Virus record (IMG/VR): IMGVR_UViG_3300032770_000011
Location: 39,400-103,399 of that record
Direction: 5' to 3' (one strand)
Source: a virus
Length of the DNA stretch: 64,000 nucleotides
Shown here piece by piece: positions 1 through 64,000 of the stretch. The notes below the pieces were generated by a model. That model worked only from the letters and a program-made list of their open reading frames with translations. It did no database searches and was not told where the DNA came from. The position numbers were made by a program, and so were the translations under genes. How positions within the stretch are numbered: the stretch's first letter is position 1; each line of letters starts with the position of its first letter.

Positions 1-381
1 ACGCATCAAATCGACGGACTGCCAATCCGTTGAACCCACGCCATTCGTACCTACTATCACGGCTCCGGCTTGCGCCTTGTTTACGGCGATACGGCTGACA
101 GTCTTGAAGTCCTGCTGCGTTGCCACCGTGGACGGATTGTCAACGCCTGTAACGGTTTCCTGAATATTGTTGTTGGAGCCATTCGTACCATAGACAGTCC
201 ACACAGTCCCATTTGCGCCTTCAGCCCCCGCAGGCGTGAAGAGTACACGCCGAGCAGTGTCAAGGGAAACAGGCGACGCTGTCAATGTCAAATTCCCAGC
301 CGCACCTGGCGTCTGAGAATGTGCAATTGTATTAGTCGAAGCGCCAGACAGCTGCTTCGTCAAAGTGTGGACGATACCCAT
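1..381 (-). CDS. Putative virion protein, truncated at window edge (absent from ORF track)
   Basis: ATG at 381, open to base 1: MGIVHTLTKQ...VYGTNGSNNNIQETVTGVDNPSTVATQQDFKTVSRI; abuts stop of 382..756. Confidence 0.7.
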   Translation of the reverse strand, partial: MGIVHTLTKQLSGASTNTIAHSQTPGAAGNLTLTASPVSLDTARRVLFTPAGAEGANGTVWTVYGTNGSNNNIQETVTGVDNPSTVATQQDFKTVSRIAVNKAQAGAVIVGTNGVGSTDWQSVDLMR

Positions 382-756
382 TTACTTCTGCCCGATTGAA
401 GGGAATTTCCTGTGTACAGCGGCCCGAACCCTCGCCTTCTCCTCCGAAGAGCCATGCTGGGACACACGGGCGAGTGCATTCCGAGCATGACTCTTGTCGG
501 GAATGGGGTACGAACCTGCTCCGGCACCTTTCGGTCCGGTACCCTTACCTGGCAGTGCGAAGGAGGACTTTGGCAGGTGTTGGCGTGCCTTAGCCGTCAA
601 CTTACCACCCCGTGCCCGCTTGTCGGCACGTGATTTGGCAGCCTCGCCTTCGCCGTGCATATGCTTCGGGTGAACTGAGCCGCCACGCTTACGCGCAGAA
701 CCCAGTTCACCTTCTAGCTTGCAGGAACCGCCGACGTTTCTATGGCGTGCGCGCAT
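382..756 (-). CDS. Basic phage protein
   Basis: FALPG...SYPIPDKSHARNALARV motif; RKRGG/RARGG repeats. Confidence 0.7.
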   Translation of the reverse strand: MRARHRNVGGSCKLEGELGSARKRGGSVHPKHMHGEGEAAKSRADKRARGGKLTAKARQHLPKSSFALPGKGTGPKGAGAGSYPIPDKSHARNALARVSQHGSSEEKARVRAAVHRKFPSIGQK

Positions 757-768
757 AGGAAAGACCTC

Positions 769-1173
769 CTAGTGCTGGCCAAGGTCTTCCTTGTCCTCGC
801 CCTTCGTCACTTCCTTGATATTGGCGGCAGTGCTCAAAGGCATGCGGTTTGCACCAATACCTCCGCCGCGCTTACGGCCACGGGGTTCCTTGTGCATCTT
901 GGCGTGATGTTCTACACCGCCGTCGGTATGGTGCGCTGGGTGGCCTTCCTCGTGGTGACGACCAACGCCGTGAGCGTGGTGGTGTTTCACCGAACCGCCG
1001 CGCTTCCGCTCCTTGCGGTCGTGACGGTGCTTGGCTTCCTCGCCTTCGCCATGATGATGAACGCGCCCACCCTTTTTACGCTCGTGGGCTTCCTTCATCA
1101 CATTGGAATCGGCCGCGTTGTAGGCGACTGCCTTGCCACCGGAAGCCTTTGCCTTGTGTCGAGCTCTTGACAT
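769..1173 (-). CDS. His/Lys/Arg-rich low-complexity protein
   Basis: Repeated RK(K/R)GG motifs; operon position. Confidence 0.7.
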   Translation of the reverse strand: MSRARHKAKASGGKAVAYNAADSNVMKEAHERKKGGRVHHHGEGEEAKHRHDRKERKRGGSVKHHHAHGVGRHHEEGHPAHHTDGGVEHHAKMHKEPRGRKRGGGIGANRMPLSTAANIKEVTKGEDKEDLGQH

Positions 1174-1258
1174 ATCTCATATCCCTTTCTAAGGGCCACC
1201 CGGATCCGTGGGCTCGGCCGTAAGTACTGCCCTGCTTACGATCAGGGTTATTTCACTA

Positions 1259-2212
1259 TCAGGTAGCCAACAGACCGATATTCGTCGTCGTTGCGCCACC
1301 AGCACTATACTGATTGACGAAGACATTACCAGTCGTGGCGATTGCCGTTGCACCAATCGCGATGCAATTGTTGAGAACGACGTTACCGCCGGGCGATCCA
1401 CCCGCATTGGTAATGGCCGCGTTCATGGCAGTGCCGAAGTTGTGCAGAGTGCACTGTTCGAGTAGCAGGTAGCGGTCCATACCGCCCGACGCGATGGTGA
1501 TCTGAGTGTCCGAAGCGTCCGACACATAAGATTGGAATACGCACCGGCGCATGATCGTGCGAGCGGCACCTGTCGTCATCTCCATAGTGGCGTTTGCATT
1601 CGTGGCGCGGATGATGGTATCGCTGCCAATTGTGCAGTCCTCGAAGAGATTCTCGTCGCTGGAGACGATCAGTGCGCGATTGCCCGCCTGAGCAGCTGCG
1701 GTAGCGTGGCCAGTGCCAATGAAGTTGCAGTTCTTGTAGTAGTTTTCACCACCACCGGCTGTCCAGCCAACCTGCGTCGCGGCCTGATTGATACCGTTGA
1801 AGCACTCCATGTTCTGGAAGTAGCAACCCGCGCCCGTGACAGTCACAAGGCTAGCCACCGCACCAGTGGTCGCGGCGGTATTGGCGATTGCGATGCGGGA
1901 GCGGGAATTCTGTGACGGCGGGGAGATACCGATCATATGGGTCTTGTTCTTGTTCCACGCCACCGAAGCCGTGACATGAATTGACCCATTGACGAAGACG
2001 CAGTCGTTATTGCCGGACGTGCACTTCGCAAGCGCCTGCGTCAGGGTGGCAAAGGGGTCCGAAGGACCGCCCGTATTGCCATCGGAACCATTGGTCTCAT
2101 CGACCCAGAAGTAGTTGCCTGTCCAAGGCAGCGGAGCTCCCGACACACCCCAGATAGGCGTGCCGAATTGACCAACCAGATATGCCGGATTGTTGAAGCC
2201 AGGTGTCGTCAT
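1259..2212 (-). CDS. Putative head decoration/fibre protein, beta-helix-like
   Basis: T/N/G/A-rich, YFWVDETNGSDGNTG...PFATLTQAL motif; downstream of capsid gene. Confidence 0.6.
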   Translation of the reverse strand: MTTPGFNNPAYLVGQFGTPIWGVSGAPLPWTGNYFWVDETNGSDGNTGGPSDPFATLTQALAKCTSGNNDCVFVNGSIHVTASVAWNKNKTHMIGISPPSQNSRSRIAIANTAATTGAVASLVTVTGAGCYFQNMECFNGINQAATQVGWTAGGGENYYKNCNFIGTGHATAAAQAGNRALIVSSDENLFEDCTIGSDTIIRATNANATMEMTTGAARTIMRRCVFQSYVSDASDTQITIASGGMDRYLLLEQCTLHNFGTAMNAAITNAGGSPGGNVVLNNCIAIGATAIATTGNVFVNQYSAGGATTTNIGLLAT

Positions 2213-2267
2213 GACACGTTACCTTTCGGTTTAGACCGCGAACTTCAACCCGTCGCGCGTCTTCGGG

Positions 2268-3368
2268 TTAAGCGGTGGACTTACGATCCTTCAAGGAAAT
2301 GACGTTGTCGGGAACAGGTTCGCAGTGCAAAGTGCGCCAATGCTCGATGTAGTCGGCGGCTTTGCGCAAGAACTCTGGATTATCCTTAAAGTAGCCAAGC
2401 GCAATATTATGATTCTTACAGAGAAGACCGCGTACTTTACCATTGCTGTGATCGTGGTCTACTGAAAGAATATAAGCGCGTCCTGTTCTGTCGGGCGTAG
2501 GCATCTGCCCACAGATTGCGCAGACACCGTTCTGCTCCGCAAGTTTTGCTTTGTACAACGCAGCGCTGATTCCAAATTTCTTCAGCAACCGCTTATTCAA
2601 GTAGTAATCAGGATCGGAACTCTTCCTACGAGCGTTACGCGCCTTGATCCCTTCCCGAGTACGGTTATTGAACTCCGGCATAACCCAGTGTGTATTACCG
2701 GGGCCAAGGAGCTTTGCTGAGTCTTTAGCTGCAAGTACATAGCTTCGATCCGGTGGAAATCCTACCTCAGCAAATAGCTCAATAGGGCTACCCCAAGCAT
2801 GCTTACCGCCAGTCACAAAGTTCAGCTTGCGCCAAACCCGTTTAGCATGATGGTTAGCGTCAGAAAACGCTTGCTGAAGAGGAGGGTCTTTACGGAGTTC
2901 AATCCCTTCAGCTTTCGCCTTCTCAAGTGCGGCAGCAGCTTCTTCAACTGTCTTAAAGTGGCTACCAATAGCGCGAGAACCACCAGGCCCATAAAGGTGG
3001 GCTTGGAACCTACCATTCTTAGAGCGGGAGACGCCCTTAACGCCAGTGCTGTTTGTAACTCGTAAGCCTTGGTACTTCAGGACAGTCTCACTCTTCGACT
3101 GGGGAACAAGGTTCTCGATGTGCGTGTTCCCTGGATTACCGTCCTTGAAGGCGAGGTCCGCTGGGGGCCACTCACCGTGATGCCAGAACCAAACGAGGTG
3201 ATGTAAAGGAACGGTTTCACCGTCAACGCCAGCATAGCGGTAACGTTCTTTATTACCGCCAACAACATCACCGACCTTTACACGGGGCGATAGCCGAAGC
3301 TTGTAGCGAAGCTGCCCGGCAGTAGCGTCGTAATCGTAGAGAGTGCGGACTCGCGCAAGTGTGATCAT
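2268..3368 (-). CDS. Homing endonuclease: HNH-like + AP2-like + endonuclease VII domain
   Basis: HHLVWFWHHG..FKDGNPGNTHIENL; NSTGVKGV; CAICG..VDHDH..VRGLLC..HNIALG; GGAGG before ATG 3368. Confidence 0.8.
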   Translation of the reverse strand: MITLARVRTLYDYDATAGQLRYKLRLSPRVKVGDVVGGNKERYRYAGVDGETVPLHHLVWFWHHGEWPPADLAFKDGNPGNTHIENLVPQSKSETVLKYQGLRVTNSTGVKGVSRSKNGRFQAHLYGPGGSRAIGSHFKTVEEAAAALEKAKAEGIELRKDPPLQQAFSDANHHAKRVWRKLNFVTGGKHAWGSPIELFAEVGFPPDRSYVLAAKDSAKLLGPGNTHWVMPEFNNRTREGIKARNARRKSSDPDYYLNKRLLKKFGISAALYKAKLAEQNGVCAICGQMPTPDRTGRAYILSVDHDHSNGKVRGLLCKNHNIALGYFKDNPEFLRKAADYIEHWRTLHCEPVPDNVISLKDRKSTA

Positions 3369-3473
3369 AGAAACCTCCAACCCTAGAAAGTTAGGGTTGG
3401 GAAGTATACTATTTTCAACTGCGCGAGCCAACATGTTTGTTTTCTGCCTTGGTGCAGAGATTATCCAGACACA

Positions 3474-4400
3474 TCAAGAGGTTGGGGACGATCCCCAGAG
3501 GGCCCTCGGGTCTGAATAATTAAAACTGTACCTCTCCCACGCCTTGACCATTAGATTGTCGGTGGTGAAGTCCACCTGCATGTCCACCTCGAACGGTTCA
3601 CGCTCAAGGTAGAGCAGACCCGGCTGGTCGGTCTTGATATACCAGGCGAAGGCGTTGGTGAAGTACACGTCCTTCACGTATTCCGTCACGCCACCCGCCA
3701 CGGTCGGGATCACGTTCGGGTCGTTCATGGCGGTTCCAGGACGCAACTCAGAACGCAGGAGCCGCAGAGCGACAGGCTCGTTATTCGGGTGGATGACGAG
3801 AGTACGGCCTGTCGCCATCATACGCAGACCAGCGTTGTCGTAGAAGCCGGTCTGGATGGAGATCATGCCGTTGAGCAGTGACGACTCGTTCAGATCCACA
3901 TTCACGCTTGGTGCGTTGGCCCAAGTCGTCGGACCCGAACCGCCCGCTGGTAACGGATGCGCCGTATTCAACAGCGAGACGCCGTCACCACCGACAGTGG
4001 TGTCGAACGTGGTAGAGTTGTTGAACACCGCCGCCGCGTAGATCTCCTTGGTCTGCGCAAAGGAGCGCTGCAGACCGAGATTGGACGGGCGGAACTGCGC
4101 CTTGTAGAGATTGTCGGCGATGGTATTGCGGGTGATAGCGTAGCCCAGACCGATACCGACATGCAGCTGGTTGTAGACGAAGGCCTCACCAGCATTGTTG
4201 TCGAAGAAGGTCTGACCACCGTCCTGCTTGAGTTGCGCAAGTGGCAGGAAGCGCATGGACGCCGTGCGCTCCTGGGCCATTTCTGACTTGCCCTGATCGA
4301 AGAGCTTGGGCCAGATAGCGGGCCACTGCTTGTATTCACCAGTAACGCCACGGAGACCCGGAAGGAGAAGGTCCCTGATGGCTGCGACATTGATGGCCAT
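3474..4400 (-). CDS. Major capsid protein
   Basis: 308 aa; LLLPGL start, GLGYAITR, GGDGVSL..AHP, DFTTDN..KAWERYSF...DPRA motifs; follows scaffold. Confidence 0.85.
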   Translation of the reverse strand: MAINVAAIRDLLLPGLRGVTGEYKQWPAIWPKLFDQGKSEMAQERTASMRFLPLAQLKQDGGQTFFDNNAGEAFVYNQLHVGIGLGYAITRNTIADNLYKAQFRPSNLGLQRSFAQTKEIYAAAVFNNSTTFDTTVGGDGVSLLNTAHPLPAGGSGPTTWANAPSVNVDLNESSLLNGMISIQTGFYDNAGLRMMATGRTLVIHPNNEPVALRLLRSELRPGTAMNDPNVIPTVAGGVTEYVKDVYFTNAFAWYIKTDQPGLLYLEREPFEVDMQVDFTTDNLMVKAWERYSFNYSDPRALWGSSPTS

Positions 4401-4415
4401 GGTTCTATTCTCCTT

Positions 4416-5036
4416 TTACGAGTGAACCGTCAAGAGGTTCTTGTTGATCTGGTTGTTGAAGCCAACGATCACGTTGTTATACGCGGTCGTCACATCGGTG
4501 CCATTCGCGCCGGGCGGTGAGGTCACCAAGCCCAGGATCTTGAGCGGCAGGTATTGCGGATTCGTGGTGGAAGGCGCGTCGAGCGCCATACCTGACCAAC
4601 CCGTCGTCGTATTCACCGAACCCACTACGACGTCGGCAGTGGTGCCAACCATCGCCTGGGTTGTTGGGCCTGCACTCGTCTGGATGACGAACTGCGCAGA
4701 GGGGTCGGAATTCACGAAGGCGTCAACGTCGCCTGTGGCGTCCGAACCGGGCCAGTAGTTGTTCCACACAGTCTTCTTCTGACTGGTGGAGTAGTACTTG
4801 CAGCCGACGAACACACCCGCTACCTGGTAGGTGGCAGAGCCGTCACCGGCGATCCACTGATTCAGGTAGCCTGTTGGCGTTGCCCCCGAAACAAGAGTAA
4901 CGAGGTCGCCGTAACCGATTGCCGTTGCGTAGTTGGAGGCAATACGGAATGGCGGGTTGTGAAACTCAGCAAAATTGACCGGCCCTGAGCTCGTTCCCGA
5001 GACGACCAGTCCGAAAGGTCCAGCTACGTTAGCCAC
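4416..5036 (-). CDS. Capsid cement/decoration protein
   Basis: MANVAGPFGL..IASNYATAIGYGD..GVFVGCKY; directly upstream of capsid gene. Confidence 0.65.
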   Translation of the reverse strand: MANVAGPFGLVVSGTSSGPVNFAEFHNPPFRIASNYATAIGYGDLVTLVSGATPTGYLNQWIAGDGSATYQVAGVFVGCKYYSTSQKKTVWNNYWPGSDATGDVDAFVNSDPSAQFVIQTSAGPTTQAMVGTTADVVVGSVNTTTGWSGMALDAPSTTNPQYLPLKILGLVTSPPGANGTDVTTAYNNVIVGFNNQINKNLLTVHS

Positions 5037-5059
5037 GGTATGGCCTCGCTTCTCTGGCG

Positions 5060-5262
5060 CTTGCCTGCCTAGGTCCTAGCGCGGACGGCAGAAGCAGCCT
5101 GAAGGTTTACTTTCCGGTGCTACCGCTAGCGCACGGCAGCCTGTTGTTTGGGCTGGAGCGGCCTGAAAGCCCCTAGCGCGGGCTCGGCACGAATCCTTGG
5201 AGTTGAGGCAGCACGAAGTCTCTGCCCAATCCCTTCGACCATTTCGGCACGAAACAGTCGGT
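5060..5262 (-). promoter_or_regulatory. Structured 5' leader of capsid operon with repeated hairpin motifs
   Basis: 3x GCGCTAG and 3x TTCGTGC on the minus strand, mostly in hairpin loops. Confidence 0.55.
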
Positions 5263-5377
5263 TCGTATTTCTTAATTAAGAGTATTACTAGAAGTTTCTG
5301 GGAAAAGCTAGTGGGGTAATTCAGAAACTTAAAACTTTGGGCAATTACTAGAAGTTTCTGGATTCGTGCATATCCGA

Positions 5378-6466
5378 TTATTGCCCTATTAAGGCAATAT
5401 TCCGGCTTCCCTCAACAGGACGCTGAGCACTCAGCGCAGCAGCAAGAATGTTCCGAGCCGCGTTCACGTCGCGGTCATGGCTTGCGCCACAAGAGGAACA
5501 CTCCCATTGCCTTATTCCAAGACCTGCGATACCTCTCGGCCTCTCAGGCGGTAACGCACCGCACTCAGAACAGGTTTGGGTCGTGAATTTCTCGTCTACT
5601 TCCACATAACCAGCTGATTTGTATTTCAGCATAGAACGGAAAGTAGACCAGCCAGCATCTAACACAGATTTTGCCATCCGAGTTTTTGCTAGCTGTTTAG
5701 AGCTGACATTACCTACGGCGATTAGCGCGTTCTGATCCGCAAGTTCTGTCGAAAGCTTATGGAGAAAATCTCTACGACAATTCTTGATTTTAGTGTGTAG
5801 CTTGTGTACTCGTTGTTTGTTGTGAGCGCGTTGCGCAATGGCAAGCTTTGTTTCTAACTTTCTATAATGCTGCGGTGCCTCAATCTTACAGCCGTCACTC
5901 ATAACAGCCAAGGATTTTAGCCCTAGGTCAATACCAATAGCACCATTACTCTGTGGTAGTCGCTTAGCAACTTCAACATGGAAACAAACATACCAACGGC
6001 CGAGGCTATCTTCAACAAACATACCGCCTTTAGCGGTATTGGGTAGTGGTCGCCGCTTGCCACCAAAGAAACGATAACGTTTACCTAAATACCAAACAGA
6101 GTTCCCTTCGATTTGCCGACTCTGTTTCTGAAATGGCACCCAACCAAGCGCACGTTTCGGACCGTAGCTTGCCCGAAACTGTAAAGAGTGTTTAGTTTTA
6201 TCACGACTCTTGGCAAATTGATCACAGATCCTACCAACTGTCTATTGATGTATTCCCAACTCTTTTCCCACACCCTTACAAAGCTTTGCTAGATCAAACG
6301 CTGACGGCCAGTGACGCTTAGGTGCGCCTGCACGATAACGCAATTCTAAATCACGCTGTAAAGCGTTTGCGTAGTTCCACACCTGATTACAGGCTGCAGC
6401 ATGAAGTACCAGTGTTTTTCGTACACTGCGGTCTTTCAGCCGGTATTTGTAAGTTACAATCTGCAT
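5378..6466 (-). pseudogene. tnpB: TnpB nuclease interrupted by one in-frame TAG (6242-6244)
   Basis: ORFs 6242..6466 and 5378..6139 share a frame (GIHQ*TVGRICDQF); TYKYRL, GIDLG, CSECG/CSSCG, HDRDVNAARN. Confidence 0.85.
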
Positions 6467-6475
6467 TTTGGGTAT

Positions 6476-6694
6476 CTATGCCGAAATCCTGATTGGGCAC
6501 ACATTCGTGCCGGATTTCTGCGCCAATAATTCCTCTTCCGAGAGCACATCGACGATAATGGCGCGCAGCATGACGGAGACTGTTACGCCACGCATTTGCG
6601 CTAATGCCCGAAAGCGACGGTAGTCACTCTCGCGGACCCAGGCGCTGAGGCATTTTTCGGATGTATGTGGTTTATGCGGAGGTTGTTGGGACAA
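6476..6694 (-). CDS. Ribbon-helix-helix (CopG-like) protein
   Basis: LSAWVRESDYRRFRALAQMRGVTVSVMLRAII pattern. Confidence 0.55.
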   Translation of the reverse strand: MSQQPPHKPHTSEKCLSAWVRESDYRRFRALAQMRGVTVSVMLRAIIVDVLSEEELLAQKSGTNVCPIRISA

Positions 6695-6703
6695 AGGCTT
6701 GCC

Positions 6704-7270
6704 TTACGAAGGAAATACTATTTGCTCGTCCAAACCATTAAAGAATTGGAAGCAAGGGTAACTCAACTTCTTCACTTGCTCAATAGGAATAATTGGCGGG
6801 TCATTTCGCAACCGCTCTCCTGGCGCGGTTTTAGTTGCTTCAACCGTTACACCTTCACGATGCTGGAACTCGGTAAAACCTTTCCAATGCTCAACTCTTT
6901 CAGCAAGTGCAACTTTGTCTTGTTCAATCCGCCAAGCAACTTCATCCAGACCAGGAGTCTTCAACTTGAAGAGAACGTCGCCTTTCAGATTGACGACCTT
7001 AGTCGTTTCTCCCCACTGCACTGGGGCTTGACTCTTCAGCCACGCATCAAGGTAGCGGTCTTCTCCCTTGACGAGAGACATTGAACCATCGGCTTCGAGG
7101 AAAGGTACCCAAGCCCGTTTCCGAACTTGAGTAACCATCTTAATGCCCTTCAAAGGCATCAAATTGCTTGCGTGAACAATGGCCGGGAGTGCTAGTAACC
7201 CTGCAAGGAAAGCGCGGCGGTGAAGCATGAACCCAACTCTTCGCTTAGGAGGTTTCCGGTCTGCCGCCAA
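6704..7270 (-). CDS. Hypothetical protein with twin-arginine-like N-terminus
   Basis: HRRAFLAGLLALPAIVHA; start probably 7228. Confidence 0.55.
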   Translation of the reverse strand: MAADRKPPKRRVGFMLHRRAFLAGLLALPAIVHASNLMPLKGIKMVTQVRKRAWVPFLEADGSMSLVKGEDRYLDAWLKSQAPVQWGETTKVVNLKGDVLFKLKTPGLDEVAWRIEQDKVALAERVEHWKGFTEFQHREGVTVEATKTAPGERLRNDPPIIPIEQVKKLSYPCFQFFNGLDEQIVFPS

Positions 7271-7342
7271 CTTTACGTCACCATAAAGTCACTCTCACCA
7301 CAGCGGATGAGAGGGTCAAAAGCCGGCAGACCGGATCTGAAG

Positions 7343-7891
7343 CTATTCCTCGATTGCGGTTGGTACCATACGTCCAACTTCTTTTGTAATCCTCGGACGT
7401 ACATCTGGGTGTTCGCGGGTAAGTTCGCCTTTTGGCGTCATACCAAGACGTTGTTCAGCTTCTCTGACCTGTTGTCTGGCAAGTTGCCGTTGTTCCTGTT
7501 GAGCCTCCAAGGTCAAGGATAAAGGCCGCTCCATGAGGATCATGCCACCTTTGATGATATGTGGCTGATTGTAGCCAGGCGGTACCCAATTCGGATGGCG
7601 TTTCGGATTCACTGGCTCCCAGCCTTGCTCACGCAGGCTTGCCAGATAGAAGGGATCCTCCTGGCCATGAACCGAGAACCGCTTCCACTCGTAGGAAGAC
7701 TCTGCCGGGATCTCGTCCTGGGGCAGATAGAATTGATCCTCATGCACTGTAGACTTGCGGCGGCGAGTACGGCGTGGTTCGACATGAACAGGGACACGCT
7801 GCTCCTCACGGACGGCAGCACCAGAAGCATGAACTGGAGCACGGTCGGCATTCAGACGGCGGCGGGGGGTTACCATTTGTTGTCCTCTCAC
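7343..7891 (-). CDS. Head-module hypothetical protein
   Basis: YEWKR..GWEPV..GGMILMERP; adjacent to scaffold. Confidence 0.7.
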   Translation of the reverse strand: MRGQQMVTPRRRLNADRAPVHASGAAVREEQRVPVHVEPRRTRRRKSTVHEDQFYLPQDEIPAESSYEWKRFSVHGQEDPFYLASLREQGWEPVNPKRHPNWVPPGYNQPHIIKGGMILMERPLSLTLEAQQEQRQLARQQVREAEQRLGMTPKGELTREHPDVRPRITKEVGRMVPTAIEE

Positions 7892-7903
7892 AGATTACGG
7901 AAA

Positions 7904-9019
7904 TCAAACGTACGTGCGGCCAATCTTACCTTCGGCCTGCAATTCCAGATAGGACCGAGCATATTTGCCGAATGCCCGCTTGCGCCAGGCGTCCACATCC
8001 TCACCTTGCTGCTGTGGCCAGGAGAGCAGCGCCGCTTCCTGTTGGTCCTTGTTCAGGCGTACATCACGGGACACGACCTTACCTCCGGCGTCGGGCGCTT
8101 CACGGGAAACTGGCGCAGAAGGTTGTGCCTGCTTCGGCTTTGGCTTTGGCGTAGGGTTATCAACAACATCCTCAACCTTCGGAGTAGGAACAGGAACAAC
8201 CGGCTGGCGATAGCCCGCCTTCTCCTCGATGGTCTGGAAGTACTCATCCGAACCTTCGACGAGACCCTTGGCGAGAGCTTCATAGTGACCAGCCATCATG
8301 GCAGCATGCTTTGCTGGATTGCCACCGACGACCGCAGGAGCACATTCGGGGTGCGTTCTGAGCCAGGACTCTGCCTTTGGCGAGAACTTGTTCTGGACGA
8401 GATAGTTCTCAAAGGGAGAGCGAGCGGTAGTGGGTTGCTCCTCAACGCGCCCTTCAGTCGTAGGCGCAGCTGCCTTGTTCGCTTCGAAGGTGACTTTCGC
8501 ATCCTCAAGGCGGTCTAGCGTGGCAGCCGCTTTCGCCATCTTCACCTGGATCTCGGAAACCTTCTTGAACTCCCCAGCTTCGAGAGCTCGCGCTTGCTCT
8601 TCCTGATAGGCAGCAATCTCGCGACTTGCGGAGTCGATACCCTGAGTAATGATAGCGAGTTGGCGCTCGGCAGCTTCCTCGCGAGCAGCAGCGGCGTCCT
8701 GCGCCCTTCTCTCGGCTAGAGAGAGGGCCTCTGTGGCGCGCTGGCGCTCCGCTACGGCTTGGGCTTCTGCCGCCTTTCTGGCATCCTCTGCGGCCTTTAC
8801 AGCGGCCTTCAGGGCTTCGGTCGGGTCGGTGACGACCTGCGTATCCGCTAGGGCCGGAGTAACGGGTTTCTTGGTGTCGGCAGCAGGAGTTTCCTTTGCC
8901 GCAACGCCACCTTCGGTCTCTGGCGTTTTCGGAGCTTCCTTCTCCAGAAGGTCGGGGGCATCAGAAACATCAATGGTGACGAGACTTTCGTCGGGTACTT
9001 CAACGGCGAGGTCGGCCAT
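7904..9019 (-). CDS. Putative capsid scaffolding protein
   Basis: Acidic Ala/Glu coiled coil; GGAGAAG before ATG 9019; between GroES and capsid genes. Confidence 0.65.
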   Translation of the reverse strand: MADLAVEVPDESLVTIDVSDAPDLLEKEAPKTPETEGGVAAKETPAADTKKPVTPALADTQVVTDPTEALKAAVKAAEDARKAAEAQAVAERQRATEALSLAERRAQDAAAAREEAAERQLAIITQGIDSASREIAAYQEEQARALEAGEFKKVSEIQVKMAKAAATLDRLEDAKVTFEANKAAAPTTEGRVEEQPTTARSPFENYLVQNKFSPKAESWLRTHPECAPAVVGGNPAKHAAMMAGHYEALAKGLVEGSDEYFQTIEEKAGYRQPVVPVPTPKVEDVVDNPTPKPKPKQAQPSAPVSREAPDAGGKVVSRDVRLNKDQQEAALLSWPQQQGEDVDAWRKRAFGKYARSYLELQAEGKIGRTYV

Positions 9020-9479
9020 TATTCTTCTCCTTCGAGAACTCACTCATGCAAAGGTTCGAATGAAAGGCACAGTAGGATGAGCCAGGGATTTTCTCCCCAG
9101 AACAGAAATAGAAGTTTTTCGTAAATGGGTCCCCATATGGGAAACGGCAACTCCGCTTTGTCAGCCACATTATGGCCTCTCCCGCAGAATTAGGCAATAC
9201 CTCTGGTGTAGCAGGTTCGGTAGGGGCAACTAAGGCAATCACTTCAGGGGGTAACCGTTTGCGAACGAGTTTGGGCTTTGGTGGTTCTACACGTATCTTG
9301 CGGCGGTAAGAAACAGCATTGACGTTAGACCGGAATAGGTTCAGGCGATATAACGCGCCCGAGACCGCATTGCGACTGGGCGCGTGCATCTGCACCGCTA
9401 TTTCCGTGGCAGACATTCCCTTGTTCCAGCACTCGGCTAGAAAGCTATCACGCGCTTCTTTTGGCGCTGACCAGAGCAA
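9000..9479 (-). CDS. gcrA: GcrA-like transcription regulator
   Basis: WNKGMSATEIA..SRNAVSG..RL and LTKRSCRFPYGDP..FYFC..YCAFH. Confidence 0.85.
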   Translation of the reverse strand: MLWSAPKEARDSFLAECWNKGMSATEIAVQMHAPSRNAVSGALYRLNLFRSNVNAVSYRRKIRVEPPKPKLVRKRLPPEVIALVAPTEPATPEVLPNSAGEAIMWLTKRSCRFPYGDPFTKNFYFCSGEKIPGSSYCAFHSNLCMSEFSKEKNNGRPRR

Positions 9480-9503
9480 AGCACTTCCCCCAAAGGATAT
9501 TTC

Positions 9504-9896
9504 TCAGTAAACGACGTCAGGCGCGGGAATCTTCAAGCGCACATGATAGTCCTCTACCAAACGGCAGAGGGTTTCGCGGATCATGATCTTGCGGCCATCA
9601 CTGACGAAGATGGCAACCCAGTCTCCGACTTTTACGGATTGACCCTTGAAGTCGTAATTGGCGTCGCTCACAAAAGCCGAAGGACCTAACTTGACGCAAA
9701 GCCCGGCTTTGCCCTGATACGCATCCTCTTGCCGGGTTACATCAGAAAGAATAATCCCAGACTTGGTCTTCTCCGGGCGCTGATAGACAGCAATCAGAAC
9801 CTGATTGCCGAAGAGTTCAAAGTCATCGAGGTTCCCGACCTTCTTCAGAAGTTCTTTTGCCGGGTCTTCCTCGTGCACCATAGTCATCGAACGCAT
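9504..9896 (-). CDS. groES: GroES-like co-chaperonin
   Basis: EKTKSGIILSD..G..VKLGP..VKVGDWV; AGGAGG before ATG 9896. Confidence 0.85.
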   Translation of the reverse strand: MRSMTMVHEEDPAKELLKKVGNLDDFELFGNQVLIAVYQRPEKTKSGIILSDVTRQEDAYQGKAGLCVKLGPSAFVSDANYDFKGQSVKVGDWVAIFVSDGRKIMIRETLCRLVEDYHVRLKIPAPDVVY

Positions 9897-10252
9897 TCCG
9901 ATAGTCCTCCTACTTAACTGCTTCCCAGCGGTCGCCAACAATCTTCACCTTCGCAACTGGCGCAAGGTGGTGCCACCTAACTGTTCCAAATTCCCCATTA
10001 TCCCAAGTGACAAGTGCGTCGCCGTCATGCAAACATTCGTCAAGTATTCCAGTTCGACCATCTATAAGGTAAATCACATGGTCACCATTCTTGACCTCAT
10101 TCCACGCACCGCTATTGCCGCCAGACTTATTTTCGAATGCAAGCGGGTGCATCTTTCAATTCCACAATCCGAAATGGAACACCCACCACCTGTGCATGCT
10201 TACCCGCGCCCTTGACGACCGAACCGTGCCTCTGCGTCGTTCATACATACTA

Positions 10253-10525
10253 TCACTCCCTGTGCAAATAGTTTGTGTACGTATGTTTGGGTTTAATGTT
10301 GATGGCTTTCAATTTGGCCAAAAGAGAGTGCTGTGACAAGGTCCAATTAATGGCTTGCGCGATCTCAGGAGTCGTAGCACCTTTATGGGCCATATGCCGA
10401 TCAATGCGTTTTTCCTCACTTGTGAGGTCTCTACGTAGGTACGTGCGTGCTGTTGGCTGCTCCTCATGCCCAGCAATTGCTCGGTACAACCGGGTCCGTT
10501 TCTGCATGACATGGTGAGCAACCAT
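10253..10525 (-). CDS. Small HTH-like protein
   Basis: KGATTPEIAQAIN. Confidence 0.4.
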   Translation of the reverse strand: MVAHHVMQKRTRLYRAIAGHEEQPTARTYLRRDLTSEEKRIDRHMAHKGATTPEIAQAINWTLSQHSLLAKLKAINIKPKHTYTNYLHRE

Positions 10526-10771
10526 TCATTCCGCCTCCCGCTTCACGCCGTGCATATCGATATCTACTTCCTCACACATCTCAAGAACCTCACGCATAGC
10601 CGCAATATATGCTACCTTAGCGGCATACTTCTCGGCAACCGTTGCGGTATCCTCTGGGATTGTGCAAGCTGACCCATTTGCGAGTTGTTCTGTATAAGCC
10701 TGGATCCGTTCCGAGACAACGACATAGACACGCCTATGGAACGGATCCATCAATTCGGGAGCGATGGGCAT
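10526..10771 (-). CDS. Hypothetical protein
   Basis: EQLANG..EKYAAKVAYI; operon position. Confidence 0.6.
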   Translation of the reverse strand: MPIAPELMDPFHRRVYVVVSERIQAYTEQLANGSACTIPEDTATVAEKYAAKVAYIAAMREVLEMCEEVDIDMHGVKREAE

Positions 10772-11199
10772 TCAAAGCTCCGAATGTACTGCCAATAGAA
10801 TACACAAGAGCACCCTGTGTGGTCTACTGTCCAACGCCAATGCTTTCTTCGGTAACGCCCTCGCCACAGCAGCCATAAAGGTGTCTGTTCCCACGCACCA
10901 AGGTGATGGTCTGGAAAGTCTATCTTCATACGCTGAAGACATACTACGGCTCAGACTCGCATCAACAAAGGCTCAGGCACGAGCATAAGTGCCTTGTCTC
11001 TTTCACTCGGATGAAACGTCACCCACATCAGGTTCGTATTGTTACAGGCATCACAGTACCACGGCACCCCAAGGTCACTCAGTTCTTGCCGAGATAGTTC
11101 CTTCGACCGCCAACCACAGCGGCACCACATAATGGTGAGATCCTCTGGCGAGGCGGTATGCGGACTATGGCCGTAGTACATAGCAAGACATACTCCCGC

Positions 11200-11979
11200 T
11201 CAGACTTCCTGCGGACGTCCGGCGTTGTGACCCTTCTTGCCGATCTTCTCCAAGCGCCCTTCGCCCGTAACTGCACCCGCCGTCATGTGATGCTTCTGAG
11301 AAGGCAGCCGCCCACCAGCAGCACGATGCTTCAAGGCAGAGGACTTCACCATACCCTTAATCATGGCACGGTCCTCAGCTTCGTCGGGGTGAGACACCTT
11401 ACCGCCCCGTTTGCGCGGCGGCATAGCGCCAGGAGGAATAGCCCCCGGAGGCGGCATTATCGGTGGGCGCATACCCATCGGACCGCCCGGAGGCATTGCA
11501 CCGGGAGGCATAGCCGGAGGAGCTCCTGGAGGCATTGCAGGGGGGCCGCCCGCAAGTACTGGGTTCGGTCCAGCCGGAGGCGTATTGCCAGAGGACTGCG
11601 GCGCGACGATAACGTTCACATGTGTTGCGCCTTTGCCTTTCATACGACCACCCCGCGCTCTGGAGGCGAGGGCTTGGTCTTTATTCGCAGTCTCGATTGG
11701 GGAGACGTCGCCACCCGTATCGCGGTGCTTCACTCTACCACCTTTGCGATAGGTAGAGACCGGATTGGCAGCTTTGGTCTTGCGGGCCGGGCGGTCACCC
11801 CGTGCTCTCGGAGCAGAACTGTCTACGCCAAAGCCGACAGCGTCTTCGTCGCCTTCGTGCTTTGACGCATTCACAGGTGCGTCCTTGTACATTTTCGGAT
11901 TCGCTGCACCGTAGTGCTCCGTCATTCTACGGAACTTGGCGGTGCTGGAATCCGCTGCTTCCTTCTTCATCGGGTGCAT
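11200..11979 (-). CDS. Pro/Gly/Lys-rich low-complexity protein
   Basis: RKGG/RARGG/RKRGG motifs, PPGAM repeats, HHMTAGA..GRLEKI tail. Confidence 0.65.
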   Translation of the reverse strand: MHPMKKEAADSSTAKFRRMTEHYGAANPKMYKDAPVNASKHEGDEDAVGFGVDSSAPRARGDRPARKTKAANPVSTYRKGGRVKHRDTGGDVSPIETANKDQALASRARGGRMKGKGATHVNVIVAPQSSGNTPPAGPNPVLAGGPPAMPPGAPPAMPPGAMPPGGPMGMRPPIMPPPGAIPPGAMPPRKRGGKVSHPDEAEDRAMIKGMVKSSALKHRAAGGRLPSQKHHMTAGAVTGEGRLEKIGKKGHNAGRPQEV

Positions 11980-12297
11980 TTGAGTTATCTTTCTTTTGTG
12001 TGGGGGAAGGGCAACTGCGTTTGAGCCTGTAACTGAAAGCGGTCGGTTTCTATCTTTAACCAAAAAGCCTGCCGCAAAGCCTTTATGGCGTGCACCAGTT
12101 TCTCCGCATCAACTTGACCGTCTGCCGTCAAGGGAATAGAGCACCCGAGTTCATAGGGCTCGTGTTTGCCATAGATGAAGAGTTCGGCAGGATACCAGTC
12201 ATCTGGCATCTGCCTGTATTCTTGCGCAAACAGTTCAGGCCATTGTTCAGAAGGCCAAGAAGCCTGTGCGTACTCGCCAGAAGCTTTGCTCATGGTG

Positions 12298-12558
12298 TCA
12301 ACCCATGTCCTCGTCGCCACCCCCACCACCAGCTTGTGGCAGAGGACCCGTAGGCCCTAAGTCCGGTCCTACGGCAGGCACCGCCGCGCCGTCACCCCCG
12401 CCCAGAGCAGGATGCGAAGGGGCAAGTGCGATTTTCTGCAATCGTCCAGGACCAGACCCCGCACCGGCTGTCATGTGGTGGTGTTTGTGTTTGCCGCCGG
12501 AGAGGGTCTCCAGTTTGTCCTTCGAAGATTCCATTGCGTCGTGTTTGTGTGGATGCAC
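12298..12558 (-). CDS. Short paralog of 11200..11979
   Basis: Shares MHP.K start and HHMTAGAGSGPGRLQKI. Confidence 0.55.
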   Translation of the reverse strand: MHPHKHDAMESSKDKLETLSGGKHKHHHMTAGAGSGPGRLQKIALAPSHPALGGGDGAAVPAVGPDLGPTGPLPQAGGGGGDEDMG

Positions 12559-12775
12559 GGGAGGGGTTATCCTTCTAGAGGGGGTGAATCTTTTCCTGCG
12601 AGCAAGGCCATTGTGCAGGGCCCATCAACCTTACTGTCTAATTCTTCAAATAAACGACGGTAGTCAATGTAAATTGATGGTCGTCCATAACGGATATATT
12701 GAGGCTGCTCAGGCTTCTGCTTCTCGATTGCCTCGGCAAGCCTCTCAATGGCCTTTGCCAGCTTTTCGATATCGG

Positions 12776-12979
12776 TCATGCTGCTTCTCCAGGTGGACGC
12801 TTGTCGTGATGATTCGGTAAGGCTGCAACCAAGTGTTTGCGGCAGAACTTCTCGCCGGGCACTACAGGCAGGCAACAGAAGTCTACCAGCTTGGTCTTAT
12901 GCACAAACGAATTGGCGTGCTGGCATAAATGGCACGTGCTGAGCCAATAGAGAATAGACCTAGTGGGTTCCGGTCCCAC
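12776..12979 (-). CDS. Small Cys-rich protein resembling the GcrA C-terminal domain
   Basis: FCCLPVVPGEKFCRKH versus FCSGEKIPGSSYCAFH in 9000..9479. Confidence 0.4.
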   Translation of the reverse strand: MGPEPTRSILYWLSTCHLCQHANSFVHKTKLVDFCCLPVVPGEKFCRKHLVAALPNHHDKRPPGEAA

Positions 12980-13643
12980 AGTTATTGCTCTTCAATTCCA
13001 ATGCTTCTTCTTGTGCTCTTGAAGCCGTCCGAAGTCCTTCTCGTGCATCAGGACCAATGTCTCACTCAACTCCGGAGCCTTCTGAATTGGTCCGGCAAAG
13101 ATGATAGCGCCTTGATGCACTACGACGCAGGTGCCTTCGCAAATACCATCACAGATAGAGACGTCGAAGAGGTTGGTCAAGAGAGTGATCCTCTCTGCCT
13201 TTCGATTTCATCCTCCAGCGAAGAGCCTTCCTGAATACGGGCCTGTAGAAGCATACCTTCTCGGAACTCTTTCGCCAACTCTACCGTCAAGGCTTCATAA
13301 AGCGCCGGGGGATTGGAGAGGTAATTGGAGAGCAGCATTTGCGCTACTGTGGCCTGCCGCGCCGTAGCAATAGAAGCTAACGCTTCGATACTCTTTTCGA
13401 GGTCATCGTCATCGGCCATCTCAAGACTGCTTCACAGCTACGGCATGAACATCGGCAAATTGAGCGGCGCAATCATCACAGAAGTATTTGCGAATCGAAT
13501 TGCCAGAACACATCAACTGTCCGTCTACCATTTCAGTCTCAGCAAGTTCCACATAGAAGGCTGCTGGGTTCTTACACTCCAAGGCGCAGCACATCGGCCT
13601 GCTGAGACGGATTGCCGGGAATTGGATTACGGTGCCCACTCAG

Positions 13644-14090
13644 CTACTTTGCTCCGTCAGGTAAAGCTGGCAGCCCATGCAACAAAAGGGCCGAGGCAAT
13701 CTCATCGTGGTCTAGCTTTGTACTAGCGGTGTCTAAAGTACTCTTCATATTGCCAGCCCAAGTCAGGTAAGCCTGAGAGAAGACCTTGTTCTCGACGGTC
13801 TCCTTTGCCCACTTGCAAAGGACTTCCAATCGCTCACGCGCCTTCTTGATGTCAGCGCGAGTCAGGTCCTGAGGCTTCTTGCCCAACCAGTTGCGCAGCT
13901 GCAACTCGACGGCCCATTCGGCAACTCTGTAAGTATAATCGTCACCCTGACCTGAGACGGAATAAACCACGCCACTTGTGGTAGCATAGCAAGGAATTAC
14001 ACCCCTTCCATCACAACCAGATACGTATTGGGCGTGGGCACTCGGCATAAAGGCAAGCACAAACGCCGCTAACAAAAATTTCTTCATCAT
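13644..14090 (-). CDS. Hypothetical exported protein
   Basis: Signal peptide MMKKFLLAAFVLAFMPSAHA. Confidence 0.6.
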   Translation of the reverse strand: MMKKFLLAAFVLAFMPSAHAQYVSGCDGRGVIPCYATTSGVVYSVSGQGDDYTYRVAEWAVELQLRNWLGKKPQDLTRADIKKARERLEVLCKWAKETVENKVFSQAYLTWAGNMKSTLDTASTKLDHDEIASALLLHGLPALPDGAK

Positions 14091-14443
14091 TGGGAGGGTT
14101 TCCCATCATTCAGAATTGCGCGGACTGCTTCGTTAGCATTTACAGAATTCCGAGCATTGGCATCAAGCTCTGCGGTCAGGCTTGTGAGTGCATCCTTCAA
14201 TGTCTCACCACGCCCAAAAACATCTGCTCCGTTTGGTAATTTAATGCTAATGTAAACGCCACCGTCTGCCCATACATAGACAGCAACATCAGTTCTGTTA
14301 CCGTGTGAGATAGGCCGCAACGCCTTCACGATCGTACGTACATCGTCAAGGCTGATCGGCGGTGCATCCTTCGTAAACCAGCCCGCGCCTGCAGGTACTG
14401 ACAAGCAAAGGCAAGCGCAGGCTACCAGCAAAAGCTTCTTCAT
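14087..14443 (-). CDS. Hypothetical exported protein
   Basis: GGAGAG then MKKLLLVACACLCLSVPAGA. Confidence 0.6.
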   Translation of the reverse strand: MKKLLLVACACLCLSVPAGAGWFTKDAPPISLDDVRTIVKALRPISHGNRTDVAVYVWADGGVYISIKLPNGADVFGRGETLKDALTSLTAELDANARNSVNANEAVRAILNDGKPSQ

Positions 14444-14495
14444 CGGTCTCTCCAGATGAGGACTATTCCTCACCCTTAAACATACTCTTGCTGAA

Positions 14496-16967
14496 TTACT
14501 GTTCATTCCTTTGCGGAGCAACGCCTTGCTGTGACTTCTGCCGCGCTAGAGCCATCTGCAAGTCCCTGTCGGCAGCGGATTGCCGCGCTTCATGAATATG
14601 CGAGAGTCCCTGATTGAAGGTGCTGTGCTGCAGCTTCGTCACATTCGAGTGATGTCCGGCGATGTGCCCTAATGCAGCCTTGTTCAGGTCGTGGGCTCTG
14701 TCCGCCCCAGCCATTGCCGCTTCATGCTGACGGTCTGCCTGATTGTTGGCGTGCGTCATAGCCAACTCACGTTCGGCCATCTGTCTATCCGAATTATGGA
14801 TGACCAGTTCACGAGCCACACCGAGAGAGGCAATCTTCTCCTTGGACTGCAACTCCTGCATCTTCGTGGTGCCATCCTGCAATGCAGTCTGCGCCTTGAC
14901 CGCCGCTTCCTTCTGCTTCGTCTGGCTGTCCATCAATCGCGCCTGAGCAGCCAGGAGCGTTGCCTGTGCAGCAATCGATTCCGGATTCGGTTGTTCAGTG
15001 CCCGGAGGCGGTTGCGGTACGAAGAAGCTTTCAGCGTCGTCCCAGCCCATGACCTGGAAGGCACGCTTGTCGATTGCATTCTTGTCGATACTCGGGTTCG
15101 TCATCGCCATCTGTCTTGCCGCAACAACCTTCAGGTAGCGTTCGGTCTGGCTAGACGTATTTGGGTCGGCAGCGGGCACTAATTCGCAATCTGCTAGGGC
15201 CGAGAGGAATAACTTGCGATGTCTCTCCTCAGCTTGTTCCTGCGCATCCATCACGGGTTGCAGTCCGGCTTGTTGATTCAACAACGCGAGCACCTTGGAC
15301 TTCTTGTTGTGACGCCAAAGTGCCTCGGGGTCTTCCATCAGCAGCGACTTCAGCATGTCGAATTCCTGGCCTTGCGCCTGGTGCAGTCTCTTATGCACTG
15401 CGGACATCAACTTCGTGGCCTGCTCGATCATGGCCAGTACAGTGCCGACTGGCGCGTCCTGCTTACCTTCACCCACCTGCAACTCGGCAGTACCACCAAC
15501 GCGCTGCGCTGTGGTCGCAATGTTCTCGATCAACTGGATGAAGACGGCTGAAGGATCCTTGTAAGGCAGCGGCATAACAGCCGAGCGAATATCCTGCCCG
15601 ATTGTGTCGATCGCCCGACCGCCACCGGGTGGAATACGGAATTGATTGGTGAGTTGCTTGCCCAGGTTCTTCAGATAGAGGAAGCCGGGGAAGTTGCTGA
15701 ACATACCGGCGTCAAGCATTAGCCGCCAAGCTGCCGTCACAGCCTTCGTAGCATTGCCGAGGACATTCAGCAGACCGATGCCATAGAAGCCGAAGCCAGG
15801 AATGAAGACGTAGGCGATAATGCGGTTCCGTGGCATGCAGAAAATATCGTCTTCTTCCCAGTTGCGGCGGATCTCCAGAACAGTGCGGGATTCTTTGTCA
15901 ATGACTACCTTGTAAGGCAGTGGCAGACCTGTGTCCTTCAAGGCACCACTGTCGTCATCCTTGAACTGGTGCTCAAAGCCGGGAATATCCAGTTCGCAGT
16001 AGCACTCATAGAGCTCCCTATCCTGATCGTCCTGCTCGATATATGTGGGCGGGGCAATACCCTGAACCTGACCTATTTTGGCGTCAACAGGATTCGGTAT
16101 CTCCGGCGTTCCAGGCGAAGAGAGATGGACGTCTCTATATGCACCGACCAGTTGCATACGCTTCAGAACGGATGGTCGCATGCGGATACAATGCGTAACG
16201 CGGCCAGACCCTTCAAGGTCGGTAGCCGCGTTGGAGACGATGAGATCCTTTGCCGGAATGGATTCGATGACTGGACGGCGCTTGATTGGGTGGTGATAAC
16301 CCTTCTTGAAGGCAATGCCACTGAAGCCTAACATGAGCAACATTCTATCGGTGTCTGGATAGTACTCCTTCGCCACCTTCGTCAGGTAGTGATTCATGTC
16401 CTTCTGAAGGGCATCGGCTAATTGGGCAGCGAGAGCATTGCCTTCGCCGTCGTTGCGGACCTTCACGGGCCCATCTGTCGGAAGGAGCTCGCCTCTCGCG
16501 TTGGCCTGGAAGCGTAGGACTGCCTCAAGGAGAAGGGGATGATCAACCGTGGAAACGCCTTCTGCGGGCGTTGCGCCAGCTACCGAAGCACCACGTGGGG
16601 TCTTGACCTCAAGGCCGAGCAGCGAGATGCCATTCGACATGTTCTCCAGCCAGGCAGACCGGGATTGTTCATCCTGGGCAATACCGAGCAGAAGCTTCTC
16701 GGAAATTGCTGTGAGTTCTGCGTCGGATAGCTGCTCGGCAAGGTTATCACCAAAGTCCTGCGAGGTCTTCTTCTCTGGCTTCGGTGGACCGAAACTGACC
16801 TGAACAACGCCATCCTCCAACTCTACCTGTGTCGTACCCGTTCCGGGGTCGAAGGTTGGATTGCTACCGTCGCCGTCTGTGGTGACGATGACGTCTGGGC
16901 TCTGGAAAGCCGCAGGCGCTGGCTGGCGATAGGTTTGTTCAATGTCGAGGGGATAGACGTTTGACAT
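14496..16967 (-). CDS. Portal protein
   Basis: 823 aa; HPLLLEAVLRFQANARGELLP, GFYGIGL, MPLPYKDPS, APVGT..MSAVHKRLH; between terminase and head genes. Confidence 0.85.
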   Translation of the reverse strand: MSNVYPLDIEQTYRQPAPAAFQSPDVIVTTDGDGSNPTFDPGTGTTQVELEDGVVQVSFGPPKPEKKTSQDFGDNLAEQLSDAELTAISEKLLLGIAQDEQSRSAWLENMSNGISLLGLEVKTPRGASVAGATPAEGVSTVDHPLLLEAVLRFQANARGELLPTDGPVKVRNDGEGNALAAQLADALQKDMNHYLTKVAKEYYPDTDRMLLMLGFSGIAFKKGYHHPIKRRPVIESIPAKDLIVSNAATDLEGSGRVTHCIRMRPSVLKRMQLVGAYRDVHLSSPGTPEIPNPVDAKIGQVQGIAPPTYIEQDDQDRELYECYCELDIPGFEHQFKDDDSGALKDTGLPLPYKVVIDKESRTVLEIRRNWEEDDIFCMPRNRIIAYVFIPGFGFYGIGLLNVLGNATKAVTAAWRLMLDAGMFSNFPGFLYLKNLGKQLTNQFRIPPGGGRAIDTIGQDIRSAVMPLPYKDPSAVFIQLIENIATTAQRVGGTAELQVGEGKQDAPVGTVLAMIEQATKLMSAVHKRLHQAQGQEFDMLKSLLMEDPEALWRHNKKSKVLALLNQQAGLQPVMDAQEQAEERHRKLFLSALADCELVPAADPNTSSQTERYLKVVAARQMAMTNPSIDKNAIDKRAFQVMGWDDAESFFVPQPPPGTEQPNPESIAAQATLLAAQARLMDSQTKQKEAAVKAQTALQDGTTKMQELQSKEKIASLGVARELVIHNSDRQMAERELAMTHANNQADRQHEAAMAGADRAHDLNKAALGHIAGHHSNVTKLQHSTFNQGLSHIHEARQSAADRDLQMALARQKSQQGVAPQRNEQ

Positions 16968-16970
16968 TGG

Positions 16971-17438
16971 TTATCCGAATGCAATCTTCTGCCATGAAGG
17001 CGTTAAATCAGATCTGTACTTCCAAGCCACTTGAACATGCCAGACGTAAGGTGGACCTACATAGATAAAAGTTGCAGAAGGAAGACGCTCCTCATCAATC
17101 GCTTTCCAGTAAGCAGTAAATGAATCTTCGACCCGATGATCATCAACTGCCATAGGTTGTTTGTGGTAGACTTCGTTGGGCATCCAGTAAGAACCAGCCT
17201 GGTTTGTTGCCTTTGTTTCCCATTCGTTCAGATGAGGGTCATTCCAAGAGATTAAACCAGGATGAAGTCGTGATTGCACCGGATCGTAGCCGAAAACAAA
17301 ACGAAACCCGCTCAAAGTTGTGAAGCGGGTTATCTTATCCGGAAAGGGAATATCAGAGGCTGCAGCAACGGTAATAGTTCCTCCCGTAGCAAGAGTACTG
17401 GTTGCACCCAATAGAAGGTTTCTGCGAGATACGTTCAT
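16971..17438 (-). CDS. Hypothetical protein with Tat-like signal
   Basis: MNVSRRNLLLGA. Confidence 0.55.
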   Translation of the reverse strand: MNVSRRNLLLGATSTLATGGTITVAAASDIPFPDKITRFTTLSGFRFVFGYDPVQSRLHPGLISWNDPHLNEWETKATNQAGSYWMPNEVYHKQPMAVDDHRVEDSFTAYWKAIDEERLPSATFIYVGPPYVWHVQVAWKYRSDLTPSWQKIAFG

Positions 17439-17798
17439 TTGGATACTCCTACTTTGCTATTCAAATGCGTCAAGCCCAAGCCCACATATGCTGCTGAGAG
17501 AATGTTGGCAAGTTGCTGTGCCGTCAGTGGCGGCAACTGATACAGCAGCACGTAGATAGAGACGTTCGTATTAAGGAACTTGGAGAACCTGATCTTCATT
17601 GTGCCACGTTATGCTGGGAGCAGCAGCATGTTGCCAACAAACTGGCCTGCCTTCTCGGCATTGATTCGCAGGACGAAGACAGCGGCGCGGGTGCTTATTC
17701 CAGTCTTGCCAACCACCAACTTCAGGCTTGGCTTCAGCTTCACAACGCTGATCTAAAGGAACTCGCCACCGTGGGCGATCAAGAAAGGAAGTCAATCA

Positions 17799-18008
17799 TC
17801 ATCCCTTCGAAAACGAATGCGCATTCCGAATATGCGCATGGAAATACTTACCGTGACTCTCTGCATTCATCAACTCGTCAGCCTTTGCCGGACTGACATC
17901 GTGGTAGGTATAAACAGACCCACCCTTGAACTCGATCTCCAGTGTCTGGGTCTCCTTGTCGTACCCTATGCTGGAAATGTTGGAAGACGTAACAGATTTG
18001 CGGTCCAT
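17799..18008 (-). CDS. KTSC domain protein
   Basis: VTSSNISSIGYD..LEIEFKGGSVYTY..V..LMNAESHGKYF..IR. Confidence 0.85.
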   Translation of the reverse strand: MDRKSVTSSNISSIGYDKETQTLEIEFKGGSVYTYHDVSPAKADELMNAESHGKYFHAHIRNAHSFSKG

Positions 18009-18351
18009 GGCAGGCACTCTCGATTTCAGGTAATCCTCAAAGAGGTCTAGCTGTTTGGGCTTGCTTCGTGAAGAAGCTACCGCCGAGGATTTTCGCAAGA
18101 CCTTCCCCCAAGGTATTCGTGAATATACTACGCAAATAGGTTTAAGACAAGGGCGGGTTCACATCGGCATTACTGGTAGTGGCTTTTCTAGCAGCGGCGG
18201 CTTGCGACAGATGGGACAATCACCATCTTTCACGGACCCTGTTCTGTGAAAACCACCACCATCGGTCCTGTCCTTTTCCTGCCAGCCGTAGACCCACTTG
18301 ATCGTCTCGTCATAAAGGGCATCGCAGCGGTAGCACTTTGTCATGCCGTAC

Positions 18352-19820
18352 TTACTCCTTCAGGGCAAAGGTAATCATTTCTTTCCAGCCCTCAGTAATG
18401 TCCTCTTTGCTGGCGCAAGCAAACGCCGTGCTCTCGAACGCTGCCGTAACCATACCAGGAGAGGGCTCTTTCATAGCCTGCAGAACCCTTGTCACGATGG
18501 ATTGACAAGATGCGCACTGTTTTGCAGCTACAACATGACTATCCGTATCACGCCAGACACAGGCAAACGGTGCACCCTTTTGGCAGACAGCTAGAGCCAT
18601 TCTATGGCGCATAGTCATCGTCATTTGAAGTAGTCCTGCCCGTCCTCACGATGCTTGCGGTTGCGATGAATCAGCATGATTGAAGGACCGCCCTTGAGAG
18701 CAGGCAGTGCATGACGCCGCTTACGTGCCTTTGCCTTCTGACGCTCAAGAGCACGACGTACCTGTCGGCTTTCAGTCATTGCTTCTCCTTCTGACGCGGC
18801 TTCACTGTCTCGCGGTCCAGAATCTCACGAAGGACTGCCATGCCGGTCTCAGTAGATTTGGAGACGAGGGGGCGGAAACGGCTTGCCAACCAATCCCCAA
18901 AGCCGGGAATTACCGGAGGGTTAGGATCCTCTTCAACACAAACTGCGGTTTCGCCATCTCTGAGTTCGCCAATGAAGCTGATAGTATAGATATTGCCTTT
19001 GACGAGGTAACACTGGGAGGCTCCTTGTCGTCTGGATACATCTACACATACCACCTTCTGTCCCACATGGAAATTCGTCATGGCCATCCCTCAACATTGC
19101 TCAACAGTATCATGATCACCACAACAATAAATACCCCCACAATCCAGAAGGGCACCTTCTCATGATAACTATCGTCGTCCCAGTTCCGCATTTCTTGCCT
19201 TATTTAGAGACAGGGTAATTGCATTTGCCGAATTACTGCTTTGCCGGATTAAGTCTGAACTCCTTCACGATTATTTTCGAAAGATACAACTCGACATACT
19301 GTGGAACTCTACGTTCTTTTTGCCCATCCAATACAAGTTGAAGTGCTTTTGCCGCTTCACGGTTTGTTACTGGCTCCGAGTATGTCACATCGATGTAAAG
19401 CCTGTGTTTGCGACGGATCATTTTGGCTCTCTACGGTCTATTGCTTCCATGATTGCCCGCCATTGATTTGCATGGCGCAAGTCTCTCGTCTTTTCCCAGC
19501 GGCGATAGGCGTAATCACGCAACCGTCTGAACCTTGATGTATCGGAAATACGCCCACGCAAGGTATCCTTGATCCAACCTTCTCTTGCAGGACCAAATGT
19601 CATGTAACGAACACACATTTCCCTACTCGTCCTGCACACCCTGCAAAGGGTCATTGACGACATAGTCACCACGCACGGCTGACTTGCCGAATACCGAAAT
19701 GACACGGGGAATTGCCGCTGCCTTAACCTCCGCTTCTTCTGGGGTGTCTGCTTCTACCTGCACCCAGACTTCCTCTGCGCGTTGAACTCTCACTCGCCAG
19801 GTTTTCAGTTTTGTGGACAT
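18352..19820 (-). other. Cluster of small hypothetical genes (18352..18624, 18776..19087, 19233..19421, 19623..19820 and others)
   Basis: Tightly packed minus-strand ORFs. Confidence 0.5.
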
Positions 19821-19827
19821 TTAGGTT

Positions 19828-20175
19828 TCAGTCTGCCGCCCGCCGCCACCCTTCCGGAACATGCTCACGCGCCGTGATAACCTTGTAAGTACCGGGCTTG
19901 AATCCAAGCGGCTCATGGGTATCAAACTCACGTAGATGATTCAGCACGTCTGGCTTTTCCACGACGAGCAGGCAATCCAAGATTGAATCCGGCAGCTTAT
20001 ACATCATGGTGCGTTCGGCTTCCATGACGTGGTGGTGGCCGGTTTCGGAATGCCCCACGATGACTTTGCCGTTCACGGGGGCAACCTTCTCGGCATTTGC
20101 CGGGACCTTAAAGTCATTGGGCAGCCTCACAAAGCGAAGTTCACCTTGCGCTGCAACAGTCTTAAACGTCTTCAT
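19828..20175 (-). CDS. Hypothetical protein coupled to the DUF6745-like gene
   Basis: QGELRF..GHSETGHHH..HLREFDTHE..GTY; 4-nt overlap with 20172..21461. Confidence 0.7.
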   Translation of the reverse strand: MKTFKTVAAQGELRFVRLPNDFKVPANAEKVAPVNGKVIVGHSETGHHHVMEAERTMMYKLPDSILDCLLVVEKPDVLNHLREFDTHEPLGFKPGTYKVITAREHVPEGWRRAAD

Positions 20176-21461
20176 GTTCTAACCTCCGGTGGAATGAAGT
20201 CCTTAGCGTCCAACTGCCAAAGCCACGCTTGCGCAGCCAAGGCCGTTTTTATCGTAGGTGGTACTGGTAAGGCAAACATACGCCCAGTCGCGCATTGAAC
20301 CCTTAGAAATTGCTCATTGGGAGCATCTGGCAAATTGACACGGAGTAGCGTGCCAATTTCAGGGTCGGAATCGGCATCGATAACCTTCGCGTTAAGACCA
20401 AGTAGAATATTATCCCAGCCGATGATCTCGCAGGCAGCGCGTCTTAGTTCTGCATTAGTCTGCTTCAGAGCAATTGCTGGGGTCAGCTTAGCCTTGTTCT
20501 CAATCCAGTTTGCAGGAATACGAACGCCGTGCCAATGGTAGAGAGACCAGCCGTCCCGCCAACGGTGCGACGGGCCGTTTTCGCAATGCGGTAAGTTACG
20601 GTCATCTTTCTTGATTATTTCTGGGAAGTCACTCACAAGGCAGAACTCCTCGTGCATAACTCGGAAACCGCCATGAATTGCAGCTTGTTCCCAATAATAG
20701 TAAGCGGCGTGCTCTTTGAGTTCTAGGCCAAGAATATCACGGCAAGCAGTCAGGTAACAGTCGTACCCAGCCCACATGTTACCACCCTGATAAACCTCTG
20801 ACCAACGCTTTGCACACTCAAGCCCAAGTTTCCCGCTCAGATTAAGGCAGGCCAACGCGGCTTGCTCCTCTGCTGTTCCGGTGGCGCTGTAGGTGGCGCT
20901 GGCGGTGGCGCTGGCGGTGGCGCTGTAGGTGGCGCTGTAGGTGGCGCTGGCGGTGGCGCTGTAGGTGGCGCTGGCGGTGGCGCTGGCGGTGGCGCTGTAG
21001 GTGGCGCTGTAGGTGGCGCTGTAGGTGGCGCTGGCGGTGGCGCTGTAGGTGGCGCTGGCGGTGGCGCTGGCGGTGGCGCTGTAGGTGGCGCTGTCGGTGG
21101 CGCTGTAGGTGGCGCTGTAGGTGGCGCTGTAGGTGGCGCTGTAGGTGGCGCTGTAGGTGGCGCTGGCGGTGGCGCTGTCGGTGGCGCTGTTTTTCTTATT
21201 TTTACGGTTATACCAGATTGCGGCGCTCGCTCCATAAGCAAAAGCCATCACGAGCGGCGAGGGCACAATAACAACTCGCGGTTTCTTAAGATTTGCCGCA
21301 GCGTAAAGACCTTCAATCGCCGGGATTATCTTTTCCGGCTCGATTGGCTCCGTTCGCATAGCTCTGGCAATCCAGAGTTTTGCGTGTTCGTCCATCCGAC
21401 GCTTTTCATCAGCGGTTATCCCCCCATAAGCCCTGGTCTTTGTGCGAATAATCTTAGTCAA
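20172..21461 (-). CDS. DUF6745-like protein with SAT(Y/A/D) repeat
   Basis: HCENGPSHRWRDGWSLYHWHGVRIP..NAELRR..IGW; V.CATGR.FALPVPP. Confidence 0.7.
   Translation of the reverse strand: MTKIIRTKTRAYGGITADEKRRMDEHAKLWIARAMRTEPIEPEKIIPAIEGLYAAANLKKPRVVIVPSPLVMAFAYGASAAIWYNRKNKKNSATDSATASATYSATYSATYSATYSATYSATDSATYSATASATASATYSATASATYSATYSATYSATASATASATYSATASATYSATYSATASATASATYSATGTAEEQAALACLNLSGKLGLECAKRWSEVYQGGNMWAGYDCYLTACRDILGLELKEHAAYYYWEQAAIHGGFRVMHEEFCLVSDFPEIIKKDDRNLPHCENGPSHRWRDGWSLYHWHGVRIPANWIENKAKLTPAIALKQTNAELRRAACEIIGWDNILLGLNAKVIDADSDPEIGTLLRVNLPDAPNEQFLRVQCATGRMFALPVPPTIKTALAAQAWLWQLDAKDFIPPEVRT
20880..21189 (-). repeat. 12-bp coding tandem repeat, 26 units
   Basis: GGTGGCGCT(GTA/GGC/GTC) on the plus strand. 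Confidence 0.95.
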
Positions 21462-21515
21462 GGAAACCCTCCTATGCTCATCAGTAAAACATACTCTTTC
21501 CGTAATCCGGCAAGA

Positions 21516-24413
21516 CTACACACCATACTGTTCCGCCACAGAGCGAGTGTTATGCTGAAAGCGACTGTCCTCCAGATCCATTGCCGAACTCTCTTCGGCC
21601 AGTGTCAACAATCCATTCTCGCGAGCCCAGTTCAGAAATTGCGTAACGGTATCGTGAAGGTCATCATGGTCTGCTTTCGGAAAGGAGGCACTCTGCCCAA
21701 TTACCTGCTCTGCCCATTTGGTATTCGGAGCCCAGATAGCATCATCATTGAAAAGCGGCACGACCGAATGCGTGCGCGAAACCTTGTCACCCACCGGCTC
21801 CAACAACTCCACACCGAAGTTCTCACGGGTAAATAGCCGCTTGATCTCGTCAGCAACATCCTGCCCTCGCGTCTTATTCTCGATCAATAGCCGCCTCACC
21901 TTGTAGCGTTTGCAGGTATCCCCAACCAGTTCAATCAATCCGAAGGATTCGCGCTGACGAGCGTCGAAGTTCACCTTCGCTTCACCTGGGAAAGCTTCTA
22001 CAAGCCGCCCACGCAAGGGCAATCGCTTTGCCCACGCATACATCAGCATAGCGCGGCGGTTCTTGGCCTTGTCCAGCCAGATGCCCCAGACCGTCATGGC
22101 ATTGTAGTCATTCTCCTCCTTGCGGCCATAAGACGTATCGACAGAGCCAACTACGAGTTCGAAGTGCGGAAACTCTTTCCTTGCCGGACCCCACTCCAAT
22201 CCATATTCCTGCGCAACTTCGCCATTCCAATTCAACCACCAGTCCCGCTTGATAATACCACCGCCCTTGGGTACAGGTTCCTGCTGGAGACGACCAGCTG
22301 CCATGTAGGTTCCGAGCCGCGACTTGATGCGGGCGACTTCGGCTTCCCCGAAGCGTTCCGGCCACATCAATTCGCCTTCTTCCTCGCGCGGATCTTCCCA
22401 AGGCTCATCGTCGTCATATTGCGGCAACTTGACGGTCACATTGTGACGAAGCGTATCATGCTCCATCGGAATCATCAAGTGCGTCCAGTCCTCGTCGTCG
22501 CTATCCAGAATAACGCCAGAGAGGTCACGCTCATGCAGGCGCTGCATGACGACGACGATGGCGGACCGCTTCGGATCATTAAGGCGAGTGCCGGACAACT
22601 CCTTCCACCAGCTTTCCACTTTATTGCGATCAGCGTCCGTTTCAACTACCTTCTCGGTTTCTGTGTTATGAGGATCGTCACAGTTATGAACTAAAATCCC
22701 CTCAGCAAAATAGTTGTGTCCCGGAGCTACCCGGAGGTTGTAAGTAGCTGCTTCGTACCCGGCTCTCTCAACAGAGCAGACAGTTTTTCTTTCCACATCG
22801 CGCGGGATTTTGGACCTCCATGCATACCCCCGTGGCACCGCCCGCAGAGAGTAATCAAGTTCATTGGATCCAAGTTCTGCCGATTGTAGTCGATGTGGTG
22901 AACCTGAAACGCTTGTCTTCCGTACCGATGAATACGCCCACAAAGACGACAGTTGTGGTTGTCCCGAGCTCGAATCAAAGCCTTGAATTCCTTGTTCCAA
23001 GCCTTTGGATATGTCCGGAGTTGTTGCCCGTGAACGTAGTTGCTGTTCCCAGCCCCCTTCATGCGTTGTGAATGTAAATTGTCTGCACAGCGTCGAGAAC
23101 AGCAAAGAGCTGTCCCGTGCTTTTGGCGCCAAGAAAAAGCTACATAACTTATCAAAAAGAACTCCGCACAAACCACGCATGTACAGAGTTTCTTTCGCTT
23201 GATTTTGCGACGCCCTACTCCGCTGCATTCGTACGAGCAGTACTTCCCTCCACCTTTCTTTGCGAAGCCGCTCTTCACTGAAAACGGCGTCCCGCAAACT
23301 TTGCATGTACGTTGAACTCTGCCGCCCTGCCATGCAGGGTTGTTCTGACCTACAGAAGCTTGACCAAAACATTGGTGACTGCAAAACATTCCCTTTATAT
23401 TCTTCAATGACCGCCTGTAATGTGCAGCGCATTTGTAGAACAGCTTGCCACATTCTTCGCAAGAAACAGTCTTTCCTTTCCTTAAAGGATTTTTTGCGCG
23501 CCATAGAGTGGAACACGCTTTGCTGCAACACTTTTGATGACTCGAAGGTTTTGTACGGAACGTTTTGCCGCACTCTGGGCAAACTACCCAACGTGATGGC
23601 CCAGACGCAATCCCCGACGGCGACTTCTTTTGCTTTAATGTATCCCCGCCCTTCAACGAAGACGAGGTGGTCTTCAGTGCATCGAAGACTGCCAGAATCC
23701 CAACAGATTCTGACGGTTTCTCTTCCTGGGTTTTTCTCGTATTTCTCAACATCTTGCCAAATAACAGAGCCTTGGTATTCGCCTGCAATCTTCACTGAAA
23801 GCTGTTGCTCTACAAGTTGACCAATCGGAAGCCAGCCCTGATTCGTTAATACCCGCTCTTTATACGGAAGGCAAATGACAATATCACCACCGAGGCCGAG
23901 CAAAGATCCACTAACTGATGTAGACTGTCTAGAACCACCTAGGGTGTTGTCAAACTTCGCTTTCGTGTTCTGATCTTCAGTCAATTCGAATTTGCCGCCC
24001 CAGTATTTCTGATACCAGGGACTCAACAATAACCGCCGCATCGTGTTCGCAGAGCTCATAGCGAGAACGCCATTGTAGCTGCCACAAAGGAACTTGACCT
24101 TCGAGCCTGACCAATAGGATTCTTCTGCCCGCGCCCACGTCCAGGCAGGCCAGCAGATAGACGCTACAGTCGTCTTGGAACAACGGGGAGGAACGTTGAT
24201 GAGAAGACGAGGGATCTGCCCTAGGGTCACTGCTTCAAGGTGATCGCAGATTGCATCGATCGCCCAGCATTGCTGATAGATAGCACTGTCTATACTAGAC
24301 CAGCCACCTTGGAGAAATTCGGAAAGACTGTTTTCGTAACACTCTTTGGCTTCAAGAGTATGATAGCGTTCTATTTTCTCCCGAAGGGCTGCGAGCTTCT
24401 CCGCGTCCGCCAT
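21516..24413 (-). CDS. terL: Terminase large subunit with intein
   Basis: LLINVPPRCSKT; Walker B DIVI|CDDPH split by intein; VMQRLHERD; nuclease DTS..DDLHD. Confidence 0.92.
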   Translation of the reverse strand: MADAEKLAALREKIERYHTLEAKECYENSLSEFLQGGWSSIDSAIYQQCWAIDAICDHLEAVTLGQIPRLLINVPPRCSKTTVASICWPAWTWARAEESYWSGSKVKFLCGSYNGVLAMSSANTMRRLLLSPWYQKYWGGKFELTEDQNTKAKFDNTLGGSRQSTSVSGSLLGLGGDIVICLPYKERVLTNQGWLPIGQLVEQQLSVKIAGEYQGSVIWQDVEKYEKNPGRETVRICWDSGSLRCTEDHLVFVEGRGYIKAKEVAVGDCVWAITLGSLPRVRQNVPYKTFESSKVLQQSVFHSMARKKSFKERKDCFLRRMWQAVLQMRCTLQAVIEEYKGNVLQSPMFWSSFCRSEQPCMAGRQSSTYMQSLRDAVFSEERLRKERWREVLLVRMQRSRASQNQAKETLYMRGLCGVLFDKLCSFFLAPKARDSSLLFSTLCRQFTFTTHEGGWEQQLRSRATTPDISKGLEQGIQGFDSSSGQPQLSSLWAYSSVRKTSVSGSPHRLQSAELGSNELDYSLRAVPRGYAWRSKIPRDVERKTVCSVERAGYEAATYNLRVAPGHNYFAEGILVHNCDDPHNTETEKVVETDADRNKVESWWKELSGTRLNDPKRSAIVVVMQRLHERDLSGVILDSDDEDWTHLMIPMEHDTLRHNVTVKLPQYDDDEPWEDPREEEGELMWPERFGEAEVARIKSRLGTYMAAGRLQQEPVPKGGGIIKRDWWLNWNGEVAQEYGLEWGPARKEFPHFELVVGSVDTSYGRKEENDYNAMTVWGIWLDKAKNRRAMLMYAWAKRLPLRGRLVEAFPGEAKVNFDARQRESFGLIELVGDTCKRYKVRRLLIENKTRGQDVADEIKRLFTRENFGVELLEPVGDKVSRTHSVVPLFNDDAIWAPNTKWAEQVIGQSASFPKADHDDLHDTVTQFLNWARENGLLTLAEESSAMDLEDSRFQHNTRSVAEQYGV
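22683..23873 (-). mobile_element. Intein (397 aa) in terminase
   Basis: C1 CLPYKERV, block B LRCTEDH, end TYNLRV..HNYFAEGILVHN/C. Confidence 0.9.
22727..23788 (-). CDS. Zn-finger HNH endonuclease in an alternative frame inside the intein
   Basis: Repeated CxxCG..F..CS..C modules; RDNHNCRLCG..VHHIDY..NLITLCGRCH. Confidence 0.8.
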   Translation of the reverse strand: MQANTKALLFGKMLRNTRKTQEEKPSESVGILAVFDALKTTSSSLKGGDTLKQKKSPSGIASGPSRWVVCPECGKTFRTKPSSHQKCCSKACSTLWRAKNPLRKGKTVSCEECGKLFYKCAAHYRRSLKNIKGMFCSHQCFGQASVGQNNPAWQGGRVQRTCKVCGTPFSVKSGFAKKGGGKYCSYECSGVGRRKIKRKKLCTCVVCAEFFLISYVAFSWRQKHGTALCCSRRCADNLHSQRMKGAGNSNYVHGQQLRTYPKAWNKEFKALIRARDNHNCRLCGRIHRYGRQAFQVHHIDYNRQNLDPMNLITLCGRCHGGMHGGPKSRAMWKEKLSALLREPGTKQLLTTSG

Positions 24414-24418
24414 GGCAT

Positions 24419-24661
24419 CTATGTACCAAGTAGCTTGATAGAGACGGCTTTGGGACCTTTGCCGGGTACTGCTACGGCATCGAATTCCAGCTTGTCGCCT
24501 GCCTTCACAGGCAGTGTTATGCCAGACCGACGCAATTCATTGGCATGAATGAACACATCAGAGGCGCCATTCTCTCGTCTACAGAAGCCGAAGCCCTTGT
24601 CGTCATTGTAGAACTTGACGATACCCCAGGACCGTTCGGTAGGACTATCAACATTACTCAT
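24419..24661 (-). CDS. csp: Cold-shock domain protein
   Basis: GIVKFYNDDKGFGF (RNP1), DVFIH (RNP2), KGPKA. Confidence 0.9.
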   Translation of the reverse strand: MSNVDSPTERSWGIVKFYNDDKGFGFCRRENGASDVFIHANELRRSGITLPVKAGDKLEFDAVAVPGKGPKAVSIKLLGT

Positions 24662-24761
24662 CGGAATTCCCTCGATTTCGATATCACTGACACACTGCCT
24701 TGCCGCATAACGAGTAGACCTTTTATCCAAAGGCGACCACCGCATCGCGTAAACCCCCTAA

Positions 24762-25337
24762 TCAATGTCGCGTTCCTTTCCCATTGAGAGGAACTACACC
24801 TTCAGGTAATTTCATTCCGGGACTGATACCGAGCTCCGCAACATCCTTCCGGATTTCTTCCAGCAGCTGAGCAGCAGTCTTGTCCTCAATCTGACCCTTG
24901 TGTTCGTAATTGTAGACGTCGCGCCAGTTGTCCGGGCGGCGATTCTTCAGCCAGAAGATACAGGCAGTGACATCAGGCGCAAAGTGCTTGCGTACCGGAT
25001 AGCGAATAATCTCGCCGTCCTTCGTGACCTTCACTTCTTCGGTATCCACACTGTAACCGATTGCGCGGTGCGCTAGGGAACGTTCAACCCGGTCGTCCCA
25101 GGAGGATTTACCGTCCCGTAAGGCATCCCGGAAAGCCGGGAACTGATGCGACCAAGCTGCAATAGTCCAGGTAGAGACCCCGAAGAGGTTGGCGAGGTCA
25201 ACGTCGGTCGCGCCCAGAACACAATGCGCTTTCGCCATTCGGGCATATTCGGGGCGGTAAGTGCTAGGACGACCTACTGCACGCTTCGGCGGGGTAGCCT
25301 GAGCCTTCTTAGGCTGCTTGAGGCGATAGCGTTTCAT
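24762..25337 (-). CDS. terS: Terminase small subunit
   Basis: GRPSTYRPEY..LGATD.DLA..FGVS; PDVTACIFWLKNRRP. Confidence 0.8.
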   Translation of the reverse strand: MKRYRLKQPKKAQATPPKRAVGRPSTYRPEYARMAKAHCVLGATDVDLANLFGVSTWTIAAWSHQFPAFRDALRDGKSSWDDRVERSLAHRAIGYSVDTEEVKVTKDGEIIRYPVRKHFAPDVTACIFWLKNRRPDNWRDVYNYEHKGQIEDKTAAQLLEEIRKDVAELGISPGMKLPEGVVPLNGKGTRH

Positions 25338-25837
25338 ACGGCTTCCAGATATTCTTCCGGTACAAACACCGGAGTCTTGCGGCCGAGGAAATCCAGTAGA
25401 ACACTGACGCGGTGCGCTGCGTCCTGACTGTAGATACCCTTGTAGCCACTGAAAGATCCGGAATTGATACGGACGGTGTCTCCGGCCTTGAACTTCGATT
25501 CGATGCTTTCGGCAAGACGGATCATGCCATCCTCATCCTCACGCTGGCGCAATTTGATGATCTCTCGTTCGGGCATGATCGCCGGGGTCTGTCCCCACAT
25601 GATGATTGAAGTAATTCCGAAAGTACCTAACAGATAACGCCACTGTCCCGTTGTCTTCACGAACATGTAGGTAGGGAAAAGCCATTCTTCGCATAACTTT
25701 TTCTTGCCCTTCACCACCTTCGTGGAAACTGTCTTCGGTAGGTAAGGTTCGCCTCCCTGCCGGACGACATTTTCTGCCGCCCACTTTTCGCGCTGGGATT
25801 TCGTGCGCGCGACGACCCATACCCCTGCACTTTGCAT
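25334..25837 (-). CDS. NusG/RfaH-family antitermination factor
   Basis: WVVARTK..E; LFPTYMFV; KOW FKAGDTVRI.SGSF.G..G. Confidence 0.85.
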   Translation of the reverse strand: MQSAGVWVVARTKSQREKWAAENVVRQGGEPYLPKTVSTKVVKGKKKLCEEWLFPTYMFVKTTGQWRYLLGTFGITSIIMWGQTPAIMPEREIIKLRQREDEDGMIRLAESIESKFKAGDTVRINSGSFSGYKGIYSQDAAHRVSVLLDFLGRKTPVFVPEEYLEAV

Positions 25838-25863
25838 GGGGCGCGAGTATAGTCGGCTTCGGC

Positions 25864-25899
25864 AAAAAGTAAAGGAGAGGAGGCGGTTGCCTCCCCTCC
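25864..25899 (-). terminator. Intrinsic terminator after rsr
   Basis: GGAGGGGAGGC-AACC-GCCTCCTCTCC then TTTACTTTTT. Confidence 0.8.
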
Positions 25900-25910
25900 A
25901 GTTAAAACCT

Positions 25911-27521
25911 TCAGCGGCGGGCGAAGTCCGCCATTACAGCCGGAGCAGCAGAGTCAAACCCTACCACGTCCAGCATTCCGGCATCATTCGGGTCGGCAAT
26001 CGTGAAGCCGGTCGAGGTCATTCCTACCACAACCAGTTTTGCCGGGATACCAGACTTCTGCCGATACTTCTGCAACGCAACCGGGGGGTGCATACTTCCT
26101 GCCCACGTTTCATTGTCGGTGAACACTTGGAAGACGTCAACCTCCAAGCGTTGCTCCATTGCGTAGATCATCGGCAAAGCGCAATCCGTTCCGCCAAAGT
26201 TGACGTTACGAGTACGCTGCAGAACGTCCTCCAAGGACATCTTGGCGCTGAGCCGCAAGTCCTTGAACCTGTCGGCAAAGGCCATGACATGCCAGTCCTG
26301 CTCGGTACGCATGACCGTCATAGCCATAGCCGCCGCTCCCGCACAGACTTCGAGCGGCGACCCCATCAACGGAGACGACATAGACCCGGAAACGTCCAGC
26401 CCAATCAGCGTCCGCTTGCCCGAAGGTTCAATCGTCTTGAAGGACAGGTAGAAAGCTTCCTCCAAGGCGTCCGCAACCTTCGGAATAGGCTTCCACGAGA
26501 GCGGCTCACTCTCGTCGTCAGTTCGCCTACGCCGCTGACCGGCAACGCTAGCTCCGGAATTGTAAGCCGCCTGCGCTACCAGCACATTAAACGGATGGAT
26601 ACGAGCCTTCTGAAGCTCATCCTGGTCCGCCAAACGCTCCACTACGGTTCGCACTGAAGGGCCGAGCGGCTTCAACGTACCGTAAGCCGTCATTGCGCCG
26701 AGGTTGCGGATAAGCGCCGTCAGACCCATATCCGGGAGCATGACTTCCCATACAGCCGGGTCCTTCTTGACCCAGGTCGGGATGGCTTCCCAAGGCAACT
26801 TGTACTCCCGAATCAAGTCGAGAAGCCGAGGAGACGACTTCTCCATCTTCATTGCTTCCTCGTGAGCAGCAATGATTTCCGGCAGCAGCTTCTCGTCGCC
26901 TTCCTTCAGCTTGCCCTTCAGCCAACGGTAAACCGGCTTGTTGGCGTCAGCGTAAGGCCGCGCCGTTTCCAGAAGCCGCTTATGGGTATAGTTACCCCGC
27001 GAGCGGTACTTCACACCCTGAAAGGCCACCGAAGCCGGGCTACGGTGATCGTACCAACGGGCCACTGCCCGCTTCAAGGCACGACCCCAGCCTCGCCCTA
27101 GCTTGCGGCAATCATCCACAAACTGGAACAAATGGGTTGACGTACGGCAAACACCCGAGAGGCTATTGAGCGCCAGCTGACGTACCTTGGGGTCCTTGTG
27201 CACAGCGCCAAGCGCCAGCGCAAAGATTGCGGCATCATTCTTCGGAGCGCGACCTTCGTGAGAGACCTCCACGATGGTCTGTACCGTCCGTGCCGGATCA
27301 GCCGCATAGCACCGGATAACGCAGGCAGCGTTCTCCTTCGTCAGTACCTTTGCCGACTGGTAATACGTATTGGAATCGCTTCCCAGGATCAGGAAGCGGT
27401 GCAATCGTGCAAAGTCATCGAGGGTGAAGACGAATCCGCCAGCGTTGTTCTTCACCTGACGAGGGTTCAGTGGCTCCGTCTGCGGAACCGGCTCAGACAT
27501 CAACTCAGCATAGCGCGACAT
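25911..27521 (-). CDS. rsr: Ro60/Rsr ortholog (TROVE + vWA)
   Basis: QVKNNAGGFVF..RFLILGS; RTSTHLF.F; GWGRALKRAV..WY; ALIRNLG; RIHP; MIDAS DVSGSM; GGTDC; TDNETW; VGFD. Confidence 0.95.
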   Translation of the reverse strand: MSRYAELMSEPVPQTEPLNPRQVKNNAGGFVFTLDDFARLHRFLILGSDSNTYYQSAKVLTKENAACVIRCYAADPARTVQTIVEVSHEGRAPKNDAAIFALALGAVHKDPKVRQLALNSLSGVCRTSTHLFQFVDDCRKLGRGWGRALKRAVARWYDHRSPASVAFQGVKYRSRGNYTHKRLLETARPYADANKPVYRWLKGKLKEGDEKLLPEIIAAHEEAMKMEKSSPRLLDLIREYKLPWEAIPTWVKKDPAVWEVMLPDMGLTALIRNLGAMTAYGTLKPLGPSVRTVVERLADQDELQKARIHPFNVLVAQAAYNSGASVAGQRRRRTDDESEPLSWKPIPKVADALEEAFYLSFKTIEPSGKRTLIGLDVSGSMSSPLMGSPLEVCAGAAAMAMTVMRTEQDWHVMAFADRFKDLRLSAKMSLEDVLQRTRNVNFGGTDCALPMIYAMEQRLEVDVFQVFTDNETWAGSMHPPVALQKYRQKSGIPAKLVVVGMTSTGFTIADPNDAGMLDVVGFDSAAPAVMADFARR

Positions 27522-27573
27522 TGAAAAGTCCTCCTTCGGGTTTCGAAGTTCGACCCTTCAAGTCGAGAAGTAG

Positions 27574-27709
27574 GCAGCACGAGCGCAGTTGTGAGTATCG
27601 GGCTTAGGCGCTCTACCGCTGAGCTACCGGCCCGTAAGTGGACCAGGTTGGAGTCGAACCAACGACCTCCTCCTCCATGGGATAACCGAAACTCTGGGGC
27701 TCGTGCTAC
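27574..27709 (-). ncRNA. yrlA: Y RNA 1, YrlA type (T arm, acceptor-like stem, D arm)
   Basis: Closing stem GTAGCACGAGC/GCTCGTGCTGC; GTTGGTTCGACTCCAAC precedes TAGCTCAGCGGTAGAGC; directly upstream of rsr. Confidence 0.9.
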
Positions 27710-27726
27710 TTTCCTCTTTTCTCGAA

Positions 27727-27792
27727 GGGCGAACACAGTTGTGTAGATCGGCATTTCATCATGGCTGATAACCGAACTACTGGGGCTCGCCC
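27727..27792 (-). ncRNA. Y RNA 2, minimal (closing stem only)
   Basis: GGGCGAGCCCCAGTAGTTCGGTTATC...CCGATCTACACAACTGTGTTCGCCC; same stem as Y RNA 1. Confidence 0.8.
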
Positions 27793-27813
27793 CAAAAACT
27801 CCTCTAACTAGGC

Positions 27814-27887
27814 TGAGCGGGCTCAGGGACGTGCATAGGGGTTGGTCAGAGTTCAAGTCTGATAACCTAAGCACAGGGGTCCGCTCA
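27814..27887 (-). ncRNA. Y RNA 3, minimal and divergent
   Basis: TGAGCGGACCCCTGTGCTTAGGTTATC...CCTATGCAC..GCCCGCTCA. Confidence 0.7.
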
Positions 27888-27896
27888 ACACTAACA

Positions 27897-27920
27897 CATA
27901 CTAGGCGGTTGATCCGGCAA
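27897..27920 (-). promoter_or_regulatory. Putative promoter for Y RNAs and rsr
   Basis: TTGCCGGATCA-N7-AGTATG, a motif recurring in this window. Confidence 0.55.
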
Positions 27921-27939
27921 AGTAACCGTCCAGATTTTA

Positions 27940-28014
27940 TGGCAGGAGTGAAAGGATTTGAACCCTTACTAACGGAGTTGGAGGCCGTTGTGCTAGCCGT
28001 TACACTACACTCCC
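27940..28014 (-). tRNA. tRNA-Trp(CCA)
   Basis: Anticodon loop CTCCAAC; CCA end. Confidence 0.85.
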
Positions 28015-28020
28015 AAAGTT

Positions 28021-28096
28021 TGGTACTGCCTGCAGGTTCTGCCCCTGCCTAATGCGGTCCACAGCCGCACGCCATCACTAGATCGGCCTAGGCAGC
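28021..28096 (-). tRNA. tRNA-His(GUG)
   Basis: Loop CTGTGGA; A73; T-loop GGCAGAA. Confidence 0.8.
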
Positions 28097-28099
28097 ATT

Positions 28100-28171
28100 T
28101 GGTAGCGGCTAGGAGTGTCGAGCTCCTCTGTCGATCCTTATGAGAGACCGCTGTTCACCGGAACTGCCGCT
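28100..28171 (-). tRNA. tRNA-Met/Ile2(CAU), short D arm
   Basis: Loop CTCATAA; CCA end. Confidence 0.65.
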
Positions 28172-28173
28172 AT

Positions 28174-28247
28174 TGGTAGCGGGTGTAGGAATCGAACCCA
28201 CGTAGGCGGACTCAAAACCCGCCGTCCTGCCATTGAACGAACCCGCC
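28174..28247 (-). tRNA. tRNA-Gln(UUG)
   Basis: Loop TTTTGAG. Confidence 0.85.
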
Positions 28248-28256
28248 AAAGGTCTT

Positions 28257-28331
28257 TGGCAGTCCCTGCGGGTGCTGCCCCCGCTTCTCCGGTTTGAAGG
28301 ACCAGAATCCTAGCTGATAGACGAAGGGACC
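28257..28331 (-). tRNA. tRNA-Glu(UUC)
   Basis: Loop CCTTCAA; T-loop GGCAGCA. Confidence 0.8.
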
Positions 28332-28335
28332 GTAT

Positions 28336-28409
28336 TGGTGCGGACTGCGAGTGCTGCCCTCGCGACTTCGGTTTGGAAGACCGACACGTTGCTGTTACGC
28401 CAAGTCCGC
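28336..28409 (-). tRNA. tRNA-Gly(UCC)
   Basis: Loop CTTCCAA; T-loop GGCAGCA. Confidence 0.8.
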
Positions 28410-28410
28410 G

Positions 28411-28493
28411 CGGAGAGTTGTGAGCACGATTCACACACCGTTAGGTACAGATCGCTTAGCAGGCGGCTCCCGGCCCCGCCGGGTTAACTCTCC
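28411..28493 (-). tRNA. tRNA-Ser(GCU), no encoded CCA
   Basis: Loop CTGCTAA; long variable arm; G73. Confidence 0.7.
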
Positions 28494-28498
28494 ATAAT

Positions 28499-28575
28499 TG
28501 GTCTCGACGGGAGGACTCGAACCCCCACGCGGCAATTTAGGAAATTGCGGCTCTGTCCTGTTGAGCTACGTCGAG
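28499..28575 (-). tRNA. tRNA-Arg(CCU)
   Basis: Loop TTCCTAA. Confidence 0.9.
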
Positions 28576-28576
28576 T

Positions 28577-28652
28577 TGGCGCTCTCGGGAGGAATCGAAC
28601 CCCCATCTTTCCGCTTAGAAGGCGGACGCCTTGTCCATTGGACCACGAGAGC
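28577..28652 (-). tRNA. tRNA-Arg(UCU)
   Basis: Loop CTTCTAA. Confidence 0.9.
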
Positions 28653-28655
28653 AAT

Positions 28656-28729
28656 TGGAGGCGTGAGGCGGAATCAAACCGCCATGGGGTGGGTTGCAGC
28701 CACCAGCCTAGTCATTCGGCCATCACGCC
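28656..28729 (-). tRNA. tRNA-Cys(GCA)
   Basis: Loop CTGCAAC; U73. Confidence 0.85.
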
Positions 28730-28734
28730 ATTAT

Positions 28735-28808
28735 TGGCACCCACTCAGGGAATCGAACCCCGGTTCGCTGGTTCAGAGCCAGCCGTCCTGCCATTGAACG
28801 AAGTGGGT
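28735..28808 (-). tRNA. tRNA-Gln(CUG)
   Basis: Loop CTCTGAA. Confidence 0.9.
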
Positions 28809-28812
28809 AAAA

Positions 28813-28948
28813 GGACGAACGCAATAATGGATATCGGGGTTGAGGTTGGATTCGAACCAACGACCTTCTGGGGTATCCCAAACGCTCTACCACTGAGCTA
28901 CTCTCGCTGGGTTGTGGTGCGAGATAACCGAAATCCTGGGGCTCGTCC
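28813..28948 (-). ncRNA. Y RNA 4, tRNA arms in normal order (D, anticodon-like hairpin, T)
   Basis: GGACGAGCCCCAGGATTTCGGTTATC...CCGATATCC..TGCGTTCGTCC enclosing TAGCTCAGTGGTAGAGC then GTTGGTTCGAATCCAAC. Confidence 0.8.
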
Positions 28949-28952
28949 AAAT

Positions 28953-29028
28953 TGGTCAGGGTGCGGTGTTCTGCCCACCGTCCTCCGCGTTCCAAGCGCG
29001 GGGCTCTTCTAGCACGAGCTTCACCCTG
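28953..29028 (-). tRNA. tRNA-Pro(UGG)
   Basis: Loop CTTGGAA; T-loop GGCAGAA. Confidence 0.8.
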
Positions 29029-29035
29029 TTAATTT

Positions 29036-29112
29036 TGGCGATCCACCGAGGACTCGAACCCCGACCTGACTGATTCGTAGTCAGCCGCTCTATCCAGTTA
29101 AGCTAGTGGACC
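29036..29112 (-). tRNA. tRNA-Arg(ACG)
   Basis: Loop CTACGAA. Confidence 0.9.
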
Positions 29113-29117
29113 GGAAT

Positions 29118-29192
29118 TGGCACCGCCAGCGGGTTCCGACCCCGCTTCTTCTGATTGAGAATCAGAGATCCTAGCCAGTATACGATGGCGGC
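29118..29192 (-). tRNA. tRNA-Glu(CUC)
   Basis: Loop TTCTCAA. Confidence 0.8.
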
Positions 29193-29198
29193 AAGAAT

Positions 29199-29275
29199 TG
29201 GCTCCGGAGGTGGGTTTCGATCCCACATCGACATGCGTTAACAGCGCACCGTCCTTACCATTTGACTACTCCGGA
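29199..29275 (-). tRNA. tRNA-Asn(GUU)
   Basis: Loop CTGTTAA. Confidence 0.85.
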
Positions 29276-29838
29276 ATAAACTTTTGTCGAGACGCACGCT
29301 TGGCAGCTTCTACTCTAAGTGCTGCTAATCTTATTTTTTCTTTGTGTGCATTAGATAGATTTTTACCCTTGTTCCAAGATGGCTTTCCATATTGAGGATT
29401 ATTGCCTCCTAAACTAGCAGCCCGACGCGCAGCTAAAACTTTGCAACGATGTTCTTCATCAGTAAACCGTCTAAGATTGGCTGCCTTACCCCCCTTGCTA
29501 CGTGCACGCCTCATCTTAGCTTTAGGTAAAGAATTCAAGTCTAAGTTAAGTTTGTTTGTATTTATGTAACCAAAGCCGCCCTTGCCACCAGGGCAGAGAT
29601 TGTAACTCAGATCAGAATCACAAACCACTAACACCTTTTCGGCTAAGGTCATCTTCCATTCAACTTCGTAATGCCCTATAATCTCTGTTACAAAGTTTTC
29701 CAGGCCGTATTTAGTAATAGCCCTCAACAACAATTTGCCGGATCCCAAGTAACCATCGTTGATATTTTTAGTTTGGTGTTTTCCAACGTAGACCTTTCCG
29801 GTAACTAAACAGGTTGTTTTGTAAACAAGATAGTGCAT
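29266..29838 (-). CDS. Seg-like GIY-YIG homing endonuclease with NUMOD3-like tail
   Basis: LVYKTT..KVYVGKH..YLGSG; PSWNKGK.LS..HKEKI. Confidence 0.85.
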   Translation of the reverse strand: MHYLVYKTTCLVTGKVYVGKHQTKNINDGYLGSGKLLLRAITKYGLENFVTEIIGHYEVEWKMTLAEKVLVVCDSDLSYNLCPGGKGGFGYINTNKLNLDLNSLPKAKMRRARSKGGKAANLRRFTDEEHRCKVLAARRAASLGGNNPQYGKPSWNKGKNLSNAHKEKIRLAALRVEAAKRASRQKFIPE

Positions 29839-29904
29839 CTACTCACCTTTACAAAGAGGATGGGCCCACTATAGGTCCTGTTTTATCTTTCGTAAAGGTC
29901 TATG

Positions 29905-29973
29905 TGGAGACACCGGGTACCGCCCCCGGCGCGACGATCTTGCAAGGATCATCTGCACCCTTGTGCTGTCCCC
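29905..29973 (-). tRNA. tRNA-Ala(UGC), short D arm, no encoded CCA
   Basis: Loop CTTGCAA; G3:U70; A73. Confidence 0.75.
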
Positions 29974-29974
29974 A

Positions 29975-30050
29975 TGGTGCCTAGTTGTGGTTTCGATCCA
30001 CACTCTCTGCGTCTTCAGCGCAGCGCTTTCACCAGATTAGCTTACTAGGC
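29975..30050 (-). tRNA. tRNA-Phe(GAA)
   Basis: Loop CTGAAGA. Confidence 0.85.
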
Positions 30051-30054
30051 AAAA

Positions 30055-30128
30055 TGGTGCGGACACGGGGAGTCGAACCCCGGCCTCTACGTTGGCAACG
30101 TAGTAGACTTCCGTAATCCTTTGTCCGC
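30055..30128 (-). tRNA. tRNA-Gly(GCC)
   Basis: Loop TTGCCAA. Confidence 0.85.
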
Positions 30129-30133
30129 GTAGT

Positions 30134-30219
30134 TGGTGGGTCGGGGGTGAGTTGAACACCGTGCCACATAGGGAGCGGTTTTACAGACCGCCGACAGGAC
30201 CGCCCGTCCTTATTGACCC
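30134..30219 (-). tRNA. tRNA-Tyr(GUA), atypical acceptor/D region
   Basis: Loop CTGTAAA; CCA end; 5' end uncertain (30219-30224). Confidence 0.65.
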
Positions 30220-30228
30220 TTCCCATAT

Positions 30229-30304
30229 TGGTTGCGGGTGCGGGCCGATGCTCCCGCGTCTGATGGTTATGAGCCATCCGAGGCAACTTCTCCTCCAACC
30301 CGCT
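30229..30304 (-). tRNA. tRNA-Met(CAU), initiator-like 1:72 mismatch
   Basis: Loop CTCATAA; A1:A72. Confidence 0.7.
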
Positions 30305-30308
30305 ATCT

Positions 30309-30398
30309 TGGCGGAAGCGTGAGGGTTCGAACCCCGTACCTTTCGGTATCCGTGCAGGTTTTCAAGACCTGTTGCCGGCCACTCCAGCGGACGCTTCC
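30309..30398 (-). tRNA. tRNA-Ser(UGA)
   Basis: Loop CTTGAAA; long variable arm. Confidence 0.85.
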
Positions 30399-30404
30399 GA
30401 ATAA

Positions 30405-30481
30405 TGGTCGTCTGCTGGAGACTCGAACTCCAATCTCCCAGCTTCGGAGGCTGGCGCTCTGTCCGATTGAGCTAACAGACG
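30405..30481 (-). tRNA. tRNA-Arg(CCG)
   Basis: Loop CTCCGAA. Confidence 0.9.
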
Positions 30482-30485
30482 AAAA

Positions 30486-30863
30486 CTATTTCTTACCTTT
30501 CCGACGAACCTTACCCCGTGCGTCGAAAGCACCGTTTGGCCAAAAGCAATCCATCGTAACTCGGCCAATGAGACCGTCGTCAGTGAAGACCGCTGGTCCT
30601 CTCAAGGTAGAGCCGTCAACAGCTTGCTCGAAAGCAAGGTAAGACCCCCCTCTATCTGGTGACGAAGGATTGACGAAGAACAGGTCGATATCTGTTGGCT
30701 CATCAAGAGGTACCGGAACACCTGCTGCTTTGCAGGCATTGAACAGCTGCTCACGATACTGCTGGATTACAGCAAGATGCATTCTACGGTGCGGTGCGTC
30801 GTGAATCCACAACCGTAGGAGTGCCGGAAAGCTATCCGGAAGATATTTGACGATGATCTTCAT
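30486..30863 (-). CDS. Degenerate RusA-like protein within the tRNA array
   Basis: IDLFF..PD.......EQAVDG....V..DD.LI spacing; GAGGA RBS. Confidence 0.5.
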   Translation of the reverse strand: MKIIVKYLPDSFPALLRLWIHDAPHRRMHLAVIQQYREQLFNACKAAGVPVPLDEPTDIDLFFVNPSSPDRGGSYLAFEQAVDGSTLRGPAVFTDDGLIGRVTMDCFWPNGAFDARGKVRRKGKK

Positions 30864-30880
30864 TTACTCATCCTCTTAAT

Positions 30881-30975
30881 TGGTAGGCGTCGAGGGTGCT
30901 GCCCCCTCCCGTGTACTCTTATCTAGAGCGCATACCCGCTTATAAGGCGGACCCGCACGGCTGGTGCTGACGCCT
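30881..30975 (-). tRNA. tRNA with UAU anticodon and long variable arm
   Basis: AGGCGTC/GACGCCT-ACCA; loop CTTATAA; 95 nt. Confidence 0.75.
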
Positions 30976-30980
30976 GAATT

Positions 30981-31059
30981 TGGTCGGGGTGGCGTGATTT
31001 GAACACGCGGCCTCTCGGTTCCGAACCGAGAGCTCTGGACCAGGCTGAGCTACACCCCG
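30981..31059 (-). tRNA. tRNA-Pro(CGG)
   Basis: Loop TTCGGAA. Confidence 0.9.
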
Positions 31060-31065
31060 TTAAAA

Positions 31066-31140
31066 TGGCGACCCGTAGGGGTTTCGATCCCCTCTCACAC
31101 GCTCGACAGGCGTGCCGCCTCACCAGATGCGTAACGGGCC
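31066..31140 (-). tRNA. tRNA-Asp(GUC)
   Basis: Loop CTGTCGA. Confidence 0.85.
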
Positions 31141-31142
31141 TT

Positions 31143-31219
31143 TGGTGCGCGCAGGAGAATTTGAATCTCCAAACACGACGTTCTCAACGTCGCGGCTTTA
31201 CCGATTTGCCTATGCGCGC
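31143..31219 (-). tRNA. tRNA-Leu(GAG), short variable loop
   Basis: Loop TTGAGAA. Confidence 0.8.
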
Positions 31220-31224
31220 GAATT

Positions 31225-31298
31225 TGGTGGACCACCACGGTACTGACCCGTGTTCAACGGTTTAAGAGACCGTTGCATCACCTTAATGCTTGTGGTCC
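31225..31298 (-). tRNA. tRNA-Lys(CUU)
   Basis: Loop CTCTTAA. Confidence 0.8.
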
Positions 31299-31299
31299 G

Positions 31300-31378
31300 T
31301 GAACCCTGGAGGTTACGATCCTCTTGCGACTGGATTAAAAGTCCAGCGCCTATCCATTCGGCTTTACGCTCAGGGTCC
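31300..31378 (-). tRNA. tRNA-Lys(UUU), extra bases before D arm, no encoded CCA
   Basis: Loop CTTTTAA; GGACCCTG/CAGGGTTC. Confidence 0.7.
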
Positions 31379-31428
31379 GTGAACCCTTGCGTTTGCTTCC
31401 TTCGCTCATTTGTTGCATCCTTTCGAAT

Positions 31429-31502
31429 TGGTCCACCCTCACGGTAACGATCCGTGGTCGAGCGGTTATCAGCCGCTTGCTCTACCTTTGAGCTAAGGGT
31501 GG
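31429..31502 (-). tRNA. tRNA-Ile(GAU)
   Basis: Loop CTGATAA. Confidence 0.85.
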
Positions 31503-31508
31503 TTGAGT

Positions 31509-31583
31509 TGGTGCGCCTTGGCTGAATTGAACAGCCGACCTTCTGCATGTCACGCAGACATTCTTCCACTGAACTAAAGGCGC
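31509..31583 (-). tRNA. tRNA-Val(GAC)
   Basis: Loop GTGACAT. Confidence 0.85.
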
Positions 31584-31589
31584 AAGAAT

Positions 31590-31663
31590 TGGTAGGGGAT
31601 GACGGTACTGCCCCGCCTTTGCTGGCGTGTAAAACCAGTGCACTACTTTTGTGCTAATCCCCC
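31590..31663 (-). tRNA. tRNA-Val(UAC)
   Basis: Loop TTTACAC. Confidence 0.8.
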
Positions 31664-31664
31664 G

Positions 31665-31741
31665 TGGTACCCTAGGCAGGGTACGATCCTGCACTGAAAC
31701 GGGTTTAAGCCGTCTGCCTCTTCCAATTGGGCTACTAGGGC
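31665..31741 (-). tRNA. tRNA-Leu(UAA), short variable loop
   Basis: Loop CTTAAAC. Confidence 0.8.
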
Positions 31742-31746
31742 AAAAG

Positions 31747-31822
31747 TGGTAGGCGCGGCGTGATTTGAACACGCACTGTAGAGGGTTTGAGCCTCCTGTC
31801 TCTGCCGTTGGACTACGCGCCC
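31747..31822 (-). tRNA. tRNA-Leu(CAA), short variable loop
   Basis: Loop CTCAAAC. Confidence 0.85.
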
Positions 31823-31827
31823 GTATT

Positions 31828-31903
31828 TGGTAGCCGACCGGGGATTTGAACCCCGACTGATTGGTTCCTAAGACCAATGCCTCTACCGTTGGGCTAGTCG
31901 GCC
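31828..31903 (-). tRNA. tRNA-Leu(UAG), short variable loop
   Basis: Loop CTTAGGA. Confidence 0.85.
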
Positions 31904-31909
31904 ATGAAC

Positions 31910-31983
31910 TGGTGCTCCTACCTGGTTACGATCCAAGGTCTGCCCCTTACCAAAGGGCTGTTCTGCCATTGAACTATAGGAGC
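31910..31983 (-). tRNA. tRNA-Thr(GGU)
   Basis: Loop TTGGTAA. Confidence 0.85.
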
Positions 31984-31984
31984 G

Positions 31985-32055
31985 TGCCCCCACGAGGAAT
32001 TGAACCCCGTTCAACGCCTTACAAGAGCGCTGCATTGCCGTAATGCTTTGAGGGC
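31985..32055 (-). tRNA. tRNA-Thr(UGU), no encoded CCA
   Basis: Loop CTTGTAA. Confidence 0.8.
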
Positions 32056-32061
32056 GGGTAT

Positions 32062-32135
32062 TGGTGCCCTAACCGTGAATTGAACACGGCTCTCCGCGTT
32101 ACGAGGGCGGTGCATCACCGCAATGCTTCTAGGGC
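32062..32135 (-). tRNA. tRNA-Thr(CGU)
   Basis: Loop CTCGTAA. Confidence 0.8.
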
Positions 32136-32347
32136 CTAAATTGACAAATAGACGGGCGCTCCGCTCTGCATCCTTTCGGAGGCGGTTGACCGAAACACCC
32201 GTCCAATCTGGACGTTTACGATGCCAAACAACCCGACGCGCGTACATCCGGCGTCGTCAGGCAGATTGGAAAGGCCCAGAATCTAGTTTGTAGGAGGTTT
32301 GGCTTTTCTTCTCTGCCTTGGGTCGGCAGAGAATTGGCCCTGCCGAT

Positions 32348-32467
32348 TTAACTGGTAATTCGTAACCCTTGTTCGGGGCTATTGCTTGTACCCCGCACGC
32401 ACAGCTGTTTCCACGGTCGCATATACGACCATGGCGCGGCGGCGGATATGGTAAAGCGATGTCTCAT
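32348..32467 (-). CDS. Putative leaderless 39-aa leader peptide of the tRNA operon
   Basis: ATG 6 nt after TTGTTC-N17-TATGTA; MRHRFTISAAAPWSYMRPWKQLCVRGTSNSPEQGLRITS. Confidence 0.35.
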   Translation of the reverse strand: MRHRFTISAAAPWSYMRPWKQLCVRGTSNSPEQGLRITS

Positions 32468-32550
32468 GCCAGTTACATACTAGAAGTTGAGCGTGTGAAC
32501 AAGCTCTTTTAATTGAGCAGAACTAAGCTGAGGTATTTCAGGACCTTACC

Positions 32551-33585
32551 TCAACCGTATTTCTTTCTATTGGAAGCAAAGCGTCCTTCCACTTCTGCCC
32601 AAGCCGCCTGAACAGCCTGCGTCACTAACGCCCGTTCTTTCTGATACTCAGCGCCCACCAGCTTCGAAGCCTTCGTCAAATAGGCATCCACGCCGCTGTC
32701 CTTCAAGCCAAGCCGATGCAGCTGTTTGATTTCCGCCAGCCAATCCACTGATGCCGTTATATCCTCCACGCCATATCCGAAAGTGATATCGAAGACACAC
32801 TCTCTGAATGGCTTGGAAATCTTGTTCTTCTTGCACTTGGCCTTGATGCTGACACCTGTCGCCCGTGATACCCCACCGCGTGTCTGCTTCAAGGTCTCAA
32901 GGTGGCTGAGCCAGAGTATCTGGGAGGCATAGAAGTCCATGGCGTGACCGCCTGTACGGGTGTACTTCTCGCCAAAACTGACGCCAATGCGGTCACGTAC
33001 CTGAGATACAATCAATAGGCAAAACTTGTTGGCCTTCAATTCCCTTCCCAATTGCCGGAAGAGCGTGCCCATCAATTTTGCTTTTGCGGTACCATAGCTA
33101 CCCTTGTCAATCGGGCGCGTCAATTCGTCGCGAGTGGACAAGGCATCCAGCGAATCGATAATATAGAGACCAGCACTATCTTTCTTTGCGCAAGCTTCAA
33201 GCTGCGCCTTCAGGTCCTCGAAGATATCCTCAACGGTGTCCCACTTCGTCTCTATGCCCTTTGGGCCAAAGTCTACGCGGTCAACCGGCAAGCCTAACTC
33301 GGCAGCATAGTCAACCTCGAAAGTGGCTTCCGCTTCCCGATACAGAATCTTGCCTTTGGGGAACTTCTGAGCAAAGTTGGCGCAAGCCTCAATAGCCAGT
33401 AACGTCTTGCCAGAGGACCTGTCACCCACCACGTTCGCCATTCTGCCGAGTGCCCAGCCGCCCCCGAGTACACAGTCCAACAGAGCACAGCCGCTTGGCA
33501 CAAAGTCAACGCCTCGGCGGGGACCGGGAGAGTAGATATTCTCCCCCGCCCCACCATTCTTGGCCTTTAACCGGACCCTTTCCAT
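32551..33585 (-). CDS. recA: RecA/UvsX-like recombinase
   Basis: LDCVLGGGWALGR; GDRSSGKT; IIDSLDAL; SQVR; TGGHAMDFYAS. Confidence 0.92.
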   Translation of the reverse strand: MERVRLKAKNGGAGENIYSPGPRRGVDFVPSGCALLDCVLGGGWALGRMANVVGDRSSGKTLLAIEACANFAQKFPKGKILYREAEATFEVDYAAELGLPVDRVDFGPKGIETKWDTVEDIFEDLKAQLEACAKKDSAGLYIIDSLDALSTRDELTRPIDKGSYGTAKAKLMGTLFRQLGRELKANKFCLLIVSQVRDRIGVSFGEKYTRTGGHAMDFYASQILWLSHLETLKQTRGGVSRATGVSIKAKCKKNKISKPFRECVFDITFGYGVEDITASVDWLAEIKQLHRLGLKDSGVDAYLTKASKLVGAEYQKERALVTQAVQAAWAEVEGRFASNRKKYG

Positions 33586-33592
33586 AGCGTCC

Positions 33593-34642
33593 TTAGGAAG
33601 CCCTACGACGGTCTCTCAGGCGGCTTAGGCTAGCTCGGGCCTGGGTCGTCGGGGATTCCTCTTCCTCGCCCTTCTGAGCCCGAGAGCGACCCCTTCCTTC
33701 GGGCTCCGGTTCCTCAGGCTCCTCAGTACGGGTTGCCCGCCTACGGCTGCCTTCAAACGGCGGGTCTTCCTCCTCAACGGCAGCGCGTCGCCGCTCCAGC
33801 CGAGAACTACGGGGTTCCGGCTCCGGCTCTTCCGCTTCTTCGCGGCGCGACCGGCGAGGGGGTGCTTCCTCCTCGGTTTCCTCAGTAGCCAACCGCCGAC
33901 GGCCCCGGACGGTACCAGTCTCCTCCTCAGGTTCCTCTTCCTTATGGCGGGCTGACTTCTTGCCGAAGAGCACCTTCTCGATGTGCTCAGCTTCGTAGAA
34001 ATGCAGAACGGACGGCAGTGGGTTTTCCGTAATGTAGTCCAGCCACTTGTCCTGCAGCTTCTGGTCCTCGTGAATCGGCGAAGGGTCGCGCACGATCTCG
34101 ACGGCCTTGTAGTCCGTATTGATAGTCGTACCTACGCGATTGAAGACGATATCGAAGCCTTCCTCCGGGTCGTCCACCAGAATAGGCGCACGGGTTTTCT
34201 TGTCGGTGGATCGCGCATAGATCTCATTACGCACTTTGGCAAAGGGCATCTGCCAGATCTGTGGCCCGGTACGCTCGTCGTCTCGGTCAATAATCCAGCA
34301 GATTGCCCCCTTGGAAACGCGGAGAGCGTCGGCTTCCTCCTTGTCGGCAGCGCCACGCTGCGCTTCGCAGACTGGGCAAGGCTCACCCTTCATCTTGTCC
34401 AGACACAAGTAGGTGACTTCATCTGGACCGACATTGCGATGGAAGTAGATGATGTAGTCCCAGTCCGGCTCGTCCCAGGTGGAGGGCAGAATGCGGATAC
34501 AATTCTCGCCTTCCTTCGCCTTGAAGATCGGAATGCCCGACTTGAAAATGCTATCGTAGTCCCGGGTACCTTCCGAAGCCTTCCGCGAGATATCCTCCGA
34601 AGTTCTTTCCGAACCCCGGTAAACGAACTTACTCTTGGCCAT
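33593..34642 (-). CDS. gp32-like ssDNA-binding protein with long Glu/Arg tail
   Basis: EGENCIRILP; CPVCE; DPEEGFDI. Confidence 0.7.
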   Translation of the reverse strand: MAKSKFVYRGSERTSEDISRKASEGTRDYDSIFKSGIPIFKAKEGENCIRILPSTWDEPDWDYIIYFHRNVGPDEVTYLCLDKMKGEPCPVCEAQRGAADKEEADALRVSKGAICWIIDRDDERTGPQIWQMPFAKVRNEIYARSTDKKTRAPILVDDPEEGFDIVFNRVGTTINTDYKAVEIVRDPSPIHEDQKLQDKWLDYITENPLPSVLHFYEAEHIEKVLFGKKSARHKEEEPEEETGTVRGRRRLATEETEEEAPPRRSRREEAEEPEPEPRSSRLERRRAAVEEEDPPFEGSRRRATRTEEPEEPEPEGRGRSRAQKGEEEESPTTQARASLSRLRDRRRAS

Positions 34643-34818
34643 TCTGTCCTCCGTCTAAATGCTTCAAGACCGAACGAAGATACTCCAGCTTCGTCCGGAA
34701 ATAGGCAAAACTGGCGCTGCGCACAATAGCGTAAGCAAGTACGATAAGTCCGAGTCCGAAGGCTACGTACATAACGCCGTTCTGAATTGCTGAACTAGCC
34801 ACAACTGAAAACATACCT

Positions 34819-35304
34819 TCAGGCTTTCAACCTACGCCGGGTACGCGCCATTTCTTCGCGATTGGACTCCGCCAGCTTCGCCTTCGCCTGACCCATACCG
34901 GATTCCAGATCCAAGTCACGCCGCTGCGCAATGAACAAGGCGACGAGTTCCCGAAGCATGAAGGAGCGCTGCTGAAAGGCTTCCTTCAGAACGCCCCAGC
35001 TTTCGGCCTCCGTACGGGCATCCATGAATTTCTGTTGAAGGTCCTGCACCTTCGGCATAGTCTTCAATTTCTGTTGAATACTACCTTCAGTGATCTTCTC
35101 GTTCTTGCGAAGGGCTTCGGCACGGAAGTCCTGGTCCAGCTTCGCCTGCAGTTCCTCCAGTTCCAGCTTGACACTGTCACGGCCCGCCACGGCTTCGGCA
35201 TAACCTACGGCTACGGAGTAATACAACTCTGGCTGCCGCATGAGGCAGTCATCCAAAGCATTCTGGTCGATGGCGAGTTCTTTGCGCAATTCATCGAGTT
35301 TCAT
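34819..35304 (-). CDS. UvsY-like recombination mediator
   Basis: Helical; KITE; EAFQQRSFMLREL; next to SSB and RecA. Confidence 0.55.
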   Translation of the reverse strand: MKLDELRKELAIDQNALDDCLMRQPELYYSVAVGYAEAVAGRDSVKLELEELQAKLDQDFRAEALRKNEKITEGSIQQKLKTMPKVQDLQQKFMDARTEAESWGVLKEAFQQRSFMLRELVALFIAQRRDLDLESGMGQAKAKLAESNREEMARTRRRLKA

Positions 35305-35490
35305 TAAGATGGCTCCTTGGAATTGGAAGAGGATTTCCAGCCCAATCCTCACAAATAATAGTTCTTCCCCTCAGGTCTTTCCCCACAATGACATCTCCTT
35401 CATCAGGAGTAAACTTATGCCAAGGCGCAGGCCCATTAGTATAGGCGTCCTGCTCAACAGCAACCTTTGGGCCAGACATCCAGACCAGCA

Positions 35491-36417
35491 TTAACCCATT
35501 CCTAAAGCACGAGCGGTAGCAAGGAGCAGCGGTGAGATCCCATCAGAAGCATGAAAGGGCTCGCTAAAGGCATCCAAGATTTCCAGACCGCGCCCTGCTG
35601 CCGACTCACTTTTCGAATTCATAATCACAGTAGAAACATACGCTCGAACAATGTGTCGAACCGTTTCGGGATTGACTTCCTGCAATCCAGCAATGATCTT
35701 CTGGGCCTGAGGCCAGGTTGTCCCTTTCACTAAGGCACGAGCCAGCGTTACTGCTTCCTCTGATTCCAGCGCCGACCGCAAGAGCTCCTTCGCTTCCGCC
35801 AGTGAGGTTGCCGCTGCGCAAGCCGCTAGGTTCACTAACGCCTGACGTGGACTGCCCTCTGCTTCACGAGCGCAAAGCACCAGAACGTCATCATCGATAT
35901 TGATCTTTTCCTTATTGGCCACGACGTCCAGCAAATCCAACAGGTCTGCTTCGGCAACCGGCTTCAAGTCATAAGTCGTGCACCGCGTACGGATTGCTTT
36001 TGGAACGCGGGCTGGCTCTGTGGTACAGAGAAACCACCAGACGTGCTCCGGAGGTTCTTCAAGTATCTTGAGCAATGCCTTCGTTGCGGCAGCAGACAAA
36101 GCGTGACACTCATCAATGATGATCGCTTTCGTAGCGCCTTCACCTAGCGGCTTGTAGATGACGTTTGCTGTTACCGAACGGATATCATCGATGCCGGTAT
36201 GGGTTGCGGCATCAATCTCCAGTAGATCATCGGGGCGGCAACCAGATTCCTTTGCTACAATGCGGGCCAGTGTGGTTTTGCCGGTACCCGAAGGTCCTGT
36301 GAATAGAAAGGTCTTACTAGACCCCCGCTTGAGTACGTCTTGTAAGGACCGGACAACTACGGGCTGCCCCACAATCTCTTTGAAAGTACTGGGACGATAT
36401 TTGGTTATAAGAGCCAT
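35491..36417 (-). CDS. Clamp loader, DnaX-like AAA+
   Basis: KYRPSTF.EIVGQ; GPSGTGKTT; IIDECH; LLKILEEPP; TRC. Confidence 0.92.
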   Translation of the reverse strand: MALITKYRPSTFKEIVGQPVVVRSLQDVLKRGSSKTFLFTGPSGTGKTTLARIVAKESGCRPDDLLEIDAATHTGIDDIRSVTANVIYKPLGEGATKAIIIDECHALSAAATKALLKILEEPPEHVWWFLCTTEPARVPKAIRTRCTTYDLKPVAEADLLDLLDVVANKEKINIDDDVLVLCAREAEGSPRQALVNLAACAAATSLAEAKELLRSALESEEAVTLARALVKGTTWPQAQKIIAGLQEVNPETVRHIVRAYVSTVIMNSKSESAAGRGLEILDAFSEPFHASDGISPLLLATARALGMG

Positions 36418-39012
36418 TCAGGAAAACCATTCATTCGAAGAGTAAGTTCCAACCTCTTCCATGTTCATCCAATCAGTGCCCACAGACATTTCAACTGTAA
36501 TAGGTACGATCTTCGCCCACTCAAACGGCACTGCCAGCATTTCCGTAATTACTGCTTCAGCTACAAAATCAACCTTCTTGAGCGGTACCCGAATGAACGT
36601 CAAATCGTCATGAACATTTATCTCAGGCTGAAGAAGCATATCCTGCTTACTACTCAACCTATCCATACTATCGGCGAAGATCTCGGCAGCGGTCCCTTGA
36701 ACCGGATTATTCAGTATCTGATTTGTTGATAACGGTCCGCGCCGCCGCCGCCCAGTAAGACACTCCACATAACCCCACTTTTTATAGAACTCAATCTGCC
36801 GCTCCTGCCATTCCTTGATACCAGCAAATTCTTTCCAGAATTGATTGAACTGTGGACGAATGATGTGCTCTGGAATTGATAAGTAGCCGGCAGCGGATTC
36901 AGCCTTTGCCCCGTACACAAGCGGAAACGTCCATTGATTTTTTATATCACCACGAAACTTCTTAAGCGCCAGCTTGTCCTTCAAATACCGCTTACCACCG
37001 ATCCTAGCTGGATAAGCATAAGCCAACCGTTCCGTCCAATCCATATGGACGTCATAACCCTCCCACAACTGCTGACAGAATACTTTATCCTTTGTGAACA
37101 TCGCAATGACACGGGCCTCAATCTGTCCGTAGTCGAAAGCTAGAATCACATGGCCCGGTTCCGCAACAATCTGCTTTCTAACTTCAATTGATTGAAGCTC
37201 TTCCTTCGATAGAACTGCCTCAGGGACCTCCTTGTCACGCTTTGGAAAATTCTGCAGATTCGGCCCCTCGCAACTAAACCGCCCGGTTTCTGCGAAGAAC
37301 GTGTTAAACTGCGCGTGCAGTAAGCCGTCAGGATAGACCGTCGAAGTTGGGCTACCTACCTCCAAAGGAGCAACATAGACTGAGTACCGCTTATTGAACT
37401 TCCTCAACCGCAACATTGCTTCCGCAAAAGGATCGTGTATCTTGGAAAGAACGTTTTCTTCGGTTGAATATTCCTGTTTCTTCGTATACTTATTTTCGAC
37501 TATTATTTCCGGCCGATGCAATAGGTCTTTCAATACAAAAAGAGTATCGGGGTTAGACTGCGGATTAAACTTACGACCACGCTTGCGCTCAAATTCCTTT
37601 ACAACGGGAAGCGCCTTAATCTTTTCTTCGCTTTTCCTAATTTCATCCGTGTATTTCTTCTTTAGGCGAGCAACTTCGGTTTGGTCTACCGTAACCCCTT
37701 TGTACTGCGCTAAGACAACAGAGGGAACCCTACGCAGCCCTAATTCATAAACATCAGAAAGGTCTTCTTGCTCCAATCGTTCTGCTTGCTTTTCCCAGAG
37801 CAGGCAATGATACCGCGCATCGGGTGCGTTGTAGAGTAATACGGCTTCAAGCGGGGTTGACTCCAGGTTCTTGCGGTCAACGCCTGCAATCTTCTTCAGA
37901 TTGAAACCGAAGTACTGCTGAACTAAGAACTCCAAGGAGAGCGGCCCAGCCTTCTTGTTGCCCTTGCGCTCATCTAGAATCGAAGCCTGGGTAGCAGTGT
38001 CACCCCATTTTCCCGCGTAGAGAAGTTCTGGCCCAAACTCAACCGCCGTCCACTCCATTTCGAATGCGGCGTTGTGCACCGCCTTCACGCCTTTGGCTTC
38101 CTTCAGGAAGCGCCCCCAATAGTGTCCTATCTCCTCGCGCTCGGCTTTGTTCCAAGTTGCTTCAGGGTGATCTATAGGGAAAGCAATAGCACGGTCGCCA
38201 TTTGCCACCGCTGCCGTCAGTATCTTGGCGTTCGCTTCATAGGGGCGCAAGCAACTCGTTTCATAATCCATTCCCACAACCGGAAGCTTCGCAGCCCAGG
38301 CCAGCGCTGCCTTCACCTTCGCCAGCCCTACAGCACCCCCTTCGGTAATGATTTCTACGTTGCGCCGGGCATCCTCAGCGGAGTGAACAATCGGTGGAGG
38401 TAGGTTCTCCACTTCGGCGAAAGCTCGCGCCATATCCAGGCCGAAGATATGCTCTTCTTCTGACACATTCCCCTTGCGCCGTGAGTGTAGCAGGTAGGCT
38501 GGGTGCAGCATCGAATAGAACCAGCAGACATGCTTCCCCACCTTCACCGGCATTCTACGACCACGCCAGAGGGTCGTCCCGCTGAATCCGGATACCCATT
38601 CCAACGGGATATTTCCAAATCCGAAAATAGCGCGTGGACGCGATTGCTCTATGTCTTTTTGAACTGAAGGGCGACAGCATTCGATCATTACAAAGTCCGG
38701 CGTGGCGTTGTTTTCGGGCCGCGACCGCACTGTGTTATTGAAACGAACCTTGTCTCTGAAAGCGCGGGGTATCTTACTACGTAAAATCTGGCCGCTGTCG
38801 CCTACGAATTGTTCCTGTTCTTCTGCCTCGTGCTTTCCAGCGGCTTCGCCTAAGATGTATACCAATGGGCGTTCTGCCCCTGTAGGGGCTATCTTGCTAC
38901 CGAAGGTCTTATCTAATGGGCAAGCACGACACTCAAGTTTATGCAGTAGCGCAACATCGTTTGCGCCGCGCACATTGAGAGCTGGGGCATTCTGCGATAG
39001 AAGGAAAGACAT
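36418..39012 (-). CDS. polA: Family A DNA polymerase with N-terminal UDG family-4-like domain
   Basis: GEAAG, RPENNATP, LHPAY; exonuclease DYET, HNAAFE; TGRFS, DYGQIEAR, NNPVQG, VHDD. Confidence 0.92.
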   Translation of the reverse strand: MSFLLSQNAPALNVRGANDVALLHKLECRACPLDKTFGSKIAPTGAERPLVYILGEAAGKHEAEEQEQFVGDSGQILRSKIPRAFRDKVRFNNTVRSRPENNATPDFVMIECCRPSVQKDIEQSRPRAIFGFGNIPLEWVSGFSGTTLWRGRRMPVKVGKHVCWFYSMLHPAYLLHSRRKGNVSEEEHIFGLDMARAFAEVENLPPPIVHSAEDARRNVEIITEGGAVGLAKVKAALAWAAKLPVVGMDYETSCLRPYEANAKILTAAVANGDRAIAFPIDHPEATWNKAEREEIGHYWGRFLKEAKGVKAVHNAAFEMEWTAVEFGPELLYAGKWGDTATQASILDERKGNKKAGPLSLEFLVQQYFGFNLKKIAGVDRKNLESTPLEAVLLYNAPDARYHCLLWEKQAERLEQEDLSDVYELGLRRVPSVVLAQYKGVTVDQTEVARLKKKYTDEIRKSEEKIKALPVVKEFERKRGRKFNPQSNPDTLFVLKDLLHRPEIIVENKYTKKQEYSTEENVLSKIHDPFAEAMLRLRKFNKRYSVYVAPLEVGSPTSTVYPDGLLHAQFNTFFAETGRFSCEGPNLQNFPKRDKEVPEAVLSKEELQSIEVRKQIVAEPGHVILAFDYGQIEARVIAMFTKDKVFCQQLWEGYDVHMDWTERLAYAYPARIGGKRYLKDKLALKKFRGDIKNQWTFPLVYGAKAESAAGYLSIPEHIIRPQFNQFWKEFAGIKEWQERQIEFYKKWGYVECLTGRRRRGPLSTNQILNNPVQGTAAEIFADSMDRLSSKQDMLLQPEINVHDDLTFIRVPLKKVDFVAEAVITEMLAVPFEWAKIVPITVEMSVGTDWMNMEEVGTYSSNEWFS

Positions 39013-39263
39013 TAAAGAAATCTATTTAACCAACCTAAGCCTTGGCTGAATGTCTTCTGGATTCATAAGATATCTTGGAATAGGGCGCGTACGAAACTCA
39101 CAGAACACAACGCCATCAGGTATAGCACTACTAATCGGAACGTAAAACCGGAAACTGATTGTCTCCTCTATTTCTTTGCTCAACATTCCCCTTTCAATTT
39201 CGTAGCGCAATTCGTACAACAACTTCTCGATTCGCTCCTGACGAAAGTTTTGTGGAGCGTCGT

Positions 39264-40310
39264 TCACTGCGCTGCCACCACATAAATGAAGCCGCCGCTA
39301 CCTTGCAACATCAAGGACTCCTCCGTCACGGAGAAGCTTTCGGAGTAACTCAACCCCCGCCTGATCATACCGGCCAGGACCCGTAATTTCGCTTCCGGTA
39401 GCTTGCCCTCCAAAGGCAGCGTCTCCTGTAGCGAGCCCAAGCCGTAGCTGCCTTGAAGCTGCAGCCCAGACCCATTAACGCCTACATTCAGGAAGGCTTC
39501 ATCCTTACCGGAGAGGATTTCTGCCCGAGAGAGTGCCGCTTCCAGACCAGCTGGCAACTCAACCGTCTTCTCGTGCTCCTCCAATTGCCGGTCGATGATC
39601 TCGCCCAGCTTGCGCGTACCCGAGACGTCCAGCACATTGGAGTAGAGTTCTACATTCTCCGTGGCTGCGATCAGGCAGTCCTCCATCACGTAAAGGTCAA
39701 CCCCTTCCGGAGCCTGCGATACGATCTCCTCGGCAAAGTTGAAGGGCAACAGGACCTTCTCGAACTCGGCGGTCTTACCTGCACCTTTCAGCGTAACCGC
39801 CGCCATACTCTTGCTGTCAGTGGAGAATAACGTGAGGTCATTCTTGCTGGCTTCGAGCATGACCCCATAATGCTCCACCCGCGTCTGGGGCGAAGCCTTG
39901 ACGAAAAGTACCTTACGGAGAGCTTCGATGAATTCCTCATCGAGTGTCGTGGGGGTTGCACCCTTCGGCAATTTGATTGGGAAGCTCCAGACCTTACGCT
40001 CAAGGTCAAGTAGCGCCAGCTTGGATGTTGACTTGCCCATCTTGACAAGTAAAGAACTACCAGATTGCTCCAGTGTGGCTTCTTTTAGAGCAGACGTGCC
40101 TAGAAGGTTGATCAACGGCGTACCAGGTACCCCACAGGAGAGATCCGTTTCGAGAGGCAACTTGATACCAAAGCCGCCGTCGTAGGCGTAAGCGAACTTA
40201 CCGTCAAACCAAATATGATTCAATTCCTGAACCACCCCACCTGACGCCAGCGCAGGCTTGACTAGCCCCAACGACTTGATGAAATCCTCACGTTCGATTT
40301 TCACCACCAA
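39264..40310 (-). CDS. Sliding clamp, DnaN-like
   Basis: 348 aa; LFSTD motif; next to polymerase and clamp loader. Confidence 0.7.
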   Translation of the reverse strand: MVVKIEREDFIKSLGLVKPALASGGVVQELNHIWFDGKFAYAYDGGFGIKLPLETDLSCGVPGTPLINLLGTSALKEATLEQSGSSLLVKMGKSTSKLALLDLERKVWSFPIKLPKGATPTTLDEEFIEALRKVLFVKASPQTRVEHYGVMLEASKNDLTLFSTDSKSMAAVTLKGAGKTAEFEKVLLPFNFAEEIVSQAPEGVDLYVMEDCLIAATENVELYSNVLDVSGTRKLGEIIDRQLEEHEKTVELPAGLEAALSRAEILSGKDEAFLNVGVNGSGLQLQGSYGLGSLQETLPLEGKLPEAKLRVLAGMIRRGLSYSESFSVTEESLMLQGSGGFIYVVAAQ

Positions 40311-40582
40311 ATTCCCTTCATAAGATGTTTTGGCGTAGTTCCTAGAGCACGTGCGAAATCCTCAACGCGGTCTAATAGAAATCTCTGCCGTCCAGTTTCT
40401 ATGTTGGCCAAAGAAGCCCGCGTGACCTTATGGCCCGCTAACCGCTTTACAAGCTCTTCTTGGCTCAAGCCCAAGGTCTCACGAATAAGCCGAATCCGAG
40501 ACCCTAGTGCTTGATGGCACGCTTCTATCTGATCACGCATCGCTTTGCCCAATTCTTGGAGAATAGTGATTCTCTTCCTCAA
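40301..40582 (-). CDS. XRE-family HTH regulator
   Basis: IRETLGLSQEEL..RASLANIETG. Confidence 0.85.
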   Translation of the reverse strand: MRKRITILQELGKAMRDQIEACHQALGSRIRLIRETLGLSQEELVKRLAGHKVTRASLANIETGRQRFLLDRVEDFARALGTTPKHLMKGIWW

Positions 40583-41009
40583 GAGGGACCGGGTCTGGGT
40601 CCTTTACTGCACGGGCGTCCGCTTCGTCCATCAATAGAAACAGCAACTCTCTTGCTGCATCCAGGTCCTCCAATTCCGTCCAGACGCATAGCCGTTCGAT
40701 GAAGGCTCTTTCCAGATCATTAAGATCATTCGCCTTGCACATATCCGCGACCTGCGCCCAAATATAGGGCAATTCTTGCTGTACCCGCTTCGGTAACGTA
40801 GCAGGATTCTCGCGGCGGTACTCCTCCAGCTTACTCAGGAAATGAAGTGCTTTCTCCAAATCCCTCTTGCCATCCTTCTTACGCCACCGCGTCACGTACT
40901 TCGTAATGCAGCCTTCATGGTAGGGCATATGAAGTTTAAGGCACATGTCCCAGTGCTCATAGGGAACCTTGTAGTGCCGCCCGGATACCTGATAGTCGTT
41001 AGCTTTCAT
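40533..41009 (-). CDS. DUF3310-like protein
   Basis: QVSGRHYK..WD..G..TKYVTRW.KK.G..DLEKA. Confidence 0.75.
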   Translation of the reverse strand: MKANDYQVSGRHYKVPYEHWDMCLKLHMPYHEGCITKYVTRWRKKDGKRDLEKALHFLSKLEEYRRENPATLPKRVQQELPYIWAQVADMCKANDLNDLERAFIERLCVWTELEDLDAARELLFLLMDEADARAVKDPDPVPLEEENHYSPRIGQSDA

Positions 41010-41571
41010 TCTTAGGTTTCCTTAACTTAATCCCATAAGACCAGCCTATTGGGACTACGGTACCAGGCCTCACTCTTCGACGGGTGTGCCCGTTATTTAT
41101 CCAGAGCAGCCCTGTATTGCCGCACCCGTTCTTATTACCCAACATACCCCTCGCAATTTTTGTATGGTCACGCTCTGCTAGGTTTTCCCGATTAGTGATA
41201 ATTTTAACGTTACCAACTGCGTACGGCCCCTCATCTCCAAAACGAGCCATACAATAGCCATCCAGCCCAAAGCGAGTTCCACGCTGTTCTAGCTTTCCAG
41301 AATCCTGCCAAATACTAATCCATTCTTGGTACGTGAGCAGAAATTCAATATCCTGTCGGTTAGCACGCCATTTATGCTGTTCAAATGCTCCCCAATACGG
41401 AGGTCGTCGTATTGGCCCCCAATGTGCACAAGAAGCTTTAGCGGCACCACCAGCTTTCATTCTAGCACTTGCGTCAGGACGCTTACGCCCACGATTGCAA
41501 TGCCCTTTTAACCAAGTTCGACCTACATTTATACGTCCCCCACACCCACAAGCACAAACAGCCTTAGACAT
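40999..41571 (-). CDS. Putative HNH-type homing endonuclease
   Basis: CACGCG; LTYQEW..IW; YCMARFGDEGPYAVGNV. Confidence 0.7.
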   Translation of the reverse strand: MSKAVCACGCGGRINVGRTWLKGHCNRGRKRPDASARMKAGGAAKASCAHWGPIRRPPYWGAFEQHKWRANRQDIEFLLTYQEWISIWQDSGKLEQRGTRFGLDGYCMARFGDEGPYAVGNVKIITNRENLAERDHTKIARGMLGNKNGCGNTGLLWINNGHTRRRVRPGTVVPIGWSYGIKLRKPKNES

Positions 41572-42640
41572 TCGCGGTCCTTGCTTCTTGCTTAGACATA
41601 CGGGCGAGGCGACGGTCCATCCAGGCTAGGCAGGCCATTTTCCAATCCGGAGACATATTCTCCACCGCCGCAAGTATCTGCCGTGCCTTCTGGCGGTCAC
41701 CAGTTCGCCATTCTCTATGAGCAAGATACATTGGTGTTGCGGTGTCCCGGAACCAAGGATTGGCATAAAGGACGGTCGTGCGTCCCGGCAATTCGAAGTC
41801 TGTCCACCCCATAAAGGCTTCAAGGTCGTCGTCCCAGCTTTCCCAATAAACGCCGAGTGACTCTATACCAGGATACTTTACTTCACTCAGTGGGGTCTCC
41901 AGTTTGCCAAGAATACTGGTATACAGATGACAGTTATTTGCGATCTGGTAATAATGGCCTGCGCCTATTCCTAATCGCCCTGCAATGTACCGCTGCAGAA
42001 AAGAGAACTGTACGGCATTTGCCCCTGTCATCCCCCAGACAAAATCATTCGACCGACAACAGACTGTAATATCTAAAAGGCTAGGCCAGTACCCGCCATC
42101 ACCATAATCATTACCACGCTGCTCCTTTCGTACTCGGAAATACACATGAGTATTGCAAGGAAGATCCTTCCTATTTGCACCTAAATCAGCAACCGGGTCC
42201 CACATTGTCAGAACACAGCGGCGGTCTCGGGGGTTCTTTTGCAGCAACTCAATAATTGTTTCGAGTTGATCCGGCAGATTCGGGCTGCCGCCGCCTTCCA
42301 CATCAAAGTGTTTCCGCCAGCGGAAGCCGTAGGAGCCGTGAAGGCGGCCATCCTCCTCAGCAAAGCGTGAACTGAAATCAGATACGAATTGATCCAGCCA
42401 ACGGGCGTCATTCCGACCAGACAGAAGCCACAGTGACTCAAAAACATGGAAGAAGGGATTTGCGTCTCGTGAGGGGTCAAAAAGCACACACTCCCAAGGG
42501 CGCTCGTAGACAATTACGACTGGCGTAGGCGCAACGAGAACTTCTCCAGCACGAGAGTCCTGAAGTTCGCCGTAATCACAAATATGCCGTAAGCCTTTGG
42601 CATACGCCTCGTTTACGTTACGGACTTCGATGACCTTCAT
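41564..42640 (-). CDS. Thymidylate synthase superfamily, probable dUMP hydroxymethylase
   Basis: RDANPFFH; DLPCN; RSND..WG...N; HLY; next to 5hmdU-modifying genes. Confidence 0.8.
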   Translation of the reverse strand: MKVIEVRNVNEAYAKGLRHICDYGELQDSRAGEVLVAPTPVVIVYERPWECVLFDPSRDANPFFHVFESLWLLSGRNDARWLDQFVSDFSSRFAEEDGRLHGSYGFRWRKHFDVEGGGSPNLPDQLETIIELLQKNPRDRRCVLTMWDPVADLGANRKDLPCNTHVYFRVRKEQRGNDYGDGGYWPSLLDITVCCRSNDFVWGMTGANAVQFSFLQRYIAGRLGIGAGHYYQIANNCHLYTSILGKLETPLSEVKYPGIESLGVYWESWDDDLEAFMGWTDFELPGRTTVLYANPWFRDTATPMYLAHREWRTGDRQKARQILAAVENMSPDWKMACLAWMDRRLARMSKQEARTANV

Positions 42641-42646
42641 ATATCC

Positions 42647-43486
42647 TCACAAGAGAGATATCTGTGGAACATACTTGCGCTTGGGGTGACCTTCACCTAG
42701 ACGCGCCTTTTCATACTTTGAGTACTCACAAAGGCAGTTCTGGACGTTTTGCGCAGATAATGGGTGCAACCCTGCTGCCTTCAATTCTGGCGTAATCTCT
42801 TCACGAAGCTTTGCCAATTCTGCTCGCCAATCTTCCTCACGCCAAGGAGCCTCGACCGGACGCCTCAGAAGTCTATTCAAACCCCGTTTAGACCCTGGCC
42901 CAGAAGCCGCAAAGTCCCACCAATCCGTTGCCGACTTGAGAGGCTCGACGATCTTGACATCTGCAACGATCTGAGCGGCGAGAAAACTTCCCAACCCATA
43001 ACAAGAAAGCAACCGTTGATGAAAGCCATCCAGAGTGTCGCCTACTTTCGGTCGCAGCTTCTCCCGTTTCTTCCAAAGCGGTCCGAAGACCATCTTCTGC
43101 AGATAGACATACTTCTCCTGCCCCGGCAGCTTCGAACTGATCATGTAAGCGCCATTGAAAATCTGAAGCTTCTGCCGTCGCCGCTTGGAGAGCACCTTGG
43201 CAAATTTGCGGCTGTCCCAAGGTACCGGATAGCCAATTTCCGTCAGCGTCTCCGGCAGATTGATAAATCGGGCAACGACAGCGGCAAACCAGACGTCGGG
43301 GTCGCGCTTATGGGGCAGAATCCAGTTCCCCGCAATCCAACGGGTTACGACATCAAGGCTCCTATAGGCGTTGCAGAATCTATACGAAGACATTATCGGA
43401 TCCGAAGTCCAAGGTGGGGGTAGACCCGCTTCCTTCTTCTGCCGGATACTCTCCCGTTCCTTGACCCACGCCACTAGGGGATTCAT
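42647..43486 (-). CDS. 5hmdU DNA kinase helical domain (aGPT-Pplase1 family)
   Basis: ERESIR.KKE.G.PPPWT.DPI...RFCN..R; GSFLAAQI..D; GPGS.RGL; QNCLCEYSKY. Confidence 0.8.
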   Translation of the reverse strand: MNPLVAWVKERESIRQKKEAGLPPPWTSDPIMSSYRFCNAYRSLDVVTRWIAGNWILPHKRDPDVWFAAVVARFINLPETLTEIGYPVPWDSRKFAKVLSKRRRQKLQIFNGAYMISSKLPGQEKYVYLQKMVFGPLWKKREKLRPKVGDTLDGFHQRLLSCYGLGSFLAAQIVADVKIVEPLKSATDWWDFAASGPGSKRGLNRLLRRPVEAPWREEDWRAELAKLREEITPELKAAGLHPLSAQNVQNCLCEYSKYEKARLGEGHPKRKYVPQISLL

Positions 43487-44052
43487 TTGGCACTCCGAAG
43501 CAGCTTCAATATCTCGTCCTGCCCATTCTCCATCGTCACGTCAACCACCCGCACCTTACCCGCTTCGGTAATCGACCGCCGACTGATTTCAACCTGCTTG
43601 AACTTGATGATCACGTTCTTCGGATCAAAGTCACGGATATCCTTCTTCGCAGCACGGCGCTTCTTCACGTGTTCGATACAGACTTCGAGTGGAGTATTCA
43701 GGAAAGCGAACACTGCTTCCTGTCCCCACTTTGAAACCAGTTCCCCTACACGGCCGAAACTTGAACTGACGATAGCCCCTTCGAAAAGAAGGTTGCCCTT
43801 GCTTCCATAGCGTTCAATCAAATCAAGCAGAATGTCATAGGGATGAATGAGGTCGCACCCGCCCGTTGCCGCTGCGTAGTAAGGCCCTAGAATATAGACC
43901 GGCTTCTTCACCTTCGTAACCTTGCACTCGTAGGCTTCAGGGCGCTTCGGGCCTAGGGCACCGTAGATAGGCTTACCGCCAAACTTCTCCAGTATGCCCC
44001 GCACGATGGTACTCTTACCTGATCCGAAGGCTCCTCTCACACTGATGATCAT
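43483..44052 (-). CDS. P-loop kinase, 5hmdU DNA kinase-associated
   Basis: RGAFGSGKST; LGPY..TGGCD; FEG; LNTPLEVC..RR. Confidence 0.8.
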   Translation of the reverse strand: MIISVRGAFGSGKSTIVRGILEKFGGKPIYGALGPKRPEAYECKVTKVKKPVYILGPYYAAATGGCDLIHPYDILLDLIERYGSKGNLLFEGAIVSSSFGRVGELVSKWGQEAVFAFLNTPLEVCIEHVKKRRAAKKDIRDFDPKNVIIKFKQVEISRRSITEAGKVRVVDVTMENGQDEILKLLRSAK

Positions 44053-44621
44053 TCTAAGCCCAAAAGCTCCAGTATCTTCGGCAAGCCTTCATTGCGAGTA
44101 ATCTTGAAGACCCTTGCACCGGCATCACGCATTTTAGCGCAATAGTTCTCCGCCCGCTTGTAGTTTCCGACCGTGTTCTCCTTGTTCTCCAACGCACCCT
44201 TACCGCGCTCCGCTCGGCGCGAATTGATCGACGCCATGCAAGTCGCTAGCGGAGTCGTCAATTGCAGAATGCAGAGCTCGCGACCAACCTCAGCGGCAAG
44301 CTGAGGACCGCGCGTCATATTCATGACGAAGAGGCCTTCATAGAGAACATGACAACCTTCCTCATACTTTTCCTTGACTATCTGAAAGAGGCCAGAGACA
44401 TCGTGAATGGTGTCACACCCTCCGGTCGGGGTTCGGTAACTTCCGACGATGTAAAGCGGGCGCGACTTCGAAGGAAGAGAAGTAACGAGGTAGCCAATAG
44501 GCGCTTCGCGACCTTCGATGAACTTTTCTTTGACGGTGCCGTGCTTCTTTGCCCAGTCCAGAAAGGACCGCATCAAATGCGACTTCCCTGAGCCGCTAGT
44601 ACCCGCTATCGAAATCAACAC
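44049..44621 (-). CDS. Second P-loop kinase paralog
   Basis: GTSGSGKS; VGSY..TGGCDTI; YEG; LTTPLATC..RR. Confidence 0.8.
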   Translation of the reverse strand: MLISIAGTSGSGKSHLMRSFLDWAKKHGTVKEKFIEGREAPIGYLVTSLPSKSRPLYIVGSYRTPTGGCDTIHDVSGLFQIVKEKYEEGCHVLYEGLFVMNMTRGPQLAAEVGRELCILQLTTPLATCMASINSRRAERGKGALENKENTVGNYKRAENYCAKMRDAGARVFKITRNEGLPKILELLGLE

Positions 44622-45364
44622 AGCCCGCTCGCCTCTACAATTGCCCTAGGGTTCTTGATTTCCTCAATCCGAAGCTTCGCCTTCTCTAAGGCAAATAGCT
44701 GGAATGAGGTATCACGGAAATAAGCTACCTTCAATAAGTTCCAACCGTTGTGCTTCATGTAGAACCTTCGTAGCGCCTTGAAATACTCCTCAAGGCAACT
44801 GATCGGTTCTTCTACATATTTCTCGTAAGCCTTGAAGGAAGTCTTGCCGTAACGGAAATAGAAGACCGAACAATCATTCAGAATCACGAACTTTCTTGCG
44901 GCATTAAAGGCCCGGTTGAGTACTACACCATAATCCGTCGTCAAGTAGCGTTTCAAAGTGAAATCATTGAAATCCAGAAAGATGACGTCGGTACTCGGAA
45001 AGGTCATTGTCAGGACATCCTGCCCAGTCGCTTTCCCTCCGAAATTCAGATCCAGAATTCTACGGCAGGACGCGTCAGTATCATTCAGGATCGTCTTACC
45101 CTTGTCAAATATCCGGGCGCTTAATCCTACCCCTCCCAGAGGCTCTAGGAAGGATCTATAGCCTCCAAGCTCTTCCATCCGGGCCTTGATAGCTTCCAGA
45201 CAGAGAAGTTTGCTAGGCAGCGTCTTCAGCCGATAGGCAGGCTTTCTCAATCGGGAACTCAGTTTCGCCACATAAGGGGTATGGCCGTCGAAAGCCGCTG
45301 TCTCCGGCTGAGCCAGTTCTGCCGGGATAACGATAGGCGGGTAACCTTTGATGGTGATCTTCAC
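44615..45364 (-). CDS. SAM-dependent methyltransferase-like protein
   Basis: FLEPLGGVG; ILND.D; DVIFLDFN. Confidence 0.55.
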   Translation of the reverse strand: MKITIKGYPPIVIPAELAQPETAAFDGHTPYVAKLSSRLRKPAYRLKTLPSKLLCLEAIKARMEELGGYRSFLEPLGGVGLSARIFDKGKTILNDTDASCRRILDLNFGGKATGQDVLTMTFPSTDVIFLDFNDFTLKRYLTTDYGVVLNRAFNAARKFVILNDCSVFYFRYGKTSFKAYEKYVEEPISCLEEYFKALRRFYMKHNGWNLLKVAYFRDTSFQLFALEKAKLRIEEIKNPRAIVEASGLC

Positions 45365-47355
45365 AGGAAGGGACTCTTTGCCCAGATACGTCGGTCGAAG
45401 GAGTTGTCAAATTCTGGCCACTTCTTCGACATCATGATCACTTCGCCAGTCTCACGGTAGTGGTTCTGCTTTTCCGGAACCAGACCGGGGTCGTTCGGGG
45501 TACACTCCAAGAGAAGGTGTTCGGGTAAGCAATCCAGACGGCAATCCCAGAACTGTGCTACTTCCTCCTTACCGAAGTTCTGTTCGCCTTTCTGAATACG
45601 CTCGAAGAACATGTCAGAGTAACAGTTATGAACCAGCACTCCTGAACCAACAAAAAAGTTATGGTTCTTCTCAACGCTTAAATCATAAACCTTAATAGTT
45701 GGCCCACGACGAACGCTTACAACTTTATGGTTTTCCTTGATAGCAGAAAGATAATTTGCCCACCGCCCCCAACGCGAAGACACAACGTAAGTACTAACTT
45801 TACCTTTATACTCTTCTTTGAAACTTTCGCAGGTAAGTTTTCCAGATTTACGCAAGAGCCTCTTACCCATCTTCAAAAGCTCTGCCTCAGAAATAGGATG
45901 TAACGGACGGCCCTTCCCGCTTGTCCAAGGTTCTTTGTAAGAACTACCATCAACTATAGACTTATGCTGCTGAATGTGAAAACCACCCTCTAACAGTTCT
46001 AAATTAAAGAACCTGTTGTCTTTCTTGTTCTCGTTCTTATGGTGCACATGAAATCCTTCCGGAATTGAACCTTCTACAAGCTCATAATACGCCCTAGAAG
46101 TCAACCTCCACTCACGGTCCCTACCCTTTCTGTTTGTTAAGTAGCCTTCATATCCTTGTGTTGTAAAAAACCGATGCAGCGGAATAAGCCTTTGCTTTTT
46201 TTGCAAGTCGCCTGCACACACCCATTCGTATTCAATACTAACCTCTGCAGTTACGCCAGGAAGTCCTTTACCGGTTCGCCGCCTAGTCAAAAATCTATGG
46301 TCAGAAGTTACACAAAGCTCAGAGCCGTCGTCAAGAGTCACAATGACCGTCTGTCTCTTGCCAGAATAAGAACCAACAGCCCAAGAAAGTTCTACTCCAC
46401 GAGTTTCCTCATTAACTGTGTACACCGGGTACCTTTTACCAACCAGTTTTCGGATAGGAATATCTCCTTCAGGACTACAAATGGCGGTACTTCCAGCCAG
46501 GCAATTAGGATACCGCCTATTCTTGCGGCTCCAACTCTTATACGTACACAACGCTGATTCCATCGTGAAATAGTGAACCTCACGGGGATCAATGGCCTTG
46601 TTCTTGGCGGTGCGCTTCTTCGCTTCAGTGAGCAGTTGTGCCGCTTCGTCGCGAAGCCAGTCCAACTCCTCAGCCGTATAATCACCCTTGAAGTCAGTCT
46701 CTCGGAACCAGTCCATGTCATCACGGCCGAGAACCTTAGCCAGACCATTGCGGTGAGACTTAGACCCTTCCATATCCTCCAGAAAGAGAGTACCACAATC
46801 CAAAGGAATACCCATGATACGTAGGTATTCGGAATAGGAGAAGGAGGATAACCGCCCAAAGGTATAGAAGTCTGACCGCAAAGCCTCCCAGACTTTATCG
46901 AAGGTCTCATATTCGGTCCTACCTTCAAGCGACCTGAAGTACTTCTTCTGAGAGGAGCCTACGAGTTCGGCATAACGCTGAACAGACTTGATGAAATCCT
47001 TCTTGTGATAGCGGCGGTCGGTATCCCAGGCTAGGCCGTCATAGTACTTCTCGAACCAGGCGGGCAAGCCCTTAGCAGCTACAGTTGGGAACCGCTTGAA
47101 GATTGTCCAACTCGTAACGATATTCTGGGTATTGCCGTTGATGAAGGCCAGCCAGAGTTTTGCCTCATCATCCAATTTGTGCTTCTTCGCTAGCCAGGGC
47201 ATTGCGAAGTAGACGCAGCCGGGGTGGGAACGGTGCTCAAGGTGGAATTCGTAGAAGCGCAGGAAGACTTCGCGGCGGTATTCCGGCTTGCGAAAGTCCA
47301 GCCCTACCTTCAGGGTCTGGACTTCATCCTTACAGGCCCGGCCAATCTGGCGCAA
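45361..47355 (-). CDS. Amino acid:DNA transferase (aGPT-Pplase2 family) with intein
   Basis: WDTDRRY; FGRLSSFSYSEY; SHRNGL; ESALCTYKS..RYP. Confidence 0.75.
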   Translation of the reverse strand: MRQIGRACKDEVQTLKVGLDFRKPEYRREVFLRFYEFHLEHRSHPGCVYFAMPWLAKKHKLDDEAKLWLAFINGNTQNIVTSWTIFKRFPTVAAKGLPAWFEKYYDGLAWDTDRRYHKKDFIKSVQRYAELVGSSQKKYFRSLEGRTEYETFDKVWEALRSDFYTFGRLSSFSYSEYLRIMGIPLDCGTLFLEDMEGSKSHRNGLAKVLGRDDMDWFRETDFKGDYTAEELDWLRDEAAQLLTEAKKRTAKNKAIDPREVHYFTMESALCTYKSWSRKNRRYPNCLAGSTAICSPEGDIPIRKLVGKRYPVYTVNEETRGVELSWAVGSYSGKRQTVIVTLDDGSELCVTSDHRFLTRRRTGKGLPGVTAEVSIEYEWVCAGDLQKKQRLIPLHRFFTTQGYEGYLTNRKGRDREWRLTSRAYYELVEGSIPEGFHVHHKNENKKDNRFFNLELLEGGFHIQQHKSIVDGSSYKEPWTSGKGRPLHPISEAELLKMGKRLLRKSGKLTCESFKEEYKGKVSTYVVSSRWGRWANYLSAIKENHKVVSVRRGPTIKVYDLSVEKNHNFFVGSGVLVHNCYSDMFFERIQKGEQNFGKEEVAQFWDCRLDCLPEHLLLECTPNDPGLVPEKQNHYRETGEVIMMSKKWPEFDNSFDRRIWAKSPFL
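45625..46503 (-). mobile_element. Intein (293 aa) with in-frame HNH domain
   Basis: CLAGST; VTSDHRF; VHHKNENKKDN..NLEL; VYDLSV..HNF..VHN/C. Confidence 0.9.
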
Positions 47356-47535
47356 GGAAAACCTTCAAGGTTTTAGTACTAACCGGCTACCACTGGCCGT
47401 CAGGGAGATCATGAATAGAACGAGAAGCCACGTTGTATGAAAGAACACCTCAATCCCTCCATTACAAAGTCTTACCAAGTCACCACCAGCCATTGCGATC
47501 AATACAACCCCAGCAAGTTTTTTCAGCACAGGTCT

Positions 47536-48150
47536 CTACCCAATCTTGACGTATTCGAGTGTCAATTCCCACCGGATATGGTGGCGCGGGACACCAGCCG
47601 CGATAGCGGCGTCAACCGTCATGCCGTCCTTCAACTTATCCCACCACCCCGCACACTTCGTGCCGGAACGGAAGGGGTTTTCCTTCGTCAGCAACTTGAT
47701 CTTGTCGCCGCGTTCGAAGAGACCCTTCGGGCCGGGGTGGCTACCTTTCGGAGTAGCTTTGCCCTTCGCCTTCTTTGGCGCAGCGGTTTTCGCAGGGCCA
47801 GCAGCTTTCTTCGCGGCAGCTTTCGGCTTCGCAGCGGACTTCTTGGCGGGCTTCGCCTTCGCTTCCTTGCCATTCGTCTTTGCCGGAGGGTCATCAGCTT
47901 CAGCCGGAGCAGCTTCTTCCTCCGGGGGCGCTTCCTCGCTCAGACCTTCGGGTAGCGGTATTTCTGTCTTGTTCTCGACAGCTTCCAAGGCCGCATTGAC
48001 CCAAGCCTGCGTGGCTTCTTCCAAAGTTTCCCACTCGCCGTCGCCAATACCATTGGCTGCCACGGCTAACCGCTTTGCATATGCGGCAGCAGTCTCGCCG
48101 GATTTCATTTCGAGTTGCAGAAGGTCTTCAAGGTCGCTACGAACGGTCAT
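47536..48150 (-). CDS. Putative DNA-binding protein with Lys/Ala/Pro-rich linker
   Basis: AKPAKK repeats; C-terminal ENPFRSG..GMTV..W. Confidence 0.6.
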   Translation of the reverse strand: MTVRSDLEDLLQLEMKSGETAAAYAKRLAVAANGIGDGEWETLEEATQAWVNAALEAVENKTEIPLPEGLSEEAPPEEEAAPAEADDPPAKTNGKEAKAKPAKKSAAKPKAAAKKAAGPAKTAAPKKAKGKATPKGSHPGPKGLFERGDKIKLLTKENPFRSGTKCAGWWDKLKDGMTVDAAIAAGVPRHHIRWELTLEYVKIG

Positions 48151-48171
48151 GGTCTATCCCCAGAATACATA

Positions 48172-48768
48172 CTATCCGAAGTAATCCCGCAACTTTCCGA
48201 CCATGTCGGTATTTGCCGGATCAATGCCCAGAATGCGGCAGTAGAACTCATTGTTGGTTTCGCGAAGTGCACGCCGACCCTTACGGCGGCGCTCGAACTT
48301 CAGCAGGTCCAAGCCGTCGGAGACCAGAAGCGTGACTAATTGCTTGATCTCCTCGGGGGCATTTGCCACCAACGAAAAGAGAGAAGCCTGCTCAGGTTGC
48401 TGCGGTAGGAACTTATCCCAGACGGCATTGTCTGCCGTGGTCTCCTGTTTCTTCACCTGGGAGACCGCATAGACATTCACGCCTTTGTGCTTCGCCGCAA
48501 GCGTGAAGATATGATTCATGAAGGCGGTCTTCACCAGAGACTGGAAGTGCCGAAGGTTGTCCTTCGTTGGGTGCTTTGGTGGTAGGTAAGTGTGGCTCGT
48601 CTTTTTGCCGATGTAACGGTTGCGACACTTCGCGTAGCAGAGATAGCCATCTTGGATCAAGTCATCAACTTCTGTCAGCTGCTCTACGCGCCAGTGTTCC
48701 TTCAGTGCAGTATTGACGATCCATCCGCGCATTCCTTCGTCTAGATATTCTGAATCCGCAGCACTCAT
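48172..48768 (-). CDS. Sigma-factor region-2-like protein
   Basis: EVDDLIQDGYL..K; F..LVKTAF.N. Confidence 0.45.
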   Translation of the reverse strand: MSAADSEYLDEGMRGWIVNTALKEHWRVEQLTEVDDLIQDGYLCYAKCRNRYIGKKTSHTYLPPKHPTKDNLRHFQSLVKTAFMNHIFTLAAKHKGVNVYAVSQVKKQETTADNAVWDKFLPQQPEQASLFSLVANAPEEIKQLVTLLVSDGLDLLKFERRRKGRRALRETNNEFYCRILGIDPANTDMVGKLRDYFG

Positions 48769-49562
48769 GATAACCCCTCCCGTTTAGTTCGCGCCAAATA
48801 AGCAAGTCTCGAAGCCCGCATTTTAGCTCTAGTTTCCGCAGTATGCGTTAGATCTGGATTCGTAGCTAGATACGCTCTTCTAGCTTTTGAACAATTAGCA
48901 CGATGCTTCCTAGATAACTTTTTACCTTTCCACATAGTATTTCCAAGCATGCGGCGGCGACGGGCAGCGCACTCCTCCGCAGTATGAGAATAACCCTTTG
49001 CATACTGGTTACCTAAAGACCGAGCTCTAACTGACTCACGCCGTTCCTCGGGCATTGGATTGTTAGCGTGCCATTTCTTTAATGAAGCAGCCTGTTTTGC
49101 AATCGATTCAGCCGATAAGCAGGGCTTAAACCCAGAAGCTAGTTTAGCCTCACTAAGCTTTCGCTTGTGCTCTTCCGTCTTAGGTCTTCTAAAAATTGCT
49201 AGTACCTTAGGACTAGGTTTTTGCCCAGTCATCGCGACAGAAATGGCCTTCCGAGCGAGAGCATATTGCCAACCAGCTATAATACGCTGCCCGCCCCTCC
49301 TATAAGTCATCCTGTGCAGCGCACAGAGCATCTTATATTTACTATCTTTTGTGGTAAATTTAGTAAGCAGCCAATGAACTAAAAAGTGCTCACGATAAGT
49401 CAGCTTAACGATATTAGATTTAGCATTTGAGCCGCCCAAAGAACGTGGGACTACGTGGTGCTTTTCCCCATACTTCAAATCAACGCGCAACCTTGCGCGG
49501 TCAATAATTTGATTGTACCAGCGCTGGTATTTACTATTACTTTCAGGTAAGTTTTTACCCAC
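48765..49562 (-). CDS. HNH homing endonuclease with NUMOD3-like repeats
   Basis: EKHHVVPRSLGGSN..N..KLT.REHF..H. Confidence 0.85.
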   Translation of the reverse strand: MGKNLPESNSKYQRWYNQIIDRARLRVDLKYGEKHHVVPRSLGGSNAKSNIVKLTYREHFLVHWLLTKFTTKDSKYKMLCALHRMTYRRGGQRIIAGWQYALARKAISVAMTGQKPSPKVLAIFRRPKTEEHKRKLSEAKLASGFKPCLSAESIAKQAASLKKWHANNPMPEERRESVRARSLGNQYAKGYSHTAEECAARRRRMLGNTMWKGKKLSRKHRANCSKARRAYLATNPDLTHTAETRAKMRASRLAYLARTKREGLS

Positions 49563-49564
49563 CG

Positions 49565-49720
49565 CAGTAGTCCCCCTTTTCGAGTTGCGAACCTCTCTGC
49601 CGAGAGAGGCTCTACCAGAGTCGGTCAGTCCCGCTGGTAGACCCGGAACCGGCGTTGCGGAAGACTGGGACGGGGGATACGCGGAACCGGGAAGGCCCTG
49701 CGCGCTTTCTTCCGCAACTG
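49565..49720 (-). ncRNA. Candidate structured RNA upstream of HNH gene
   Basis: Perfect stems of 11, 8 and 7 bp; promoter motif directly upstream. Confidence 0.4.
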
Positions 49721-49768
49721 ACCACCACTACATACTCTAACTACTAATACGGCAAAGTAAAGTAAATT

Positions 49769-50788
49769 CTACGCCGTCAGGTCCAAAGCCAGCTTAACAA
49801 CTTGCTCTGCAGTCATCGCGCCAGGGTCCTCCGCTCCGGTAAGTTTCAGTGCCTTGAAACCTAGCGCCGCTAGTGGCTGAAGTAGCCTTAACCGCTGCAA
49901 TGCGGCATCCTCATCTATCATCAGGTAACGTCTTTCGTAACGTTCACTCAGTTCCTGCAATTCAGCAACCTGTAACGGGTATATATTCAATCCGAAAAGG
50001 CAAGTTGCGTAGAGGCCGAGGCTGTGCCCAAACGCTGTCAGCTTCAAGGCGTCGAAAGGTCCTTCCACGAGAACCAAGGCTTTCGGATTTCCCGCACCCC
50101 AGAGCACCGGCAAACCGAGGACCGTATTGTTGGCAGCCAGCTTCGCTACCGGGTCGCCCGACTTCTTCGGCTGCATTTGGAGCGTCTTGTAGCGCGGGAC
50201 AACGTCCGGCAGAATAGTCCGTGCCGTCCAGGTCAAAAGCTCGCCATAGCGTGTCACCACCGGCAGAATAAGCCGGTAAGCCCAGGCTCCCTTCACTGAG
50301 TAGCGTAAGTCGTATTCCTTCGCCAGCCATTCAATCTGGGCAGAACGGTAACCGCGCTCCATAAGGTAGTCAATGAAAGGTTCGGCAAAGGGAGACTTGT
50401 TCAATAGTGGCTTGAAGTCTGGGGGGAGTTCTAGGTTAGGAACGACCGGGTTTGCCCCGGTAGTCTGTTTCAAGGCAGCATTGACTGCGGCTAAGTCCCC
50501 AGCCGTTGGCGGGGCTGCATCGCCACCCACGATTGCTTTCGCTTCAACAGCGGAACAATGAATCAATTTCTGGATGAGGAAAGTGGGGTCACGGCCCCGG
50601 TGTGCTGAATTACGTAGACATCCCCACCAACCGCCATTTTGACCCAATCCCATATGCTCAGAGGGATCGGAGTCTCCGCAAAATGGACACTTGATGTTTG
50701 CCGCATTACGTTTGGAGAAATTCGGCCCCGACGTAACGTAGGGGATGTTGCGCTGCTTGAGGAAACTGAGCCAATTGAAGCTAGGCAT
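49769..50788 (-). CDS. DNA primase (Zn finger + TOPRIM)
   Basis: CPFCGD..H..C; YL.ERG; WTAR; LVEGPFDA; D.DA. Confidence 0.85.
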   Translation of the reverse strand: MPSFNWLSFLKQRNIPYVTSGPNFSKRNAANIKCPFCGDSDPSEHMGLGQNGGWWGCLRNSAHRGRDPTFLIQKLIHCSAVEAKAIVGGDAAPPTAGDLAAVNAALKQTTGANPVVPNLELPPDFKPLLNKSPFAEPFIDYLMERGYRSAQIEWLAKEYDLRYSVKGAWAYRLILPVVTRYGELLTWTARTILPDVVPRYKTLQMQPKKSGDPVAKLAANNTVLGLPVLWGAGNPKALVLVEGPFDALKLTAFGHSLGLYATCLFGLNIYPLQVAELQELSERYERRYLMIDEDAALQRLRLLQPLAALGFKALKLTGAEDPGAMTAEQVVKLALDLTA

Positions 50789-51138
50789 TACTTCTCAGGC
50801 TCGTAATGAAAATCCCGAGCCTTACGGCATTTTTCTAAAAGGTATTCTCTTTCACTCCAACCACCTTCAGGCAACTTTTCAAGAGCATCAATTACTTCAT
50901 TAAGAGCAAAACCGAGTTCGCCAACCCATTCCCACATAAACCACTTTGGCGGATTGTTTCTTTTGATCTCAAGATGCTTCTCGCTGCCAATCTCGATCAT
51001 TCCGTCGCCGCCACAAAAACCACAAGAATATTCAGGCCCCGAACCGTCGTCCAAGACAGGCTCAACCCAAGAGCCTTCGCCTTTGCAGTAAGGACATGGG
51101 AATTTTCCAGGCATCAATACCTCATCCAAACAGCGCAA
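50788..51138 (-). CDS. Small protein with CxxCxGxG repeats
   Basis: CPYCKGEG, CGFCGGDG. Confidence 0.55.
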   Translation of the reverse strand: MRCLDEVLMPGKFPCPYCKGEGSWVEPVLDDGSGPEYSCGFCGGDGMIEIGSEKHLEIKRNNPPKWFMWEWVGELGFALNEVIDALEKLPEGGWSEREYLLEKCRKARDFHYEPEK

Positions 51139-51268
51139 CCCAAGGCACCAGTATCGGCCAAAATACCGCCGCCGTTATCTTACCCCGTACATTAGCTTTC
51201 TGCGCCCGTGCCCACCACCACATCATGGCGGAGCCTGCAATATACAAATAAATAGCAAGCCAAAGCAT

Positions 51269-51547
51269 TTAGGTTGTGGCCTTCTCTTTGCGGCCATATT
51301 CAAGAATATACTTCTTGGCTTCGTCTTTTGTAACGTACTTGCCGTCCCAATCGAGATAGATCTTTTCGCAATCGATGGCGTCAACCAGATCACAAAGTAT
51401 CTGCTTTTGCTCAGGGGTGTCTTTCTGCATTGCGCAACTCATCGAAGCACCTATATCGATGTAGCGTTTCAGCAATTCTTTGCTGCGTTTACTCTCGACA
51501 CGCCAGCCCTTCAACGTACCCCATTTCAATGTCAATGATTCAGTCAT
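51269..51547 (-). CDS. Hypothetical protein
   Basis: GAGGAG RBS; LTLKWGTLKGW. Confidence 0.6.
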   Translation of the reverse strand: MTESLTLKWGTLKGWRVESKRSKELLKRYIDIGASMSCAMQKDTPEQKQILCDLVDAIDCEKIYLDWDGKYVTKDEAKKYILEYGRKEKATT

Positions 51548-52344
51548 TGCCCACTCCTCTATCTCACCCTAGAACATACTCTTTCTGTATTACCCTACTA
51601 CGCTATCTAAGTACGCAGTCCTATCCAGGCATAGTTCATCCTTACCGTTACAACCTCCCTCCCTAGACTACGACTACGGTCTAGTCCTACAGCTACGAAA
51701 ATAGAAAATAATCTCTACGTAGAGAACATAGAGATTACGACTACCATCGAGATATAGGAGAATAGAGGGATAACGGGTATAAGTTGGGTGGTTTCCAGCA
51801 ACTTTACCAGACCGTCCGTAACGTGGACCAGACGACCTCCCCTGCCGAAATAGTCTGCAGCAGTCAGTAGCGGGGTTTGTGGGTGCATTTCGCACCAGGT
51901 CTGTATATCAGAGAATACCACCATGGAGCCTCTTAGGAGCGGTCATGAACCAAAGGAAACCATCACGGGCGCTAAGGTCCAAACTCCGTTGCGTTTTGCC
52001 GGTGTCCTATGGGTCGGAACCGACTTTCCGGATTGGGTTACTTAGAGGCCCCCGAATCTGGCCTGTTGTTCCTCATCAACCTTGGGTTTTCCCAAGGTGG
52101 CGGCAGGGTCAGGAATAATAGGAGACCGCCGCCTTTTAAGCTTCGGCGGAGCGATCCCTGAAGGTGGGGCTAGCGGGGGAGGGGAAACGAGGGTATAAGG
52201 TTCCTCGTGACCGTGCTTTTGCCGCCTAGCAAAACCATCTTATACGGTCGCCACGCACCCGGAGGTCTCGTCAACCTCGCGGGTGCAACCTTTTTAACCT
52301 AGGGTGAAGTTTTACGCTACCATTGAATTTCGAAAGTTAAAACT

Positions 52345-53919
52345 TTAGAGCTTGAAGCCCAGAGCCTTTTCTGGGTTGCGTAGTAGCGCATCAAATAGGT
52401 TCTTGCCGTCTCGGTGGAATTCCAATATTCTCTCATCCGCTGTGTTTTTCGTAATCATGTCGTATTGAAACACTGTTCTCAATTGTCCATCCCGTATCAG
52501 CCGCCGCTCCGCCTGCTCACGGTCAATGGATGAGAGTGGACTTTCATAGAAAAACGAATAATTCGCAACCCTCTGAAGCCAGTCGAGACTGTAAGCGCCT
52601 ACGCGGTTCTGGATGACCGCTACCGTAGGGCCTTGTCTGTCCTCAAAGCGGCGCTGTTCCTTCAGGGCATCCTTCGTGCCGGACCAAAGCCAGATGGAAT
52701 CTATTCCTAATTCAGTCTTCAATCGCTGGACGATAGTTTTGCCGGAATGAGTGAATTCGTAGAACACCACTGCTTTCCTACCTTCCGGTAGTTCGTCGAG
52801 AAGCTCCAATAGTCTCTCCAGCTTAGGGTTCTCGTCAAAAGCCACTTCAAGGCGTTCACCAGTTTCGTCATTGATGACGCCGAGGAATCCGGAACTCAAT
52901 TGCCGCAACCGCATGAAGGCATTCTTCATCTGACGGAAGTTGTTCTTTGCCGCAATAATGCTTTCGATGATATGCTGGCGGTAAGCCCAGGCTTCCTCCG
53001 GTAAGGTGACGATCTCCCGTATAGGTACTACCTTAGGCAAATCGATACATTCGTCCGCCGTATAGGTAATGGAACGGTGCTGCGCCATTCTGGAAAGCAG
53101 CGGCTGCGTACGCTTGTCGAAGATATAATCATAGGAATATTTATTGCCCCAATGGTTCTTCTTTGCGATGTAGAAGGCTTCTCGGAAAAGCCCCTTTGTC
53201 TCGCCCAGCGTTGCGCCGTCATCAATCAGATACTGCTGCGCCCATAAAGTAATGGGGTCCCGCCCGAAAGGTCGTCCTGCTAAGGCATAACGCACTGAAG
53301 CATATTTGCGTAACTTCGAGATCAATTCAAAAGTCAGACTATCCCCCGAAGCTTTTGTTGATTCATCTAGAATTAATCCCTGCGACCATGCAGCTAACCG
53401 CCTAAGCTTCTTGGGATCGATTGCCAGCTTGTTCTTACCTTTCTTGTTCTTGACCTTCGTACCAACCATGTATAGAGCGCCGGGGTAGGGTAGAAGTACG
53501 AGCCCATCACCAAATTCTTCAAGCTGCACCCATTTGTCCTCGGAAGATCCCGTTAGAGCCGTAACTGGAAGGTCAATACCGAAGTCAGTAAACTGCCTTT
53601 CCCATGAGGAGAAGGCCTTGTCTGAGGTCACGAAGATGATTGCCCGCCTAAGCCGCCCAACCTGAAACCAATACCGCAAGAGCTCCAAGGCAAGTAATGT
53701 TTTGCCAGTTCCCATATCCAACCAGAAGCATAGTTGGGGAAAGGCAACGCCCAGAAGGAAGCAAGCTTTCTGGTGCTGGCGAAGTTTCGGATAAAGCTTC
53801 GGGCGCGGCTGCAGTGCCGCTAAAGCAGCGTCTAGTTCCTTCGTGCTTAATTTCTTGATCCAGGTGTGACTGTCAAGCTTCCTGTTCAGGTATTGCTTGA
53901 CAACAGAACTCGGAATCAT
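52345..53919 (-). CDS. SNF2-like (SF2) helicase
   Basis: DMGTGKT; ILDEST; LAGRP; LRQLSSG; QAERRL.R.GQ. Confidence 0.85.
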   Translation of the reverse strand: MIPSSVVKQYLNRKLDSHTWIKKLSTKELDAALAALQPRPKLYPKLRQHQKACFLLGVAFPQLCFWLDMGTGKTLLALELLRYWFQVGRLRRAIIFVTSDKAFSSWERQFTDFGIDLPVTALTGSSEDKWVQLEEFGDGLVLLPYPGALYMVGTKVKNKKGKNKLAIDPKKLRRLAAWSQGLILDESTKASGDSLTFELISKLRKYASVRYALAGRPFGRDPITLWAQQYLIDDGATLGETKGLFREAFYIAKKNHWGNKYSYDYIFDKRTQPLLSRMAQHRSITYTADECIDLPKVVPIREIVTLPEEAWAYRQHIIESIIAAKNNFRQMKNAFMRLRQLSSGFLGVINDETGERLEVAFDENPKLERLLELLDELPEGRKAVVFYEFTHSGKTIVQRLKTELGIDSIWLWSGTKDALKEQRRFEDRQGPTVAVIQNRVGAYSLDWLQRVANYSFFYESPLSSIDREQAERRLIRDGQLRTVFQYDMITKNTADERILEFHRDGKNLFDALLRNPEKALGFKL

Positions 53920-54575
53920 GCCGTCTGCGCAGCTGGTTCAACAACCTTACGCCACATGCCCCGCTGACCATTCTCGACCATCCCAGCATTAAGTAACTGA
54001 TTGAGAACTCTACTAACGTTGTTCACAGGAATTTCTGTGACTTTGGCAATATCGTTTCGATTGTGCCAAAGCCCGTCTGAAAGATAGTTCAAGACTGCTG
54101 GGCGCTGCTTCATGCTGTTTGCGCGCCAATTTGACAGTTCAGTAGTCTTGATAGCAACTTCCTCAAAACTGACCGACACACGCAGCCCGGCCAACCGCTT
54201 CTCCAGAGCTTCGAGGCGCAGGCTTTGTTCTAGACAGAGATCACACAAGGCTTCAACATCATTTTCCAGCCGCCGTATCTTCTCGGCGGCAAAGTCAGTT
54301 GGCTTCGGTAGATTGAGGGCTTTTTCGAAGATCACGATCGAAGGCGGCGGTAGTGTTATGTTGGCCTCACGCAGAATACGCCGTACTCGCGCCCGTACAT
54401 TCAAGGGACCACGCCAGTCCGACCCGGTACGCGCAGTGAATACTTGTCGATAGCGCCCGTCGCTATAATTCCATTCAACGGCTAGGTGCTTACCCCGATC
54501 AACGACTTCGCCTTTTATGCCGAACTTGCTCAATTCGGCTAGAGCAGCTTCGGCTTCTGCGCTTACATTTCCCAT
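53916..54575 (-). CDS. Hypothetical protein with C-terminal winged HTH
   Basis: RNDIAK..VSRVLNQL...G.V....G.W. Confidence 0.5.
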   Translation of the reverse strand: MGNVSAEAEAALAELSKFGIKGEVVDRGKHLAVEWNYSDGRYRQVFTARTGSDWRGPLNVRARVRRILREANITLPPPSIVIFEKALNLPKPTDFAAEKIRRLENDVEALCDLCLEQSLRLEALEKRLAGLRVSVSFEEVAIKTTELSNWRANSMKQRPAVLNYLSDGLWHNRNDIAKVTEIPVNNVSRVLNQLLNAGMVENGQRGMWRKVVEPAAQTA

Positions 54576-56020
54576 GACTCGTTCCCCGGATTGAAGTCGT
54601 CGCCTGAGACTTCCTTCAGTTTTTCCCAATACGCCGGACCGTAGAGTGGTACCGCCTGTAAAACATACTGCCCGGTGGCATACGATTGCGAAAGAAGATA
54701 CTCCATTCCCTTCGGGGCATTGCGGGCATACTCTACAAATAGCCGCCCTAGTCCGTGCCGTTCCTCGGCCTCGGTCTGACTGAAAGTGAAGACTATGTCT
54801 GCCGTAAACAATTTACTGACGTCCTCCGTGACATTCCGCCCACGCACTTTCCTCGCGCCTAGAGAATCACGTCCGGATTGCGTAGGCGTAAACACTGCAA
54901 GGTTACGCTCCGCTCCCAAGCCCCTCAATTCTACAAAGGTGCGACTTAGAGACAAACGCAAATCTCGGTGGTCATGGCGCATAAGGTCAGGATAGTCTAC
55001 AATGAGAACGTTCGGAATGAACTTCTGGGTCAATTCAAGGTAGTCCAGGTAGCCGCGCAAGCCCCCCATAGTCAACGACCCTGAAGGGAAAGCTTTCAGA
55101 ACAAGCCTTTCGAAGCGCGTACCCCAGGCCCCGACCTTATTGCGCAACCACTTCTTCACTGAAGGATCGGTGAAGTCCAGTCGGGGCTTTACCTTACGTG
55201 ATTTGAAATTGACAAAGCGGCCCAGGTCGTCCAGTTCGAAGGTTGTCTTCGGGTACGGATTCGGGTTAGTTGCTAGGCCGAAGAAGCTTTGAATATAGCG
55301 GTCCAGCAGTTCGGGGTGCTCTTCCATTTCGAGTGAGACGTGCACCACCTTGAACTTCTGAATGAGGGCTTGCTTCCCAATATGAACGCATGCCCAGCTT
55401 TTTCCACTATTCTTGTTTCCAATATATAGTACTAGGCGCTTGGCCGTAGGGCCTATGCCAAGCCTATCCAATTCTGGGATGCCGAGTGGTACGAAGAGCC
55501 TTTCCTCTTTCGGCGCAAAGAGGGAGGACCGTTCAATCTGGTGAAGAAAGGTACCCGCGTCTAGCGTCGTCTCACGGAAGCGCAAAGCCCCTTGTAGAAT
55601 TCCTTCGACTTCCTGAACTGCGTCATCCCCGCCCTGCAGGTACCGTTCATTAGCCTGCAATAATGCCGTCTTCAGCTTCTGCGAACGGATATGGTCCTGT
55701 GTTCGGGATGCAATATATTCCGCATTGATGTTTTCGGCTAGCGCCGCTAGGTTCATCAAGGTGCGCCGGAAGGCGTGGGTCTTACGGTCGCGCGGGTCTA
55801 GCTTGGCGCGGCTGAAGAGGTCTTCTAGGTGGGCGTGGCCGGGAGGGCTGCTGTACTTACGCCTATAGGCTAGAACAGCAGAGGCGATATCGTGATAGAG
55901 GCCGTCGAAGTGTTCAGGAAGGGCCTGCGCAGCAATCAGTGCGCCGTATTTCTGGTCAAAGGCCAGAACGGCAAGCACGGCTTCCTGTAGTGATTCGGTA
56001 AGAGGTTCCTGGGCTGCCAC
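54563..56020 (-). CDS. DnaB-like replicative helicase
   Basis: GIPELD; GNKNSGKS; SLEM; IVDYPDL; PTQ..R. Confidence 0.85.
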   Translation of the reverse strand: MAAQEPLTESLQEAVLAVLAFDQKYGALIAAQALPEHFDGLYHDIASAVLAYRRKYSSPPGHAHLEDLFSRAKLDPRDRKTHAFRRTLMNLAALAENINAEYIASRTQDHIRSQKLKTALLQANERYLQGGDDAVQEVEGILQGALRFRETTLDAGTFLHQIERSSLFAPKEERLFVPLGIPELDRLGIGPTAKRLVLYIGNKNSGKSWACVHIGKQALIQKFKVVHVSLEMEEHPELLDRYIQSFFGLATNPNPYPKTTFELDDLGRFVNFKSRKVKPRLDFTDPSVKKWLRNKVGAWGTRFERLVLKAFPSGSLTMGGLRGYLDYLELTQKFIPNVLIVDYPDLMRHDHRDLRLSLSRTFVELRGLGAERNLAVFTPTQSGRDSLGARKVRGRNVTEDVSKLFTADIVFTFSQTEAEERHGLGRLFVEYARNAPKGMEYLLSQSYATGQYVLQAVPLYGPAYWEKLKEVSGDDFNPGNESWEM

Positions 56021-56057
56021 GCAGACTTCATTCTTAAAAACTGGTCAATAAAACATA

Positions 56058-56534
56058 CTAGACAGGCTTGCCTAGAATCATACCAAGAAGCCCCTGCGCC
56101 CAGTAGCCTGGGAAGTATTGCTCCAATGCAATAGGAATCTTATCCACATTGAAGAGAACCGTTCTGGGCGTGACAGGGATTCTACTATAGTCCATCCAGT
56201 CTGCCAAAGCCCGCGTAGAAATAGTAGCTAGAGAAAGGCATTCTGCTCGCTGAGGTTTCAGCTGCCCAAAGCCTTTCAGTAAGAATTCCTGCAGCGCCTT
56301 GGACTTCTCGGCAAATTTGTTGGGAAGGAGTTTAGCAGGTATTGGGTATTTAGCCAGCCACAGACCACGCCGACGCAGTTCTTCGGTTATTCCAAGTAGC
56401 AGCCAATCCTGGGCGTCGGCCTGTGCAAAGCTGACCCCAACTAGGATACTGACCCGTTGCTTGACCTTCTCCAACTCGTCCAAGCTAAGACAAGGAAGAT
56501 TCTTCAATATGATTGAGAGTTCTTGCTTACCCAC
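56058..56534 (-). CDS. Hypothetical protein upstream of helicase
   Basis: FPGYW..GLL C-terminus; operon position. Confidence 0.55.
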   Translation of the reverse strand: MGKQELSIILKNLPCLSLDELEKVKQRVSILVGVSFAQADAQDWLLLGITEELRRRGLWLAKYPIPAKLLPNKFAEKSKALQEFLLKGFGQLKPQRAECLSLATISTRALADWMDYSRIPVTPRTVLFNVDKIPIALEQYFPGYWAQGLLGMILGKPV

Positions 56535-56672
56535 TCACGGCATCCAGCAGTGCCCAGCGTGTGGGCCGGACGTATAGCGTTGTCCCGTTGCACATCCCGT
56601 ATCGCTCACCGTCGAGGCGCACCCAGCGAGGAGTAATACGATGGCGAGCCAACAGAGAAGACGACAATGCAT
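56535..56672 (-). CDS. 45-aa predicted lipoprotein (absent from ORF track)
   Basis: MHCRLLCWLAIVLLLAGCAST, lipobox LAGC. Confidence 0.55.
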   Translation of the reverse strand: MHCRLLCWLAIVLLLAGCASTVSDTGCATGQRYTSGPHAGHCWMP

Positions 56673-59600
56673 AGCGGCCTATTCTGACTTAGGATGAAGG
56701 ACCTCGGCGGCTTGCCTCGTCAGGCCGCATTGGTCCATTTCACGGATGATGTTTTCGAGACGCGCGATCTCGGAATTTCGCTTTTCAAGGACCGTCGTTA
56801 AGTCCCGGATCAGACCGCGTTGCTCGGCTATCTTTTCGGCGTCCAACATCGGCGGCCTAATTCTTCAAGTTTGATGTTGCAACATCTTGGACAAAGCGAA
56901 GCGCCATTGCGGTGCTGTCGCTGCTCTCGGAGCGGTTATCCTCGCACACCGTTTTGATCTGGTTGAGCGCCTTTTGATATTTCGTCGCTCGCTCTTTCCA
57001 CATCTCAAGGCCGGCAAGCCTATCCTCGGCAATGTTTTGCCAAGCGCGGGCGCTTGTCTCAGGCGGGATATGCGCGCCAGCCATCGCGGGGATTTCACGG
57101 GTGCTCATGATTGGGCCTATTTTGACTTTCTGCGCTTTGGTTCCGGCAGCGCCGCCGATGGTACGTCAAAGCAGGTTGCAAACTTTCCGCAGACCTCACA
57201 TGGACCACGGCTCTGTGGCGTCCAAAAATCTTGCGGCCAGTCGTTTTTCTCAGCACATTTTTCGCAGTAGAACATGGCGGGGTGATCCTTCAACGAGCGG
57301 CGAGGCCAGCGGCCAGCGCGCGCTGCATGAGTTTGTAGAGATTGCTATCCTTGTCGCTATCGACGCCATAGCCGGCGATGCAAGCCGCCTGTATCATCGC
57401 GTCAGTGATTTCGACAGGATCGCTTTCGCGCGGCCCATTAAGGGCGCGATCAATTTCGTCCGGCGTGCCGATTCCTCGTGGCATGGCTGTGGCCTTTACC
57501 TCGTTCCTGATACTACCCTATCCGCAAATCGAAGATCGGCTATTGCCTCCGCAATCAGTTTACTAATTTCTTCTTGCGAGGCGTCTTGCAGCGTTTTTCC
57601 CTTGGCTTGGAGCTGCGCCATCACACAGACCATAACCATGTTCTTATCAATCATCTGCGGCCAGCCGTATTAGTGATTGCCACGCCCTTGACCGTCATCG
57701 TCTCGGTTAGCGTATAGACGCCAACAGTGACAGTCTCGCCAAGCTCGGCGGCTTCATTTCGTCGGTTGCTTTCACGGCGGCCTCTATATTTAGAATGTTC
57801 CAGCTTCGCTGACGTGCCGACCGGCATCGTCATAAACGTGCGACTTAAGCATTTCGCCGCTCTTGGTGTTGGCCCATTTGATGGCTTCTTCTTTGGTGTC
57901 GTAATCGCCGTGAACCCAATCTCCGCCGTCGAACGTATCGACACAGATAACTCGAAACTTGCCCTTGGGCGCGGCGCGGCTGAATTGCTCATCGATGCCG
58001 CGATTGCCGCCTTCGCTTACTGGTCTTGGGTCATATGGCATGGCTTCGTCCTATTTTGCTTTTGCGTGTTCGCGGTACGCCGCAGCGACGGCTTCGGTCA
58101 ACGCTGCTGAGTTATCTAGCGCGACACTTACGGCAAACTCTCCGTCTTTCGTTGCCTGTTTCGATGCTTTGCGGAGGCGATCCGTCGCATCCTGCCACAC
58201 CGCTGAGTGTTCTGCTGCGTTCATAGTTGGGCCTCCTCTGACAATTATTTGGCGGCAAATTCCGCGATGGCTTCCTTGGCGACTTTCTGCGGATCGGCAC
58301 ATCCTTCCGCGATCATCATAAGGCGGACTCCGTAGCGGTCGATCTGCCGCTGCTTCGCCTTCTCGCGTGACGAGATGCAATCCGCGGGCACGATGTTGGC
58401 CAGTTCCAGATAAAGCTTGCAGAGCGTTTCCATGTTCACTTTGCTTTCTCCGACGCCAATACCGCACGGACTTGGCCCATTGCGAAGTCGCCCTGTGGGG
58501 AACTTAGAAGCTTTTGCTCCCGGCGCGTAAGGCGCTCGCCAGCCAGTAGCTTATCGGCGGCAATCTCGATCATTTCGTCGGTTGCTTTCACGGCGGCCTA
58601 TTTCGCCAATGCGGCGACCTCCGGTTTGAGTTCGGTCAATTCGATGTCCTCGGCCTCGTCAAGCTGGTTCACCATATCGTCGTAGTTGACGTAGGGCTCA
58701 AGCAGATTATCGATTGCCCGGCCATCTCCCGGCTCGGCGTCACATAGGCGATTATATTCGTCAATGACCGCCTGCGGCACGTCTACGGTGCATTGGCAAA
58801 AGCCGCTGATTTCGTAGTTCAGTCTTACCTTTGGCATGGTCGGGGGTCCTCTGACAATCAAAACGGCGACGAATCGCCGCTCGGAGATTCGGTGTTATTG
58901 CAATCGAAGCCTCCGTGCGACCGGCGCGGAGTTTTTCTCGCCTCGACATCAGCGTAAGCCAAGGCCGTGCGGATTGTCTCAATCGGGCCGGGATGAACGA
59001 CCGCGCGTTGCTGTTCCAGCCAATCGCGCGCCTCTCGGATTTCTTTTGCGGTGAGCATGGCTGCGGCCTACTATGACAGCGGTGGCGGGGTTGGAATGGT
59101 AAACGGCATCCAGTGCGTCGGCGGATTGAGCGGTTCGTAAAACCCGTCCTCGTCCCGGTCAGCCTCAAGCCATCGGCCTTCGCACAGAAAACCGCGACTG
59201 ACCCATCTAATGGGATTGCCGTCGCCGTCATTTGTGACGCCGGTCAGCCATACTTCTAGGCCCTCGTCCGGCGGCGTATCTATTGGTTTCCAGTCGCTCA
59301 TGATCGGCCTACTCATTCAATTTGATAAAGCCGTTCCCGCCACATGGTTCACATCCTTCCTCAAAATTACCCGATTGAGAGCGGACAATCCCAAAACCTT
59401 TACAGTCAGGACAAAGTTGTGTCGGAGCATCTGTCCATCCAGTAAACGATAAAAGAAGTTCACGTAGTTTGGTCACGGACGACTCGGGGCACTCATCGTC
59501 GTATTGCAATGAGCACAGAGCCTCTTCAATTGCCGCCGGCAACGTTTCCGCGCGGGTTACAATTGGGTCGGCTTCATCAACGGGAATTAAAAGACTTTCA

Positions 59601-59826
59601 GTCATTTCGGCGGGCTCTATATTCAACTCGGGGTGATCGGGCGCGGAGCCCAATGGTGGATGCAATGCTCCGGCAGCCGGTGTCCGTTGATAACGACTAA
59701 CCAAGGTTCGTCCGGCTTAAATTCGGACGGAGCGTAGGCGGCTTCAAAAATAGCGCCGTGATAGACGCCACCAACCGCTAGGATATGGGTGCCATCTTTC
59801 GGCGCTGTTTCGGCTCGCTGCCACAT
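56535..59826 (-). other. Left array of about 16 small genes (45-100 aa), junctions mostly TAGGCC/AGAGG
   Basis: e.g. 56679..56849, 56857..57108, 57117..57275, 57290..57484, 57496..57654, 57790..58041, 58245..58439, 58858..59058, 59623..59826. Confidence 0.7.
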
Positions 59827-59980
59827 CTTCGGCCTATTTTCTCAAGAGTGTTTCTAAGAAACCATACTAACCCTTTAATTCGGCAGAACCAAGATACCTC
59901 TTAACTAAAGCTGATATATACCCTAAAACAAGGCATACGGCTAAGTTTTATTCTAAGCACGTTTGCAAAATAGGGTGAAA

Positions 59981-60580
59981 ATGGGGTATCTTGTAGGTTA
60001 CGCACGAGTTTCAACCGAAGACCAAAAATTGGACCTTCAACTAGACGCTCTCAGAAGAGCAGGCGTTAAGCCAGACAACCTTCACGTCGAAAAGGTCTCA
60101 GGTGCTTCTACGAAACGTCCGGCGCTGGATTTGGCTATCAAGGATCTTCGAGAAGGCGATACGTTTGTGGTCTGGCGATTAGACCGCCTTGCTCGATCCA
60201 TGCGCCAACTTTATGCCCGATTAGATCAGATCTACGCCAAGGGCGCTTACTTTCGCAGCATAACTGAGAATTTTGACTTTGGAACCGCCAGCGGAAAGCT
60301 TATACTAGGAGTGTTAGGCTTAGTTGCCGAGTTTGAGCGGCAGATCATAGCCCAACGAACTTCTGCTGGAATAGCTGCGCTGCGAGAGCGCAGCAAAGAC
60401 AAACACTGGGGCCGTAAGTTGTACATGACGCCAGAACGAATAAAGAAAGTAGGAGAACTGCTGAATAGTGGTCTGAGTGGACCAAAAGTGGCAAAGAGGC
60501 TGGGCGTCTCTACCGCCTCGATTTACGGCTTCTGGAAGCAAGTTGGTCATGGTAAGTATGTTAGAAAGAAGCGAAAGTAG
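59981..60580 (+). CDS. Small serine recombinase (resolvase/invertase family)
   Basis: VGYARVSTEDQ; RPAL; VVWRLDRLARS; AEFER..I.QRT.AG; C-terminal HTH. Confidence 0.95.
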   Translation: MGYLVGYARVSTEDQKLDLQLDALRRAGVKPDNLHVEKVSGASTKRPALDLAIKDLREGDTFVVWRLDRLARSMRQLYARLDQIYAKGAYFRSITENFDFGTASGKLILGVLGLVAEFERQIIAQRTSAGIAALRERSKDKHWGRKLYMTPERIKKVGELLNSGLSGPKVAKRLGVSTASIYGFWKQVGHGKYVRKKRK

Positions 60581-61806
60581 CCGCGATTAGTGGCAAAGAT
60601 TAGGAGTTTGAATTGGCTGCGCTGGTCATTGAGCCGAAAGCAAACGATGACATGATCGAGGGCTATAAAGACGGCCGCGATCTGACAGCGCCGGTGCCAT
60701 CGGCCAATCGGTCACGAAGCTATCGTCATGGCTTCGCAGTAGGACGCGCTGAGAAAGAGAATCGACGACTGGGATCATTTGATGAAGTGATGCGCATGGC
60801 AGACGAAGCCATGCGCTTAGACCAGTTGGATTAACAGGAGTTTGTCATGCGCGATCCGCTTATAGTTGCCGAGGAACACTACCAACGCGTCTATGGCGAT
60901 CTTGCTAAGACGCAGGCGGAATTAGACTCGGTGCAGGCGATCATGCGCGATTTGATCGACCGCAGAACACGCCTCAAATGCGATTTGGCAAACGCGTGGG
61001 GCGAACGTGAAATGGCGAAAGCAGAACGTAACAAGCTGGTCCGAGAAGGACTGCTGTCACTTTAGGAGCACCTGTGTACGAGGAACAAATTCTCAAACTA
61101 CAAAACCGTGCAGATGGCATCGCCGCGTGGCTCGATGAGAATTGTCCTTACGTCTTTGTCGATCAAAAACACCTCGACGAAAAAACAGTCGAGCGATCTT
61201 ATTGGCACTACGGCTACCGCGCCGCGCTTGAAGATGTGATCCACCTCGTTCGCCACGGTGGCGAGCTAAAATAGGAGAATCCGATGCTTGAGATAGATCG
61301 CAAAGCGCAACACCGATTGATGGCGCTCGATGCCACCAACAAAATCCAAGAGGCGGTCGGCCTCGACGACAAGTGGAAGGGGCTGATCGAGAACACGATC
61401 TATACGCTATGCGAGGACTGCTATCGGCGCGGCGTTCAATATCCGCCTCAGACAATTTAGGAGCGATCATGACGGCGACAGCCCAATCGCTACGCGAAGC
61501 GGCCACAGAGTTTGAACGCCTCACGGCACCCGACCGATTGCCGACGCTCGACGAAGTGCACCGTTGGGTTCGGTCCAATCCCTTGACCGCCGTTGACCTT
61601 GTACTGGACTTAGTTTTCGCCGGACATGTAGCCGATGGAGAATTGAGCGACGGGCGGTTGCGTGAACTTTGGAAAGAATGCGGTGCGTCTATCGATAAAC
61701 GTGGCCGCGCCTTTATCGAGGCTCACTTGTTGCCGCGCGTGCTTCGACTCATTATCGAAGCCAATAACAAATTGTCCGCAAAGAGAACGAGGTAGAGGAG
61801 CGACCG

Positions 61807-62172
61807 ATGGTCGCCTATAGCTTTCAAGGTCGATTTGCCGCCGCCGTGGAAAGCGGCGCGAAACATCAAACCATCCGCGCCAACGGAAAGCGCCGGCACG
61901 CGAAGCCAGGGGACAAGCTGCAACTCTATACAGGGATGCGGACAAAGGCATGTCATAAGCTGCGTGATGCGGTCTGCCATGACGCCTGCCCGATTACGCT
62001 GGACCGTGATCGCGTGACAACTTTCCACCCGCAAGAATTTCTCGATCCTGAGATGATCGCCAAGCTGGACGGCTTTTCATCGTGGGTCGAGATGCGCGAC
62101 TGGTTCGAGAAAATGCACGGGCTACCATTCAGCGGGACGATGATCCGCTGGCTGGTCCCGTTGGAAAAATAG
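61807..62172 (+). CDS. ASCH/PUA-like protein
   Basis: F...VESGAKHQTIR..KPGDKLQLYTGMR; AKLDGF. Confidence 0.7.
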   Translation: MVAYSFQGRFAAAVESGAKHQTIRANGKRRHAKPGDKLQLYTGMRTKACHKLRDAVCHDACPITLDRDRVTTFHPQEFLDPEMIAKLDGFSSWVEMRDWFEKMHGLPFSGTMIRWLVPLEK

Positions 62173-63747
62173 GAGTTTCGTTTGACCGTTATTCTAGATA
62201 TTACGCAGGGTAAAAGTCGGTCGCAACTTGCCGACGACTATCTGCGTTGTTCGCGTGCTGCATTCCATTGGCAACGTATTGCGATGGCATTGATCGAAGC
62301 TGCACCCGATGCTGTATCTAAAATACCGCAGGAATATCGTGCCGAGATTGAACGGCTAATCGAAGCTTACAAAGATTGAATATAGAGGAGACCGGCAATG
62401 AAAGCGTGGGCGATCAAGCACTGGCGCGGCGGTCTCTATATCGACACTGTGCGGCGTACCCGTCGCGAGGCCATCGACACCTTCTTGCAAAACTTTTTCC
62501 GCGGCTCTGCATCGTCGCGTCGCAAGAAATGGAATGATGACAGAAAATATCACGTTCACCGCGTTGTTCGCGTTAATGTCGAAACAGATTAGGAGTGCCG
62601 ACGATGACTCTTGAAGATCAATGGTTCAAAAACGCTGAACGGCAAAACAAAGAAATATCCGATGCAGAAGCAAAGTTTTTTGCGAAGTTAAAGCAGAGAA
62701 AATGTTGTCAACCAAAAGCGGTTGCAATAATTCGCCTCAATAGAGATAGAAAATATTTACGCAGTCGATTAGTGAGACTACAAGCAGATTTAATTCGCAG
62801 CGGGTGGCGTCTCAAAATTGATTTTACCGACGACGGCTTGGTTCGCTTTAACTTGGTGTCAGAATAGGAGGCCGGAATGGACTGGATCGAGATTGTAGAG
62901 GATGGCGAGAATATCACATCCAAAATGCCGCCTGACGAAACCATCGTCGAGGTCAAACTTAAGGACGGCACAATCTGTCCGGCTTGGTACTCGCAGAATA
63001 TTCAAGAAGCGGGCGACTGGGATTTCGTGCCGATTGAGCCGGGGACAGATGAGCCTGATTTAATGGCCGATAGCCTCGCTGCGAACGTAGCCGCGTGGCG
63101 TCCGCTAAACGCCACGATATAGAGGAGTTTGACGTGGCCGCCGACCGTGAATATCTTTTCAATTATCGGTTTGCAGGCGACGAGTGGGGCATAACGATCT
63201 TTGCGACGAATGCTGCCGAAGCAAAAGAGAAGATCAAGGCCGTCGCCTTGGCGCGCTACGAAGGCGAGGTTGGAATAAAAATTCCTGCATTCACTGGCGC
63301 TGGCATCATCGCCAAGACAGTGACGTGGTTAAAAAATCGAACGAGGTAGAGGAGATTTCCATGACTGCATGGCGCTGGCAGCGGATTTGGCAAGTCAAGG
63401 GCTGGTCGATGATGCTGACCTATGGCCAGAACTTTGTGATTGGCTTCGGCACTGGAAATAGTTGGCTTGCAATTCGCGTGAACGGCATTTGGATTTCGTT
63501 GGGTCCGCTGACTTTCGACATTCAGCCGCCGATGCCAAAGTGGATGCGAGACGAGGTTAATGCGCCGCAGGTCACGAGATAGAGGAGCGGCCAATATGGT
63601 AATCGGGACAATTGGATTTTTTGTTTTAGCTCTATTCGCTGCCAGTTTTAATAATCCGTGGGCCGCGCTTGTATTCTTGGCGATAAGCTATGGGTTGTTC
63701 GCGGCAATATCGTTCGGATATTATCACGCATAAAAGGAGCGGATTCC

Positions 63748-64000
63748 GTGGTCGCATATAGTTTTCAAGGTCGATTTGCTGATGCGGTGGAGCGCGGAGA
63801 GAAGCGCCAGACGATCCGCGCTAACGGCAAGCGCCGGCATGCGAGGCCTGGCGACAAGTTGCAGCTCTACACCGGGATGCGGACAAAGGCATGTCATAAG
63901 CTGCGTGATGCGGTCTGCCATGACGCCTGCCCGATTACGCTGGACCGTGATCGCGTGACAACTTTCCACCCGCAAGAATTTCTCGATCCTGAGATGATCG
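63748..64000 (+). CDS. Second ASCH/PUA-like copy, truncated at window edge
   Basis: GTG start; VAYSFQGRFADAVERGEKRQTIR; last 127 nt identical to 61933..62059. Confidence 0.75.
   Translation, partial: MVAYSFQGRFADAVERGEKRQTIRANGKRRHARPGDKLQLYTGMRTKACHKLRDAVCHDACPITLDRDRVTTFHPQEFLDPEMI

What the first reader, a model, noticed from the sequence alone, without database searches (positions are those of the whole stretch)
28813..28948. Y RNA with tRNA arms in normal order, a permutation of the neighbouring YrlA
Seen: Y RNA 4 has nearly the same arms as Y RNA 1 (T: AGGTCGTTGGTTCGA(A/C)TCCAACCT; D: GTAGCTCAG(T/C)GGTAGAGCG) but in order D, hairpin TTTGGG-ATAC-CCCAGA, T. The closing stem thus replaces the acceptor arm and the anticodon loop is cut to 4 nt. 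Known: YrlA is permuted (T, acceptor-like stem, D). It sits inside the tRNA array and tRNA scanners would likely call it a pseudo-tRNA. Inference: a distinct Y RNA topology, possibly an evolutionary intermediate or a decoy.
Basis: partly seen in the sequence, partly recalled or inferred. Interest (0 to 1): 0.75.

Follow-up and report, generated by a model that had tools for sequence, protein, structure and literature searches.

The report
Phage Y RNA with rewired tRNA body
A small RNA gene hidden among a phage's tRNA genes joins the handle that docks the Ro60 protein to a complete tRNA look-alike wired in a layout I could not find described, which adds a third way in which these RNAs copy tRNA.

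Summary
Confirmed. Window 28813-28948 (minus strand) is a 136-nt RNA gene set between two tRNA genes with 4-nt spacers, 1.3 kb upstream of a phage Ro60/Rsr gene. Its two ends form the same closing stem as the three Y RNAs next to rsr. Its middle is a full tRNA body in the order D arm, capped 16-nt hairpin, T arm.

A conserved hairpin just 5' of the D arm supplies it. The hairpin's 5' strand is followed by NCCA, like a tRNA 3' end moved upstream. With the first nucleotides after the T stem it makes a 7-bp acceptor helix, and the Rsr handle branches from that helix.

I found nine more members in viral and metagenome contigs. Nine of the ten lie beside or among tRNA genes, and six have rsr in the DNA fetched. 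All four helices show compensatory changes. Rfam scores them as tRNA, never as YrlA. The papers I could search do not describe this layout, and two reviews were not held.

Best reading: a new layout of tRNA-mimicking Y RNA, probably opened by RNase P into a two-piece RNA with a free CCA end. There are no expression or binding data. Earlier scan notes cover other Y RNA layouts, not this one.

The parts
28813..28948 (-). Whole Y RNA 4 (136 nt)
   Evidence: Sequence; fold with closing stem, z -3.2; ten-member family
28923..28948 (-). 5' strand of the closing (presumed Rsr-binding) stem, including the handle GAGCCCCAG..UUCGGUUAUC shared with Y RNAs 1-3
28919..28924 (-). Upstream strand UCUCGC, taking the place of tRNA acceptor 3' strand positions 67-72
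   Evidence: Pairs with 28902-28907; covaries in the family
28915..28918 (-). ACCA, in the register of discriminator plus CCA, opening the 11-nt acceptor loop
   Evidence: NCCA here in 6 of 10 members, against 1 distinct case among about 45 YrlA-type acceptor loops
28901..28907 (-). GCGAGAG = tRNA positions 1-7 (acceptor 5' strand); 1-6 pair with the upstream strand, G7 pairs with C at 28844
28884..28898 (-). D arm (4 bp, loop AGUGGUA), preceded by U8 A9
28867..28882 (-). Anticodon-arm substitute: 16 nt, 6 bp plus tetraloop AUAC (5 bp plus 6-nt loop in tRNA numbering); no anticodon
   Evidence: (all five pairs covary)
28845..28866 (-). Variable loop AGGUC and T arm (5 bp, loop UUCGAAU)
28813..28844 (-). 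C66-equivalent, linker, and 3' strand of the closing stem
25911..27521 (-). rsr: Ro60 ortholog (TROVE plus Ro60 vWA domains), presumed protein partner
   Evidence: PF05731 3e-34, PF25045 2.6e-68
27575..27712 (-). Y RNA 1, YrlA-type (T, acceptor hairpin, D), with D and T arms nearly identical to Y RNA 4
28953..29028 (-). Upstream tRNA-Pro(UGG) with odd T loop and encoded CCA; 4-nt spacer to Y RNA 4
   Evidence: Read; not called by ARAGORN or by Rfam at its cut-off
28735..28808 (-). Downstream tRNA-Gln(CUG); RNase P cleavage at its 5' end would set the 3' end of Y RNA 4
   Evidence: the processing step is inferred

Best explanation
Y RNA 4 is a phage-encoded Y RNA, a partner RNA of the phage's Ro60/Rsr protein, and belongs to a recurring, apparently undescribed layout. 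It is probably transcribed with the tRNA array. The tRNA-processing enzymes that trim its two tRNA neighbours would then cut it out (inferred). Its 5' and 3' ends pair into the handle that the three Y RNAs beside rsr also carry, which is the presumed Rsr-binding site (inferred from homology and position). The rest is a complete tRNA body with three changes. (1) The anticodon loop is replaced by a capped 16-nt hairpin, so it cannot decode. (2) The acceptor stem is a 7-bp composite closed by a long loop: its outer 5-6 pairs use a strand placed upstream of the D arm and followed by NCCA, and its inner 1-2 (possibly up to 4) pairs use the nucleotides after the T stem. (3) The Rsr handle therefore branches from the acceptor/T-arm helix, not from the anticodon stem as in YrlA. 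Likely working: like other Y RNAs it tethers or gates Rsr, and it shows the acceptor/T-arm/elbow face of a tRNA to a tRNA-recognising factor. Because it has a 7-bp acceptor helix and an encoded NCCA, I predict that RNase P opens the acceptor loop, as shown for M. smegmatis YrlA. That would leave a two-piece RNA with a free CCA 3' end close to the Rsr ring. Shown here: the anatomy, the family, the covariation and the linkage to rsr and to tRNA genes. Inferred: Rsr binding, processing and function.
For: Anatomy and handle. rsr identity and position. Family of ten distinct sequences with the same parts. rsr lies in the fetched DNA for six of ten: the window, L210, L078, L292, L073 (weak) and L025 (divergent vWA_Ro60 protein). 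Nine of the ten lie next to or among tRNA genes called by ARAGORN; L025 has none beside it. Relatives carry the published CGAA-type handle motif (L025, L078, L284, L287, L292). Covariation on the 11-row alignment, ten members plus the doubtful L067: 97.1% of cells paired against 76.3% in shuffles; 14 of 19 pairs change on both sides; 0 of 500 shuffles reach this; structures slid by 1-3 columns pair in at most 52% of cells. All five scored pairs of the upstream hairpin and all five of the capped hairpin have compensatory changes. The composite acceptor is 7 bp in 9 of 10 and NCCA is in exact register in 6 of 10. About 45 YrlA-type elements in the same kind of loci have short acceptor loops, and only one distinct case has NCCA. 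The unaided minimum-energy fold recovers the whole architecture in 5 of 10. All nucleotides of the standard tRNA tertiary pairs are present: U8-A14, G15-C48, G18/G19, U54-A58, C56, G26, G45/G46 (read; established tRNA knowledge). Precedent for RNase P cleavage and a CCA end on a 7-bp YrlA acceptor stem: PMC4201824 and 10.1101/312249.
Against: No transcript, end-mapping, modification or binding data exist; only DNA runs hold this sequence. The window's handle has CCCCAG where the published motif has CGAA, so Rsr binding here rests on analogy. Positions 5-7 can pair with either the upstream or the downstream strand in most members, so the exact branch point is undetermined. The covariation alignment was fitted to my model and has only 11 rows. 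My model does not separate members from tRNAs by score alone: L078 scores 55 bits, and some true tRNAs and bacterial tRNA-like elements score 54-63 bits, so membership was decided by inspection. The layout is rare: one new member among 79 viral rsr loci and none in six cultured-phage rsr loci. Four members sit on fragments without rsr. NCCA could be a relic of a tandem-tRNA origin rather than a selected feature.
Confidence: 0.75

Rival explanations
1. One reading: a Y RNA whose closing stem directly continues, and so replaces, the acceptor stem, with D, short hairpin and T in plain tRNA order, as modelled for D. radiodurans Yrn1. On this view the hairpin 5' of the D arm is an unimportant extra.
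For: The Rfam tRNA model aligns 28837-28907 end to end. The nucleotides after the T stem pair contiguously with positions 7, 6 and 5 (3-4 pairs) in most members. Yrn1 was published with this orientation.
Against: Positions 1-4 do not pair with the downstream strand in most members: the window has 3 of 7 acceptor pairs mismatched, and others have 2-4 pairs of 7. They pair with the upstream strand in all ten, with compensatory changes. NCCA in tRNA register after that strand is unexplained by this model. The downstream nucleotides needed for a full acceptor stem are used by the closing stem.
Confidence: 0.1
2. A tRNA-derived processing or decoy element that works without Rsr. It could be a pseudo-tRNA kept in the array as an RNase P entry site, or a decoy that soaks up host factors acting on the tRNA acceptor/elbow region, such as tRNA-targeting defence toxins. 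The closing stem would serve only for stability.
For: It sits inside the tRNA array, not in the Y RNA cluster beside rsr. It has a full tRNA core but no anticodon. Many phage and bacterial contigs carry tRNA-like elements with shortened anticodon arms and no rsr nearby. Four members have no rsr in the DNA available.
Against: The closing stem carries the same handle as the rsr-adjacent Y RNAs in the window, and the published CGAA-type motif in relatives. Where enough DNA is held, rsr is within 0.1-4.4 kb on the same strand. The rsr-free tRNA-like elements keep a normal acceptor stem and lack the handle.
Confidence: 0.1
3. A decaying tRNA pseudogene, for instance the remnant of a tandem tRNA-Gly-like duplication, with no function of its own.
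For: The D arm, the G1-C2-G3 start and the T arm resemble a tRNA-Gly-type gene. An upstream acceptor 3' strand plus CCA, a spacer, then a 5' strand is what a junction of two tandem tRNA genes looks like; this dimeric-tRNA origin was proposed for YrlA in 10.1101/312249.
Against: Ten diverged members keep every helix through compensatory changes. They keep a 7-bp acceptor and a 15-16-nt capped hairpin, and a closing stem that no tRNA has. Their rsr genes are only 25-51% identical to the window's, so the layout is old and maintained.
Confidence: 0.04

Closest known systems
YrlA (Y RNA-like A; Rfam RF02553; Chen et al. 2014, PMC4201824; structure in Wang et al. 2018, bioRxiv 10.1101/312249)
   Same: Encoded near rsr on the same strand. 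The 5' and 3' ends form the Ro60-binding stem. The effector module is a tRNA mimic with canonical D and T arms and a loop-closed acceptor stem. In the window the D and T arms of Y RNA 4 and of the YrlA-type Y RNA 1 are nearly identical.
   Different: The order is acceptor hairpin, D, capped anticodon-like hairpin, T, instead of (V), T, acceptor hairpin, D. The Rsr stem joins the acceptor/T helix, not the anticodon stem. An anticodon-arm substitute is present. The acceptor loop is long (7-13 nt in nine of ten) and starts with NCCA in most members. Rfam YrlA gives no hit at E <= 10.
D. radiodurans Yrn1 (Chen et al. 2000, 2013, 2014)
   Same: As modelled in PMC4201824, the D-like, anticodon-like and T elements run in tRNA order from the 5' end, and the 'anticodon arm' has a 5-bp stem and a 6-nt loop, the same size as here.
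   Different: Yrn1 has no clear D arm, no dihydrouridine was found, and no acceptor hairpin with NCCA is described; here the whole tRNA core is canonical. I could not compare sequences because no Yrn1 sequence was at hand.
M. smegmatis YrlA processing (Chen et al. 2014)
   Same: It has a 7-bp loop-closed acceptor stem that RNase P cleaves, after which the upstream fragment ends in CCA. This is the precedent for my two-piece prediction.
   Different: There CCA is added after nibbling; here NCCA is encoded. The topology of the rest differs as for YrlA. Cleavage is untested here.
tRNA-shaped Y RNAs with the Rsr helix in the anticodon position
   Same: A tRNA body plus the Rsr handle, encoded next to rsr.
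   Different: Those have free tRNA-like ends at a normal acceptor stem, and the handle is a closed hairpin replacing the anticodon loop. In Y RNA 4 the ends are in the handle and the acceptor and anticodon stems are both capped.
Circularly permuted tRNA and two-piece tmRNA genes (Soma et al. 2007; alphaproteobacterial ssrA; from my own knowledge)
   Same: The acceptor 3' strand with CCA is encoded upstream of the acceptor 5' strand, and the intervening loop is removed by tRNA-processing enzymes.
   Different: Those mature into working tRNA or tmRNA. Here there is no anticodon or mRNA-like part, and an Rsr handle is attached.

Membership tests
Bacterial/phage Y RNA (Ro60/Rsr partner RNAs) | Encoded close to rsr on the same strand | tested here: met
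   rsr lies at 25911-27521 (-) and Y RNA 4 is 1.3 kb upstream on the same strand. rsr is also present beside 5 of the 9 relatives.
Bacterial/phage Y RNA (Ro60/Rsr partner RNAs) | Long stem formed by the 5' and 3' ends that carries the conserved Ro60-binding motif (GNCGAAN0-1G in YrlA-type RNAs) | tested here: inconclusive
   The stem is present in all ten. A CGAA-type motif is present in L025, L078, L284, L287 and L292. The window has the variant GAGCCCCAGG, shared with its own Y RNAs 1-2.
Bacterial/phage Y RNA (Ro60/Rsr partner RNAs) | Bound and stabilised by Ro60/Rsr | not testable with these tools
   Needs co-immunoprecipitation or a gel-shift assay.
YrlA (Rfam RF02553) | Score at or above the Rfam cut-off (69 bits) | tested here: not met
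   No YrlA hit on 28813-28948 even at E <= 10, and none on the nine relatives at the cut-off.
YrlA (Rfam RF02553) | Module order T arm, acceptor-like hairpin, D arm, with the Rsr stem continuing the anticodon stem | tested here: not met
   The order here is acceptor hairpin, D, capped hairpin, T.
YrlA (Rfam RF02553) | tRNA-like D and T arms with the nucleotides of the tRNA tertiary pairs, and a loop-closed acceptor stem | tested here: met
   Read; closed acceptor hairpin with covariation.
tRNA (Rfam RF00005) | Score at or above the cut-off (29 bits) | tested here: met
   41.8 bits; relatives score 38-52 bits.
tRNA (Rfam RF00005) | 7-nt anticodon loop with an anticodon | tested here: not met
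   A 16-nt arm of 6 bp plus a tetraloop; the arm is 15-16 nt in all members.
tRNA (Rfam RF00005) | Acceptor stem made by the 5' end and the 3' end, with a free NCCA 3' end | tested here: not met
   3 of 7 pairs with the downstream strand are mismatched. The partner strand and NCCA lie upstream, joined by a loop.
D. radiodurans Yrn1-type Y RNA | D-like, anticodon-like (5 bp, 6-nt loop) and T elements in tRNA order between the strands of the Rsr stem | tested here: met
   Compared with the description in PMC4201824; this is a match of architecture only.
D. radiodurans Yrn1-type Y RNA | Sequence or model homology to Yrn1 | not tested

The most novel reading that the evidence does not exclude
RNase P matures this class of phage Y RNA into a two-piece RNA whose tRNA-like acceptor end carries a genuine free NCCA 3' terminus right beside the Rsr ring. 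That end would be the working part. It could be read by CCA-adding or repair enzymes or by an aminoacyl-tRNA synthetase, or it could thread into the Rsr cavity as a built-in plug. Through it the phage would couple Ro60-based RNA surveillance to the state of tRNA 3' ends, or divert host factors or defences that attack tRNA acceptor ends.
Probability: 0.2. Interest if true: 0.85.

Novelty: new variant of a known kind. Interest (0 to 1): 0.62.

Why it matters
Y RNAs are understood as two modules: a Ro60-binding stem and an effector module. For bacterial YrlA the effector module is a tRNA mimic whose partner is still unknown. This layout puts Ro60 on the opposite end of the tRNA shape, at the acceptor/T helix instead of the anticodon stem, while keeping the D/T elbow intact. 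That argues the elbow and acceptor face, not the attachment geometry, is what selection maintains.

The encoded NCCA and the exact 7-bp acceptor helix give a concrete, cheap test: RNase P cleavage and end mapping. Together with YrlA and the tRNA-shaped form with the handle in the anticodon position, there are now three wirings of the same two modules in rsr loci. This gives direct material for the proposed origin of these RNAs from tandem tRNA genes.

In practice, tRNA finders label these genes as odd or undetermined tRNAs, so phage tRNA counts are slightly inflated and the Y RNAs are missed.

Tried and rejected
- Near and distant DNA searches of GenBank phages with the region found only tRNA-sized matches and nothing over Y RNA 4.
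- A single-protein locus search with Rsr in viral contigs found nothing. An alignment-based search then gave 80 loci.
- The pattern 'handle motif followed by a D arm' found only L024 among 26 matches.
It gave many bacterial tRNA-like elements with 15-17-nt anticodon regions, but they keep normal acceptor stems and none had rsr in its 8-kb locus. I do not count them as members.
- L067 and L054 have a small hairpin before the D arm and a 16-nt capped arm but no recognisable handle or rsr; I left them as doubtful.
- My own pairing scanner with a strict 'no acceptor pairing' rule missed true members and picked up misparsed tRNAs, so I dropped it as a classifier.
- Six cultured-phage rsr loci (Gordonia Cashline and Forza, Agrobacterium Atu_ph07, Mycobacterium Rizal, Streptomyces Belfort and Yaboi) gave only true tRNAs.
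- Sequencing runs: no RNA holder listed. Five DNA holders were listed, one of which, a wetland metagenome, may be the source of this DNA.
- Two reviews (PMC10870794, PMC6047535) and the supplements of Chen et al. 2014 are not held, so the literature check is incomplete.
- Complex prediction and protein folding were not used, because they cannot take RNA.

Full report
WHERE IT IS. The window is part of a 103-kb uncultured virus record; the DNA is held by a wetland metagenome run. All the features below are on the minus strand. ORF 25911-27521 is a Ro60/Rsr ortholog with TROVE and Ro60-vWA domains. Its closest named relatives are Bradyrhizobium proteins at about 55% identity. Upstream of it lie three small RNAs at 27575-27890 that share one handle, then a long tRNA array. 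The finding, 28813-28948, sits inside that array.

- Read 5' to 3', the RNA has a 5' strand with the handle GAGCCCCAG..UUCGGUUAUC.
- It then has U8-A9, a canonical D arm, G26, a 16-nt hairpin (UUUGGG-AUAC-CCCAGA), AGGUC and a canonical T arm.
- It ends with a 3' strand that pairs with the 5' end.
- The handle motif occurs, with at most one mismatch, at four minus-strand sites between 27681 and 28932.
- The fold has a z-score of -3.2.
- The D and T arms match those of Y RNA 1, which Rfam aligns to YrlA at 37 bits, below its cut-off.
- Four-nucleotide spacers separate the RNA from an uncalled tRNA-Pro(UGG) with encoded CCA (28953-29028) and from tRNA-Gln(CUG) (28735-28808).
- The Rfam tRNA model scores the core at 41.8 bits, with three mismatched acceptor pairs and a short anticodon loop. 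No YrlA hit appears even at E <= 10.

The minimum-energy fold pairs 28924-28919 with 28907-28902. This is a 6-bp hairpin directly 5' of U8-A9, so it uses tRNA positions 1-6. Its 11-nt loop begins ACCA.

RELATIVES. A pattern built from the D arm, a gap one base shorter than in a tRNA, and the T arm found L024 and L025 in viral contigs. A looser pattern added L073 and L078. A covariance model of the core (R1) run over 79 viral rsr loci added L210. A metagenome scan added L284, L287, L291 and L292.

The ten distinct full-length members are:
- window:28813-28948:-
- L024:3788-3933:+
- L025:9261-9402:+
- L073:5376-5513:-
- L078:794-936:-
- L210:6239-6398:+
- L284:5773-5914:-
- L287:1595-1735:-
- L291:2824-2962:+
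- L292:35-172:+

All ten have a long closing stem. L025, L078, L284, L287 and L292 carry the published CGAA-type motif on its 5' strand, and L024 and L291 share the window's UUCGGUUAUC. Nine of the ten lie next to or among tRNA genes called by ARAGORN; L025 has none beside it. rsr is present in the fetched DNA for the window, L210 (51% identity), L078, L292 (35%) and L073 (weak). In L025 the partner is a divergent protein with a Ro60 vWA domain that ends 82 nt upstream of the RNA. In L025, L073 and L078 a YrlA-type RNA lies in the same cluster. The other four members are on short fragments or at contig ends.

STRUCTURE SUPPORT. The test used the model-fitted alignment of the ten members plus the doubtful L067.
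- 97.1% of pair cells are standard pairs, against 76.3% in column shuffles.
- 14 of 19 pairs change on both sides, and 0 of 500 shuffles reach this.
- Structures slid by 1-3 columns pair in at most 52% of cells.
- All five scored pairs of the upstream hairpin and all five of the capped hairpin show compensatory changes.

Caveats: the alignment leans towards the model, the rows are few, and shuffles ignore relatedness. The capped hairpin is 16 nt in nine members and 15 nt in one. Its 6-nt 'loop' can usually close one more pair around a tetraloop, often of GNRA type, so it is a cap and not an anticodon loop.

THE ACCEPTOR HELIX. The upstream strand pairs with positions 1-5, 1-6 or 1-7, and the one or two nucleotides after the T stem pair with the remaining positions 6-7. 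The total is 7 bp in nine of ten members; L024 has six pairs and a 1:72 mismatch. In six members the upstream strand is followed by NCCA in the register of positions 73-76. L284 matches if a 1:72 mismatch is allowed, and L025 has GCUA. By contrast, about 45 T-acceptor-D (YrlA-type) elements in the same loci have mostly 4-7-nt acceptor loops, and only one distinct case has NCCA.

The downstream nucleotides can also pair with positions 5-7, and sometimes 4. The point where the handle leaves the acceptor helix is therefore not fixed by sequence alone.

WHAT IT IS. It is a Y RNA whose effector module is a complete tRNA body. Every nucleotide of the standard tertiary pairs is present (read from the sequence; established tRNA knowledge). 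Both the anticodon stem and the acceptor stem are capped. The Rsr handle is grafted into the 3' strand of the acceptor stem.

This is neither YrlA nor a plain tRNA order. YrlA has the order T, acceptor hairpin, D, with the handle on the anticodon stem. Chen et al. 2014 modelled D. radiodurans Yrn1 in the D, anticodon-like, T orientation with a 5-bp/6-nt-loop arm. So the orientation has a precedent, but a canonical D arm and an NCCA-bearing acceptor hairpin do not. Wang et al. 2018 proposed that YrlA arose from a dimeric pre-tRNA. The present layout looks like a different window on the same kind of dimer: the acceptor 3' strand plus CCA of copy one, a spacer, then copy two.

HOW IT LIKELY WORKS (inferred).
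- It is co-transcribed with the tRNAs.
- RNase P cleavage at tRNA-Gln would release its 3' end, and 3' maturation of tRNA-Pro would release its 5' end.
- Rsr binds the handle.
- The tRNA body offers the acceptor/T/elbow face to a tRNA-recognising partner.
- M. smegmatis YrlA, the one YrlA with a 7-bp acceptor stem, is cut by RNase P and ends up with CCA. The 7-bp helix with encoded NCCA here therefore predicts cleavage at the loop/G1 junction. The result would be a two-piece RNA held together by the handle and the acceptor pairs.

NOVELTY CHECK. Rfam 15 labels all ten cores tRNA (38-52 bits, several without the acceptor columns) and none YrlA. Full-text searches, Chen 2014, Wang 2018, the phiLo Ro60 paper and a 2026 preprint on tRNA mimics do not describe this layout. 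Two reviews were not held. Earlier notes of this scan describe other layouts, not this one. I rate it a new variant of a known kind.

LIMITS. There are no RNA or binding data. Membership was decided by inspection because R1 scores overlap those of tRNAs. No member was found in six cultured-phage rsr loci.

Noticed in passing
L239:9292-9437, L240:6487-6639, L251:8812-8938, L221:6089-6225, L241:6688-6812, L254:6588-6743, L260:6755-6873, L228:8824-8966 (all + strand, beside rsr at about 7001-8600): A third wiring. These are complete tRNA-shaped RNAs with a normal 7-bp acceptor stem, D arm and T arm. Their anticodon arm is replaced by a long closed hairpin carrying the Y RNA handle (..GGGUUAUC.. 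or CGGUUACC) on its 3' strand. Three examples fold as cloverleaves. Earlier scan notes e1-2630374 and e1-4037503 reported the same layout elsewhere.
   Followed up: partly
window 28953-29028 (-): A tRNA-Pro(UGG) with the non-canonical T loop GGCAGAA and an encoded CCA is missed by ARAGORN and by Rfam at its cut-off. ARAGORN instead reports a tRNA-Gln on the + strand at 28937-29009, which overlaps it and Y RNA 4 and looks spurious.
   Followed up: partly
L085-L204 (bacterial genome contigs, e.g. Hyphomicrobium, Mesorhizobium, Bradyrhizobium, Sphingobacterium); also viral L052, L055, L057, L058, L063-L066, L082: There are many tRNA-like genes with a perfect acceptor stem, D arm and T arm but an anticodon region of only 13-17 nt, often 5 bp plus a 6-nt loop. 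None has rsr in its locus. They form recurring sequence groups, for example acceptor GAGGCUG in Hyphomicrobiaceae, and their function is unknown. Scan note e1-3288359 saw one such gene.
   Followed up: no
L067:7953-8025 and L054:9087-9135: Two elements have a small hairpin before the D arm, a 16-nt capped arm, a T arm and no acceptor 3' strand, like Y RNA 4. They have no recognisable handle motif or rsr. They lie between tRNA genes, one on a contig labelled as a giant-virus MAG.
   Followed up: no
window 29266-29838 (-): A 190-aa ORF with a weak GIY-YIG (SegE-like) homing-endonuclease match (E 6e-5, just under the Pfam cut-off) interrupts the tRNA array.
   Followed up: no
window 25334-25837 (-): A NusG-domain protein is encoded directly downstream of rsr.
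   Followed up: no
L073:5376-5900 (-) and L078:700-1290 (-): Each locus holds a row of four or more Y-type RNAs with different inserts upstream of rsr: YrlA-type, the present type and minimal ones. In L073 they are interleaved with tRNAs. L073's YrlA-type RNA is the only one of that type whose acceptor loop also starts with NCCA.
   Followed up: partly

Follow-up and report, generated by a model that had tools for sequence, protein, structure and literature searches.

PeSLs (promoter-early stem-loops) are short, conserved regulatory repeats that separate the small early genes, for the most part ORFans, in the hyperplastic regions of T4-type phages, and where genes have been inserted, deleted or replaced between phages, the PeSLs form the boundaries (Arbiol et al. 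2010, PMC2839356; Comeau et al. 2014, PMC4122927). Mini-circles have been physically shown, and the phage's own homologous recombination has been proposed as the driver of PeSL turnover (PMC2839356; PMC4122927). The locus described here lies in a 64,000-nucleotide window from an uncultured wetland phage (G000), and resembles the PeSLs in having a short repeat at the junctions of small genes and an exchange between phages that is bounded by such repeats. It differs in that PeSLs are sigma70-like promoters with terminator stem-loops, whereas here a stop codon is fused to a ribosome-binding site within polycistronic operons. Moreover, the exchange observed links phages with unrelated backbones.

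In compact phage operons, the stop codon of one gene commonly overlaps the Shine-Dalgarno sequence of the next, which results in translational coupling, as in the TAAGGAG junctions of T7-like phages. The junctions examined here share this arrangement, the upstream stop being in or beside the Shine-Dalgarno sequence of the next gene, 5–9 nt before its start. They differ by an extreme stereotypy, by having a separate version in each arm, that of one arm with a crippled Shine-Dalgarno sequence, and by extended junction types common to unrelated phages.

Small serine recombinases act on dyad-symmetric sites of about 26–30 bp, and topology limits them to resolution or inversion. Those of the Gin, Cin, Pin and Min (p15B) type invert segments between 26-bp sites with dyad symmetry, shuffling the 3' ends of a single tail-fibre gene. 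In the present locus, too, the phage encodes a resolvase/invertase-family small serine recombinase; however, neither 26-bp sites nor inverted repeats of that type were found, no inversion was seen, and the recombinase heads an early operon.

Organization of the divergent region

The window is part of a 103-kb contig representing a phage that is circular or circularly permuted. The window ends at an assembly break that falls within a duplicated gene, beyond which the right arm resumes at contig position 1. The region is a divergent, promoter-proximal one, in which tiny accessory genes form two polycistronic strings that diverge from a 154-bp control region (59827–59980) situated between the recombinase gene and the left arm. 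The left arm (56535–59826, minus strand) contains 16 tightly packed ORFs of 37–98 aa, and is merely the promoter-proximal portion of approximately 90 kb of leftward genes. The right arm (60581–64000, plus strand) has 13 complete small ORFs and one cut by the contig end. Its ORFs, at least 13 between 60613 and the end of the window, range from 45 to 121 aa, and the arm extends onto contig positions 1–613 and beyond. The first-pass annotation had described about 30 tiny genes pointing away from a recombinase, an observation that proved to be real and non-random; the recombinase, too, is genuine.

The control region includes a leftward copy of the recurrent promoter word of this phage (TGCCGAATTA...), and within it AAAATAGG is located upstream of the first gene on either side. 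Within the arms there was no excess of promoters or terminators, and no Rfam matches were obtained. None of the 27 tRNAs of the genome is an amber suppressor. Recombination genes of the phage's own include those for RuvC-like, SbcD-like and SbcC-like proteins.

The arrays also contain duplicated genes and a truncated junction remnant. The 121-aa gene at 61807–62172 (plus strand; phrog_8581, unknown function) is the first of two paralogues, and over its final ~235 bp it is identical to the second (63748–64000, plus strand), which is cut by the contig end and resumes at contig 1–107 with about 6 nt missing; a Logan contig of this repeat has a depth of 36 versus 18 in its flanks. In the left arm, a junction remnant (57707–57786, minus strand) consists of TAGAGGCC and a 22-codon ORF. 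Its junction and first seven codons (GTG AAA GCA ACC GAC GAA ATG) recur in the gene at 58591.

Anatomy and enrichment of the junction motif

Junctions of the right arm consist of AAUAGGAG or UAGAGGAG, followed by 5–8 nt and the start codon, a placement that puts the stop within the Shine-Dalgarno sequence. In 12 of the 14 junctions the sequence reads TAGGAG or TAGAGGAG before this spacer, and TAG is the stop in 11/14 right-arm genes (the recombinase and the 13 complete ORFs). Left-arm junctions carry AAUAGGCC, a weak Shine-Dalgarno sequence: seven have TAGGCC plus 3–6 nt and the start codon, and four more have the variants TAGAGGCC, TAGAGCCC, TAAAGGCC and TAGGAC. The conserved core spans only 8–16 nt (junctions, 8–18 nt) and has no dyad symmetry. 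All the motifs quoted in the first-pass annotation are where it placed them, in both arms on opposite strands, among them GTCA(G/A)AATAGG at 62858 (+), 56688 (-) and 57126 (-), GAACGAGGTA at 61785 (+), 63339 (+) and 57506 (-), and TGAATATAGAG at 62377 (+) and 59625 (-). Copies are likewise found ahead of the first genes of the arms, where no upstream gene ends (59836-, 59970+ and 60601+), and genes that follow long gaps (CATAGGAGA at contig 1191, 1786 and 2421).

Enrichment, which the annotation had left to be tested, was evident. The left arm's 3.3 kb hold 7 of the 18 minus-strand copies of TAGGCC in the genome (binomial p 8e-7), and the 7.2-kb right arm holds 13 of the 32 plus-strand copies of TAGGAG (p 8e-8) as well as all five of TAGAGGAG. 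Most junctions elsewhere are overlaps of the ATGA or TAAATG kind, in which the stop is TGA or TAA. Among 14 phages, TAG is the in-frame upstream stop in 75 (87%) of 86 right-type motifs ahead of ORFs of at least 25 codons, and in 12/15 left-type motifs. The last codon tends to be A-rich, with an A content of 74%, 55% and 62% at positions -3, -2 and -1 before the stop. The shared protein endings that had been noted are likewise present (TR before the stop in four ORFs, SE in two), and the suggested selection on DNA at gene ends is upheld by cross-phage pairs, whose last 2–3 codons before the stop are alike at 7 or more of 8 nt in 80/4567 cases versus 4/4567 in the control.

We consider it reasonably probable that the junctions serve translational coupling and, in a PeSL-like manner, also mark the points of gene-by-gene exchange or promote it. 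Each would be a compact coupling signal made up of A-rich last codons, a UAG stop set within the ribosome-binding site, a spacer of 5–8 nt and the start codon, with the right arm employing a strong Shine-Dalgarno sequence (AAUAGGAG/UAGAGGAG) and the left arm a weak version (AAUAGGCC).

The objection in the first-pass annotation, that TAGGCC is too poor a Shine-Dalgarno sequence for coupling to be the whole explanation, nevertheless stands. The left-type word can pair with the anti-Shine-Dalgarno sequence via AGG only, and its CC, which replaces the Shine-Dalgarno AG, is conserved across several phages. Eight copies surround an occurrence of the phage promoter word in non-coding DNA (contig 597–1021), away from start codons, so the word probably has a function beyond ribosome binding. 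Included is a 21-nt palindrome, CTGAAATAGG-C-CCTATTTCAG, one of only four palindromes in the genome with 10-nt arms. It could be proposed that the word, and AAUAGGCC above all, serves chiefly as the binding target of a regulator that is encoded by the phage, acts on RNA or DNA and controls the left operon in a co-ordinated manner, with ribosome binding being secondary. Candidates would be a repressor of translation, a RegA- or RegB-like processing nuclease, or a transcription factor, for which the recombinase's own HTH is a possibility. In five contigs of one recombinase lineage the catalytic Ser is replaced with Phe (YARVFT), and the retention of this Ser-less homologue at the heads of arrays suggests a binding role. 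Nevertheless, we regard a primarily regulatory word as unlikely. No candidate protein was identified, the related phages L081 and L174 have TAGGAG in both arms, the distance between motif and start is a Shine-Dalgarno distance, and over the whole window ATAGGCC is no more frequent than expected (6 copies against 5.9).

Exchange of single genes between phages

G001 is an 80x contig from the sample that holds G000 at 18x. The two phages are otherwise unrelated, yet they have single-gene blocks in common with 88–100% identity. Six of the eight block ends fall on the motif, and two are within genes. The block at 57491–57662 (minus strand; 98.8% identical to G001 6381–6552) begins with GGCCGCAG-ATG and stops directly after TAAAGGCC. 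The block at 62865–63127 (plus strand), which contains one 81-aa gene, is 100% identical to G001 11481–11743 and extends exactly from TAGGAGG to TAGAGGAG. A third, 61268–61447 (plus strand; 94% identical to G001 9990–10169), has its 5' end at TAGGAG and its 3' end 13 nt into a gene. In addition, the 57-aa gene at 58051–58224 (minus strand) has a 62% identical homologue in the left arm of G001 (7298–7480), in the same relative order. A block common to the phages L075 and L087 likewise begins and ends on the motif.

These boundaries support the view that entire genes are gained, lost or substituted at the junctions, and to this extent the proposal made in the first-pass annotation is borne out. 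The reordering and inversion that were part of the same proposal are not supported. The five genes common to G000 and G001 are colinear and keep their orientation and arm, and we were unable to find cassettes shared between phages at differing relative positions. No rearranged form or inverted joint of G000 was present in the assembled contigs of two runs, in which rare forms would be beyond reach. Since the shared blocks keep the same order and there is little mixing of junction types inside any one transcription unit, the sequences give no sign of inversion or reordering.

If the coupling joints double as exchange points, they could do so because nearly every joint has the same 8–16 nt. They would then be places of single-gene replacement, loss and gain between co-infecting phages, through general or microhomology recombination, or through random recombination filtered by selection, and the exchange would leave gene order and orientation intact.

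The recombinase and its association with the arrays

The first gene of the right arm (59981–60580, plus strand; likely start, ATG at 59981) encodes a small serine recombinase of 199 aa that matches PF00239 (E value 1.7e-39) and, as its best-scoring PHROG family, phrog_125, 'DNA invertase' (3.5e-58). The catalytic motif YARVST is intact, and is accompanied by DRLAR and a C-terminal HTH. The best matches in cultured phages are invertases of the Gin, Cin, Pin and Min type (~40% identity), while homologues with at least 60% identity were found almost exclusively on phage-like contigs. The protein is 75–91% conserved, whereas hardly any of the genes flanking it are related between loci. Its clade, which is strongly conserved and restricted to phages, is usually found at the head of such arrays. 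Junction density is 1.87/kb beside recombinases at least 70% identical to it and 0.06/kb beside more distant homologues (<55%), an approximately 30-fold enrichment of the array design. If the recombinase is only a passenger, this clade-specific association lacks an explanation, although common ancestry could give rise to it.

The enzyme is not required for the existence of arrays. G001 has them, and its first gene is non-homologous to the clade; two complete genomes with arrays (G002 and G003) gave no PF00239 match, while positive controls were detected. Together with the Phe lineage and an 8–16-nt core without dyad symmetry, these arrays leave the role of agent that the first-pass annotation had assumed for the recombinase without support, and we infer that it is independent of gene turnover.

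The same evidence bears on an integron-like mechanism, a narrower version of the proposal in the first-pass annotation, in which the recombinase would cut and rejoin DNA in the AAUAGG core, excise single genes as circles and insert them at other junctions, also, in trans, at those of a co-infecting phage like G001. The likeness to integrons is a conserved recombinase beside a promoter and promoterless, unrelated single-gene units in one orientation. The clade-specific association, the conservation of the enzyme among unrelated neighbours, the block ends on the motif, and the duplicated genes and truncated remnant would all fit such a mechanism, and the 21-nt palindrome could be a dimer-binding site. 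However, IntI is a tyrosine recombinase with attI and attC, whereas this enzyme is of the serine family, and no attC-like imperfect palindrome was found. The core is shorter than the sites of small serine recombinases, two of the eight block ends are inside genes, and shared cassettes were never seen at different array positions. A crossover site with a 2-bp stagger would not have an odd centre, as the palindrome does. With arrays existing without the enzyme and a lineage lacking the catalytic Ser, we find this mechanism quite improbable.

A shufflon in which the invertase flips segments between inverted AAUAGG junctions, moving genes across transcription units, is already disfavoured and the least credible reading: the 'DNA invertase' family name and inverted junction copies of 8–12 nt (59833–59840 with 59967–59974 in G000; a perfect 12-nt pair in L074) speak for it, but inversion would mix the junction types in one unit, and at loci with a recombinase at least 70% identical the downstream densities are 1.87/kb for right-type and 0.07/kb for left-type junctions, those on the upstream minus strand are 0.37/kb for left-type and 0.20/kb for right-type, the latter stemming largely from wholly right-type arms such as that of L174, common genes of G000 and G001 keep arm and order, inverted repeats of the genome do not exceed chance length (maximum, 17 nt), a conserved inverted repeat around the recombinase is absent across seven phages, and no contig has an inverted joint.

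The position of the gene also recalls Tn3/gamma-delta resolvase, which autoregulates at res, between divergent genes. Here too, a small serine recombinase gene adjoins a divergent control region, and in the relatives L074–L087 and in G001 this region carries TTGACA(N1-9)TGTCAA inverted repeats with variable spacing and a third copy. G000 itself differs in having none of them. The repeats correspond to the -35 consensus of two back-to-back promoters, and thus may be promoters only.

Organization of the arms and their joints

The contig (G000) is a single sequence of 103,399 bp, of which the window is the final 64 kb, and it is circular or circularly permuted. One 121-aa gene is split across its ends, one half in the final 253 bases and the other in the initial 107, and about 6 nt are absent at the break. 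The split gene has a paralogue at 61807-62172, the last ~235 bp being identical between the copies, and the contig breaks here because this portion is a perfect direct repeat (61933-62166 of the window for one copy, 63874-64000 and contig 1-101 for the other; the paralogues are about 1.9 kb apart). The duplication is real, since the Logan contig of the repeat from the source run has a depth of 36 versus 18 in the flanks. The array of phage L080 likewise carries a homologous gene of 164 aa twice (5849-6343 and 8532-9026).

Sixteen tiny ORFs run leftward (56535-59826, minus strand) and at least 13 run rightward, facing away from an intact small serine recombinase gene (59981-60580, plus strand). 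Starting with the recombinase, plus-strand genes extend past the break as far as contig position 8420, and the remaining ~90 kb are all on the minus strand; the left arm thus amounts to the promoter-proximal 3.3 kb of a leftward block that is very long. It is followed by a DnaB-like and an SNF2-like helicase, after which come structural genes, while the right arm passes, beyond its small genes, into RuvC-like, Cas7-like, SbcD-like and SbcC-like proteins. A single cluster of 27 tRNA genes, none with an amber-suppressor anticodon, occupies 27940-32135.

The joints between the small genes are of two types. In the right arm, TAGGAG or TAGAGGAG is followed by 5-8 nt and a start codon (12/14 joints; R-type), and the stop is TAG in 11 of the 14 genes listed. 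In the left arm, TAGGCC is followed by 3-6 nt and a start codon (n=7; L-type), with close variants at four further joints. Seven of the 18 minus-strand copies of TAGGCC in the genome lie inside the 3.3-kb left arm (p 8e-7), as do 13 of the 32 plus-strand copies of TAGGAG inside 7.2 kb of the right arm (p 8e-8), and joints elsewhere in the genome are of a different form. Thus, the stereotyped joints pointed out in the first-pass annotation are real and clustered far beyond chance, equal frequency at ordinary joints is not what was found, and the extended motif similarities and shared ..TR* and ..SE* protein endings that it quoted were all recovered.

In the right arm, the word is a canonical Shine-Dalgarno sequence (GGAG or GAGGAG, spacing 5-8 nt) containing the upstream stop. 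Among R-type motifs preceding an ORF in 14 phages, the TAG terminates the upstream ORF in frame in 75 of 86 cases, where frame alone predicts one third. The motif also precedes genes without an upstream neighbor, and it is therefore primarily an initiation signal. L-type joints have the spacing and stop placement of translational coupling, and pair with the anti-Shine-Dalgarno sequence through AGG only. Immediately before the stop, three successive positions carry A in 74%, 55% and 62% of cases, and the commonest last codon is AAA, which is why unrelated proteins end alike. When joints from different phages were paired, 80 of 4567 pairs agreed at 7 or more of the 8 nt that precede the stop, versus 4 of 4567 for control 8-mers lying 40 nt further upstream, a 20-fold difference. 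The joints span 8-18 nt, and their short conserved core has no dyad symmetry. No Rfam family matched at the joints, and neither promoter-like (7 vs 5.6 expected) nor terminator-like sites (13 vs 9.3 expected) were in excess in the arms. Amber read-through fusing the ORFs was ruled out, as the gaps are not multiples of three and no suppressor occurs among the 27 tRNA genes.

Recurrence in other phages and exchange at the joints

A search of IMG/VR for the pattern GAACGAGGTARAGG...ATG returned 26 loci, all of them chance matches except one, G001 (IMG/VR 3300032954_000010; 66,452 bp), which is the 80x contig of the same sample. Its leftward small genes are joined by TAGGCC, TAGAGGCC or TAGAGCCC, and its rightward ones by TAGGAG. 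Arrays with the same joint types (GTCAAAATAGGAG, CACGATATTTAGGAG, AAGGTAGAGGAG) were also found in G002 and G003, both complete genomes with terminal repeats. The stereotyped-joint design is, then, one that extends to a family of uncultured phages; a blastn comparison of the region with the cultured phages of INPHARED gave no match. Neither the recombinase nor motif arrays were found near any of 37 IMG/VR helicase relatives, which at 24-55% identity are too distant for a gene-order test. The recombinase-free G002 array (locus L282, minus-strand reading) includes a tandemly duplicated 59-aa gene (5658-5837 and 6728-6907) with identical joints on both sides.

The backbones of G000 and G001 are unrelated. 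Their arrays share DNA blocks at 57491-57662 (98.8% identity), 61268-61447 (94%), 62865-63127 (100%) and contig 200-407 (88%), together with a 57-aa gene at 58051-58224 (62% protein identity). Six of the eight block ends fall on the motif and the other two within the 3' ends of genes. An 81-aa gene is 100% identical between the two phages, the identical segment running precisely from one ribosome-binding site to the next; its one other homologue (L047) is fused and in an unrelated context. In the relatives L075 and L087, a block of 97% identity has the motif at both ends. These block ends support that part of the first-pass proposal in which the joints are sites of gene gain and loss, but the five genes shared by G000 and G001 are colinear, each in the same arm, which speaks against the reordering that was proposed with it. 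Outside the arrays, two single-gene blocks of G000 (contig 11361-11624 and 8778-9092) match G001 (24518-24782 and 26503-26814), being 84.5% identical as DNA and 54-71% as protein; the first match is in reverse orientation.

The most likely reading of the region is translational coupling with mosaic exchange bounded by the joints, ordinary in mechanism. The closest known mechanism is the PeSL-mediated modular shuffling of T4-type phages (PMC2839356, PMC4122927). Here, as there, a conserved intergenic regulatory repeat flanks small non-essential early genes, and the repeats delimit indels or replacements that distinguish phages. The PeSL repeat, however, is a promoter with a terminator stem-loop, while here it is a stop with a Shine-Dalgarno sequence. 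PeSL shuffling is further marked by mini-circles, the products of recombination joining adjacent repeats.

The recombinase and the case for site-specific shuffling

The recombinase gene product contains the PF00239 N-terminal catalytic domain (E value 1.7e-39, 135.7 bits, residues 11-144 of the 205-aa version of the ORF) and matches phrog_125, 'DNA invertase' (3.5e-58). Based on reading of the alignment, the catalytic Ser motif YARVST and the arginines of LDRLAR are present. For a candidate C-terminal helix-turn-helix, PF02796, the score is 22.7 bits and the cut-off 23.8 (E value 1.1e-4), and no NCBIfam equivalog matched at its cut-off. In some homologues the recombinase genes of array loci are likewise intact by direct translation. 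Homologues with 60-91% identity occur almost exclusively on phage-like contigs (IMG/VR, metagenomes and 185,579 prokaryote genomes), the best identities being ~43% in cultured phages and ~49% in plasmids; the 185,579 prokaryote species yielded two matches of at least 60%, both of them array-bearing contigs. The recombinases differ by 23-33% at the DNA level, and their flanking genes are nearly all unrelated.

The arrays are associated with this clade. R-type joints occur at 1.87 per kb downstream of recombinases with at least 70% identity versus 0.06 per kb (319 kb) for homologues below 55%, and L-type joints upstream, on the other strand, at 0.37 versus 0.05 per kb. This association, specific to the clade, is a peculiarity of the system, and shared descent of an early-region module could produce it. 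A more far-reaching proposal is that a phage-restricted clade of small serine recombinases would service arrays of promoterless single-gene cassettes as a serine analogue of the integron, the AAUAGG(AG/CC) joint serving also as crossover core and the cassettes moving in trans between co-infecting phages, including carriers of recombinase-free arrays. Here, as in integrons, single-gene units in one orientation and without promoters lie beside a recombinase gene. Unlike integrons, the arrays have no attC-like structured site at the cassette boundaries that we could find (joints of 8-18 nt, no dyad, no Rfam match), and the same cassette was not found at differing array positions among the five G000/G001 genes and 13 arrays.

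Furthermore, the arrays do not depend on the recombinase. In G001 its position is taken by a non-homologous 188-aa gene; BLASTP, Pfam and PHROGs comparisons, at the thresholds applied, revealed no resemblance of this first rightward gene to the recombinase. A PF00239 search of G002 and G003 gave no match and was positive in three controls. In the homologue of L083-L086 and L094 (62% identity; ~5001-5573 of L085/L086), Phe replaces the catalytic Ser (YARVFT), yet it heads arrays, and the protein is identical in five independent contigs from different samples. These arrays, together with the short core without dyad, tell against the recombinase as the agent, a role assigned to it in the first-pass annotation. 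A cassette role for it retains a small probability, and we consider the full integron-like proposal highly improbable. One contig with the Phe variant was binned as a Beijerinckiaceae MAG. The only small serine recombinase that G001 carries is of a second type, a distant 237-aa protein (27% identical to that of the window) encoded at 34088-34801 (L043), 26 kb from the 188-aa gene and far from the arrays.

The whole-gene shufflon envisaged from the sequence alone fares worse still. Beyond the colinearity of the shared genes, the joint types are barely mixed downstream (0.07 L-type per kb) and are mainly L-type upstream (0.20 R-type per kb, largely from the wholly R-type arms of L174 and L081), which argues against inversion, since inversion would mix types within a transcription unit. 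Assembled contigs of two wetland runs, in which uncovered stretches are not evidence, contained no inverted joints, and segments in both orientations, as in invertase systems and shufflons, were found neither there nor in relatives. Two larger run-contig joints on the stretch are explained by the sequence of G001 itself. A third, from 58592 to 59063, would be a joint-to-joint loss of two genes within a shared GCGGCCTA, but its sole source, a depth-2 contig of run X2 that reaches only 23 nt to one side, is too weak for it to be counted. Few gene families are common to the 13 arrays; one gene pair, of L076 and L078, is found on opposite sides, with an identity of only 73%. No inverted repeat beyond chance was found across the G000 genome (maximum 17 nt), nor was one conserved around the recombinase gene in the 7 phages compared, unlike the dyad-symmetric sites near the gene in the small serine recombinase family, although degenerate sites could escape both searches. 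Membership in invertase multiple-inversion systems, shufflons or integrons was ruled out on the defining features of each.

A conserved divergent control region is present in L074-L080 and L087, where it lies ~60-110 nt ahead of the start of the recombinase gene, and in G001 at 7975-8005. It comprises the inverted repeat TTGACA(N1-9)TGTCAA, flanked on both sides by a TATA-like box, with TTGACAACTTGA occurring for a third time directly before the recombinase start. G000 has its own promoter type in place of this region.

Modular early genes and the left-arm word

Small early genes hold much of the host-takeover and anti-defence repertoire of phages, and their turnover is poorly understood outside T4-like phages. 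The 81-aa gene provides a worked example of exchange between unrelated co-occurring phages, in an uncultured family whose early operons are made of interchangeable units with one stereotyped joining signal. If exchange is promoted by the joints themselves, signals for translation would act as recombination linkers as well, a simple and general route to modular evolution. At the head of the arrays stands a highly conserved serine recombinase confined to phages, and the word AAUAGGCC is a crippled Shine-Dalgarno sequence.

The CC of the left-arm word is conserved in several phages even though only AGG pairs with the anti-Shine-Dalgarno sequence; L081 and L174, with TAGGAG on both sides, are exceptions. 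Beyond the window, eight copies of the word, in the forms TAGGCC, TAGAGGCC, TAGGGCC and AAATAGGCCC, lie at contig 597-1021 (locus L073) within a 589-nt gap of the right arm that is non-coding. The conserved CC together with these non-coding copies suggests that a protein reads the word on DNA or RNA. A rightward phage promoter word, TGCCGAATTA, is located at about contig 800, surrounded by the copies. Among the copies are a 21-nt palindrome, CTGAAATAGG-C-CCTATTTCAG, at 746-766, one of only four palindromes with 10-nt arms in the whole G000 genome, and TAGGCCTAGGCC at contig 966-977.
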